64,000 nucleotides of DNA from Mobula hypostoma (Eukaryota). This document shows positions 1-64,000 of the stretch, piece by piece. Made by a program: the position numbers and the translations under genes. Each line of letters opens with the position of its first letter. The first letter of the stretch is position 1. Under the pieces are notes generated by a model. The model was given only the letters and a program-made list of their open reading frames with translations, was not told where the DNA came from and did no database searches. Location of the stretch: the NCBI RefSeq assembly GCF_963921235.1, contig NC_086097.1, forward strand, positions 31,994,001-32,058,000. The letters run 5' to 3'.

Positions 1-1370
1 ACAATGATTGCCTGCACAGATCTCCGTAGCGAAAATCTCACGCAAGCGCTCTTGGCAGAAAATCTCACGCAAGCGCTGTTGGCATAAACGCGCTCTCCAG
101 TAACCTTTAAACTATGAAGCTGCCAAAACTACCAAATAACATGTAAAAATACACAGCCTATTTAAAGTAGAAATAATGTATGTACAGTGTAGTATCACTT
201 ACCGGAATTGGGAAAACAGCGCCGAGCACACTGGTGATGGTGTGTTAGACTGATTCATCGCAGGCTGGGTGGTGCAGTGGCCCCCACCCTCTGGGCCGCC
301 GACCCGATACATTGCCATGAAAAACGCAACGGTAGCCAGGAGGCACACAGCACATCTTTAAGAAAAAAGCCGAAATAAACATGCTAATTAATTAGGTGCT
401 GCCCGGTAGATAATTGTTGGCCCAGATCAGAGGCGATTGCATCGCCTCTATTCTGGGCAACAATTACATGCTAGGCGGCACCTAATTAATTAGCATGTTT
501 ATTTCGGCTTTTTTCTTAAAGATGTGCTGTGTGCCTCCTGGCTACCGCTGCGTTCTTCGCGAATCGATACAGTATCTGTCCGGGGCCCGGGTGTTGGGGT
601 GGTGGGACATGGGGGTGTCATCTCATCGTCGATCAGGGCAGGCAGCTCATCTTCTCCTATGACTGCCTGCCCTGATGTCGAAGGTCGAGGTTTGTCGTCT
701 GCTGTGGCTGATGTGGAAGGCTTGCTTGACTGCTGAGCCTCGCGCATTTTTCTATCATACAGTTGTTTGTAAGCACTCAAACCATCCTGCAAATATCCCC
801 TAAACCTACGTACTCTTTCAAAATTAAAGTTGTACTTTACCATTGCAGCGAAAATCTCATACAGTTGCTTCACGTTCATTTCGCTACCGCATTCGGTTTT
901 GATTGTTATCCTTTCCTCTTCCAATTGCATCAGCTCTTCATCTATCAGTTCTTGGTCATGGGATGCCAAAACCTCTTCAACATCATCTTCGTCAGCTTCC
1001 ACAAGCCAAACTCACTTTGTCCTTGCTTCGTTTACCACGATCGAAATGCTTAATTATGTCTAGTTTTATGCTAAGTGTAACACCTTTACTCTTTCAGGCT
1101 TTTCCGACACCTTAGAACTCATCTTGCTAACGGCTGCTCAATGCAACGTGTTAAAGCAATGCCGTTCCGAATCTGGGGGAGAGCGGCTGCTCGGGGCGCA
1201 CGCTGCCTTTTATCGTGCGCTGATTTTTTCACGTGCTGATTTTTTTATCGCACGCTGCCTTTCTTCGTAACAATGAAAACACCTTCTGAAAGCGAAAACA
1301 GGGTATAACGTAGGTCTTTCGTAACAGTGAGGTTTCGTAAAGCGAACGTTTGAAAAGCGGGGAACACCTG
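1..1370 (-). mobile_element. Tigger/pogo-like non-autonomous DNA transposon (left end outside window)
   Basis: Closely similar to the complete copy at 59234-60806. Ends in ...GCGGGGAACACCTG. Minus ORF 499-1002 (VEEVLASHDQELIDEELMQLEEER...YKQLYDRKMREAQQS) resembles the acidic C-terminus of Tigger-type transposases; no DDE domain seen. Confidence 0.75.
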
Positions 1371-4300
1371 TGTTAACAGGCCGACTGGGGGAATGCCATA
1401 CTAGATCTAGTACTAGGTAATGAACCGGGTCAGGTCACAGATCTCTCAGTGGGTGAGCACTGCTCCCTGGCCTTTAGCATTAGAATCAGAGAGGACAGGA
1501 AAATTTTTAATTGGGGAAGGGCAAATTATGAGGCTATAAGGCTAGAACTTGTGGGTGTGAATTGGGATGATGTTTTTGCAGGGAAATGTACTATGGACAT
1601 GTGGTCGATGTTTAGAGATCTCTTGCAGGATGTTAGGGATAAATTTGTCCCGGTAAGGAAGATAAAGAATGGTGGGGTGAAGGAACCATGGGTGACAAGT
1701 GAGGTGGAAAATCTAGACAGGTGGAAGAAGGCAGCATACATGAGGTTTAGGAAGCAAGGATCAGATGGGTCTATTGAGGAATATAGGGAGGCAAGAAAGG
1801 AGTTTAAAAAGGGACGGTGGCGGTAGCAGGTCCAATGTCGTTTGTCATATATATTAATGATCTGGATGATGGGGTGGTAAATTGGATTAGTAAGTATGCA
1901 GATGATAATAAGATAGGTGGCGTTGTGGGTGATGAGGTAGGTTTTCAAAGCTTGCAGGGAGATTTAGAAAAGTTAGAAGAGGGGGCTGAAAGATGGCAGG
2001 TGGAGTTTAATGCCGATAAATGTGAGGTGCTACATTTTGGTAGGACTAACCAAAATAGGACATACATGGTAAATGGTAGGGCATTGAAGAATGCTGTGGA
2101 ACAGAGGGATCTAGGAATAATGGTGCATAGTTCCCTGAAGGTGGAATCTCATGTGGATAGGGTGGTGAAGAAAGCTTTTGGTATGCTGGCCTTTATAAAT
2201 CAGAGCATTGAGTATAGGAGTTGGGATGTAATGTTGAAGTTGTATAGGGCATTGGTAAGGCCAAATTTGGAGTATCGTGTACAGTTCTGGTCACCGAATT
2301 ATAGGAAAGATGTCAATAAAATTGAGAGAGTACAGAGGAAGTTTACTAAAATGTTGCCGGGGTTTCATCTCCTAAGTTACAGAGAAAGGTTGAACAAGTT
2401 AGGTCTTTATTCTTTGGAGCGTAGAAGGTTGAGGGGGGACTTGATAGAGGTGTTTAAAATTATGAAGAGGATTGATAGAGTTGACATGGATAGGCTTTTT
2501 CCATTGAGAGTGGAGAAGATTCAAACAAGAGGACATGAGTTGAGAATTAAAGGACAAAAGTTTAGGGGTAACATGAGGGGGAACTTCTTTACTCAGAGAG
2601 TGGTAGCTGTGTGGAACGAGCTTCCAGCAGAAGTGGTTGAGGCAGGTTCGATATTGTCATTTAGAGTTAAATTGGATAGGTATATGGACAGGAAAGGAAT
2701 GGAGGGTTATGGAATGTGTGCAGTTCGGTGGGACTAGGTGAGAGTAAGAGTTCAGCACGGACTAGAAGGGCCGAGATGGCCTGTTTCCGTGCTGTAATTG
2801 TTATATGTTATATAGTTAGAGAAGAGCAAGAAGGGGGCATGAGAAGGCCTTGGTGAGTCGGGTAAAGGAAAACCCCAAGGCATTCTTCAATTATGTGAAG
2901 AACAAAAGGATGACAGGAGTGGAGGAAGGACTGATAAGAGATAAAGGTGGGGAGATATGCCTGGAGGCTGTGGAAGTGAGTGAGGTCCTCAATGAATACT
3001 TCTCTTTGGTATTCACCAATGAGAGGGAACTTGATGACGGTGAGGACAATATGAGTGAGGTTGATGTTCTGGAGCATGTTGATATTAAGGGAGAGGAGGT
3101 GTTGGAGTTGTTAAAATACATTAGGACGGATAAGTCCCCGGGGCCTGATGGAATATTCCCCAGGCTGCTCCACGAGGTGAGGGAAGAGATTGCTGAGCCT
3201 CTGGCTAGGACCTTTATGTCCTCGTTGCCCTCGGGAATGGTACCGGAGGATTGGAGGGAGGCGAATGTTGTCCCCTTGTTCAAAAAAGGTAGTAGGGATA
3301 GTCCGGGTAATTATAGACCAGTGAGCCTTACTTCTGTGGTGGGAAAGCTGTTGGAAAAGATTCTTAGAGATAGGATATACGGGCATTTAGAGAATCATGG
3401 TCTGATCAGGGACAGTCAGCATGGCTTTGTGAAGGGCAGATCGTGTCTAGCAAGCCTGATAGAGTTCTTTGAGGAGGTGACCAGGCGTATAGATGAGGGT
3501 AGTGCAGTGGATGTGATCTACATGGATTTTAGTAAGGCTTTTGACAAGGTTCCACACGGTAGGCTTATTCAGAAAGTCAGAAAGTCAGAAGGCATGGGAT
3601 CCAGGGAAGTTTGGCGAGGTGGTTTCAGAATTGGCTTGCCTGCAGAAGGCAGAGTGTCGTGGTGGAGGGAGTACATTCAGATTGGAGGGTTGTGACTAGC
3701 GGTGTCCCACAAGGAACTGTTCTGGGACCTCTACTTTTCGTGATTTTTATTAACGATCTGGATGTGGGGGTAGAAGGGTGGGTTGGCAAGTTTGCAGACG
3801 ACACAAAGGTTGGTGGTGTTGTGGATAGTGTAGAGGATTGTCGAAGATTGCAGAGAGACATTGATAGGATGCAGAAGTAGGCTGAGAAGTGGCAGATGGA
3901 GTTCAACCCGGAGAAGTGTGAGGTGGTACACTTTGGAAGGACAAACTCCAAGGCAGAGTAGAAAGTAAATGGCAGGATACTTGGTAGTGTGGAGGAGCAG
4001 AGGGATCTCAGGGTACATGTCCACAGATCCCTGAAAGTTGTCTCACAGGTAGATAGGGTAGTTAAGAAAGCTTATGGGGTGTTAGCTTTCATAAGTCAAG
4101 GGATAGAGTTTAAGAGTCGTGAGGTAATGATGCAGCTCTATAAAACTCTGGTTAGGCCACACTTGGAGTACTGTGTCCAGTTCTGGTCGCCTCACTATAG
4201 GAAGGATGTGGAAGCATTGGAAAGGGTACAGAGGAGATTTACCAGGATGCTGCCTGGTTTAGAGAGTATGGATTATGATCAGAGATTAAGGGAGCTAGGG

Positions 4301-4690
4301 CTTTACTCTTTATAGAAAAGGAGGATGAGAGGAGACATGATAGAGGTGTACAAGATATTAAGAGGAATAAATAGAGTGGATAGCCAGCGCCTCTTCCCCA
4401 GGGCACCACTGCTCAATACAAGAGGACATGGCTTTAAGGTAAGGGGTGGGAAGTTCAAGGGGACACAGTATTAGAGGAAGGTTTTTTACTCAGAGAGTGG
4501 TTGGTGCATGGAATGCACTGCCTGAGTCAGTGGTGGAGGCAGATACAACAGTGAAGTTTAAGAGACTATGAGACAGGTATATGGAGGAATTTAAGGTGGG
4601 GGGTTATATGGGAGGCAGTACTTGAGGGTCGGCACAACATTGTGGGCCGAAGGGCCTGTAATGTGCTGTACTATTCTATGTTCTATGTTC
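1371..4690 (+). mobile_element. CR1 LINE, 5'-truncated ORF2 (end of APE, RT, 3' tail), interrupted by a nested CR1
   Basis: ORFs 2850-3695, 3611-3880 and 3989-4315 carry [39 protein letters not shown] and LVRPHLEYCVQFWSP. Frameshift and stops present; (TTCTATG)n tail near 4673-4690. Confidence 0.92.
1817..2814 (+). mobile_element. CR1 LINE 3' fragment nested in another CR1
   Basis: ORF 1817-2737 (YINDLD..KYADD..RPNLEYRVQFWSP), short 3' UTR and TTATATG tail. The host CR1 resumes at ~2815. Confidence 0.9.
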
Positions 4691-4692
4691 AT

Positions 4693-4800
4693 TTCCAGTC
4701 CTGATGAAGGGTCTCAACTTGAAACATCCACTGTTTATTCATTTCCATGGATGCTGCCTGACCTGCCGAGTTCCTCCAGCATTTTGTATATGTGTTGCTG
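4693..4800 (+). mobile_element. Penelope-type terminal repeat fragment with degenerate minimal hammerhead motif
   Basis: CAGTC-CTGATGA-AGGGTCTCAACTT-GAAAC-ATC-CACTG followed by GATGCTGCCTGACCTGCCGAGTTCCTCCAGC; this motif recurs in the window. Confidence 0.6.
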
Positions 4801-5009
4801 CTGGGATGGCTTGTGTCTACCGTGGGTTCTGAGGTGATGAATGTGAATTGCAGACAGGTAATGTCTGGTCAAGTGGCTTGGGAATGTTGCAGAGTGGGGA
4901 GAATTTGCTGCAAAAAGAAAACTGCCTCTTCAGGGATTCAGTTGGGGATCTCGGGGCCCATGTCTGTAGATCACTTGGAGTTGCTACACAAGTTGATAGA
5001 GTTGTTTAA

Positions 5010-5600
5010 GAGGCGTATGATGTGTTAGCCTTCATTAGTTGGGCAATTGTGTTCAAGAGCTGCACCCTAATGACCATGCTTGGAATACACTGTGTTTAGA
5101 TCTGGTCGCCCCATCATAGGAAGGATGTGGAAGCTCTCGAGAGGGAGCAGAGGAGGTTCACCAGGATTCTTCTTGGATTAGAGAGCATGTCTCATGAGGA
5201 TAGGTTGAGTGAGCTAGGGCTTTTATCTCTGGAGCAAAGGGAGATGAGAGGGGACTTGATCGAGGTGACCAAGATGATAAGAGGCATAGATCAAGTGGAC
5301 TCCAGAGACTTTTTCCCAGGGCAAGAGAGCTAATAGAAGGGAGCATGATTTTAAGGTGGCTGGAGGAAAGTATAAGGAGGATGTCAGAGGTAGTGTTTTT
5401 TTTTTACACAAAGTAGAGGGTGTATGGAACACTTTGCCAGGGGTCGTGGTTGAGGCAGAGTCACCAGGGACATTTAAAAGACTGTTAATTAGGCACATGG
5501 ATGAACGAAAAATAGAGGGCTGTGTAGGAGGGAAGAGTTAGACTGATTTTGGAATAGGTTATGGGCAGTAGGGACAGCAGTACTTTTCTGTGTTCTGTGT
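5010..5600 (+). mobile_element. Degraded CR1 3' fragment
   Basis: ORF 5127-5333 (EALEREQRRFTRILLGL...MRGDLIEV) matches the CR1 ORF2 C-terminus. Confidence 0.85.
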
Positions 5601-6257
5601 TCGTCATTCCCCCATTGTACCAACATTCAGTTCATTCACTGCTCTGTCTCCATCTCCAGGTCTGCATTCTTTCCTGGCTCTGTCATGTTTTTCTAGCTTG
5701 GTACCGATTTTCTAACTTTATCATTTTATAATTTCATCACTCCCCATTTTTCCCTGCTGCTGAAGTATTCCAAATTTGTAAATTTATTAGTGTTTTATCA
5801 GAGCCCAAGTTGGTTATTAATTTAGAAGTTTGTTATTAATTTATAAATCATCTCTGCCCACATCCTTATTTATCATCCCACGATTTCATTAATCTCATCT
5901 GCCGGAGAATTCAAACTTACTTATTAATTTATAAATTTACTGTGGCCCAGTTTTTTTTTATTATTTCGTTCTTTACATCTTCCAGTTATTTATTTTTCTT
6001 TTATTTATTCAAATTCATCATGCATTTTTCTTTATTTATTCAGGGGATCTGGCTGTGTCTGTCAATAGCAGTCTGTTTCTAAGTACTGGGGAGGCAGTAA
6101 TGAGTTGATCAAATTGGTGGGGCTGGAGTCACATATGATCCAGAGTGTGGGAGGGTTATAGATTCCTTCCTCCCACCCTCTCCCGCAGTATGCTGGAGAA
6201 CCAGATGGGATTTCCAACACTTCAAATGTTTCGTAATTAATCTCACTCAAACTGTCT

Positions 6258-6370
6258 TTATTTCAAGTTCCAGATTTATTTAATAGGATAAATTTATTTC
6301 AAATTCCAGATTTATTTAATGGGATAAATTTATTTCAAATTCCAGATTTATTTAACAGGATAAATTTATT
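6258..6370. repeat. 36-bp tandem repeat, ~3 copies
   Basis: TTCAAATTCCAGATTTATTTAATGGGATAAATTTAT recurs with period 36 (CAGATTTATT at 6271 and 6307). Confidence 0.9.
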
Positions 6371-6449
6371 AATGCGTGGGATGGTATTCAAACTTGTGTC
6401 TCTGGGTCCAGAGCTGATTCAGCAACAACTGTCAGTATCTCACTTTAAA

Positions 6450-7100
6450 TTGGTTTATTATTGTCACATGTACTGAGGTACAGTGAAAACCTTTTGTTTT
6501 GCATACCGATTATTTCATTCTATTAGTCCTTCGAGGTGGTTCGGCAGAAAACAATAACAGATTGCAGAATTAAGTGTTAAAGTTACAGAGAAAGTGTGGT
6601 GCAGGTGGAAGGTCATAATGAGGTAGAGCGAAGAGTCATTCTTATCGTTCTAATCAACCGTTCAATCGTCTTATAACAGGGGGAGGAGAAGAGAGAAAGT
6701 CCGGGATTGATGGAGTCTTTGATTCTGTCAGCTGCTTTATCGAGCTATTGAGAAGTGCAGACAGAGTCCGTGGATGGGAGGATGGTTTCCATGGTGTGCT
6801 GAGCTGTGTCCACAACTCTGCAGTTTCTTGCGGTCCCGGGCAGGGTCTTTGCTATACCAAATTGTGATGCATCCAGAATTGGATGGTGCGTCGATAGAAA
6901 TTGATAAGGTTCGAAGGAGACATGACAAATTTCTTTAGCTTCTAAGGAAGTAGAGGCATTGATAAGCTTCCTTAGCTGTGACATCTAATGTGCTTGGACT
7001 AGGATGAGCTATTGTGATGTTCACTCCTAGGAACATGAAGCTCTCAACCCCCCCCAAACTTCAGCATCGTTGATGTAGTCAGAAGCATGTGTACCTTCCC
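6450..7100 (-). mobile_element. Rex1/Babar-like LINE 3' fragment
   Basis: Minus translation SGCITIWYSKDPARDRKKLQ; same family as 21565-22092. Confidence 0.6.
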
Positions 7101-7309
7101 CCTCCCTGTATTGAGGTTAATGACCCAAATACGGAGCTGCAGTCAATTAACAATAGTTCAATAATATATGGGAGGCAGCACAGCCTGGGACACTGCCAGA
7201 TCAGAATGCACCCTGGAGAACGAGCACAGTAGATGGTACCATTATCTCTCAGCCCCAGATATCCCAGTTCAGTCCTGTCCTCTAGTTCTGTCTGTGTGAA
7301 GTTTGTACA

Positions 7310-7395
7310 CTCTCCCTGTGTCTGTACGGCCTACTGCACTCTCCCTGCGTCTGTATGGCCTACTGCACTCTCCCTGCGTCTGTATGGCCTACTGG
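7310..7395. repeat. 29-bp tandem repeat, ~3 copies
   Basis: CTCTCCCTGCGTCTGTATGGCCTACTGCA repeated. Confidence 0.85.
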
Positions 7396-7769
7396 CACGA
7401 TAGCATAGCAGTTAACATAACACTTGACAGCGTCTGCTTTACGGTGGTCCTAAGATGTCCTTAGTGGTGTGGGGGGGGGGGGTTGAAGATGTCCTCATGG
7501 TGGGGGGGGGGTTGAAGATTTCACAGTGGTGGGGGGGGGGGGTTGAAGATGTCCTCAGTGGTGCGAGGGTTCTGCTCGTAATGAAGCTGACTGAGTCTAC
7601 ACCCCTCTGTATCCTCTTGCGATCCTGGGCACTGGAGCTTCCATACCAGACAGTGATGCAACTAGTCTGAATACTCTCCACTGTACATCTGTAGAAATGT
7701 GCATAACTTCAGCAGCTACAGTGAGAGACTGACCATTGTTACTGGATGTGTGCATCACACACCATTAAG

Positions 7770-9195
7770 ACCATAAGTTACAGGAGTAGACAGGCCATCC
7801 ATCTGTTCCACCATTTCATCATGGCTGATCCATTTTCCCTCTCAGCTCAATCTCCTGCCTTCTCCCCGTATCCCTTCATGCCCTAACCAATCAAGAATCT
7901 ATCAACCTCTGCCTTAAATATACCCAAATGACTTGACCTCTACAGCGGCAACAAATTCCACAGGTTCACCAATCTCTGGATAAAGAAGTTCCTCATCCTC
8001 TCCAGTCTAAAAGGATGCCCCTCTGTTCTGGGGCTGTGGCTTCTGGTCTTGGACTCCCCCACTTTTAGAAACATCCTCTCCACGTCCACTCTGTTCAGCC
8101 CTTTCAATATTTGATAGGTTTCAATGAGGTCACCCCTCATTCTTCTTAATTCCAGTGAGTACAGGCCCAGAACCATCAAATGCTCCTCATATGACAAACG
8201 TTTCAATCCCAGAATCATTTCTGTGAACCTCCTTCGAACCCTTTCCAGTGTCAGCACATCCTTTCTTAACGAAGGAGCCCCAGACTCCTCACTATACTCC
8301 AAGTGCGGTCTGACCAATGCTTTACAAAACCTCAACATTATGTCCTTGCTATTATACTCTTGTCCTCCCTAAATGAATGCTAACATGTATTTGCCTTCCT
8401 CACCACCAACTCAACATTCAAATTAACCTTCAGAGAATCCTGCACAAGGTCTCCCAGGTCCCTTTGCACCTCAGATTTTTGCATTTTCTCTCTATTTAGA
8501 AAATAGTCTACCCCTTTGATTTCTTCTGCCAAAGTGCATGACCATATATGCCCTGCCACTGTATTCCATCTGCCACTCCAAACCTATTTAGTTGCTTCTG
8601 TAGCAACTCTACTTCCTCAAAACTACCTGCTCCTCCACCTATCTTTGTATCGTCTGCAAGCTTTGCCACAAAGCAATCAATTCCGTCATCTAAGTCATTG
8701 ACATATAATGTAAAAAGAATTGGTCCCAACACAGACCCCTGTGGAATACCACAAGCCACCATCAACCAACCAGAAAAGGTTCTCTGTATCTCCACTGGTT
8801 GCCTCCTGTCAATCAGCCACTGATTTATCCATGCTAGAATCTTTCCTGTAATACCATGGGCTCTTAACTTGTTAAGCAGCTTCATGTATGCCACCTTGTC
8901 AAAGGCCTTCTGAAAATCCAAGCACACAATATCCACTGATTCTCCTTTGTCTCTCTTGCTTGTTGTTTCTTCAAAGAATTTCAATAGATTTGTCAAGCAA
9001 GAATTTCCCTTGAGGAAACCCTGCTGTCTATGGCTTATTTTATCATGTGCCTCCAAGTTCCCTAAAACCACATCCTTAACAATTGACTTCAACATCTTCC
9101 CAACCACTGAGATTACACTAACAGGCCTATAATTTCCTTCATTTTGCACCTCTCCCTTCTTGAAGAGTGAAGTAATATTTGCAATTTTCCATTCC
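7770..9195 (-). mobile_element. CR1 LINE fragment (RT and 3' end)
   Basis: Minus ORFs 8508-9149 (NYRPVS, DFQKAFDKV, GIPQGSVLGP, LADDTK) and 7940-8338. Confidence 0.9.
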
Positions 9196-9291
9196 TGCCT
9201 GCACAGGATTGGGACAGGTTGTTTTCTGGCAAAAATGTACTTGGTAAGTGGGAGGCTTTCAAAAGTAAAATTTTGAGAGTACCAAATTTAG

Positions 9292-9645
9292 AGTCATAGA
9301 GAAGTACAGCTCTGAAACAGGCTATTCGGCCCATGCCAAAACCACTTAAGCTGCCTACTTCCGATGACCTGCACCGGGACCATAGCCCTCCATATCACTA
9401 CTATCCATGTACCTATCCAAACTTTCTTACACATTGAAATTGAGCTCACATGGACTACTTGTGTTGGCAGCTCATTCCACACTTTCAAGACCCTCTGACT
9501 GAAGAGGTTTTCCCTCTTGTTCTCCTTAAACTTCTCACTTTTCACCCTTAACCCATGACCTCTGATGTAGTCCCACCCAACCTCAATGGAAAAAGCCTGT
9601 TTGCATTCACCTTATCTATACCCCTCATAATTTTGTATACCTCTC
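9292..9645 (-). mobile_element. CR1 3' fragment, antisense, nested
   Basis: Minus ORF 9294-9545 (NLFSQRVLKVWNELP) is the CR1 ORF2 C-terminus. Confidence 0.8.
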
Positions 9646-9866
9646 ATGTTTTATGTTCCTGTCAGAATAACAGGCAAGGAAACATGTTTAGGAAACCGTG
9701 GCCTCACTAGCAGGAGGCCAGAGATATTGAGGTTCTTGGTTATGAAGAAGGAGGAGTTGCATAGCAGATAGGAACAAGTGAGGTTCTTGAGTATAAGAAA
9801 TGCAAGAGAATAGTTAAGAAAGAAATCAGAAGGGCTAAAAGAAGGCATAGCGTTTCTCTAGCAGAC

Positions 9867-11782
9867 AGGGCAACAGAAGGTAACTAAAAAGGCAATACGT
9901 GGAGAAAAAATGAGGTACGAAGGTAAACTAGCCAAGAATATAAAGGAGGATAGTAAAAGCTTCTTTAGGTATGTGAAAAGGAAAAAAATAGTTAAGACCA
10001 AAATTGGGCCCTTGAAGACAGAAGCGGGTGAATTTATTATGGGGAACAAGGAAATGGCAGACGAGTTGAACAGGTACTTTGGATCTGACTTCACTAGGGA
10101 AGACACAAACAATCTCCCAGATGTAATAGTGGCCAAAGGACCTAGGGTAATGGATGAACTGAAGGAAATTTATATTAGGCAGGAAATGGTGTTGGATAGA
10201 CTGTTGGGTCTGAAGGCTGATAAGTCCCTGGGAGTTGATGGTCTGCATCCCAGGGTACTTAAGGAGGTGGCTTTAGAAATCGTGGACGTATTGGTAACTA
10301 TTTTCCAATGTTCTATAGATTCAGGATCAGTTCCTGTGGATTGGAGGGTGGCTAATGTTGTCCCTGTCTTCAAGAAGGGAGGAAGAGAGAAAACAGAGAA
10401 TTATAGACCGATTAGCCTGATGTCGGTGGTGGGAAAGATGCTGGAGTCAATTATAAAAGATGAAATTACGACACATCTGGATAGCAGTAACAGGATTGGT
10501 CCGAGTCAGCATAGATTTATGAAGGGGAAATCATGCTTGACTAATCTTCTGGAATTTTTTGAGGATGCAACTATGAAAGTTGACAAGGGAGAGTCAGTGG
10601 ATGTAGTGTACCTGGACTTTCAGAAAGCCTTTGATAAAGTCCCACATAGGAGATTAGTGGGCAAAATTAGGGCACATGGTATTGGGGGCAGAGTACTGAC
10701 CAGATTTGAAAATTGGCTGGCTGACAGAAAACAAAGAGTAGCGATTAACGGGTCCCTTTCGGAATGGCAGGCGGTGACCAGTGGGGTACTGCAGGGTTCA
10801 GTGCTGGGACCGCAGCTGTTTACAATATATATTAATGATTTAGATGAGGGAATTAAAAGTAACGTTAGCAAATTTGCCGATGACACAAAGCTGGGTGGCA
10901 GTGTGAAATGTGAGGAGGATGTTCTGAGAATGCAGGGTGTCTTGGACAGGCTGGGTGAGTGGGCAGATGCATGGCAGATGCAGTTTAATGTGGATAAATG
11001 TGAGGTTATCCACTTTGGTGGTAAGAAAGGGAAGGCAGATTATTATCTAAATGGAGTCAAGTTAGGAAAAGGGGAAGTACAACGAGATCTAGGTGTTCTT
11101 ATACATCAGTCACTGAAAGCAAGCAGGCAGTGAAGAAAGCTAATGGCATGCTGGCCTTCATAACAAGGGGAATTGAGTATAAGAGCAAAGAGGTCCTTCT
11201 GCAGCTGTACAGGGCCCTGGTGAGACCACACCTGGAGTACTGTGTGCAGTTTTGGTCTCCAAATTTGAGGAAGGACATTCTTGCTATTCAGGGAGTGCAG
11301 CGTAGGTTCACAAGGTTAATTCCCGGGATGGCGGGACTGTCATATGTTGAAAGATTGGAGCAACTGGGCTTGTATACTCTGGAATTTAGAAGGCAGAGAG
11401 GGGATCTTATTGAAACATATAAGATTATTAAGGGATTGGACACGCTGGAGGCAGGAAGCATGTTCCCGCTGATGGGTGAGTCCAGAACCAGAGGCCACAG
11501 TTTAAGAAGAAGGGGTAGGCCATTTAGAACGGAGTTGAGGAAAAACTTTTTCACCCAGAGAGTGGTGGATATATGGAATGCTCTGCCCCAGAAGGCTGTG
11601 GAGGCCAAGTCCCTGGACGCTTTCAAGAAAGAGATGGATAGAGCTCTTAAAGATAGCGGAATCAAAGGTTATGGGGATAAGGCAGGAACTGGATATTGAT
11701 TGTGGATGATCAGCCATGATCACAGTGAATGGTGGTGCTGGCTCGAAGGGCCGAATGGCCTACTCCTGCTTCTATTGTCTAT
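9867..11782 (+). mobile_element. Well-preserved 5'-truncated CR1 LINE (RT to 3' end)
   Basis: ORFs 9910-11133 (407 aa, RT motifs including KFADDTK) and 11130-11699 are separated by one frameshift; CTATTGTCTAT tail. Confidence 0.93.
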
Positions 11783-13059
11783 AAGGTGAAGGAGAATCCC
11801 AAGAGCTTCTACATATATATTAAGAGCAAAAGGAGAGCAAGGAACAAAATTGGTCCTCTGAAGATCATATTGATTATCTATACAAGGACCTAAAAGAGAT
11901 AGGGGATATCATAAATGGATTTTTTGCATCAGTGCCTTCTCAGGAGACTGACGCCATGTCTATTGAAGCAAGGCAAAGCATCAATGAGGTCATGGACCAT
12001 TTACAGATTACAGAGGAGGAGGTATTTGCTGTCTTGAGGCAGATTAGTGTAGATAAGTCCCCAGGGCCTGATGAATTGCTCCCTTGGATCTTGTGGGAGG
12101 CTGGTGCAGAAATTGCAGGGGCCCTAACAGAGATATTTAAAATATCCTTAGCAACAGGTGTAGTGCTGGAGGCTAGCTAATGTTGTTCTGTTGTTCAAGA
12201 AAGGCTTTAAGAGTAAGCCAGGAAATTATAGGTTGGTGAGCCTGACGTCAGTAGTGGGAAAGTTCTTGGGAAGGTCCAAATATTTCAGTACTTGGACGAA
12301 GTTGATGAAGACAAGGCACTGGATATTGTCTACATGGACTTTAGCAAAGCCTTTCACAAGGTGCCACATGGGAGGTTTGTCAAGAAGGTTCAATCACTTG
12401 GCATTCAGGATAAGGTGGTAAATTGGATGAGCCATTCACTTCTCGGGGAAGCAGAGAGTGGTAGTGGATGGTTGCTTCTCTGACTGGGGGAGTGCTGCAG
12501 GGGTCGGTGCTAGGTCTATTGTTGTCATCTATATTAATGATCCAGATAATAACATTGTGAATTGGATTGGCAAATTTGCAATAAACACCAGGATTGGGTG
12601 TGCAGCAGACTGTTGAAGTTTGCTGTGGGATCTGGTCCAGCTGCACAAATGGAATGAAAAAAGTCAGATGGAACTTAATGTAGACAAGTATGAGGTGTTG
12701 CACTTTGAGAGGTCAAACCAGGGTAGGACGTACACGGTAAGTGGCAGGGCGCGGAGGCGTGGAATACAACAGAGGGATCGGGGAGCACAGATTCATGAAT
12801 GCTTGAAAGTGGCGTCACAGAGGGGTGCAGTTGTAAAGAGAGCTGTTGGCACATTGCTCACAATACTCCAAGTGTGGTTTGACCAATGGCTTATAAAGCC
12901 TCAGTATTACATCATGTTTTTATATTCTGGCACCGCTCGGTACGACCCCGTTTTACACACTCACCTGATTTCATCATCCAGATTTTGTAACACTTGTGGA
13001 GTCAGCAGGCTTGGCTACTTTGCCGCTTGCTCTTGTCTGTCGTGATAGATGACAGGTGG

Positions 13060-13347
13060 GTTCTTTAGTTAGAGCCTTCAGCATTTTGGGCATCGAGGGA
13101 GAGAGGAAGAGGAGAGCCATCCGCAGTATCCGATGCGGCAGAGAGGGCCTCAAGATAGCTGTGGCTCAAAAGAGGGGAGCCATGGAGTCATAAGTAGCTA
13201 GCCATCTGGACACAAGCTGGGGTCTGATCAGCCCCGGCTGGGTCACCTGGAGGAGGTCGTATGATGTTGAAAGACCCGAAACACCCGATGATTCCAGGAA
13301 CATCACTGAAGATGTGTCCAGAAGCATCAATAGATGTATGTACACAG
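13060..13347 (+). mobile_element. Short 3' fragment of the HERO-like non-LTR element
   Basis: Near-identical to 55893-56182, ending ...CATCAATAGATGTATGTACACAG. Confidence 0.88.
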
Positions 13348-13554
13348 TGTAGCAGTTAGCACATTACAGCAACTGGTGATCAGGGCTTGCTTCCTGCTAC
13401 ATCTTGTGAGGAGTTTGTACATTCTTCCCATGGCCGTGTGGGTTTCCTCCCTCACTCCAAAGACGTACGCGTTAGGGTTAGTGAGTTGTGGCTGTGCTAT
13501 GTTGGCCCCTAAGTGTGACATCCATGGCATAGTAAATTTTAAATTGTCCCATTC

Positions 13555-16500
13555 AGACCTAGAGATTTAATCACTGTGGTGTATTTCTTACTCTTGTGGG
13601 ATAACGTCTTTCCTGACGAAGGGGGGTCACTGCTTGGTAGGAGGGACTTGCAGCTGTGAATCAATCTCAGTTTTTGGGGCCTCCTCTATGGTGGTTGTAA
13701 GAGTTGACCCTGGGTCTGCAGGAAGTGGTTCTGATGACTTTGAACATCTTTCTTCCGGATGTGTTGGCATCCACCACTGCTTGAATTTTCTCAGCACATT
13801 TGTGTAATCCTTGTGTGTCAATAGTGTGACCACAGTAAGTGATGCTTGGTTTGAAGAATTCACACTTGTTGCACCGTGCTCTGAGACCATAATCTTATAG
13901 TCTCTTTAACGCTGTCTTGAGATTTTGGAGGTGTTCCTTGTCATCTTTGATGTCGTTCAGGTAACACTGAGTGTCTGGGCAGCCCTGCAGCACCTGGACC
14001 ATTGATCTCTGCAAGAGTGCCGGTGCAGATGCTACTGTAGAAATAAACCTATTATAGTGATAAAGCCCTTTGTGAGTCCTTATGGTGAGAAACACTATGG
14101 AATCTTCTTCCATGTCCATCTGAATGTAGGCCTCAGTGATGGTGGCCTTAAAATCACCAGAGATCCTAACAGACCCATCTTTCTTGGCTACTGGGACCAC
14201 TGATGTTGCCCATGGGCCCCACTCAACCTTGGAAAGAATTTCTTCAGCCTCCATGCAGTCTAGCTCACTGGCTACTGTATCACAGATGGAATAAGGAACT
14301 GCCAGGCTTTGTAAAATGTGGGTGTGGCATTTTTATTTAGCATTATTTTATCCTATATATGTTGCGTTTTCCAATGCCATCCTTGAACATTGCTGCAGCA
14401 CAGGGGTGGCCAACCTATGGCACATGTGCCAAAAGTGGCGCATTGGATGACTAGAAGTGGCGCATGGCACCCCAGTGATGATAATAAAAAAGTAAGCCTG
14501 CTCATGCAAAAAGTATTAACCAAAAACTGACTTGTAGGAAAAAAATCTATAACAGGAATTCAAGTAGCTTCGAGCTAGAAATGAGTTTTACTGAGAATAA
14601 ATCTAAAACTTAGCAATTATTTTTAGCGATTTTATTATTTCATGCACATCTTTTGGTGAATATCATCTTCTTTCACATTAATCTGTTTTCAATTAAAGAA
14701 AATGTTCAATGAGTCAAACTAGGAAAGGACTTTTGTTCTGCAGTCATTCCATAACTGTTCAATACACGCTTGATACTTGTTTGATCCTGAGGCGCCAGGC
14801 GTCTGCACCAGCGGTGCATCGCAGGTTTTTGCCAGTCAGTTTACAATTGACACTCGCGCGCTATGGAGTTGTGGTTTGTTCGTCCTTTGTGAACATTTAC
14901 AGTTTTGTACTTTTTCGAAAATTAAGCCTTGTTTTTACATTCAATTACCCATCACAGTGCAATAGGAAAATGAACAAAAGAAAATCAGAAAGTGATGGTA
15001 AGTGTGAGTTCAATGAACAGTGGGAAAATGAGTTCTTATTTATAGGTCCATCAGGAAAACTGTTGTGCATTGTTTGTGAAAACACTTTCTCACATAATAG
15101 AAGACATGATCTTAATAGACACTATAAAACACAACATCAGACTGAAATAGAAGGAAAACTGAAGCTAGCTCTTGGGTCTGAGTTATGGAAAGAATATATG
15201 ATTAAGAAAAAGGAAGAAATCAAAAGAAGACAAAATATATGTGTTAAAAGTCTCATTAAGGTAAGTAATGCTTATCTTGTTTTTATATTATATCAATATA
15301 TCATGTAAAATGCTAAATATGTCTATATTAACATATTTTTACAAGAATTGAATGGAGGTACAATAGTTGTATGGCGCATCTGAACTCGTGCGTAAAAAAA
15401 TTGATGCATGGAATGTAAAAGGTTGGCCACCCCTGCTGCTGCATCATCTAGTACCTCTCTTAATTCTGTCTCAGTTGACTCAATTGCAGGAGCTCTGGAG
15501 CTAGGTCTCCAATCAAGTTGTAGTCATCTCAGTCACTCACAAGCCCACAATGCTGGCCCTCCTGTTTTTACCACATACAATCCCAATGTGGCTTCTTGGT
15601 TGGTCTATTTCACTGTTACGAAATTTATTCCCACAGGAGTGATCTTTTCTCCAGTATACTGCAAGTTCTTAGTTGGATACCTGCAGGCTTTAGTTCAGTA
15701 TCTTTAAAATGACTGAAGCAGCCGAGCCAGTGTCCAATTCCATTTTATTTGATTTGTTGTTCACTGCTGGTGTAGGCCATATTGCTTGTCTAGTGTTAGT
15801 TGTCACATTGTAAATCTCAAGGCTACTCAGTCCTGTGTTATTCTTATCATTATCAGATTTTTCATCAACAGCATTCAATTAGTGCTCCTTTTGAAACTAC
15901 AACTTGACTTTTATCTTTTTGTCCTCCCTGTGCAGTCCATTTCTTTTTGGCTATCCAACATGCTCTTTGTATGTGTCTTGCCTTGTTGCATTTTCTGCAA
16001 GTTTCACCTTTAAATCTACATCGGTCTGGAGTATATAAGCCCCTGCCACAATGGTAACACACATAAAATGCTGGAGAAACTCAGCAGGCCAGGCAGCATC
16101 TGTGGAAAAGAGTACAGTCAGCATTTAAGGCCTCCAGCATTTTGTATGTGTTGCTTGGATTTCCAGCATCTGAAGATTTTCTCTTGTTTGACAATGGGAA
16201 CACAATTTGTTTGGCCAGGCTGGTTTTATGTTCAAAGGTTGCAATTTTGTTCACGGTCATTTTCATTCTTGACTGTAACACAATTGTGTCTCTATTGATA
16301 CAGCTATTTCAACTGCTTTTTAAATACAAGTTGTGCTTCAGATAGGAGTTGTTTTTGAATGCTCTCTTGTAAGATTCTACAAACTAACTGATCTCTCAGT
16401 GCAAGTTTAAGCCCATCACTGAACTGAAAATGCTTAGACAATCTCTTCAACTCAGCCGTGTATCCTGAAATGATCCCCCTTCCTTTTGTTTCTGCCTATG

Positions 16501-17255
16501 AAACCTAAAGCATTATGCAATCAACAATGGTTTCAGTTCTAAATGTTCCTGAACTACTTTCACAATATCAGCATAGCTCATTTCGGTTGGAGCAGTTAAA
16601 TTTCTAAGCAAATTGTATGTCTTTAAACCTAACGCAGTCACCTTAACAAAACCGGCACTCATTTCTCATTGGCTTTTTCATTTGTTTCAAGATACAGATC
16701 AACATGCTCAGCATACATATTCCAGTTATCTCTTGTGCAATCGAATGTGTCTATCTTTCTGATGTAGCTAGCCATTTCTGCTTTTTTATTAATTTATAAT
16801 TATTATGACCAGGTACTTACACTTTATGAACCCATGAATTTGTATTCTGCCTTTTGTTTTTAACTCAACCATGTCTGTCCCTTCCCAAGGAAGAATATGC
16901 TGTGCTGTTTCTTCACCATTTCTCGCTGCACTTTTTTAAAAAACTCAAACATCTTACTGTACTTTTTTTTAAACTCAAATATCTCGCCCCGCTTCAACAG
17001 GTAGATAGTTGTCTCAGATTCATTTAAAACTTCCTTGTCACCACTGTTATGTTTGTAACTCCAAAGCATAGAACTGATTGAAAGGAAAACACAGAGCCGG
17101 GTATAACATGTCTCATTTTGTTTTTACTTCAAGTGAGGTGTGCCATTCATGTAGTTGTACATATAACCGATAATTAATTATTTAAATGAACAGGAATGGT
17201 AAACAATATATTTGCAATATTACTCAAATACTACTGAAATATTAAATACACAGCA
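13555..17255 (-). mobile_element. Degenerate, internally deleted Gypsy-like LTR retrotransposon
   Basis: Minus ORFs show a gag zinc knuckle (CYHCGRG), protease (MELDTGSA) and RT (WATSVVPVAKKDGSVRISGDFK, QCYLNDI). LTR-like block ~17045-17255 is shared with 31491-31703 and followed by a TGGTGAC PBS-like motif. Confidence 0.82.
14401..15435 (+). mobile_element. Non-autonomous hAT (Charlie/SPIN-like) DNA transposon
   Basis: Perfect TIR CAGGGGTGGCCAACCT...AGGTTGGCCACCCCTG. 8-bp TSD CTGCAGCA/CTGCTGCA (one mismatch). Transposase N-terminal zinc-finger remnant FNEQWENEFLF..LLCIVC..NRHYKTQH. Confidence 0.9.
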
Positions 17256-17609
17256 AAGAACCTTCTGTCCATCAGAGCCAACCCCTTGTTTTGTGACCAC
17301 ACCCCCCAACTCTAGACTCCTTATTCCTAGAACTTCTTCGGTGAAACTACTCTGTCGGACATCATAAGCACCTGCCCAACCCACCTAGCTGGTCACTGTG
17401 TCTCTGCAGCCCATAATCTCCATCGTCTGTTCTGCCTTCACCCTGCTTTTCCTGATTCATCCTTGTTCCTGCCCTCTGGTTCCTTATCCACTCACAACAT
17501 TTTCCAGCAAGTTGGGCAGGTCTGACAGAGATGCTGAGAAAAGATGGGTGGAGGGTTGGTTCAGTAACAGGGGAGGTGGATTGACCGAGTAAAGAACATT
17601 TGATTGTGG

Positions 17610-18460
17610 TTTAAGATGGCAGTGGTGAGACACAGTGATGCCTTAGTGGCAGCAAATAGATCTACTATCTACTCTATTAATCACACTTCTTATGAACAAT
17701 GATTAGTGGAAGCAATAGACTGTAACATCCCTTCCAGAGTTGTGCTTTTGAACTGCCTGTACGACCTGGTATTTTTGCGGTGTTCTGGAGGGCTCAGTGA
17801 GCCAGAGTCTCGAAGGTGCAGTGTGTCATCCCGGGTCGGAGAGCGAGGAATGAGCTCATCTTTGCCCATTGCTGGAGCGGGCTTGCAGCCGAATCAAAGC
17901 ATCAGGACCCTGGCCCGTGAGCCAATTTAAGCGCCGAGCCATATTGAAGAGGTGGTTATGAGCCGAATCGAAGTGCTGGAGCCCAGGCCTGAACTTGAGG
18001 AACGAGCCAGTGTTTGGGCTTTTGCAGGAGTGGACTTGGAATAGAATTGGAGTGGCAGAGACTAGATCCAAGAGCAATGCACAAACCAATGTTTGACTGA
18101 CTTAAGCATCTGGGTCAGAGACGAGGGACGGGCCAGTGTTCATCTCACTGCGCTGAGGTTTTCTTATCTCTGTGCTGAGCTGAGGCGGTAGCCTGCAACT
18201 AATAGGCACCTGAACGGGCTGCCGCAAGAAGCTGACTTCATGGCTGTGGACTCACTTTCGTGAACTTTAGTTCTGAATGTCATTCGCTTACTTTTTATTG
18301 TTTGCACACGTTGTTCTTTTTATAGCACAGTGGGTGTTTGACAATCTTTTTTTTAATGAGTTCAGTGGAGTTTCTTCATTTTTGCGGTTGCCTGTCAGAA
18401 GATGAATTTCAAGGTTGCATATAGGAGACGTACTTTGATAATAAATATACTTGGAACTTT
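17610..18460 (+). repeat. Unclassified interspersed repeat
   Basis: Internal short repeats and a retroposon-like 3' end (GTACTTTGATAATAAAT...GAACTTT); family not assigned. Confidence 0.35.
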
Positions 18461-19199
18461 AGCCGTAGACAGTACAGCACGAGAATTGGCCTCTTGGCTC
18501 ACCGTGTCCATGCTGTCCATGATTCCGTTAAGCAAATTCATACCGCCTGCACGTGGTCATTATCCCTTCATTCTCTGCACATTCATGTGTCTGTCTAACA
18601 GCCTGGTAAATGCTATCATATCTTCCTCCACCACCACCAAGCATATTGCAGGCACTCACCACTCTCTGTACAGCTCCTTTTCACTTTCCCTTCTTACCCT
18701 ATGCCCTCTAGTGGATGACTTTTCCACTCTGAGAAAAAGACTCTGTCAACCCCTATCATGATTTCATAATCAGGTCTCCCCTCACCCTCCTCTGCTCCAG
18801 AGAAAACCACCAAAGTTTATCCAACCTCTCATTATAGCTGATGCTCTCTAATCCAGGCAGCATCCTGGTGAACCTCTTCTGCACCCTCTCCAAAGCCTCC
18901 ACATCCTTCCTGTAATGTGGTGGATGTGGATGAAGAAGGTGAGTTGGTCCGGATAGGACCATCACTGAGCCATGCATACAGTCCCTTTGGCCCATCGAGT
19001 CTGTACCAACCACCAACCACCCATTCTTGAGGATTCCATTTTAATTTCCCCACATTCCTATCGGCTACCCCTCGTCCACATACTGGGGGCAATTTACAGT
19101 GGCCAACTAACTTACTGACCCCAGGATGTGGGAGGGAACTGGAGCACGGAGAGCATGCAGACTCCACACGTGCCTTGGTTTCAGAGATATAGGAGATTT

Positions 19200-19785
19200 A
19201 GCAGACACTGGAGATCTTGAGCCATACACACAAAATACTGGAAGAACTCAGCAAGTCAGGCAGCATCCGTGGTGAGGAATAAACAGTCAACGACTTGGGC
19301 TGAGACCCTTCATCAGGATTGGAAAGGAGGGAAGAAGAAGCCAAAATAAGGGTGAGGGGTGGGGAGGAGTACAAACTGGGACGTGATAGGTGAGACCCAG
19401 TGAGGGGGAAGGCGGGTGGGTGGGGGAGGGAGGGAGGATGAACTGAGAAGCTGGGAGATGATAGGTAGAAGAGATAAGGGGCAGAAGAAGGTGGAATCTG
19501 ACAAGAGAAGGCAGCAGACCATGGAAGAGAGGAAAGGAGGAGGGGAACCAGAGGGAGATGACAGACAGAAAAGAAGTGAAAGGGTAACCAGAATGGGGAA
19601 TGGAAAAAGAGGGGGAGAGACTACTAGAAGTTAGAGCAATCGATAACTCCTTCCCCTGCTCCCAGCCTCTTATTCTGACTTCTACCCCCCTTCCTTTCCA
19701 GTCCTGATGTAGGTTCTTGGCCCAAATCATCCCCTCTATAGATGCTGCCTGATCTGCTGAGTTCCTCCAGCACTTCGTGTCTATC
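19200..19785. mobile_element. Penelope-type fragments in inverted arrangement
   Basis: Minus copy (CTGATGAAGGGTCTCAGCCC, ~19284-19321) with a purine-rich body, then a plus copy (CAGTCCTGATGTAGG...GATGCTGCCTGATCTGCTGAGTTCCTCCAGC, ~19699-19772). Confidence 0.6.
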
Positions 19786-20869
19786 ATTTGATATTGTGGA
19801 GCCCTTTCTGTGGTGTAGACGCACACACAGCACGGTCCCACAGCAAGCGGATGCTCCCAGGCAGCTTTGCCCTCTCTCTGCAGAAGTGATACTTGTTTTG
19901 TTGGAAGAACTTCTGCAGGCTCCTGGCTACTGATACATCTTGAATTCTGATGGTTCCAAAACTCTCATTAACTAACAGTCCGCACATCTGTTCAAGGGTT
20001 GTCAGCTGATTGTTATTAATGCACTTTGGGAAAAACAACTCTGCCGAAAATGGAACCGCTGGACGGCTGATTGGTGTTGAATCTGCTGTGGTTTATGTTG
20101 GCAAGAGGCTCGGTAACCAAAGAGCTTTCTACGAATACCCATTTAAAACATCGTAAATTCTGCAAGCTTTAACAACGTTATTTATCACCTCTGGTTTTCG
20201 GGCCAGGGAGGAGTTGTCCAACTAAAGGGGAGTCTCGCATTAGTGAGCTGAACATTTGCAGATGACATTAGCTCAGAAACACACTGATCCAGAGGGAGGG
20301 GGAGAGGGTTGGAGATGAGATGGAGACAGGTGAGAGACAGGAGGGAGATAGGAGAAAGGCTATGGGTGGAGGGGGAGAGCAATGATTGAGTCCCGGAAAA
20401 CGGAGAACTCCTACTTACTATACACTCCCTCACTCTGTCCCAGCTCCCCACATACTTCACCTCACATGTCTCCAAAATAGGACACAGAACAGAAACAGAT
20501 CGTTTGGCCCTCCATGTTGTTCCGAACTGATTGAACTCGTAATTAACTGCCTAACGAATTCCTTCTGTCCACACGTGTCCATATCCCTCCATTCTCTTCA
20601 CATTCGTGTGTCTGTCTAACAGCCTTTTAAACATCTCTATCATATCTCCCCCCTCCACCTCCCCCCCGCCCCCCGGCAGCACATACCAGGCACCCACCAC
20701 TCTCTGTGTAGCAAACTTGCCCCACACAAATCCTTTGAACCTACCCCATCTCACCTTAAATATCTACCCTCAAGTTTTGGGAATTTCGGTCTGGGAAAAA
20801 ATGCTGGCCATCTTTATGTGACTTAGATGAGGAGGTGGAAAGGTGAGTTAGTAAGTTTGCAGGTGACAT

Positions 20870-21440
20870 GAAGGTTGGTGGTGTTGTGGATGGTAGAGAG
20901 GTTGATAGTATTGTGGAGGATACAGAAGGTTGGTGGTGTTGGGCATGGTAGAAAAGTTGGTGGTGTTGGGGCGGGTACAGAAGGTTGATGGTGTTGTGGA
21001 TGGTAGAGAGGTTGGTGGTGTTTTGGATGTTACAGAAGATTGATGTTGTGGATGGTAGAGAGGTTGGTAGTGTTTTGGATGTTACAGAAGATTGGTGTTG
21101 TGGATGGTAGAGAGGTTGGTGGTGTTTTGGATGTTACAGAAGATTGATGTTGTGGATGGTAGAGAGGTTGATGGTGTTGGGGAGGGTACAGAAGATTGAT
21201 GGTGTTGTGCATGGTAGAGAGGTTGATGGTGTTTTGGATGTTACAGAAGATTGATGTTGTGGATGGTAGAGAGGTTGGTAGTGTTTTGGATGTTACAGAA
21301 GATTGGTGTTGTGGATGGTAGAGAGGTTGATGGTGTTGGGGAGGGTACAGAAGATTGATGGTGTTGTGGATGGTAGAGAGGTTGATGGTGTTTTGGATGT
21401 TACAGAAGATTGGTGTTGTGGATGGTCGAGAGGTTGATGG
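20870..21440 (+). repeat. ~27-bp minisatellite (alternating A/B units) derived from CR1 sequence
   Basis: GATGGTGTTGTGGATGGTAGAGAGGTT and GGTGTTTTGGATGTTACAGAAGATT units continue directly from a CR1 RT fragment at 20821-20890. Confidence 0.88.
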
Positions 21441-21564
21441 CTTTGGAGAGGGTCCAAAAGAGGTTCACAAGACTGACCCCAGGAATGAAAGAGTTAACAT
21501 ATGAGGAGTGTTTGATGGCTCTGGGCCTGTAATCACTGGAGTTTAGAGAAATGAGGGAGGATTT

Positions 21565-22092
21565 CATGCATGTACCATGGAGAGCATTCTGGCAGGCTGC
21601 ATCACTGTCTGGTACGGGGGGAGTGGGGCTACTGCACAGGACCGAAAGAAGCTGCAGAGGGTTGTAAATCTAGTCAACTCCATCTTGGGTATGAGCCTAC
21701 AAAGTAACCAGGACATCTTCAGGGAGCAGTGTCTCAGAAAGGCAGCACTCATTATTAAGGACCTCCGGCACCCAGGACATGCCCTTTCCTCACTGTTACA
21801 TCAGTAGGAGATACAGAAGCCTGAAGGCACACACTCAGCAATTCAGGAACAGCTTCTTCCCCTCTGCCATCCGTTTCCTAAATGGATATTGAACCTGTGA
21901 ACGCTACCTCACTTTTAAAATATATATTATTTCTGCTTTTTGAACAAATTTTAATCTATTCTATATATATACTGTAATTTACTTATTTATTTTTTTCTCA
22001 CTTCTTCTATGTCATGTATTGCATTGAACTGCTGCTGCTGTTGACAAATTTCACGACATATGCCGGTGATAATAAACCTGATTCTGATTCTG
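21565..22092 (+). mobile_element. Rex1/Babar-like LINE 3' fragment nested in a CR1 fragment
   Basis: ORF MESILAGCITVWYG..QDRKKLQRVV; (ATTCTG)n tail. The CR1 sequence stops at ~21564 and resumes at ~22092. Confidence 0.7.
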
Positions 22093-23074
22093 AAATCTAT
22101 CAGATATTGAAAAGCATAGATAGAGTGGATCTGGAAAGGACGTTTCCATTAATGGGAGAGTCTAGGACTAGAGGGCACAGCCTCAGGATAGGAGGTCATC
22201 CCTAGAACAGAGGTGACTGTTATTTATCCAGAGGGTATCGAATCTGTGAATTCATTGCCACAGATGGAGGTCAAGTAATCGTGTATATTTAAAGTGGAGG
22301 TTGATAGTTTCTTGATTAGTCAGGGTGTCAAAGGTTATGGGGAGAGGGCAGGGGAATGGGGTAGAGAGGGATAGTAAACCAGCCACGATGGAGTGGCAAA
22401 GCAGACTCAATGGACCAAATGGCCTCATTCTGCTCCTGTGTCTTATGGTCATCTGGAACATAAATGGGCAAGTCTCCAGGACGTGCTTGAAGGGAATTGC
22501 AATTATCATAGGAGGTTTTAATCTATGTATTGATTGGATGATCCAGACCGGCTGGGTATTGTGGGTGAACTTGTGGAGTATGTCAGAGATTGTTTTATTG
22601 AGCAGTACATGGCAGAGATTGGGATTTGGTCCTATGTAATGAGGAAGGGGTCTTGTGGTTAAGTATCTGTGTAAAACGCTGCCTGGGGTGGTGCTAAAGG
22701 CAGATACATTAGTGGAATTTGGGAGACCTTTAGACAGGCAAATGGACAATAGAAAAATGGAGGGCTATTTGGGAGGGAAGGGTTATTTTGATCTTGGAGT
22801 AGGTTAAAAGGCACAACACTGTGCCCCCCCCCCGCAAGAACCTATACTGTGATGAATTGTTCTATGTTTTAAAGGTCCCCTAAGGTGGATGAACCACAAT
22901 ATGACAACGTTGCAAATACAGTCTAAGGGCGTACACCACGGGTCAAGAACCAGAGTCCTCCCATTAAGTAAAAGCAGATATAATGGAGGGGGGCTGTAAT
23001 AGTCTCAGGTGGACTGGGGAAACAAGTTGAGAGACCAGTTTTGGGGACTAGAGAGAGATGGTCTACACAACTCA

Positions 23075-23620
23075 GCAAGAGTGCTGGAGGAATTCAGCAG
23101 GTCAGGCAGCATCTGAAGGGAGAAATAGTCAACGTTTCAGGTTGAGACCCTTCATCCGGACTAAAAGAAAGAGGGAGAATAGCCAGTGTAAAGGGGGAGG
23201 CGAAGGGATAGAAGAAGAGTTGACAGGTGATAGGTGGATCCAGGTGTGGAGAGGTGAAAGGCAGATGGAGGAGGGGAGAGTGGGAATAGCGACAGAGGCT
23301 GGGAGGTGATGGGTGGATCCAGGTGTGGAGTGGGTTATAAGCAAATGGAGGAGGAGAGGGTGGGAAAAATGGCAGACTGGGAAGTGATTGGTGGATCCAG
23401 GTGTGTAGAGGTGACAAGCAGATGGAGGAAAGGAGGGTGGAAATGGCAACAGGCTGGGAGGTGATGGATAGGTGATAGGCAGATAGAGGAGGGTAGGTGG
23501 GAATAGCGACAGGCTGGGAGACGATAGGTGGATCCACAAGTGGACAAGTGATAAGCAGATGGAGGAGAGGAGGGCGGCAATAGTGACAGGCTGGGGGGTG
23601 ATGAGTGAAGGTGTTAGAGG
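23075..23620 (-). mobile_element. Penelope-type fragment with hammerhead-like motif and purine-rich degenerate tandem region
   Basis: Minus 23126-23163 reads TAGTC-CGGATGA-AGG-GTCTCAA-CCT-GAAAC-GTT-GACTA. Repeated GGTGGATCCAGGTGTG...GCAGATGGAGGA units follow. Confidence 0.6.
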
Positions 23621-24937
23621 TCTGTCAGTGAAGGAGTGTGGTGGGAGAGAAATAAGGGAGGTGGGCTGGGCAGGTGGGAACAGTGGAAGGGGATCCAGTG
23701 GGCAGATAGAGTGGGTGAGGGAATGGAGAGTAACAGGTGGCACGAAGTGTAGCGGTCAGCATAATGTTTACAGCGCCAGCGATTGGGTTCAATTCTTGCA
23801 GCTGTATGTCAGGAGTTTGTATGTTCTCCCTGTGACCGCGTGGGGTTCCTCCCACATTCCAAAGGCATGCTGGTTAGGGTTATTAAATTGTGGGCATGCT
23901 ATGTTGGTGCTGGAAGCACGGGGGCACTCCAGGTTGGATTGGTCATTGACGTAAACGATGCATTTTACTGTATGTTTCAATGTGAATGTGACACATAAAG
24001 CTCGTTCCTCAGAAGGGAATGGACTTTGAGATGAAACATACAGGCTGTATAAAAGCAGACAGTAGGAGTTATTCGGGGAATATAAATATGAAGAAGGTTG
24101 CTATGGTAAATGTTGGGTCTCCAGAGGACGAGGATGTTGAATTAATAATAGCAGACAAGGAATCAGCAGATTTGGTGAATCATTCTTCATTGTGGAGGCC
24201 ATTGCTAACGTCTCTCGGTTTCAGACGGGCTAATTTCAAGTGACATGGCAAAACTTGCAAGAATCCCAGTTACAAGGGAGAAGGTACTGGAGAGAATTCA
24301 AGGGGCTAATGAAGAGAGACCTTAGTGAATGAGGTTCAGAGGGATCGAGGGGTTTCAGTGCAGTAAACACAAATGTCAGTGAAAGTAGTGAAGCAGGGAA
24401 CCGGCAACCTTAGGCCATGGCTGAAAGAAAAAGGGAGGGCTATGTGGGAGGGAGCAGATAGGTTGATCTTAAAGTACGTCAGAAGGTCAGCACAATATCT
24501 TGAGCCTGTACTGTGCTGTACTGTTCTATGCTCTATATTCTGTAGAAAAGTAGGTCCCAGTCCTAAGATAAAGCTGCTGGATACAGAGCGAGGGAGTTTT
24601 GGGAACCCTCGTGGGCTTGGTATCAGTATTTGTAGTGTCTCAGGGTCCGTGATTCCGGCACCCAGGGTCTGGCAGAGACCCGGCTTCCGGGCCCCACCGT
24701 GCATAGTGTGAGCAAGGGTGACTAGCTGTGGGTGCGAGTGCCTCACTAAATGAATGGGTCCCAGTTACTGTGTTCCAGTGCTCTGCCTGCCTCTGCTGTC
24801 TGGGTGTGCTCAACATCGTTATATACAACTCTGTGGTTCTCCCCCTAAATTGGGGCTGTTTTATAGTTTAGTTATTTTATTTATTTCAAGATACAGTCCA
24901 GAATAGGCCCTTCTGACCCTTCAAACCGTGCCACCAG

Positions 24938-25490
24938 TGTGGAAGACAAGGGTAGCCTGGAGCAGTTGTAGTCAAGCAAGATCTTTGAAGTTGGACCACT
25001 AAATATGCTTACTACAGACGAGATAGAGTATACTCAAGCCAAAATAGTGAGACTTTTCCGGAATGGTCTTCCTGAGGCATAGTCTCCCTTTACACAATGG
25101 GAGTGCCAGAGACCGATGAGAGAACAGTAACTGAGAGATATTAAACATACCCAACAACTAAGGCTCTGTTGTTTTCACTAACTTAAAAATATCATCGGCT
25201 GTCTGCTTGAAGTTTTAATTGATTTTAACATCTCTTTTGTGAATGGCTATTGATCTTGTGATTATGGAATTCAAACATATGCAATTTACTATGATCAATA
25301 TCCGTAACTGATAAGCCAATTTGGTATAAAAATAGTTTTCTATTCAGACTTCAGAACAGTGTGGGTGACAGGGGCCCATGCTGTTGTCCTTGCGCACAGT
25401 AAAATAAAAGGAATGCTTGCGTCGTAAGAGTGCACGTGTTCCAAGCCCAGGTATTTCATCTTATGATTGGTGATGACAATTTCTTCTATA
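24938..25490 (+). mobile_element. Solo LTR (553 bp)
   Basis: Termini TGTGGAAGA...TCTTCTATA (imperfect inverted repeat); 4-bp TSD CCAG at 24934-24937 and 25491-25494. CCAAT 25316, TATAAA 25325, AATAAA 25403. Splits a SINE-like repeat. Confidence 0.75.
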
Positions 25491-27374
25491 CCAGCAACCA
25501 CCGATTTCACTCTAGCCAATCACAGGATAGTTTACAAAGACCAATTAACCTATTAACCCGTATGTCTTTGGACTGTGGGAGGAAACTGGAGCAGCTGGAG
25601 GAATCCATGGATACCTGGGGAAGGCATACTAACTCCTTACAGAGGGCGCTGGGATTGAACTCCAAAGACCCGAGCTGTAATATTGTTGTGCTAATTGCTA
25701 TGCTACTGTGGCACTCTCAGCAAAAGTGGCATTTGTTTAGCTAAATTTGACCAAAAGTCCTAGGAGCATTCAGCCCTTTACGTCTGCTCCGCTATTTGAT
25801 CATGTCTGCTTTATTATCCCTCTCAACCCCATTCTCCTGTCTTCCCCCAATAACCTTTCATGCCCTGTCCAATCAATAGCATATCCACTTTAAATATACC
25901 CAATGACTTGGCCTTCACATCCGTCTGTGGCAATGAATTCCACAGAATCACCACCCTATGGCTAAAGAAATTCCTGACCGATGATAGGGGGAGAAGAAAG
26001 AATGCCCGGGGTGGGCGAGGGTCTTTGATTATACTGAGAAGTGTAGGCAGAGTCTGCAGAAGGAAGTCTTGTTTCTGTGATGTGCTGAGCTGCGTCCACA
26101 GCTCTCTACGGTCTCTCGTGATCACAGGCAGAGCAGTTGCCATAGCAAGCCATGATGAGTTCAAATAGGATGCTTTCTATGGTGCACCTATAAAAATTAG
26201 TGGTGGTCAACCCCCTGTAGCAGAGAAAGACTGGGGTTGGTTGCCTGGTAACACTGGAGGCTGGGTGGAGGGCAGTGGTTGAGGTGTTCTGATGGAAGTG
26301 TATGAAATGATGAGGGGCAGGGATATCGGGTCCCACACCTCCGTGGAGAGTGGAAACATTACCTCAAGGCAGGTGGATCAAAGGTCAGAAGGTATCAATT
26401 CAGCGTAAGAAATTCCTCCTTATCTCAGTTCTAAAGGGACATCCTTCTGTTCTGAGGCTGTGCTGTCTGGTCCTCAAATTTCCCACTAATGGAAACATCT
26501 TCCCAATATCCACTCTATCTAGGCCTTTGAATATTCCATATAACCATATAACAATTACAGCATGGAAACAGGCCACCTCGGCCCTTCTGGTCCGTGCTGA
26601 ACGCTTACTCTCACCTAGTCCCACCGACCCGCACACAGCCCATAACCCTCCATTCCTTTCCTGTCCATATATCTATCCAATTTTATTTTAAATGACAAAA
26701 TCGAACCTGCCTCAACCACTTCTGCTGAAAGCTCGTTCCGCACAGCCACCCCTCTGAGTAAAGAAGTTCCCCCTCATGTTACCCCTAAACTTTTGCCCTT
26801 TAACTCTCAACTCATGGCCTCTTGTTTGAATCTCCCTCACTCTCAATGGAAAAAGCCTATCCACATCAACTCTTTCTATCCCCCTTATAATTTTAAGTAC
26901 CTCTATAAAGTCCCCCCTCAACCTTCAAGTGATAAAAAAGACAGTCTCTTCACTCCAGCAGCAGAGCAATCCCACCAGCGATAAAAAAGCAGTCTCCTCT
27001 CTCCGTAGCAGAGCGATCCCACTCAGCAATCCAAAGGCAGGTAGCCGGCACTCACCCTCTGCATTCCGCTCAATGTTTTGACCCCCCTCATTGCTTTAAT
27101 CGTCTAAATGGGGTTGAACATTGGCTCGAGCCACGTCCTGTAGCCAACTTGTCCCGAGGTTCGGCCTCCTGGAATCCTCTCGGAGACTGCAGAGTGCTGA
27201 AGCACCCAAATGATCTCCAAACTGCAAATCACAGGCTCCAACAGTTCCAGAATCATGTTCAAGATGAAAAACATAAAAGAAATGAAATATATGGTTTCAT
27301 GGTCTATCCAGAAGATGGTGACCGTGGGAGCATTGTACGCAAACACCAACTCCAACTCAATATACAATGCATGT

Positions 27375-27381
27375 TTATATA

Positions 27382-27414
<33 letters not shown>

Positions 27415-27460
27415 CATACAGACACATACATACATACATACGCACACATATATATATCAT
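27375..27460. repeat. Compound (TG)n/(TA)n/(TACA)n microsatellite
   Basis: Read directly from the sequence. Confidence 0.9.
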
Positions 27461-27464
27461 TCTG

Positions 27465-30400
27465 TATTCTATATTACTCTGCTGTCCTCAACTGATCAAT
27501 GGGACATATCCAGATGACATCAGAGATGAACACCACTGTGTAAGAGAGGGGTCTAGTTCTGTACTTAATCTTGCCTAGTACCCACTTCTGATTACCTCTG
27601 TAGTCCCTCACCAGGACAGTTTGTCCAAGAATGAAACTCCTTGTTTGAGGAGCCCTCAATATGTCTCAGCTGTTTCTACTGCATATTCCTTCTGAGATTG
27701 GGTTTGAGGAGATCCAAGCGTGAACACAAGGGATGACTCAGGGACAGCATAGCTGGTGAGTTGCTGGTTGTGGAGTGTGCTGCACTGTGATACGCAGGGA
27801 GCAAATTGGCGAGCTTCTGATTCAGTGTCAGTGTAGTGTGTTCTGCTGACATTGCTCGCACTGCGTTCTTTAGACTCTGGATAAACCGCTTCACCAAACC
27901 ATTTGTAGCTGAGTTGTACAGTGCAGATGGAATATGTCTTATCCCGTCCATTTTCAGGAATGACTGAAGCTTTTCCACAACAAATTGTGGTCCATTGTCA
28001 CTAACTAAATCTTCTGGACCATGAGATCTTGAGAAGAGGCTTCTCAACATGTCGACAATGTGCGAAGCTGTAATAGATGCTATCGGGAACACTTCTGGCC
28101 ACTTTTTAAGCTGCATCTGTTACTACCAAGAAATCTATGCCCATGAATAGTCTGGCAAAATCAACATGAATCCTCTGCTGGGGTAATTCAGGCCGTTCCT
28201 AGGGATGGAGAGGTGCTGATCTTGGCATCTTCTTGGCAAGCCGCTCAATCTGCTGATCTATTTCCCGACCACCAGACAAAGCTTCGAGCCAATGCTTCCA
28301 TTTTGACCATGCCTAGATGGACTAGCCTGTAGCTCCTCCAACACCTTAGCTCTCAGCTTTAATGGTACAACAACTCTCTGTCTCCACATAAGGATACCCC
28401 TTTCAAGGGCAAGTTCATCCTGGAATTGGTAAAAATGGGGGAACTGAAGTTTCTGCTGTACATTCTGGTCACTTTAAGTGCTATGTAGACCTGAGACAGT
28501 GTGGGATCTTTTCTGGTTTTCTTTTGGACCACTTTTGTTGTAATAGTGATTTTCATTATGGAGAATATGTCGAGAGGGGTGTCCTCTTGTGTAAATGTTT
28601 CAGATATTTCCTTTTCCAAGGATAAATGGGACAATCCATCAGCATTTCCGTGATTAGTTTTCTCTTGAATTTGATCTTGTAATGGTGTCCTCCACAAAAC
28701 AGAGTCCATCTCTGTATTCGAGCTGCTGCTGATAGTGAAACACCCTTCTGTGGATTGAAAGTGGACACTAGTCGTTGATGATCGGTAATGAGGATAAACT
28801 TTCTTCTATTCAAGCACTGGTTGAAACATATTGCACCCCAAACCAGACTCAAGGCCTCTCTGTCAATCTGTGCCTGATTTTTCTCAGCAGCAGTAAGGGA
28901 ACGTGACACAAAGGCTATGGGGTGTTCTATGGGTTTGGCAGGAACCTGTTGTAGTAAATGACACATCCTAAAAACTACCACATCTGTGACACGTCCTTTG
29001 GTCTTGGGATATCCACCACTGTTTGAATTTTCTCAGTGCACTTGGGTAATTCTTGTGTGTCAATGGTGTGACACACACCCTTGCCGGTAACAATGATGTC
29101 GTTCAGGTAACACTGAGTACCCGGGCAGCCTTGCATCACCCGGTCCATCGCTTTCTGCCAAAGTGCAGGTGCAGATGCTGCTCCAGAAATAAGCCTATTA
29201 TAGCGATAAAGACTTTTGTGGGTGTCTATGGTGAGAAACACTTTGGACTCTTCATCCATCTCCATCTGTTGGTAGGCCTCAGCTAAGTCCACTTTGTGAA
29301 GTTTTCCTCCAGAAAGACATCCTCTATCCTGAGCAGGGGGTATTGATCTACTTTCAGTACTGGTTTGATGGAGATCTTAAAATTAACACAGATTTTGACA
29401 GCATTGCCCAGGGGCTGCACTCAACCTTGGAAAACATTCCTTCAGCCTCCATGAGATCTAGCTCACTGGCACTTTATCACGGATTGTGTAGGGAATCGGA
29501 CAGACTTTGGAAAACTTGGGTGTGGTATTTTCATTTCAACATTACTTTACCCTTGATATGTTTGAGTTTTCCAATGCTATCCTTGAACACTGCTGTGGCA
29601 TCATCCAGTATCTCTCTTAATTCTATCTCAGTTGACTCTATTACAGGGGATGTGGCATGCAAATAGTGGATGGGTCTCCAATCAAGTTGCAGTTGTCTCA
29701 GCCAATCACAAGCCCACAATGTTTTTACCACATACAAGCCCAATGTGGCTTGCTGGCTGTTGTATTTCACTGTTACAAATACCATCCCCACAGGAGTTAT
29801 CTTTTCTCCAAAATACTGTAAATTATTCATTGAATACTTGCAGGCTTCAGTTGAGTATCTTTAAAATGCTGCTCAGACTCATTTTGTAGAATGACAAACA
29901 GTCAAGCTTGTGTCTAATTCTATTTTAATTAATTTACCATTGACGTCTGATGTAAGCCATATTGCTTGTCTATGGTTAGAAATCTCAAGGCTAGCCATTC
30001 CTTTGTCCCTCTCATCACTATCTGAGTTTTCATCAACAGCATACAGATAAGTGCTCTTTTTTGAAACTGCAGCTTGTCTTTTTCTCTTCACTGTGCAGTC
30101 AGTTTATTTGTGTCTGCTCAACGTGCTCTTTGTATGTGTCCTACTTTGTTGTATTTTTCTACAGATTTCACCTTTAAATCTGCATTAGTCTGGTGTATGT
30201 GAGCCCCTGCCACAACAGTAACACATTTTGTTCAACCAGGCATATTTCTGTTTAGACATTGAAATTTTGTTCACACTCACATTCATTCTATTCAATCAAC
30301 CTCATAAGTGGAAATTGATACCCCTTCTTTTGATTCCAATTATGAAACCTAAAGTGTCCTGAAATCAACAGTGGGTTTGGTTCTAAATGTTCCTGCATTA

Positions 30401-31703
30401 CTTTCACAGTATCAGCAAAGCAAATTTAGTCTGGTTTGTTTGGAGCAGTCAAACCTCTAAGCAAACTATATGCTTTTCCACCAAGAGCACTCAGCAAAAT
30501 TGGCACTCGTTTCTCATTGATTATTCCATTTGCTTCAGAATACTGCTCAATTTGCTCAGTATACATCATTCAGTTATCTCCTGTACAATCAAACACACCT
30601 ATCTTTCTGATATAGCCATCTATTTCTACTTTTTTAAAAATTTATGATCATCACCCATTAATTACTGTTTATGAACTCATTAATTCATCTGTTCTCTGCC
30701 TTTTTTTAAACCTCATTGACAGTTTTGCTAAGAAGACATATGGTGTGTTGGCATTCATCATCCATGGGATTGAGTTCAAGAGCCGTGAGATAATGTTACA
30801 GCTATATAAGACCTTGGTCAGACCCCACTTGGAGTACTGTGTTCAGTTCTGGTCACCTTATTACAGAAAGGATGTGGATACTATAGAGAGAGTGCAGAGG
30901 AGATTTACAAAGATGTTGCCTGGATTGGAGGGCATACCTTATGAGAATAGGTTGAGTGAACTTGGCCTTTTCTCCTTGGAATGACGAAGGATGAGAGGTG
31001 ACCTGATAGAGATGTACATGAGGGGCATTGATCGTGTGGATAGCCAGAGGCTTTTTCCCAGGTCTGAAATGGTTAACACGAGGGGACATAGTTTTAAGGT
31101 GCTTGGAAATAGGTACCGAGGGGATGTCAGGGGTAAGTTTTCGCACAGAGAGTGGTGGGTTTGTGGAATGCACTGCTGGCGGCGGTAGTGGAAGTGGATA
31201 CAATAGGGTCTTATAAGAGCCTCTTAGATAGGTAGATGGAGCTTAGAAAAATAGAGGGCTATGTGCTAGGGAAATTCTAGGCAGATACTAGAGTTGGTTA
31301 CATGGTTGGCACAACATTGTGTAGAATTTCTGCGCTCTATGTACGTCTTTCCTTTTTTTTAACTCAAACATTTTGCTATGCATTTTTTAAATTGGAATGT
31401 TTCTTTTCCCTTTGGGAAAAAAAAATGTGTTGCACTTCAGCAGGTAGGTTGTTATCTCAGGTTTGTTTTAATTCCCATCCTCGTCTCCACTGTAACTCCA
31501 AAACATAAAACTATTTGAAAGAAAAATGAGGACAAATGTGTACTCTTCATTTTTACTTTTAGTGGAGGCATGCATTTATGATGTGGTAATTTAATGACAC
31601 GTGCCATTCACATAGTTTTACATATAACCTGTAATGAATTATTTAAACAACGCTTAATCAAACAATATGTTTACAATAGTACTGAAATATTAAATACACA
31701 ACA
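27465..31703 (-). mobile_element. Degenerate Gypsy-like LTR retrotransposon (gag-PR-RT-RNaseH-IN remnants)
   Basis: Minus ORFs: integrase (KWPEVF, LVSDNGPQF, TNGLVKRFIQSLK), RNase H (EHPIAFVSRSLT, LITDHQ), RT (DLAEAYQQ, QCYLNDII), protease (IELDTS). LTR-like block 31491-31703. Confidence 0.87.
30722..31345 (+). mobile_element. CR1 3' fragment nested in the Gypsy leader
   Basis: ORF 30745-30984 (LYKTLVRPHLEYCVQFWSP). Confidence 0.88.
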
Positions 31704-34700
31704 GCAACCAGTCAGGACACTTTTATTGGTAGATCTGTAGAAGTTTGTAAGAGTGTTCAGAAATGAACTATGGTCCAGGTTCAGGTAGATGGGACTAGGT
31801 TAGAAAAGCAGGCTGGCAATGGACTACACTGTCATGAACCTCTGAGTAAAGAAGTTTCCCCCTACGTTCTCCTTAAACTTTTCACCTGTCACTCTTAATT
31901 CATGACCTCCCACCCAACCTCAGTGGAAAAAGCCTGCTTGCATTAACCCTATCTATAGCCTCATAATTTTGTGTACTTCTATTATATTTCCAACACACTG
32001 ACTTAGTATACTTTATCAACTTCTATGTATTTATTTATGGACTAGGCTCTTCCCATCCTTTAAGCCACTCCACCCAGCAATCCCCCCATTTAGTCCGAGC
32101 CTAATCATGGGACAACTTACAGTGATGAATAAATCTACACACTGGTACGTCTTTGGACTGTGGGAGGAAATCCAGGCACCCCGATGAAACCCGTGCAGTC
32201 ACGGGGTGAGTGTACAAACTCCTTACAGGCAGTAACGGGAATTGAACCCGGGTCACTGATACAGTAAGGCATTGTGCCAACTACTACATTACTGTGCTGC
32301 CCAAATGATGGGATGTAGGGCTTGGTTCTGTGCTGTAGTATTCTACGACTCCATGACAACCAAAACCTCTTTAACCTGCTAAGAAAGTAAAAGACGTTTG
32401 CGTGCCTTCCTTATGATTGCATCTATGTGCTGGGCCCAGGACAGGTCATCCAGTATGTTAATAGAGATGAGGAGGAATTTCTTTATCCAGAGGGTGGTGA
32501 ATCTGTGGAATTCATTGCTTCAGACAGCTGTGGAGGCCCAAGTCACTGGATATATTTAAAGCAAAGGTTGATAGGTTCTCAGTTTTGTAAGGGCATCAAA
32601 GATTATGGGGAGAATGAGTTTGAAAGGGATAATAAATCAGCCAAGATGGATTGGTGAAGCTGACTTGATGGGCTGAACTGCCTAATTCTGCTCCTATGTC
32701 TTATGGCCTTAATGCCTAAAAGTTTAAAGCTGCCGACTCTCCCCAGTTGGAATTGAAAAGTTCAGTGAGGGCTGGAAGAGCCAGAAGGGGGTGACCAAGA
32801 CGAAGTGGACTGGAGAAGGGTTCACCAGACTGAGGTGTGGACAGACCTCTGTATACTTTCTATAGGGCCACATTAACTTTTCCCTTTTACATCTGCAGAC
32901 ACAGTCTGTCTCCAAGCCCTGCCTCGCATTTATCTTTCCACTCCCACCACCTCAGTCCTCTTCAGCTAAGTTCAGGAACATTCACAACCCTTGGGCTAGC
33001 TGCTCTTCCTGACATCCTCATAACCCTTTTCCTTTGATCTAATGCTCTCTTTAACTTCTCTTAGAAGCACATTTGGAGCTTTCTGCCATTGTTTTGTCTT
33101 TGCCTTAAAGGGCTAAACTTTGTTGTTTATTTTAAATCTTTGAATATTAAACATTGCTGGTGTACTAGCACACTCTCTAACAAGGTGTCTGTCTACCACA
33201 GTCAGTCTTGTAATTCACTTTCTTCAGTTCTACATAAGAATGGCTCTGGGCCATTTGACCCATCTGTTCAATACAATCCCAGTTCATATCAGAATCAGGT
33301 TTGTTATTACTGACGTACGTCATGAAATTTGTTGTTTTGCTGCAGTGGTACAGTGCAATACATAAACATATTACAATAAATATATATATTTAAAAATAAA
33401 TAGTGCACAAAGAGAGTGAAATAGTGTTCATGGACTGTTCAGCAATCTGATGGCAGAGGGGTAGAAACTGTTCCTAAAACGCTGAGTTGGAGTCTTCAGG
33501 CTTCTGTGCCTGCACCCTGATGGTGGTCATGGAAAGAGGGCACGTCCTGGAGGGTGAGGGAAAGGGGGCACGTCGTGGATGGTGAGGGTCCTTACTCATC
33601 CATGCTGCTGCCTTGAGGTATTACCTTTAGAAGATGTCCTCACTGGTGGCGGGGGCGGGGCTAATGTGTTCGGTTAAAGTAACCTCATTGTAGGGAGAAT
33701 GTGGAAGCTTTAGAGGTTTTCCAGGATGCTGCCTGGATGGGAGAGCATGTCTTATGAGGATAGGTTGAGTGAGCTAGGGCTTTTCACTTTAGAGTAAAAG
33801 AGGATGAGCAGTGTCTTGATAGAAGAGTACAAGATGATAAGAAGTATAAAAACAGAGGGCAGACAGAGACTTTTTTCCCCAGCGTAGAAATGGATAATAA
33901 GAGAGGGCGTAATTTTAAGGTGATTGGAGGGAAGTATGGAGGGGAAGTCAGAGGTAGTTTTTTTTTACACAGTTGTGCATAGAATGCCTTGCCAGTGATG
34001 GAGATGGAGGCAGATACATTAGGGAAATTTAAGAGACTCTTAGGCACACGGATGATAGAAAAATAGAGAACTATGAGGGAGGGAGGAGTTATTTTGATCT
34101 TGGGAGTCGGATAATGGGTTAGCAGAACACCATGGGTTGAAGGGCCTGTACTGTGCAGCAATGTTCTATGTTCGCTTTCCCTCAGATCACAAAACCAAAG
34201 TTGAGTTTATTGTCATCTGCAGAGGTACATGTATGTACAGTTGCAGTGAAAAACTTGCAGCAGTACCACAGGCACAGAACATCAAATAAACAGCATTCAC
34301 CGTGTTTACGAAAGTCACAAGGGAGGAAAGAGCTAAGAAGTCAAAAAGTGATCATCGTGTTGCTATACTGTGGTGATTAAGATTTTGCCATTTGGTTCAA
34401 GATCGAAAGGTTGAAGGGAGGTCGCCGTTCCTGAACTTGGTGGAGTTGGACTTCAGGCTTCTACCTCCTGTGTGATGGTAGCTGTGATGGTGGAGATCTT
34501 CGATGGACATTGTCTTCCTGAGACAGTCCATTGCTGTGCCTGTTCCCTGGAGCCCTCAATTCCCCAGTTGTTCAAAGATGCTGGTAGGTAGTGAACACAG
34601 AGCTAGAGGACATGGCCTCAAGATTCGGGGGAGTAGATTTAGGATGGAGATGAGGAGGAACTGCTTTTCCCAGAGTGGTGAATCTGTGGAATTCTCTGCT

Positions 34701-35784
34701 AATGAAGCAGGGGAGGCTACCTCAGTAAATACGTTTAAGACAAGGTAGGATAGATTTTTGCATAGCAGGGGAGTTAAGGGTTATGGGGAAAAGACAAGTA
34801 GACGGAGATGAGTCCATGGTCAGATATTGAATGGTGGAACAGGCTCGATGGCCTACTCCTGCTCCTATTTCTTACATGCTTATGATGTATCTACCTCCAC
34901 ATCAATTATCCCTGCTGTACCAATCTCCTCAACTCTCCAGGGCAGAGAATGCCACAATTCACCTATCTGCTTTGAAGGCTATGATTTTGTATCAAACTAA
35001 ATCACTTTTATATCTTAACATGGGGCATTGCCCATGAGCCTCTGCAGTTTCTCCCTATCTACTTGTGATGCCATTTTCAGGGATCTGTGGACTTGCACCT
35101 TAGGATCATTCTGGGCATCAATGTTCCCAGGGGTCTTGTACCCTTCTCCCGTACATGTAACCTCCCAAAGTGCAATGCCTCGCACACTTGCCCTTCTGAA
35201 GCTGAAAGTAATTTTTGCTTGTTTAAGGGCTGGGAATGCTCAGGCTGTTCCGGGTCATGGGGAAAAGCGAGGTGGGTGGAGCTCAGTCACAGATCAGCTC
35301 ATGGTACATGGGCTTCAGGAGATGGATGGTGGCCTGCAGATTTTTGACAGCGGGCAAGTGGGATTCTCAATATTTGGACATATTTGTTGAGGCAAAGCAT
35401 TCCCCATCTCCCAGGGTGGTGCCCACCATCCCCTCTGCTTCCCATTCCACGTGCCGTGATCCCAAACTTCCCTCCCTGTCCTGGACGACCCTGTAGAGAT
35501 AGTTCCCGAAAAAAGCCGCACTCTGTGCCATCACTGTTACTGTAAAGGAATTTCTCCATAAAACCATCAAAGTGATCTGCTGTCAGACAATTTATTGAAT
35601 TACAAAATAGTTGTTTTATTTTATTGACCGATGTGTTTGGAACTCCCAAGGCAAAAGGACTGGACTTAATTGTGTTTTGCTCTGATCGGTGGCCAACACT
35701 TTATGACTGCAAGTTTGAGCCAGTCCTCCATAAGCATCTGGTTGTTGGCTATGAGGAAAGATTTTAACATTAGCCCGCTCTCTC

Positions 35785-36376
35785 ACTCCCAGGGTCAGAC
35801 AGAGTAAATCTCCTTCTACACTGTCACATCACACACTTCCATGGTGAGATGCACCATGAAGCTCCCTTGCTCCCAGGGTCAGACAGAGTAAATCTCCTTC
35901 TACACCATCCCATCACACACTTCTGGGGTGAGACACAGCATGAAGCTCTATCCACACTGTCCTAACACACACTCCTGGAGTCAGACAGAGCGAAGCTCTC
36001 TCTACATCGTCCCATCACTCACTCCTGGGATCAGACACAGAGTGAAGTTCCCTCCACACTGTCCCATCACTCACTCCCGGAGTCAGCCACAGCGTGAAAC
36101 TCCCTCCACACCGTCCCATCACACACTCCCGGGGTCAGACACAGAGTGAAACTCCCTCCACACTGTCCCATCACACATTCCAGGGATCAGACACAGAGTG
36201 AAACTTCCTCCACACTGTCCCATCACTCACTCCCGGGGTCAGACACAGAGTGAAACTCCCTCCACACTGTCCCATCACACATTCCAGGGATCAGACACAG
36301 AGTGAAACTTCCTCCACACTGTCCCATCACTCACTCCCGGGGTCAGCCACAGTGTGAAACTCCCTCCACACTGTCC
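35785..36376. repeat. 52-bp minisatellite, ~11 copies
   Basis: Unit TCCCGGGGTCAGACACAGAGTGAAACTCCCTCCACACTGTCCCATCACACAC; ends ~30 bp before the ESR splice acceptor. Confidence 0.9.
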
Positions 36377-36406
36377 AATCTGAGCGGCCGGATTCTGTCC
36401 CCACAG

Positions 36407-36587
36407 GCATGTTTCCCCGTTCCAGAATTTCGGAGGAGCAGGAGAACAGGGAGAAGCTGCACAAGATCCTGGACACCATCACGGACACACTGATCTGGTG
36501 CATGTCCCGGAGTGGGATCCCACCCCAGCAACAGGCCACCAGGCTGGCCCACCTCCTCATGCTGCTTTCACATGTCCGGCACGCCAG
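36407..36587 (+). CDS. ESR2: Estrogen receptor (ESR2-like; possibly a separate paralog), penultimate coding exon, LBD helices 9-11
   Basis: CCACAG acceptor and AG|GTAGGC donor; 181 bp. Encodes [59 protein letters not shown](S). [12 protein letters not shown] is ER-beta-like. Family is certain; paralog is not. Confidence 0.93.
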
Positions 36588-36615
36588 GTAGGCACACCGC
36601 AGGCTCCCTCCCTCC

Positions 36616-39600
36616 GACACCGGAGTGGACTGTGTCACCGGGGTGGACTGTATCACCGGGGTGTACTGTGTCACGGGGTGTACTCTGTCACCGGGGTGTA
36701 CTCTGACACCGGGGTGGACTGTGTCACGGGGTGCACTCTGTCACCGGGGTGTACTGTGTCACCGGGGTGGACTGTATCACCGGGGTGTACTCTGTCACCG
36801 GGGTGTACTCTGTCACCGGGGTGTACTGTGTCACCGGGGTGTACTCTGACACCGGGGTGTACTCTGACACCGGGGTGGACTGTGTCACGGGGTGTACTGT
36901 GTCACCGGGGTGTACTGTGTCAGCGGGGTGTACTGTATCACCGGGGTGTACTGTATCACCGGGGTGGACTCTGACACCGGGGTGGACTGTGTCAGCGGGG
37001 TGGACTGTGTCACCGGGGTGTACTGTGTCACCGGGGTGGACTGTGTCACAGGGGTGGACTGTGTCACCGGGGTGTACTCTGTCACCGGGGTGTACTCTGT
37101 CACCGGGGTGTACTGTATCACCGGGGTGTACTGTATCACCGGGGTGTACTGTGTCAGCGGGGTGTACTGTGTCACCGCGGTGTACTCTGACACCGGAGTG
37201 GACTGTGTCACTGGAGTGGACCGTATCAGCGGGGTGGACCGTACCAGCGGGGTGTACTGTGTCAGCGGGGTGTACTGTATCACCGGGGTGTACTCTGACA
37301 CCGGGGTGGACTGTGTCAGCGGGGTGTACTGTGTCACCGGGGTGGACTGTGTCACCGGGGTGTACTGTATCATCGGGGTGTACTCTGACACCGGAGTATA
37401 CTGTATCACTGGGGTGGACTGTGTCACCGGAGTGGACTGTATCAGCGGGGTGGACTGTACCAGCGGGGTGTACTGTGTCAGCGGGGTGGACTGTATCAGT
37501 GGGGTGGATTGTGTCAGCGGGGTGTACAGTGTCACCGGAGTGTACTGTATCACCGGGTTGTACTGTGTCACGGGGTGTACTGTATCACCGGAGTGTACTG
37601 TGTCACGGGGTGTACTGTATCACCGGAGTGGACTGTATCAGCGGGGTGGACTGTACCAGCGGGGTGTACTGTGTCACGGGGGTGGACTGTATCACCGGGT
37701 TGTACTGTGTCACGGGGTGTACTCTGTCACCGGGGTGTACGGTGTCACGGGGGTGGACTGTATCACCGGTGTGTACTCTGTCACCGGGGTGTACTGTATC
37801 ACCGGGGTGTACTGTGTCACCGGGGTGTAATGTGTCAGCGGGGTGGACTGTATCAGCGGGGTGGACTGTGTCACCGGGGTGTACTGTGTCACCGGTGTGT
37901 ACTCTGTCACCGGGGTGTACTGTATCACCGGGGTGGACTGTGTCAGCGGGGTGTACTCTGACACCGGGGTGGACTGTGTCACGGGGTGTACTCTGTCACC
38001 GGGGTGGACTGTGTCACGGGGTGTACTCTGTCACCGGGGTGGACTGTGTCAGCGGGGTGTACTCTGACACCGGGGTGTACTCTGTCACCGGGGTGGACTG
38101 TGTCACCGGGGTGTACTGTGTCACGGGGTGGACTGTATCACCGGGGTGGACTGTGTCACCGGGGTGTACTCTGACACCGGGGTGGACTGTGTCACCGGGG
38201 TGTACTCTGTCACCGGGATGGACTGTGTCACGGGGTGTACTGTGTCACGGGGTGTACTCTGTCACCGGGATGGACTGTGTCATGGGGTGTACTGTGTCAC
38301 CGGGGTGGACTGTGTCAGCGGGGTGTACTCTGACACCGGGGTGGACTGTGTCACCGGGGTGGACTGTGTCAGCGGGGTGTACTGTGTCACCGGGGTGGAC
38401 TGTGTCACGGGGTGTACTCTGTCGCCGGGGTGTACTGTATCCCCGGGGTGTACTCTGTCACCGGGATGGACTGTGTCAGGGGGTGTACTCTGTCACCGGG
38501 GTGGACTGTGTCAGCGGGGTGTACTCTGACACCGGGGTGGACTGTGTCACCGGGGTGGACTGTGTCAGCGGGGTGTACTGTGTCACCGGGGTGGACTGTG
38601 TCACGGGGTGTACTCTGTCGCCGGGGTGTACTGTATCCCCGGGGTGTACTCTGTCACCGGGGTGGACTGTGTCAGGGGGTGTACTCTGTCGCCGGGGTGT
38701 ACTCTGTCACCGGGGTGGACTGTGTCAGGGGGTGTACTCTGTCACCGGGGTGGACTGTGTCACGGGGTGGACTGTGTCAGCGGGGTGTACTGTGTCACCG
38801 GGGTGTACTGTGTCACGGGGTGTACTGTGTCACGGGGTGTACTCTGTCACCAGGGTGTACTGTATCAGTGGGGTGGACTGTGTCACCGGGGTGCACTCTG
38901 TCACCGGGGTGGACTGTATCAGCAGGGTGTACTGTGTCACCGGGGTATACTGTATCAGCGGGGTGTACTGTGTCACCGGGGTGGACTGTATCACCGGGGT
39001 GTACTGTGTGCACTGTATCAGCAGGGTGTACTGTGTCACCGGGGTATACTGTATCAGCGGTGTGTACTGTGTCACCGGGGTGGACTGTATCAGCGGGGTG
39101 TACTGTGTCACCGGGGTGGACTGTGTCAGCGGGGTGGACTGTGTCACCGGGGTGTACTGTGTGCACTGTATCAGCAGGGTGTACTGTGTCACCGGGGTAC
39201 ACTGTATCAGCGGGGTGTACTGTGTCAGCGGGGTGTACTCTGTCACCGGGGTGGACTGTGTCACCGGGGTGCACTGTGTCACCGTGGTGTACTGTGTCAC
39301 CGGGGTGTACTGTATCACGGGGTGTACTGTGTCACCGGGGTGTACTGTGACACCGGGGTGTACTGTGTCACCGGGGTGTACTGTGACACCGGGGTGTACT
39401 GTGTCAGCGGGGTGTACTGTGTCAGCGGGGTGTACTGTATCACCAGGGAGTACTGGATCAGCGGGGTGTAGTGTATCATCGGGGTGGACTGTTTCGGCGG
39501 GGTGTACTCTGTCACCGTGGTGGACTGTATCACCGGGATGTACTGTGTCACCGGGGTGTACTGTATCAGCGGGGTGGACTGTGTCACCGGGGTGCAGTCT

Positions 39601-42600
39601 GTCACCGGGGTGGACTGTATCACCGGGGTGTACTGTGTGCAATGTATCAGCAGGGTGTACTGTGTCACCGGGGTATACTGTATCAGCGGGGTGTGCTGTG
39701 TCACTGGGGTGTACTGTGTCACCGGGGTGCACTGTGTCACCAGGGTGGACTGTATCAGCGGGGTGGACTGTGTCACCGGGGTGCACTCTGTCACCGGGGT
39801 GTACTGTGTGCACTGTATCAGCAGGGTGTACTGTGTCACCGGGGTGTACTGTATCAGTGGGGTGTACTGTGTCACCGGGGTGGACTGTATCAGCGGGGTG
39901 GACTGTGTCAGCGGGGTGTACTCTGTCACCGGGGTGTACTGTGTCACGGGGTGTACTGTGTCAGCGGGGTGTACTGTATCACCGGGGAGTACTGGATCAG
40001 CGGGGTGTAGTGTATCATCGGGGTGGACTGTTTCGGCGGGGTGTACTCTGTCACCGTGGTGGACTGTATCACCGGGATGTACTGTGTCACCGGGGTGTAC
40101 TGTATCAGCGGGGTGGACTGTGTCACCGGGGTGCACTCTGTCACCGGGGTGGACTGTATCACCGGGGTGGACTGTATCACCGGGGTGTACTGTGTGCACT
40201 GTATCAGCAAGGTGTACTGTGTCACCGGGGTATACTGTATCAGCGGGGTGTACTGTGTCAGCGGGGTGGACTGTGTCACCAGGGTGGACTGTATCAGCGG
40301 GGTGGACTGTGTCACCGGGGTGTACTGTGTGCACTGTATCAGCAGGGTGTACTGTGTCACCGGGGTGTACTGTGTCACCGGGGTGGACTGTATCAGCGGG
40401 ATGGACTGTGTCACGGGGTGTACTCTGTCACCGGGGTGTACTGTGTCAGGGGGTGTACTCTGTCACCGGGGTGGACTGTGTCACGGGGTGTACTGTGTCA
40501 CCGGGGTGGACTGTGACACGGGGTGTACTGTGTCACCGGGGTGTACTGTGTCAGCGGGGTGTACTGTGTCACGGGGTGTACTGTGTGACGGGGTGTACTG
40601 TGTCACCGGGGTGCACTCTGTCACCGGGGTGTACTCTGTCACCGGGGTGTACTGTGTCATGGGGTGTACTGTGTCACCGGGGTGTACTCTGTCACCAGGG
40701 TGTACTGTATCAGCGGGGTGGACTGTATCACCGGGGTGTACTGTGTGCACTGTATCAGCAGGGTGTACTGTGTCACCGGGGTATACTGTATCAGCGGGGT
40801 GTACTGTGTCACCGGGGTGGACTGTATCACCGGGGTGTACTGTGTGCACTGTATCAGCAGGGTGTACTGTGTCACCGGGGTATACTGTATCAGCGGTGTG
40901 TACTGTGTTGCCGGGGTGGACTGTATCAGCGGGGTGTACTGTGTCACCGGGCTGGACTGTGTCAGCGGGGTGTACTGTGTCACCGGGGTGTACTGTGTGC
41001 ACTGTATCAGTAGGGTGTACTGTGTCACCGGGGTGTACTGTGTCAGCGGGGTGGACTGTGTCAGCGGGGTGTACTGTGTCACCGGGGTAAACTGTGAACC
41101 GGGGTGGACTGTGTCACCGGGGTGTACTCTGTCACCGGGATGTACTGTATCACCAAGTGTACTGTGTCAGCGGGGTGTACTGTATCACCGGGGTGTACTG
41201 TGTCAGCGGGGTGTACTGTGTCAGTGGGGTGTACTGTATCACCGGGGTGTACTGGATCAGCGGGGTGTAGTGTATCATCGGGGTGGACTGTATCAGCGGG
41301 GTGTACTCTGTCACCGTGGTGGACTGTATCACCGGGATGTACTGTGTCACCGGGGTGTACTGTATCAGCGGGGTGGACTGTGTCACCGGGGTGCACTCTG
41401 TCACCGGGGTGGACTGTGTGCACTGTATCAGCAGGGTGTACTGTGTCACCGGGGTGTACTGTATCAGCGGGGTGTACTGTGTCACCAGGGTGGTCTGTAT
41501 CAGCGGGGTGGACTGTGTCAGCGGGGTGTACTCTGACAGCGGGGTGTACTCTGACAGCGGGGTGGACTGTGTCACCGGGGTGTACTGTATCAGCGGGGTG
41601 TACTGTGTCACCGGGGTGCATTCTGTCACCAGGGTGTATTGTATCAGCGGGGTGGACTCTGACACCGGGGTGTACTGTGTCACCGGGGTGTACTGTATCA
41701 GCGGGGTGGACTGTGTCACCGGGGTGCACTCTGTCACCGGGGTGGACTGTATCACCGGGGTGTACTGTGTGCACTGTATCAGCAGGGTGTACGGTGTCAC
41801 CGGGGTATACTGTATCAGCGGGGTGTACTGTGTCAGCGGGGTGTACTGTATCACCGGGGAGTACTGGATCAGCGGGGTGTAGTGTATCATCGGGGTGGAC
41901 TGTTTCGGCGGGGTGTACTCTGTCACCGTGGTGGACTGTATCACCGGGATGTACTGTGTCACCGGGGTGTACTGTATCAGCGGGGTGGACTGTGTCACCG
42001 GGGTGCACTCTGTCACCGGGGTGGACTGTATCACCGGGGTGGACTGTATCACCGGGGTGTACTGTGTGCACTGTATCAGCAAGGTGTACTGTGTCACCGG
42101 GGTATACTGTATCAGCGGGGTGTACTGTGTCAGCGGGGTGGACTGTGTCACCAGGGTGGACTGTATCAGCGGGGTGGACTGTGTCACCGGGGTGTACTGT
42201 GTGCACTGTATCAGCAGGGTGTACTGTGTCACCGGGGTGTACTGTGTCACCGGGGTGGACTGTATCAGCGGGATGGACTGTGTCACGGGGTGTACTCTGT
42301 CACCGGGGTGTACTGTGTCAGGGGGTGTACTCTGTCACCGGGGTGGACTGTGTCACGGGGTGTACTGTGTCACCGGGGTGGACTGTGACACGGGGTGTAC
42401 TGTGTCACCGGGGTGTACTGTGTCAGCGGGGTGTACTGTGTCACGGGGTGTACTGTGTGACGGGGTGTACTGTGTCACCGGGGTGCACTCTGTCACCGGG
42501 GTGTACTCTGTCACCGGGGTGTACTGTGTCATGGGGTGTACTGTGTCACCGGGGTGTACTCTGTCACCAGGGTGTACTCTGTCACCAGGGTGTACTGTAT

Positions 42601-44856
42601 CAGCGGGGTGGACTGTATCACCGGGGTGTACTGTGTGCACTGTATCAGCAGGGTGTACTGTGTCACCGGGGTATACTGTATCAGCGGGGTGTACTGTGTC
42701 ACCGGGGTGGACTGTATCACCGGGGTGTACTGTGTGCACTGTATCAGCAGGGTGTACTGTGTCACCGGGGTATACTGTATCAGCGGTGTGTACTGTGTTG
42801 CCGGGGTGGACTGTATCAGCGGGGTGTACTGTGTCACCGGGCTGGACTGTGTCAGCGGGGTGTACTGTGTCACCGGGGTGTACTGTGTGCACTGTATCAG
42901 TAGGGTGTACTGTGTCACCGGGGTGTACTGTGTCAGCGGGGTGGACTGTGTCAGCGGGGTGTACTGTGTCACCGGGGTAAACTGTGTAACCGGGGTGGAC
43001 TGTGTCACCGGGGTGTACTCTGTCACCGGGATGTACTGTATCACCAAGTGTACTGTGTCAGCGGGGTGTACTGTATCACCGGGGTGTACTGTGTCAGCGG
43101 GGTGTACTGTGTCAGTGGGGTGTACTGTATCACCGGGGTGTACTGGATCAGCGGGGTGTAGTGTATCATCGGGGTGGACTGTATCAGCGGGGTGTACTCT
43201 GTCACCGTGGTGGACTGTATCACCGGGATGTACTGTGTCACCGGGGTGTACTGTATCAGCGGGGTGGACTGTGTCACCGGGGTGCACTCTGTCACCGGGG
43301 TGGACTGTGTGCACTGTATCAGCAGGGTGTACTGTGTCACCGGGGTGTACTGTATCAGCGGGGTGTACTGTGTCACCAGGGTGGTCTGTATCAGCGGGGT
43401 GGACTGTGTCAGCGGGGTGTACTCTGACAGCGGGGTGTACTCTGACAGCGGGGTGGACTGTGTCACCGGGGTGTACTGTATCAGCGGGGTGTACTGTGTC
43501 ACCGGGGTGCATTCTGTCACCAGGGTGTATTGTATCAGCGGGGTGGACTCTGACACCGGGGTGTACTGTGTCACCGGGGTGTACTGTATCAGCGGGGTGG
43601 ACTGTGTCACCGGGGTGCACTCTGTCACCGGGGTGGACTGTATCACCGGGGTGTACTGTGTGCACTGTATCAGCAGGGTGTACGGTGTCACCGGGGTATA
43701 CTGTATCAGCGGGGTGTACTGTGTCACCGGGGTGGACTGTATCACCGGGGTGTACTGTGTGCACTGTGTCACGGGGTGGACTGTATCAGCGGTGTGTACT
43801 GTGTCATGGGGTGGACTGTGTCACCGGAGTGTACTCTGACACCGGGGTGTACTGTGTCAGCAAGGTGGACTGTATCACCAGTGTGTACTCTGACACCGGG
43901 GTGTACTGTGTCACCGGGGTGGACTGTGACACCGGGGTGTACTCTGTCACCGGGGTGTATTGTATCAGCGGGGTGTACTGTGTCACCGGGGTGTACTCTG
44001 TCACCGGGGTGTACTGTGTCACGGGGTGTACTGTATCAGTGGGGTGTACTGTGTCACCGGGGTGTACTCTGTCACCGGGATGTACTGTATCACCAAGTGT
44101 ACTGTGTCAGCGGGGTGTACTGTATCAGCGGGGTGTACTGTGTCAGTGGGGTGTACTGTATCACCGGGGTGTACTGGATCAGCGGGGTGTAGTGTATCAT
44201 CGGGGTGGACTGTATCAGCGGGGTGTACTGTGTCACCGGGGTGTACTGTATCAGCGGGGTGGACTGTGTCACCGGGGTGGACTGTGTCACCGGGGTGGAC
44301 TGTGTCACCGGGGTGTACTGTGTGCACTGTATCAGCAGGGTGTACTGTGTCACCGGGGTGTACTGTATCAGCGGGGTGTACTGTGTCACCGGGGTGGTCT
44401 GTATCAGCGGGGTGGACTGTGTCAGCAGGGTGGACTGTGTCAGCGGGGTGTACTCTGACAGCGGGGTGTACTCTGACAGCGGGGTGGACTGTGTCACCGG
44501 GGTGTACTGTATCACCGGGGTGTACTGTATCAGCGGGGTGGACTGTGTCAGCGGGGTGGACTCTGACACCGGGGTGTACTGTGTCAGCGGGGTGTACTGT
44601 GTCACCGGGGTGGACTGTATCAGTGGGGTGTACTGTGTCACCGGGGTGGACTGTATCAGCGGGTTGTACTGTGTCACGGGGTGGACTGTGTCACCGGGGT
44701 GTACTGTATCAGCGTGGTGGACTGTATCAGCGGGGTGTACTCTGTCACCTGGGTGTACTGTATCACGGTGTGTACTGTATCACTGGGGTGTACTGTGTCA
44801 GCGGGGTGTACTGTGTCAGCGGGGTGTACTCTGTCACCCGGGTGTACTGTATCAGC
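36616..44856. repeat. ~8.2-kb minisatellite, 18-bp unit (~460 copies)
   Basis: Consensus GTCACCGGGGTGTACTGT with variants (GGAC/GTAC, ATCA/GTCA, AGCG/ACCG, 17-bp units); fills nearly all of the last ESR intron. Confidence 0.97.
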
Positions 44857-45187
44857 ACTCTGCCACGTAACCCGAACTATAACCACTTGATCAAACTGTG
44901 ACTCACTGTGACACATTACCCTGACTGTACCAACACTGCCTGTGAACCATACTAACTACATTGTAACCACTGTACCAGGTGACCATACCGTCACCAAACT
45001 GTAGCTACACTGTAATATTGCTGTACCATATATTGTAACAGTGTTGTATCCTGTGACCCAGACTGTAACCACTGTAACTGTACCTAGTAACCAAACTGTA
45101 ACAACGTTGTCATTAATCACATTGTGTGTGTGTATGTGTATTGCCTCCCACCTGTTTCACTGCCTCTCCCTGTTGTCCACCCCACAG

Positions 45188-45344
45188 TAACAAAGGCATG
45201 GAGCACCTCTACAGTATGAAGTGTAAGAACATGGTTCCCTTTTATGACCTGCTGCTGGAAATGTTGGATGCTCACGTCATCTACAATTACCGCAAGCCCT
45301 CGGAAGAGCACAACCCCGGGCAGTCGAAGGGTGACAATCTCTGA
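45188..45344 (+). CDS. ESR2: Estrogen receptor (ESR2-like) last coding exon: helix 11-12/AF-2 and short F domain
   Basis: Polypyrimidine tract plus CCCACAG acceptor; AG|T rebuilds Ser in phase with the previous exon. Encodes [55 protein letters not shown]. Confidence 0.95.
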
Positions 45345-48250
45345 ACTCTGCAAATTCCCTTCACCTGTGACACAGCTTCCCTCCCAAACCCAGCTATCCA
45401 AACAGGAAACCTCATCCCAAACTCTGACACCATTCCTCTTCTTGGCAGGAGGGAAGGGAGACACCAGCGGGGAGGCTCAGTGAAGAGGGTACAGTTGAAC
45501 GGGGTGGGGGTGGGTGGGTTAGGGAGCTGATAGCTGAGCACTAGCCCACATAACCCCGGATCCCCTCGCCCCTGTCTCCACTATCCCAACCCAACTGACC
45601 CCCCCCCACCCAAATGTTTCCCAATGGCTGGTTTCCTGTCCAACCGCCCCCAATCTCCAAAACTCCTCTCCCTGCACCTGAGACTGGGGTAAGTAACAGG
45701 AGATCCCATTCACCCCATCACCCAAGTTACAGGCACAGCACCTAATGTTATGGGATGGGGGGGGGGTGAGGTCTGTTCCTGCCTGCAGTGAGGCAAGTGG
45801 TGAGAGAAGGGACAAGGAATGTGGGGTGAGGGGGCAAGGAGTAATGGTTCAAGGGACAAGCAATGAGGGGAATAGGGCAAAGGTTGAGGGACAAGGGTCA
45901 AGGAATGAGAGGTCAAATGGGGCAAGGGGACAAGGGGTGAGAGGTGAGGGGACAAGGGGCAAAGGATGACATTCTGGAGCAGCCATGACAGCACACTTGA
46001 CTGGGAACAGAGGCCTCTCAGGGGGTAGCTCAGGAAACTCCCTCGGAGAGCACGGACGAAATTGGAATTGGGGGTACAGGGAAAAACTTTGTTTTGCATG
46101 CCATCCATACAGATGGTTTCATCACAACAGTGCTTTGAGAAAGTACAAGGGGAAACAGCAACAGAGTGCAGAATAAAGTGTTACAGAGAAAGTGCAGGCA
46201 GGCAGACAGGTGCAAGGTCACATTGAGGTAGATTGTGAGGTCAGGAGTCCATCTTCTCACACTAGGGAACTGTTCATCAGTGGGGCAAAAGCTATCCTCG
46301 AGCCTGATGGCATACGCTTTCAGTCTTTTCTATCTTCTGCCCAATAGGAGAGGGAAGAGGAGCGGGTGGGGTCTTTGATGATGCTGGCTGCTTTACCAAG
46401 GTAGTGAGAAGTTCAGACAGAGACTATGGAGGGGAGGCTGGTTTCGGTGATGTGCTGAGCTGTGTCCAGCTCTTTGAGGCTGAACTGCCTGTGACTCTGC
46501 TGTACTGAGGGGTGGGATGCTGGCCCTCTCACCTCACTATCTCTGGCACAGTGAGATCCCTTCTTTACTGCTCTCAGGGGGTTGGAGGTTCCTGGGCAGG
46601 GGCGTGACTACCCTTCCCCCCCACTCCCTAGGCTCCACATTCCAGCCCTGGGATGGGTGGAGGGAATGGACCTCACAGGATTTCTCTCTTGAGCTACTGA
46701 GTCACCCCAACCTCCCCAAAAAATGCCTTGCTAATGAGAGAGGAGCAAAGGAGAATAGCCAGTTCAAACTCACAGGAAGGCACCGGTAACTCAAATAACA
46801 ACGCGTTACAACAGTGGTGTGCAGAAGAGCATCTCTGAATGCACAACACGTTGGACCTTAAGTGGATGGGCTACAGCAGCAAAAGACCACAAACAATCAC
46901 TCTTCACACCAGTGTGTGTGTGTGTGTGTGTATTTTACACACATACACACACACACACTCTCACATAACCCCTTCCCCCACTCCCCACACACACTCACTT
47001 CCTCAGAGCCTCCAGCAATGCAAAGACTCTCCTGAAGGGGGGAAGGGGGTTGTGGGGAGTAGATGGTTGGGATATACAGGCAGCAGAATTGTGGATTACA
47101 GGAGTTTGCTTTGGAGGCAGGGTTGGGGAGGGTATCAAGGGAGTATAGGATAGGAGGAGTCAGGGGGTTGGGTGCTGGTAGCTTTGTTCAGGATGGTGAC
47201 CCCTTTCCCCTGGGTCTAACCTGTGACCCAGCTTTTACCCTTGACCCTGGGTCACCGAGGGGTGACCTCTGCTCCTTCTCTGCCACCACCACTCCTGAGA
47301 AAGCTGGCTGCAGGGAATCTGTGACCCCCCCTCCAGCACCCCAGTCCATCCACCACCTGGGATACTCAGCTGGGTGGGGGCATGGGGCTGGGTTATAGAG
47401 CTGGGGGGAGGGGAGGGGAGGGTCGTTCTCCCACCTTCCCACCCTGGAGACCAACTGTTACAACCGCTCTTGTGTGTACCCCACCACAGGCACAGACCAT
47501 CACTGGCCTCACATCACCTCCTCTCTCTATCCCTCCTCCCACCATCCCCTCAGTCCCCAGGGGAGCAGCTGTCCTCATCAGCCAGACCTTCCGGTCAAGT
47601 ATTGAGTAACAGGATGGATCATGGGAGTTTCATCTGTCCCTGCTAGGATCAGCCTGGGCTGGTGGACCCTACTCCTCAAGGGTGGCGGGGGGGCAGGGGT
47701 GGTTCCAAGATCCGGCCTTGACAGAGCCCAAACACCACCTTCCGACCCTTTCCCCTGTCCCTCAGCCAGGACTCGGTACCGGCCAACCCCGCCCCATAAT
47801 TGACTACCTCTGCCCCGTTATGGACAGTCCCACCCTGAGCCCCCTCCTCCTACCCCCAACTCTCCTCCAAGCAGAATCTGTCAGCCATTTGCCAGGGCGA
47901 TCCAGCTGTTCCCCATCCACACACCTGCAGCCCCACACCTTGCATCTGTTATTCTCACCGCAGGCCAGGGGCACGGCTGACCCATCCTTTAATCAGACCG
48001 CTGCCCTCATGAATGTATATTTTCTCTGCTGCAGCCCGCAACTCTGTGGCAATGAATGTTAACAACCAGATGGATTTTACAGCTGTGTATTGTTGATTGC
48101 ATAAAATTATTTATCTCTCTATATAAAGTGTCCTCTTGTTCTTGCCAGCTCCCAAAATGCATAACCTCACATGCCTTTGGGTTCAATTCCACTTGCCGCA
48201 CGAGCTAAAATCATTAATGCACGGTATAGAAAAGCAACTAAGTAGAGTGG

Positions 48251-48438
48251 GCCAGGCAGCATCTCTAGGAAGAGGTATAGTCGACGTTTCAGGCCGAGAC
48301 CCTTCGTCAGGGAGGAAGGGTCTCGGCCTGAAACATCGACTGTACCTCTTCCTAGAGATGCTGCCTGGCCTGCTACATTCACCAGCAACTTTGATGTGTG
48401 TTGCTTGAATTTCCAGCATCTGCAGGATTCCTGTTGTT
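48251..48438. mobile_element. Palindromic Penelope-type insertion with hammerhead core and 12-bp TSD
   Basis: Inverted arms ~48251-48305 and ~48315-48370. TAAGTAGAGTGG at 48239-48250 and 48439-48450. Confidence 0.75.
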
Positions 48439-49954
48439 TAAGTAGAGTGGACCACCTCCGCCCCGGTAAAACCTTTCCTGTCACAGAAGCAGCCATCCAA
48501 CATTACAAACTGCAACCCCACCCCCTCCCAACCACCAACCCGTGGCTTCCCATTACTTGGCTAATTTTGGACTCAATTCGCCATTCTCCTTTAGATTCCA
48601 AGATCATTGGAGACCTTGTATTGGTTTATCATTATCTCACATACCCAGATACAGTGGAAAAACTTGCCTTGCAGATTATTTATACAGATCAGATCACTAC
48701 ACAGTGTATTGTGGTGGGGGGGGGGGGGGCGGTCTTTGATGATGCTGGTTGCTTTACCGAGGCAGCAAGAAGTGTAAGTAGTCCATGGAGTGGAGGCTGG
48801 TTTCGTTTAACTTCCAGTAATTTCTCCACCCTCCCTCCTCTGTTTTTCTATTCCCCATTCTGGTTCTTATACCTTCCCTTTCTCCCATGACCCACATCCT
48901 CCTCCAGCCCTTTAACTCTTCCACCAGCTTCTCAACCTCCCCTGCCCACTCACCTGGTTAGCTTGTACTCCTGCCTTCTTCTGCTGGCTTCTTCCCCCTT
49001 CCTTTCCAGACCCGCTGAAGGGTCTCGGCCCTAAAAGCTGATTGATTGTTCTTCCCCATAGATGCTGCCTGACCTGTTGAGTTCCTCCAGCATTTTGTGT
49101 GTGTAGCTCCAGGTTTCCAGCATCTGCCGAATGTCTTGTTTATGGGACTGTGATGTGTTGAGTCTCCTAAAGTTTTCTTAAATGCCAAAGTCTCCTTAAT
49201 TTCCAGGTGGAGCGCATCAAAAGCACCCCCCCCCCCACCGCCCATCCACAACCTCCTGTTCCTTTGTCAAGAAATTGAACCTAATTAGCCAGAAACAGCT
49301 ATCATTGAACAAGTCCAGGCTGACTGCTGATTAATCTGGAGAATGGATTCCAACAATATGTCACCACTAATGTTAGTTTAACAGGTCGATACTAACCCGA
49401 CAAAGGGTTTTTATGAACATTAAACGCTGGCGTCAGTGGTGTGACAGAGGTGGAAGTATGCGCAAAACTCTTATCCAATTCACAGACCAAGAAAGGGAGA
49501 TGAGCTTAATTTGTTACATGTACATCGAAGCATACAGGAGAAATAGGGAGGGAGGGGGATCTCATTGAAAGGCCTAGAGTGGACGTAAAGAGGATGTTTC
49601 CTATAGTGGAGGAGTCTAGGACCAGAGGGCACAGTCTCACAATAGAAATATGTCCCTTTAAGAACAGAGATTGAGGAGAATTTCTTTAGCCAGAGGGTAA
49701 TCTGTGGAATTCATTGCCACAGATGGCTGTGGAGGTCAAGTCACTGAGTATACATAATAGGTTAGAAAGGGTGTCAAAGGTGAAAGGGAGAAGGCAGGAG
49801 AATGGGGATTGAGAGGGAAAATAAATCAGACATGATGGAAAGGCGGAGCAGACTTGAAGGGCCATATGGCCTAGTCCTGCTTCTATGACTTGTGGTCTAA
49901 AGATTAAAGTGTTCCCTGGAGCGTGTGGCAACCCATTCTCTAGGTTGTGTTGGT

Positions 49955-50990
49955 TAGAAACATAGAAAACCTACAGCATAATACAGGCCCTTCAGCCCAC
50001 AAAGCTGTGCTGAACATGTCCTTACCTTAGAAATTACCTAGGGTTACCCATAGTCCTCTATTTTTCTAAGCTCCGTGTACCTATCCAGCAGTCTCTTAAA
50101 AGACCCTATCGTATCCGCCTCCACCACTGTCGCCGGCAGCCCATTCCACACACTCACCACTTCCTGCGTAAAAAACTTACCCGACATCTCCTCTGTACCT
50201 ACTTCCAAGCACCTTAAAACTATGCCCTCTCATGCTAGCCATTTCAGCCTTGGGGAAAAGCCTCTGACTATCCACACGATCAATACCTCTCATTATCTTG
50301 TAACCTCTATCAGGTCACCTCTCATCCTCTGTCGCTCCAAGGAGAAAAGGCCGAGTTCACTCAACCTATTCTTATAAGGCATGCTCCCCAATTCAGGTAA
50401 CGTCCTTGTAAATCTCCTCTGCACCATTACTATGGTTTCCATATCCTTCCTGTAGTGAGGTGACACAGTACTGTAACATTACCTCTCGGCTCTTAAACTC
50501 AATCCCACAATTGATGAAGGCCAATGCACAGTAGACCTTCTTAACCACAGAGTCAACCTGCGCAGCAGCTTTGAGTGTCCTATGGACTCGGACCCCAAGA
50601 TCCCTCTGATCCTCCACACTGCCAAGAGTCTTACCATTAATGCTATATTCTGCCATCATGTTTGACCTACTAAAATGAACCACCTCACACTTAGCTCGGT
50701 TGAACTCCATCTGCCACTTCTCAACCCAGTTTGTGAGCCAACTGACTCTTCAGTTCGGTTCCCACCCCCCAGCAATTCTAGTTTAAACTCTTCCCAATAG
50801 CCTTAGCAAGCCTCCCCACCAGGATATTGGTCCCCCTTGGATTCAACTGCAACCCGTCCTTTTTGTACAGGTCACGCCTGCTCTGAAAGAGGTCCCAATG
50901 ATCCAGAAATCTGAATCCCTGCCCCCTGCTCCAGTCCCTCAACCACGCATTTATCCTCCACCTCATTCTATTCCTATACTCACTGTCACT
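49955..50990 (-). mobile_element. Internally deleted CR1: ORF1 (esterase-like) C-terminus joined to ORF2 3' end
   Basis: Minus ORF 50778-51143 contains INAWLRDWSRGQGFRFLDHWDLF..DGLQLNPRG. ORF 50393-50710 (MEFNRAKCEVVHF) is the post-RT region. Confidence 0.8.
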
Positions 50991-52246
50991 CCCGAGATGA
51001 CTACCTTTGAGGTTGTTCCATTTCACTGTACGTGTGAGAACTAAGTATCTTGTCGAGCTGCTCGGATGAGAAGGAATCTTCAGCAAAACTTGATGGTAGG
51101 TAGATGGTCCAAGGGTGCAGGACCCATGGAGGTTTCCCACCACTCTGTGTGTTCACACACCAGAGACAGGGTTGCAGGATATTTCGGAGATAAATGCTTC
51201 CAGTCTTCGTCCAGACCACCTCCTTCCTGTCTCACTATCTATCTGCTCTGCCATCTGGAAACCTGGATCCCATTAGACACATCCCAAATAATTCATGTCC
51301 CAGATTCAACTGTAGTTAAGAACGTAATAATAAATTTGCTTATTAAAAATATTTGCTTGGAGAGTGTTGGCAGGCAATGTCCGCACTGCGCGCCAGCAAA
51401 AAGCCATCCATCTCGGGACTCAGTCCCTCTCTGACACCAGAACTGGCAGCATTGAATAAGTCCACATTGATCAGCCTGGAGCCAAAAATTATACCTCCTC
51501 AGTCCCCGTTCCCGTGGGAGCGGAGAAAGGCCCCACTGTTCTAGGGTGGGGTGGGGTCAGCCTCTCACCAATTCCATCAGCTGTTCGTTCATCTAGGACT
51601 GAACTTGGTGCAAGTCGAGGGCTGGGAGATTCAGTCAGCAGTTATAGTTAATTATCAGAGAGACATTACTGAGTGTGGAACAAGGACTTTTCACCACAGC
51701 CTGGCTGGGACATGGCCACCGGCTTCCAAGTAAGTGCAGAAATTCAATTCAGCTTCATGTATTTATTTATCATATGTACATCGAAACACACAGTGAAATG
51801 AGTCGTTTCTGTTAACAACCTGAGGGGGCAGCCTGCACTGGCGCTCACTGATTTCTAACCCCAGGACCCGCTGATGGCTGGGGGGGGGGGTGGGGGGCAC
51901 TCAGGACCTGTCATCCTCAGGGCCTGCTGACCACTGTCATTCACGGGGATCACTGGCCCCTTGACCCTGGAGCGCCCCACGCTAGCTCCTGCCCTGTCCC
52001 CTAACACCCTCTCCTCACTGTCCTAATAAAATCCCTACTAATCTTAAAAAGAAAGCAACCAAGTCCGAGCCATGACCTCAATGGACATCGCAACGCAGCA
52101 AAGGTTTGTCCCCCACATCCCAGGGTGCGGATCCTCACTGGGGGAGGGGCGGTATTGGGAAAGGAATGGCCCCCTGCCCGCACTTCACACACTCACACCT
52201 TGCACAGCCAATGAGACTGTCTGCTGGGTTGTTGATCCATTCAGAG

Positions 52247-52252
52247 TTTATT
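52247..52252 (-). terminator. Candidate polyadenylation signal of the nesprin gene
   Basis: AATAAA on the minus strand ~650 nt after the stop codon, followed by a GT-rich stretch (GTGTGAGTGTGTG). Confidence 0.6.
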
Positions 52253-52898
52253 GCTTATTAATACATACAGTTGCTGCCCCCCGCAATAACAGCGGACATG
52301 ATGAGTTATTACACGATGGGCAGGTAATCCTAGATCCCTACATATCCATCTTCACTTCCCGGATTCCCACTAATAAAAACCTTAGACTGTACAATATAGA
52401 AATCGCTTTCACACTAAACAATATTTCCCAGAAATTTAAACAGCCGTTGCACGGCTTCAACGCAGTCAGGCACAGCCTGGGGTTGGGGGCTGCTACTACA
52501 GAACCATTTACACCATTCAGTTACTGGGGGTGGAGGAGGAGAAGAGAGAGGGAGAAAAAGAAAGAGAGTGGGGGCTGAGGGAGGGAGGGAGGGAGGGAGG
52601 GAGGGGTGGCCAAGGGGGTGGAGAGAAAGAGAGAGAGAGAGAAGGCCAGGGAAAGAGAGAAAGTTGTGGCCAAGGAGGGAGGAGGTGTGGAAGATAGGGG
52701 GAGGGGAGAGGGAGCCAGGGAGAGAGGGAGAGGGGAGGGGGAGGGGGAGAGAGGAGGGAGGGAGGGAGGAGAGAGGGAGAGGGACAGAGAGAGAGGGGAG
52801 GGAGAGAGATTGATTGGGCAGGGGCAAAAAATGTGATGGGGTTAGGTGGTCAGGGTTCAGAAGGTCGAGTCAGGTAGGCAAGAGTCCCGTGGCTGGGT

Positions 52899-53121
52899 TC
52901 AAGTGGGTGGGGGTCCATGTGTGTACCGCAGCATGGGATAGAGGGAACGGGCGAAGTTATTGGCAACAGAGCAGCTGTACTCAGGCTGCTGGAGGGGCAA
53001 GAGGGAGGCAAGGAGGAGGAGGAAGAGGAGGAGCAGCTGGAGGGGCAGGGCTGCCCTCAACACCCGGCCCAGGAAGGGCCGTTCCCTTGGGGAGGTCTGC
53101 TCCACTGTCACTGGCGCTGAC
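52899..53121 (-). CDS. SYNE2: Nesprin (SYNE2-like) last exon: transmembrane segment and KASH domain
   Basis: CCCCCCAG acceptor. Encodes SAPVTVEQTSPRERPFLGRVLRAALPLQLLLLFLLLLASLLPLQQPEYSCSVANNFARSLYPMLRYTHGPPPT-stop, a canonical KASH peptide. Confidence 0.95.
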
Positions 53122-54170
53122 CTGGGGGGCAGAGAGAGACAGTGAGTAGGTCAATCTCCTCCAGGAGGACTAACATCTCCCCTGTCTCCCACCTCACTTC
53201 ATCTCCTTCTCCCTCTCCCCCCAACATCTCCCTCATCTCCTACCTCCCATCTCCATAATGTTCCAATGTCTCCTCTCCTACCATCTCACTCCATCTGCTG
53301 CCTCCCCATCTCCTCTCCCTGTTTCCACCTGTCCTCAAAATGTCTCCTTTGTCCTCTCTCCCCCCCAACATTTTGGCCCCACCTCCCCGCCTCCCCACAA
53401 CATCTCCTTCCCATCTCTCTTGCCCTGTTTCCAACCCTGTCTATACTCAAAATGTTTCATCCCTCATCTCCTGCCCCCACAGACCAGACCAGCAACTCAT
53501 GGTTCACACCCATCCCATAGATCTGCTCCCTGACTCAAACCTGCTCTCACTGGCCCCCTCCATACCTACTCATCCCTATACCCACCACAACACAGATCCC
53601 CCCCCCATCCCCTCTCCATTCCCACCTCTCCCTACATCCACTCAACCCCTTCTCTCTCAGTTCCTTACCCCCATCCCACATGACACCTCCCCTCCCCAGA
53701 CCCTCCTCCTCTTTCACATACCCCCACACCTCCCCAACTCACCTAACAGGCCCCTTCCCCCAACCCCTCCACCCCTCTCACACCACCCCATCCCCTCCCC
53801 TACACCCCCTTCCCCTCCTTCCATCTCCAGTCCTCTCACTCTCCTACCCTCTTGACCCATTCATTTTCCCTCCCTCATCCCTACTTTCCCTTTTCTTCAA
53901 ACCTTCCCCCCCCCCATAGACATGTCAATTAAATGGAGAGGAGAGTGGGGGCAGAGAATCGAGCCAGTCTCTCCAAATGAAGTCAGGACACTGTGAACAT
54001 CAGGAAAGGGTGGACTGAAAGAAGCAGAGCCCAACCTCCCCGTCCCACCGTGCAGTGATCCCTGACTCCGCTTCTTCTGCCCAGTGACCCTTGGAACCCC
54101 CCCCCCACCGCACTGCCCAGTGACCCTCTGACCCCTCACCCCCCATTCAGTGACCTCACCCAGTACTCAC

Positions 54171-54205
54171 CTCTGCGCGGAGACAGGTGGAGCTTCCTTC
54201 AAACC
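54171..54205 (-). CDS. SYNE2: Nesprin (SYNE2-like) 35-bp exon
   Basis: TTCCAG acceptor, GAG|GTGAGT donor; GLKEAPPVSAQ(R). Phase 0 to 2 fits both neighbouring exons. Confidence 0.72.
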
Positions 54206-54473
54206 CTGGAACACATCAAAATCACCCAGTGAATCACCGTGGGGGTGGGCAGTACTGGAGGGGGTGAGGTTCAGACTATAGGGAGGGGCGGTACTGAGGG
54301 AGAGTCACATCAGAGGGTTGGTTCTGAGGGTGGGAGGGATGGAGGGTGGGTCACATTGTGGGAGGGGGCGTGAACAGCGATGGACGGGAGTGGATGATAG
54401 GGGAGGACTGAGAGAGGGACTGGATGTGCGCGGAATGGCTGTGCACCAGACCCAGACGGGAGGGAACACTTAC

Positions 54474-54554
54474 CGACATATGTCGCAATGGGGTGCTAGT
54501 CTGTGGGACCACCGTAACATCCAGCTCTTCAGCAGATATGAAAGAACTGGCATC
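54474..54554 (-). CDS. SYNE2: Nesprin (SYNE2-like) 81-bp exon
   Basis: GCCACAG acceptor, TCG|GTAAGT donor. DASSFISAEELDVTVVPQTSTPLRHMS resembles nesprin-1 SSWSSADELD..STP as recalled. Confidence 0.82.
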
Positions 54555-54599
54555 CTGTGGCAAGAAAGAGCAGACACAGTGAGGGTGGCAAATGATATT

Positions 54600-56182
54600 C
54601 TTTCTCTTTAAGGGACACAACATCCATTCAGGCAACCTGCACCGAGTTGGAGGGCTGGCTGAAATCTGTGGACAAGTCTGGCCTACCTGGGAAGTTTAAA
54701 GCCTGGGTGTATCAGCATGGCATTCTTCTCAGAATCCTGTGGCCCCTCCTCGTCTATGCAGTTCCGATCGTGATGGTCGAAACCTTAGAGAGGAGGGTTA
54801 GCAACCACCTCAGGAGATGGCTAGGGCTGCCAAAGAGTCTGAGCAGCATCGCACTCTATGGACACCACAACAAACTGCAACTGCCCTTCAAATCCTTGGA
54901 GGAAGAATTCAAGGTAACAAGAGCCTGAGAAGTGCTACAGTATAGGGACTCAAGTGTCCCGAAGGTGGCTAGAGCAGGGATCCAAGTGAGGACTGGCAGG
55001 AAGTGGAGGGCAGAGGAAGCTATTCAGGAGGCAGAGGCGAGGCTGTGTCACAGGAGGCTGGTGGGAGTGGTCACACAAGGCCGAGCTAGGCTAGGATCCT
55101 TTCCAACTCCCCAAATGGACACCAGAGGGAAGGAAAGGCGCCGTCTGGTTCAGGAGGAGGTGAGAGCAGTAGTGGAGGAGATGAGAGCCTGCAAGGCGGT
55201 GGGAATGAAGCAACAGGGAGCTTGGACAAGATGGGAGAATGCAGTTGAGAGGAAAGTGACCTGGGCTGATCTTTGGAAAGCCGAACCACACCGCAACCAA
55301 TTTTTCATCCAGGCAGTGTACGATGTGCTTCCAAGCCCATCAAACCTGCACACATGGGGCAAGGCAGAGTCATCTGTGTGCCCACTGTGCTCCAAGCGAG
55401 GAACCCTGGAGCACATCCTCAGCGGCTGCGCAAGGGCACTTGGTGAGGGACGGTACAGGTGGAGGCATGATCAGGTCCTGAAAACCATCGCTGAAGCCGT
55501 CAGCGCAGGAGTTGAGTGGGTGAAGTGGTCCCGACCCTCCAAGCAGACCATTGCCTTTGTCAGAGCTGGGGAGCAGCCAATACCTGCCAAAAGAACATCT
55601 GCAGGCATTCTGACCTCTGCAAGGGACTGGCAGCTGTTGGTGGACCTCGAACGGCAGCTGAAGTTCCCCAACCATATCGCAGCCACCACCCTGCAACCAG
55701 ACATTGTCCTAGTGTCTGAGTCTACTAAGCAAGTGGTGCTGCTGGAGCTGACAGTCCCATGGGAAGATCGCTTGGAAGAGGCCTTTGAAAGGAAGCTCTC
55801 CAAGTACACAGGACTTGTCAGCAACTGTCAGCAGGCTGGATGGAGAGCAAGGTGTCTCCCAGTGGAGATTGGTTGTAGGGGATTCGTAGCCCGTTCTTTA
55901 GTTAGAGCCTTCAGCATTTTGGGCATCGAGGGAGAGAGGAAGAGGAGAGCCATCCGCAGTACCACTGATGTGGCAGAGAGGGCCTCAAGATGGCTGTGGC
56001 TCAAAAGAGGGGAGCCATGGAGTCATAAGTAGCTAGCCATCTGGACACAAGCTGGGGTCTGATCAGCCCTGGCTGGGTCACCTGGAGGAGGTTGTATGAT
56101 GTTGAAAGACCTGAAACACCCGATGATTCCAGGAACATCACTGAAGATGTGTCCAGAAGCATCAATAGATGTATGCACACAG
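54600..56182 (+). mobile_element. 5'-truncated HERO-like non-LTR retrotransposon (CCHC plus restriction-like endonuclease)
   Basis: ORFs 54647-54928 and 54932-56032 share a frame, split by one TGA. Motifs CPLCSKRGTLEHILSGC, RWRHDQVL, PDIVL..ELTVPWE..K.SKY. Confidence 0.85.
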
Positions 56183-56189
56183 CTGTTCA

Positions 56190-56900
56190 AGGAAACCTTG
56201 GGAATTATGGACAGTGAATATTAGTTCAGTGATGGGAAAATTATTGCAGAAGATTCTTAGAGACAGGATTTCCAAGCATTTGAAGAATCGTAGTCTGATT
56301 AGGGATTGTCAGCATGGATTTGTGAGGGGCAGGTCATGAGCCTGATTGAATTCTTTGAGGATATGACAAAGCACCTTGATATAGAGCAGTAGATGTGGTA
56401 TATATATAAAAATTGTAGTAACTGATAAGGCTTCCCATGGAAAACTCATTCACAAAGTCAGGAGGCATAGGATCCAGGCAAACTTGGCTGTGTGTATACA
56501 GAATTGACTTGCTCTCATTAGGCAGAGAGGGTTGTTGTAGATGGAGAGTATTCTGTCCGGATGTCGATGACCTGTGGTGTACAACAGGGTTATGTTCTGG
56601 GACCTCTGCTGTTTGTGATTTTTATAAATGATTTGGATGAGGAAGTGGAAGGTGGGTTAGTAAGTCTGCCACTGACAGAAAGGTTGGTAGTGTTGTGGAT
56701 AGTTGTGGTTGTGGAACATTGACAGGATGCAGAGCTGGGCTGAGAAGTGGCAGATGGAGTTCAATCCCAAAAAGTGTGAAGTGATTCACTATGGAAGGTT
56801 GAGTTTGAAGGCAGAGTACAGGGTTAATGGCAGAATTTTTGGCAATGTGGAGAAACAGAAGGATCTTGGGGCCCACATCCAGAGATCTCTCAAAGCTGCT
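56190..56900 (+). mobile_element. Degraded CR1 RT fragment
   Basis: IDRMQSWAEKWQMEFNPKKCEVIH. Confidence 0.8.
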
Positions 56901-57334
56901 GGGATGGGGGATTGAGAACCATACCGGGTGGGCTGGAATTCTTCTGAAGACCTGGTCAGTGGGGAGAGGCTGTCCTCCCTTACCTACCTCGACTACTTCC
57001 TCAGGCAGCATGTTCCCTACACCCAGCACCCTCAGCTTGGAAAGGTTTCCCCTCAGGTCATCACAGCAACAACTTTTCCCTCAATGTCAGCAAAACAAAG
57101 GAGATGGTTACTGACTTTAGGAAGGGTAGGGAGTGGGGTTGCACATGCTCCTGTCTACATCAATGGTGCTGAGATGGAGAGGGATGAGCAGTCAATGGGT
57201 TGTCATAAGGCTGCACCAAGTTCCTAGGAGCGAACATCACCAAAACTTGTCCTGGTCCAACCATATTGATGCCATGGCCAAGAAATCTCATCAACATCTC
57301 TACTTCTCCAAGAAGCTAAAGAAATTTGGCATGC

Positions 57335-58330
57335 ATCACCCTCTGCCTTAAATATACCCATTGACTTGGCCTCAATGGGTCCGGTAATGAATTCCACAGA
57401 TTTACCAATCTCTGGCTAAAGAACTTCCTCCTCACCTCCGTTCTAAAAGGACGCTCCTGTATTCTGAGGCTGTGTCCTTGGGTCATGGACTCTCCCACCA
57501 TAGGAAATATCCTCTCCACATCCACTCTATCAAGGCCTTTCAACTTTTGATAGGTTTCAATGAAGTCACCGCTCATTCTTCTGAATTCCAGTGAGTAGAA
57601 GCCCAGAGCCATCACGCGCTCTTCATACGACAAACCTTTCAATTCCAGAATCATTTTTGTGAACTTCATTTGAACCCTCCTCAAAGTCAGCACATCCTTT
57701 CTTAGATAAGGGGCCCAAAATGGCTCTCAATGCCTCAAGTGAGGCTTCATCAGTGCTTTATAAAGCCTCAATATTACATCCTTTACTTTATATTCTAGTC
57801 TTCTTGAAATGAATGCTAGCATCGCAATTGCCTTCCTCATCTCAGACTCAACCTGCAGATTAACCTTTAGGGAATGCTGCTGCACAAGAATTCCCCAGTC
57901 CCTCTCCATCTCAGTTTTTTTGTAATTTCTCTCCATTTAGAAAATAGTCAACCTTTTCATTTCTTCTACCAAAGTGCATGACCATACACTTTCTGACACT
58001 GCATTCTATCTGCCATTTCTTTACCCACTCTCCTAATCTGTCAAAGCCCTCTGTAGCCCCTCTACTTCCTCAAAACTGCCTGCCCCTCCATGTATCTTTG
58101 TATCATCCACAAAGCCATCAATTCCATCATCTAAGTCACTGACATATTGCATAAAAAGAATCGGTCCCAACACAGACCCCTGTGGAACACCACCAGTCAC
58201 CAACAGCCAACCAGAAAAGACTCCCTTTATTGCCACTCTTTCCTTCCTGCCAATGGGCCACTGTTTAATCCATGCCAGCATATTTCCTGTAATATCATAG
58301 GCTCTGAACTCATTAAGCAACCTCGTGTGG
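57335..58330 (-). mobile_element. CR1 fragment (RT to 3' end)
   Basis: Minus ORFs 58033-58320 (GVPQGSVLGP), 57727-57936 and 57316-57693. Confidence 0.88.
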
Positions 58331-58490
58331 CCGCCTGAAGATCAAACTACACAGCAACCACTGAACCTGCTTTGTCTCTCCTGCTTGTTATGTAATGATC
58401 TAGGTTTCGATTCCCCTCAAACCACCCTCTGCCCCCATTCACCATCCCTGCCTCATCACCCCTGCTGCATACCCCATCCCGTGCACTCAC

Positions 58491-58682
58491 CAGCCTCTCG
58501 TCGACAGTCTGCAGGTCACCAGCCACACCCTGGAGCAGAAGTCGGGCCTTGTTGGCAACGGCACAGATCTCCTCCCGGGCCTCCCGCTGCCGGGGCCCCT
58601 GTGGATTGTCCAGCAGCCGCCGGCCGAGCTCCTCCAGCCCCAGTATCTGTGGCTGATGGCCCAGCATCTCCTCCTGCAGTGC
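58491..58682 (-). CDS. SYNE2: Nesprin (SYNE2-like) exon, final spectrin repeat
   Basis: ATGCAG acceptor, CTG|GTGAGT donor; 192 bp, phase 0-0. ALQEEMLGHQPQILGLEELGRRLLDNPQGPRQREAREEICAVANKARLLLQGVAGDLQTVDERL. Confidence 0.88.
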
Positions 58683-59013
58683 CTGCATTTGAAAGCGCGG
58701 CGTCAGAGAGGGTGGGAGTGGAGGGAAGGGGTGATGTCGGTGGGAGCGGAGCGAGAGGGGACGGAGGGTGGAAGCAGAGTGCGCGAGGGATGTGCGGAAG
58801 GTGTACGTGGAGGGGGTGCTGGTGGCGTGAGGAAATGGGGTCGCCGGGGTGGGTGAGGGCAGGGCAGAAAGCGAGTGAGGGTGGGGTGGAGCGTGCGAGG
58901 GGGGGAGGGGAAGCGGGGGACAGGAGGCCGAGCAGTGAGCAGCTAAGCCCGTGTCTATGGGGGATGCCCACCCTAAGGCAGTGAAACCACCCCCCCTGGC
59001 CGCCAACACCCAC

Positions 59014-59142
59014 CAGCAACTCCCTGCGCCGCTGTGCTAGGGTCTGCATCCCCAGGGTGGGAGCTGTGGGCCGGAGCCCCTCCCGCCGTTCCTCACAGTT
59101 AGCCAGCCACGTCTGTACCGAGCGAGTGGTATACCACACGTC
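59014..59142 (-). CDS. SYNE2: Nesprin (SYNE2-like) exon, spectrin repeat
   Basis: CCTGCAG acceptor, CTG|GTGGGT donor; 129 bp. DVWYTTRSVQTWLANCEERREGLRPTAPTLGMQTLAQRRRELL. Confidence 0.85.
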
Positions 59143-59233
59143 CTGCAGGGGAGAGACAAGGGGAGAGTGAACAAGCGTGGAGAGGGCGCGGCCAAAGATC
59201 AGTCGTCCCAAAGGAGCAGGCTCACCCCATTTA

Positions 59234-60806
59234 CAGGTTTCCCCTGCCATCCGAAGGTAAAGCATTCCTATGAAACGGTTCATAAGCCGGAATGTCATAA
59301 AGCGAAGAAGCAATTAGCATTTATATATATGGGAAAACTTTGTGAGCGTTCGCAGACCCAAAAATAACCTACCAAATCATGCCAAATAACACTTAAAACC
59401 TAAAATAACAGTAACATATATTAAAAGCAGGAATGATATGATAAATACACAGCCTATATAAAGTAGAAATACTTTTCCACAATCATTGCCTGAACCATTC
59501 TCTGTACCAAAAATCTCACGCAAGCGCTCTCGGCAGAAAATCTCATGCAAGCGCTGTCGGCAGAAAATCTCACGCAAGCGCTCTCCAGTAACCTTTAAGC
59601 TACAAAGCTGCCAAATCATACCAAATAACACATAAAAATACACAGCCGATATAAAGTAGAGATAATGTATGTACAGTGTAGTATCACTTACGGGAATCAG
59701 GAAGACAGTGCCGAGCACACTGATGATGGTGTGTTAGGCTGACTCGTTGCAGGTTGGGGTGGTGCAGTGGCCCCCACCCTCCGGGCAGCAACCGATACCG
59801 ATCCGCGAAGCGTGCAGGAGTACAGCGGTAGCCGGGAGGCATACAGCACATCTTTAAGAAAAAAGCCGAAATAAACAAGCTAATTAATTAGGTGCCGCCC
59901 GGCATGTAAATGTTGGCCCAGATTAGAGGCGACGCAATCGGCAATCGTCTCTGATCTGGGCCGACAATTACGTGCCGGGTGACACCTAATTAATTAGCAT
60001 GTTTATTTCGGCTTTTTTCTTAAAGATGTGCTGTGTGCCTCCCGGCTACTGCTGCATTCTCTACGAATCAGTATCTGTCCACGGCCTGGAGGTTGGGGTG
60101 GTGAGACACTGAGGTGTCATCTGTTTCCATTAGGGCAAGCAGCTCATCTTCTCCTATGACTGCCTGCCTCGATGTTGAAGGTTGAGGTTCGTCGTCTGCT
60201 GTGGCTGGTGTGGAAGGCTTGCTTGACTGCTGAGCCTTGCGCATTTTTCTATCATACAGTTCTTTGTAAGCACTCAAACCATTCTGCAAATATGCCTTAA
60301 ACCGACGTACCCTTTCAAAATTAAAGTCGTACTTTATCATTACTCATTCGGTTTCGATTGTTATCCTTTCCTCTTCCAATTGCATCAGCTCTTCATCTAT
60401 CAGTTCTTGGGCATGGGATGCCAAAACCTCTTCAACATCATCTTCGTCAGCTCCCACAGGCCAAACTCACTTTGTCCTTACTTCGTTCACCACGATCGAA
60501 ACGCTTAATTATGTCTAGTTTTACGCTAAGTGTAACACCCTTACGAGATCTTTCAGGCTTTTCTGATACCTTAGAACTCATCTTGCAAACGGCTGCTCAC
60601 AGGCACGTGTTCAAGCAATGGTGCATAGAATGCAGTTCCGAATCCGGGGAGAGCGGCTGCTCAGGGCGCGCGCTGCCTTTTTATTGCGTGCTGCCTTTCT
60701 TCGTAACAGTGAAAACACCTTCTATTAGCGAAAACAGGGAACTAATGTAGGTCTTTCGTAACAGTGAGGTTTCATAAAGCGAACGTTCGAAAAGCGGGGT
60801 CACCTG
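59234..60806 (-). mobile_element. Complete Tigger/pogo-like non-autonomous DNA transposon (~1.57 kb)
   Basis: TA on both sides (59232-59233, 60807-60808). Imperfect TIRs CAGGTTTCCCC.../...GGGGTCACCTG. Transposase C-terminal remnant on minus; internal palindrome. Confidence 0.85.
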
Positions 60807-61142
60807 TACCTGGCATAGCTCTGTGGGGTCAGTGAGGTCGGCTGCTCACATTACCTGTCTCTACAGGGTCGAGGTTTAAAGGTTACCATTCAGAGGTCAC
60901 AGTGCCCACTCCCTGGCTTTGTGGAGCTGTGCTTCACAGGTCACCAGGACCTGTGACCTGGTACTATAGAGCCAAAGTCACTGTGTGCCATTATCAGGCT
61001 CTGCGGAGTTCAGAGGTCAGCATTTAGCGGTTACTGCATTCCGTTAGCTAGTTCTGCAACAGGAGTCAAAGTCCAGGGGTCACAGCGCCCAGTGACCTGG
61101 CTCTGCCAGGGTCAGAGTTCAGGGGTCACAGCACCCAGTTAC

Positions 61143-61343
61143 CTGACTCTGCAGCAGGTCCCCACGCAGGCTGTCCCAGCAGTTGTGCAGCTCCTGCGAC
61201 ACCCGATTCCAGTGGCCGTTGACAGAGTGCAGCCGGTCCTGCAGCCCCCGCGCCTCATCGCTGCCCGACTGCACCAGCTCCCGGCCGCTCAGGTTGGCGG
61301 AGACCACCAATGCCTTGTACTTGCCCAGATCCTTCTGAATGTC
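61143..61343 (-). CDS. SYNE2: Nesprin (SYNE2-like) exon, spectrin repeat
   Basis: CTCCCAG acceptor, CAG|GTAACT donor; 201 bp. DIQKDLGKYKALVVSANLSGRELVQSGSDEARGLQDRLHSVNGHWNRVSQELHNCWDSLRGDLLQSQ; YKALVVS is nesprin-2-like. Confidence 0.9.
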
Positions 61344-62189
61344 CTGGGAGGGGGAAGAGAGAGTCCACTGTCTCACCAAAGGCTCCATCTAGCAACACAC
61401 ACATATATACACACACCCACACACACACTGGAGCTGGGGGCTTCCAGTGACATACATCCCCTGCTCTCCCACTCCCGAGGTAGAAGTCTCAACGCCAATG
61501 AGGGAGGTGTCCCCAGCAACCAGTGAGATGGAGGTTCTGCCTCAGTTGGCCGATGGAGAGGAGGTTTCAGGTGGCAGGTGTGCCAGACAGCCAATTGGAG
61601 GCAGCCAGGGGCAGTGCTGGAGGGGCTGGGTTCCGTCAGTGCACTGGACAGCAACACAGCCAGCAATGGGATGACTACAGTCCATATGTACCTCTCGATG
61701 CCCCCAGCTCTTTCTGGAAGCAACCATTCCATTTTTTAGCAGACCAAAGAAAGCATCCCATCTGGGTGCAGCATAATTTGGTATGGCAACTGCCTTGCCC
61801 GTGACTGCAAGAAACTGCAGAGACTTGTGGACACAGCTCAGCACAACACGGACTCTCTTGACCTTGCAATCTAACTCATTATGGTCTTGCACCTTATTGC
61901 CTGCCTGAAGTGCACTTTCTCTGTAACTGTTACACTTTATTCTGCATTCTGTTATCGGTTCCCCTTGTACTACCTCAATGCACCAATCACTGTAACGATC
62001 AGACCCACACGAACAGGCTGCAAGACAAGCTTTCCACTGTCCCTCACTACAAGTAGCAATAAAAAACCAATTCAAATTCCACAGACGTAAACGGTTTAAT
62101 TCTCCATGGTTACCTCCCCAGCTCTGCTTTCCCTCCCCCTTCCATGAGGAGGGCTAGAGAAGAGATTTTAAGAGCCTGGCTGAGCTATT

Positions 62190-63620
62190 TCATGAAAATG
62201 ATTCCAGAATTGAATGGCTTGTCATGTGAAAGGTATTTGATGGCTCTGGGCCTGTATTCACTAGAATTCAGAAGAATGAGAGGTGACCTTTTTGAAACCT
62301 ATCGAATGGTGAAACGCCTTGATATAGTGGATGTGGAAGGGATGCTTCCTGCAGTGGGAGAGTAAAAGACCAGAGGACACAGCCTCAGAACAGAGGGGCG
62401 TCGTTTTAGAACAGAGATGAGGAGGAATTTCTTTAGCCAGTGGTGAATCTATGTAATTCATTGCCACAGGCAGCTGCTGAGGCCAAGTCTTTATGTATAT
62501 TTAAGGCAGAGGCTGATAGATTCTCGAATGGTTAGGGCATGAAGGGATACAGGGAGAAGGCAGGAGATTGGGGCTGAGAGGAAAATTGAATTAGCCATGA
62601 TGAAATGGCAGAAAAGACTCGATGGGCTAATTGGCCTAATTCTGCTCCTATATCTTATAGTCTTATATTTGCCACCAGTGAGGTGCAGGTAGAATGGAGG
62701 ATAGCGAATGTTGTGCTTTTATTTAAGAACGATGACAAAGAAAAACTGGGAATTATAGACCAATAAGTCTAAATCTGTGGTAGATCAGTTACTGGAGAGG
62801 ATTCTGTGGAATAAAATATACATACATCAGGAAAAACGAGGTTTGATTAGGGGTAGTCAGCATGGCTTTGTGCACGGGAGATCGTATCTGACTAAGATTT
62901 TTTTTTAAAGTAATCGAGAAGGTTGATGAAGGCAGAGCGGTAGATGTGGCCTTTACAGATCTTGGTAATGCCTTTGATAAGATTCCACATGGTTGTTATG
63001 GAAAGTTGGTTTGTATGGGATCCAAGGGGAATTGACTATTTGGATAGAGAATTGCCTCAAAGGTAGAAAGCAGAGGGTGGTGATGGAAGATTCTTTCTCA
63101 GACTGGATTAGTGGTGTTCCCCACGGGTCGCTCTGGGTCCATGGTTGTCTATCATCTATATCAACGACCTGGACGAGAATGTACAAGGCAAGGTTAGTAA
63201 GTTTGCAGATGACACAGTGGTGGACAGTGCAGAAAGTGTTCAAATATTACAGGGGAATTGTGATCAGCAGGGTAAGTAGGCTGAGGAATCATAAATAGAG
63301 TTTCATTCAGCTAAGTATGAGGTGTTGCATCTTAGAAAGTCAAACCCCGGTTGGTTTTTCACGGGGAAAACCAGGGTCTAGGGAAATGTGGAACAAAGGG
63401 ACCTGGGTGTACAAGTACACAGTTCCCTAAAGTGGAGTCATAGATAGATAGGTCAGTGAAGAAGGCTTTTGGTACACAGGCCCTCATCAGTCATGGCATT
63501 GAGTATAAAAGCTGAGAGGGCATAGTGTTTGGGAGGCTGGGAGGAAACTGATAGAAGTTTATAGAATTATTGGAGGTACAGATATGGTAGATATTCACAG
63601 ACTTCTCTCCTGGGTAGAAA
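62190..63620 (+). mobile_element. Two degraded CR1 fragments
   Basis: LGLYSLEFRRMRGDL (62144-62365), then a second fragment with GNYRP/AFDK/WISGVP-like remnants. Confidence 0.8.
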
Positions 63621-63739
63621 TGCGGGAACCTCTGTATCTGGTTTAGAAAGACATCTGGTTTTCTGGCACCCCTAGGGAGAATGGTCATAGAGTATCAAAG
63701 TAACACAGCATGGAAACAGGCCCTTCAACCCATCAGCAA

Positions 63740-64000
63740 AAATAACAGGGTTGTTATCATGGGTGACTTTCACTTCCCTAATATTGATTGGCACCTGATT
63801 AGTTCCAAGGGTTTAGACGGGGCAGAGTTTGTTAAGTGTGTCCAGGATGGATTCCTGTCACAGTATGTGCACAGGCCGACAAGGAGGAATGCCATACTAG
63901 ATCTAGTATTAGGTAATGAACCGGGTCAGGTCACAGATCTCTCAGTGGGTGAGCATCTGGGGGACAGTGACCACCACTCCCTGGCCTTTAGCATTATCAT
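63740..64000 (+). mobile_element. CR1 APE-domain fragment running off the window
   Basis: MGDFHFPNIDW...AILDLVL; near-identical to 1375-1480. Confidence 0.85.

Follow-up and report, generated by a model that had tools for sequence, protein, structure and literature searches.

Minimal hammerhead ribozymes have been reported from metazoan Penelope-like elements (PLEs), and in the available text of Cervera and De la Pena (2014, PMC4209133) they are recognised by a nucleotide inserted between positions 9 and 10.1, a G10.1-C11.1 pair, a palindromic 15.2-16.2 and their grouping in consensus families. According to the same text they are inactive as monomers and weakly active as dimers. A dimer model for their cleavage is given in the accessible part of PMC6765202, and excerpts of PMC11167929 report both that a PLE hammerhead is assisted by protein and that hammerhead mutants do not block insertion in vitro. 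The insertions left by PLEs are described, in the part of Craig et al. available (bioRxiv 10.1101/2021.04.23.441226), as being truncated at the 5' end, with an inverted piece next to them and a tail on one side.

The repeat analysed here lies in a window of 64,000 nucleotides of Mobula hypostoma DNA (NC_086097.1, 31,994,001 to 32,058,000). Its motif resembles the PLE ribozymes of PMC4209133, as far as these are described there, in its type I form, the lack of helix III, the 5-bp helix I, the extra nucleotide A9/G10.1, the palindromic 15.2-16.2 and the G10.1-C11.1 pair, which here has often decayed to G-U. Its copies are mostly solitary and dispersed through the genome, as that text also reports for fish, coelacanth and Xenopus, but helix II is 4 bp long, in contrast to the 7-8 bp of the Schistosoma families in the same source. 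The available part of supplement file 2 of PMC4209133 contains no shark, skate, Callorhinchus or Leucoraja entry. A further likeness is to the Poseidon PLE of Anolis carolinensis (PAc), which in the excerpts of PMC11167929 has stems I and II near the element end, a cut site that is kept uncut and an optional 3' tail; PAc, however, is an intact element with a tested, protein-assisted ribozyme, whereas the copies in the window are truncated, mutated and known from sequence alone. Animal non-LTR retrozymes, including one chondrichthyan case, are also similar in being non-coding, pLTR-related units with a type I hammerhead (bioRxiv 10.64898/2026.07.22.740005, abridged text), although these consist of head-to-tail units with complete hammerheads and the window copies are solitary or form inverted pairs. 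This kind of motif has been in print since 2014.

The window covers the convergent 3' ends (36407-53150) of an estrogen receptor gene (ESR) on the plus strand and a nesprin (SYNE-like) gene on the minus strand, with stop codons 7.5 kb apart. The following exons were recognised:

36407..36587, plus strand: estrogen receptor ligand-binding-domain exon, penultimate coding exon
45188..45344, plus strand: last coding exon of the estrogen receptor, in phase with the previous one
52902..53150, minus strand: KASH-domain last exon of the convergent nesprin gene (PF10541, E 1.4e-25)

Against solved ER chains the two ESR exons gave E values of 8e-15 (36407-36587) and 9e-14 (45188-45344); as regards ESR1 or ESR2, one exon scores better with ER-beta and the other slightly better with ER-alpha. 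A spectrin repeat of the nesprin gene is also found on the minus strand. No earlier ESR exon was detected in the window by motif search, and the repeat copies between 4.7 and 23 kb would therefore lie in one long ESR intron. Nearly the whole of the last ESR intron is filled by an 8.2-kb tandem array (36618-44854) of about 450 copies of an 18-nt (9-nt based) unit, which starts 30 nt after the ESR exon and yields long spurious open frames.

Copies of the repeat had been predicted at 4696-4733 (+), 19284-19321 (-), 19699 (+), 23126-23163 (-), 48278-48310 (-) and 49007-49044 (+), and all of these are present. An HMM of the listed copies gave 8 strong matches in the window (E 2e-34 to 7e-18), which added two copies, at 48311-48402 (+) and, in decayed form, at 16054-16132 (-). 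The insertions to which they belong are:

4688..4800, plus strand: short copy, sense to ESR; core letters intact, with G16.2A, G1.1C and C11.2U
16055..16190, minus strand: decayed, 5'-truncated copy with an inverted 3'-tail piece; 7-bp target duplication (16048-16054 / 16191-16197)
19200..19645, minus strand: the longest copy (about 440 nt), in which the motif at 19284-19321 carries G12A, A14G and A15.1U
19646..19784, plus strand: sense to ESR, the 5'-truncated inverted counterpart of the 19284 copy; its motif at 19699 shows A9U and G12A and has lost the 3' stem I strand
23126..23163, minus strand: minimal type I hammerhead-like motif, recognised by alignment and descriptor (the 23126 copy)
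48251..48438, arms on both strands: young inverted insertion; 59-bp arms, 95% complementary; 12-bp target duplication (48239-48250 / 48439-48450)
48800..49140, plus strand: long decayed copy; motif at 49007-49044 with U4C, A6C, G12U and U16.1C

The single pattern that had been proposed for all six copies fits three of them with at most four substitutions; it does not fit the copy at 19699, which is without the 3' strand of stem I, the copy at 48278, which is without the 5' strand, or the copy at 49007, which has four core changes. That every copy has a defect, as was also proposed, is borne out copy by copy. The 4696 copy, whose insertion follows directly on the short simple-repeat end of a LINE-like piece, loses the palindrome through G16.2A and the pair adjoining the cut site through G1.1C, and the copy at 16069 holds only the 3' part of the motif. 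The insertion at 48251-48438 has its apex inside the hammerhead core and a tail on the right arm only; its minus arm (48278-48310) keeps an intact core, the core of its other copy (48317) is truncated, and the whole lies between the ESR and SYNE stop codons. The motif at 49007-49044 is 3.6 kb past the ESR stop codon. Copies differ from the in-window majority by 12-21%, and 79 of the 106 differences are transitions. In the two longest copies (19621-19645 on the minus strand, 48800-48825 on the plus strand) the start falls at almost the same place in the family, shortly ahead of in-frame stop codons, and this place may mark the end of the element's ORF or the border of the pLTR.

The anatomy of the motif was read from a 38-column alignment of the six copies, which is free of internal gaps. 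Its order is a 5-bp stem I, the core C3-A9, one extra A, stem II, G12-A15.1, C15.2-G16.2, U16.1, H17 and stem I again, in type I topology and without a helix III loop. Stem II had been proposed to be AGG/CCY; a reading in which the extra A follows A9 and 4 bp (GGGU with RCCY) close a 4-nt loop fits better and replaces it, with pairing in 24 of 24 stem II cells. Stem I pairs in 17 of 20 cells, and slid controls pair in 12.5-47.7%. The majority letter is canonical at each core column (C3 U4 G5 A6 N7 G8 A9, G12 A13 A14 A15.1, U16.1 H17), with all 11 core letters kept in two of the six aligned copies. The extra A between 9 and 10.1 is present in all six; positions 10.1-11.1 are G-C in two and G-U in four, and 15.2-16.2 is palindromic CG in three, CA in two and AG in one. 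All four diagnostic traits given in the available text of PMC4209133 therefore appear, at least in part, in the window family, and with its canonical majority core and two pairing helices the family motif matches the minimal type I hammerhead described for PLE pseudo-LTRs, as the original prediction held.

A generic minimal-hammerhead descriptor found no perfect motif in the window; with one mismatch allowed in the core (CUGANGA) the 23126 copy was its sole match, and 20 shuffles gave none. When up to 3 mismatches are permitted, the 38-nt pattern occurs at two places in the window and at none in 100 shuffles. No hammerhead family was among the 28 matches (E up to 5) of an Rfam scan over the window. 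In viral, metagenome and prokaryote collections pattern scans gave no locus, and a literature search found the 14-letter motif string in no paper. Nor did we find the family in the papers searched on Penelope with hammerhead, shark, chondrichthyan or stingray, some supplements of which may list it.

The 23126 copy is the most complete one in the window, and its parts, all on the minus strand, are as follows:

23163-23159 and 23130-23126, minus strand: 5' and 3' strands of stem I
23158-23152, minus strand: core C3-A9, with U4G at 23157; the extra A is 23151
23150-23147 with 23142-23139, minus strand: stem II, with a G10.1-U11.1 wobble
23138-23135, minus strand: G12-A15.1, followed by palindromic C15.2-G16.2 (23134-23133), U16.1 (23132) and U17 (23131)
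23131/23130, minus strand: predicted cut site
23066..23125, minus strand: stretch conserved in the family on the 3' side of the motif, where the repeat is most abundant
23164..23620, minus strand: upstream portion of this repeat, rich in pyrimidines, where a 77-80 nt unit is locally expanded in tandem

The TAGTC/GACTA stem and the CGGATGA core reported for this copy are both there, and the core is broken by U4G. In the available part of PMC3088659 the change U4C is reported to lower hammerhead activity considerably in vitro; no passage on U4G was found in that part. The family has U at this position in 92% (run X1) and 93% (run X6) of its depth, so U4G is a rare or private change. The two-stem fold is the centroid of the 38-mer, which folds no better than its shuffles (z -0.27), and an alternative fold wins when the flanks are included. 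Contigs of organism B run from the unique flank into this repeat with 3 differences, and cover 23135-23260 with 1 difference; as they span flank and junction, the insertion is probably shared by the two organisms and older than their split. Most likely the 23126 copy is an inert antisense relic in the ESR intron.

Three insertions (48251-48438, 19200-19784 and 16055-16190) combine an inverted, 5'-truncated piece with a tail at one end. The one at 48 kb is a clear example of 5' inversion of the PLE type. Two of these have target duplications, of 12 bp at 48 kb, where the duplication is perfect, and of 7 bp at 16 kb; no convincing duplication was found at the 19-kb, 23-kb and 49-kb copies. Each of the eight copies starts on the 5' side of the predicted cut and continues across it, and none starts at the cut site. 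No RT/GIY-YIG frame of a PLE was found by Pfam among the 448 stop-free frames of at least 55 aa in the window outside the 8-kb tandem array; the window copies are too short to hold a PLE ORF, and the window contains no full-length element. A protein search with the frame at 19201-19620 (-) yielded 0 of 873 longer candidates. Two representative matches to this frame were set aside, one being a spurious frame that ends in the same repeat and has no Pfam family, and the other unrelated. Membership of the repeat among PLEs is thus suggested by its motif and by the form of its insertions, and we consider it very probable that all eight are dead insertions, truncated on the 5' side, which derive from the 3' end (pseudo-LTR) of a Penelope-like retroelement family amplified to high numbers.

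Several other elements occur in the window. The Pfam search of the 448 frames gave LINE-type and LTR-type RT pieces, an RLE-type piece, KASH and spectrin. Within the SYNE gene, at 54596-56032 (+), a non-LTR element is represented by its 3' part, in which a zf-RVT match is followed by a region that by eye looks like a restriction-like endonuclease. Broken LTR-retrotransposon pol pieces are found at 27679-29376 (-), with RT, RNase H and integrase by Pfam, and at 13898-14332 (-), by eye only. Two copies of a 1.3-kb element (1-1371 and 59479-60807) are 81% identical, the first holding an inverted repeat at about 358-519, and a frame with a Spin-doc zinc finger (PF18658) at 14697-15305 (+) is probably the remnant of a DNA transposon.

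If the repeat is such a pseudo-LTR, a possible course of events can be proposed. In the source element the motif would form a minimal type I hammerhead without helix III, and the palindromic A15.1-C15.2-G16.2-U16.1 (ACGU) would let two copies complete helix III as a dimer. Judging from the published systems, this dimer would cut after N17, weakly and probably with the help of the element's protein; cleavage by the source element is proposed by analogy with them. The genomic copies were probably reverse-transcribed, starting 3' of the motif, from RNA that was uncut at this site, and on integration acquired short target duplications and, in some cases, an inverted 5' piece. Since then they have most likely been inert, and probably decayed neutrally, mostly by C-to-T and G-to-A changes.

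The abundance of the family was followed by placing run contigs, at 80% likeness, on a 361-nt stretch that includes the 23126 repeat. Three DNA runs placed 12,350, 13,210 and 12,725 contigs there. In X1 the summed depth reaches about 1.4 million on the stretch that follows the motif on its 3' side, compared with 8.4 in the unique flank; such depth is not a copy number. Among the positions listed, variation in the family is highest at the CpG letters 15.2 and 16.2, where it amounts to 17-21% in the DNA runs; U4A accounts for 3.6% in X1. Organism D (X13) has A at core position 4 in 54% of the depth and U in 42%, compared with about 4% A in organisms A and B (X1, X6); this could mean either that a subfamily whose core is non-canonical has been amplified or that a subfamily has become independent of the ribozyme. 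Run X5, which is RNA by guess only and so gives no evidence on expression, has U4 in 44% and C15.2U in 52% of its depth, unlike the DNA run of the same organism, and may reflect a few deep contigs.

One reading refines the explanation of the copies as dead PLE relics and does not replace it. The TAGTC/GACTA stem had been put forward as a compensatory change. The change of pair is real: in a single copy the outermost pair of stem I has gone from C-G to U-A by one double transition, but this does not rise above chance in the window. A covariation score as high as that of the window copies was reached by 236 of 500 shuffles, and with C-to-T or G-to-A changes at 41 of 340 sites in the copies, decay alone is expected to give at least one double change among 30 G-C cells with a probability of 36%. 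Variation in stem II is all one-sided (G-C/G-U, U-G/U-A). It is nevertheless possible, though somewhat less likely than not, that the U-A pair belongs to a true subfamily whose stem I was preserved by compensatory change during the active life of the element, and that the 23126 copy inherited the pair instead of acquiring it by decay. Both outer letters do recur in the family, since the 5' outer position is C in only 29% (X1) and 26% (X6) of the depth and the 3' outer position is G in 66% and 70%, and the 23126 copy carries tail and upstream variants of its own. However, the depth at these edge positions comes from a small subset that favours the reference (7,036 and 11,197 against 66,055 at U4 in X1), and the depth table carries no linkage. 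The shares in X13 disagree with each other, with 95% C at the 5' outer position and only 61% G at the 3' one, and the same G/A difference also separates the two arms of the 48-kb insertion, where no 5' partner strand is present.

It is also possible, though we think it unlikely, that the repeat is a non-autonomous unit, a retrozyme or SINE-like element derived from a PLE, which amplifies on its own. A short non-coding unit of very high abundance would suit this explanation, as would the near-common start of the two longest copies, and PLE-derived retrozymes are reported in one chondrichthyan genome in the abridged text of bioRxiv 10.64898/2026.07.22.740005. The same text, however, defines active retrozymes as head-to-tail arrays with the hammerhead in consecutive units, whereas the copies in the window have scattered 5' ends besides being solitary or inverted pairs, and none of the 62 TRF rows for the window is a tandem array containing the motif.

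We regard it as very improbable that the likeness to a hammerhead is a chance feature of an unrelated repeat. The absence of an Rfam hammerhead match, of a folding excess and of significant covariation in the window would agree with chance, but this is disfavoured because 11 rightly spaced core letters, two helices and the published diagnostic extras occur together, and against it there are also the empty descriptor searches of shuffled sequence and the PLE-like structure of the insertions.

Sense copies in the ESR pre-mRNA had been predicted, and ESR is indeed on the plus strand with two plus-strand copies upstream of its exons, and a contig of X5 covers the flank of the 23126 copy, but that these are functional ribozymes which cut the ESR (or SYNE) pre-mRNA is hardly credible, as both sense copies (4696 and 19699) are broken and 15 kb apart, the 23126 copy runs antisense, the intact core at 48278 lacks stem I and is locked in a hairpin of -117 kcal/mol, and the X5 contigs show neither strand nor ends.

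There is thus no sign in the window of a ribozyme acting on the estrogen receptor transcript. It is improbable, in our judgement, that active subfamilies keep a selected ribozyme while changing it, as the C-G to U-A change in stem I and the A in place of U4 in the core of organism D might be taken to suggest. If this were true, the changing core would be a natural non-canonical hammerhead, probably assisted by protein, and, given the large number of genomic copies, dimers with element RNA could lead to cleavage in trans of some intact intronic copies, although nothing points to such cutting at the ESR locus. That no copy out of eight starts at the cut speaks, in a small way, against the 5' end being set by cleavage. 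An abundant family with young, target-duplicated insertions provides material on whether inserted ends are shaped by cleavage and whether stems covary between subfamilies.
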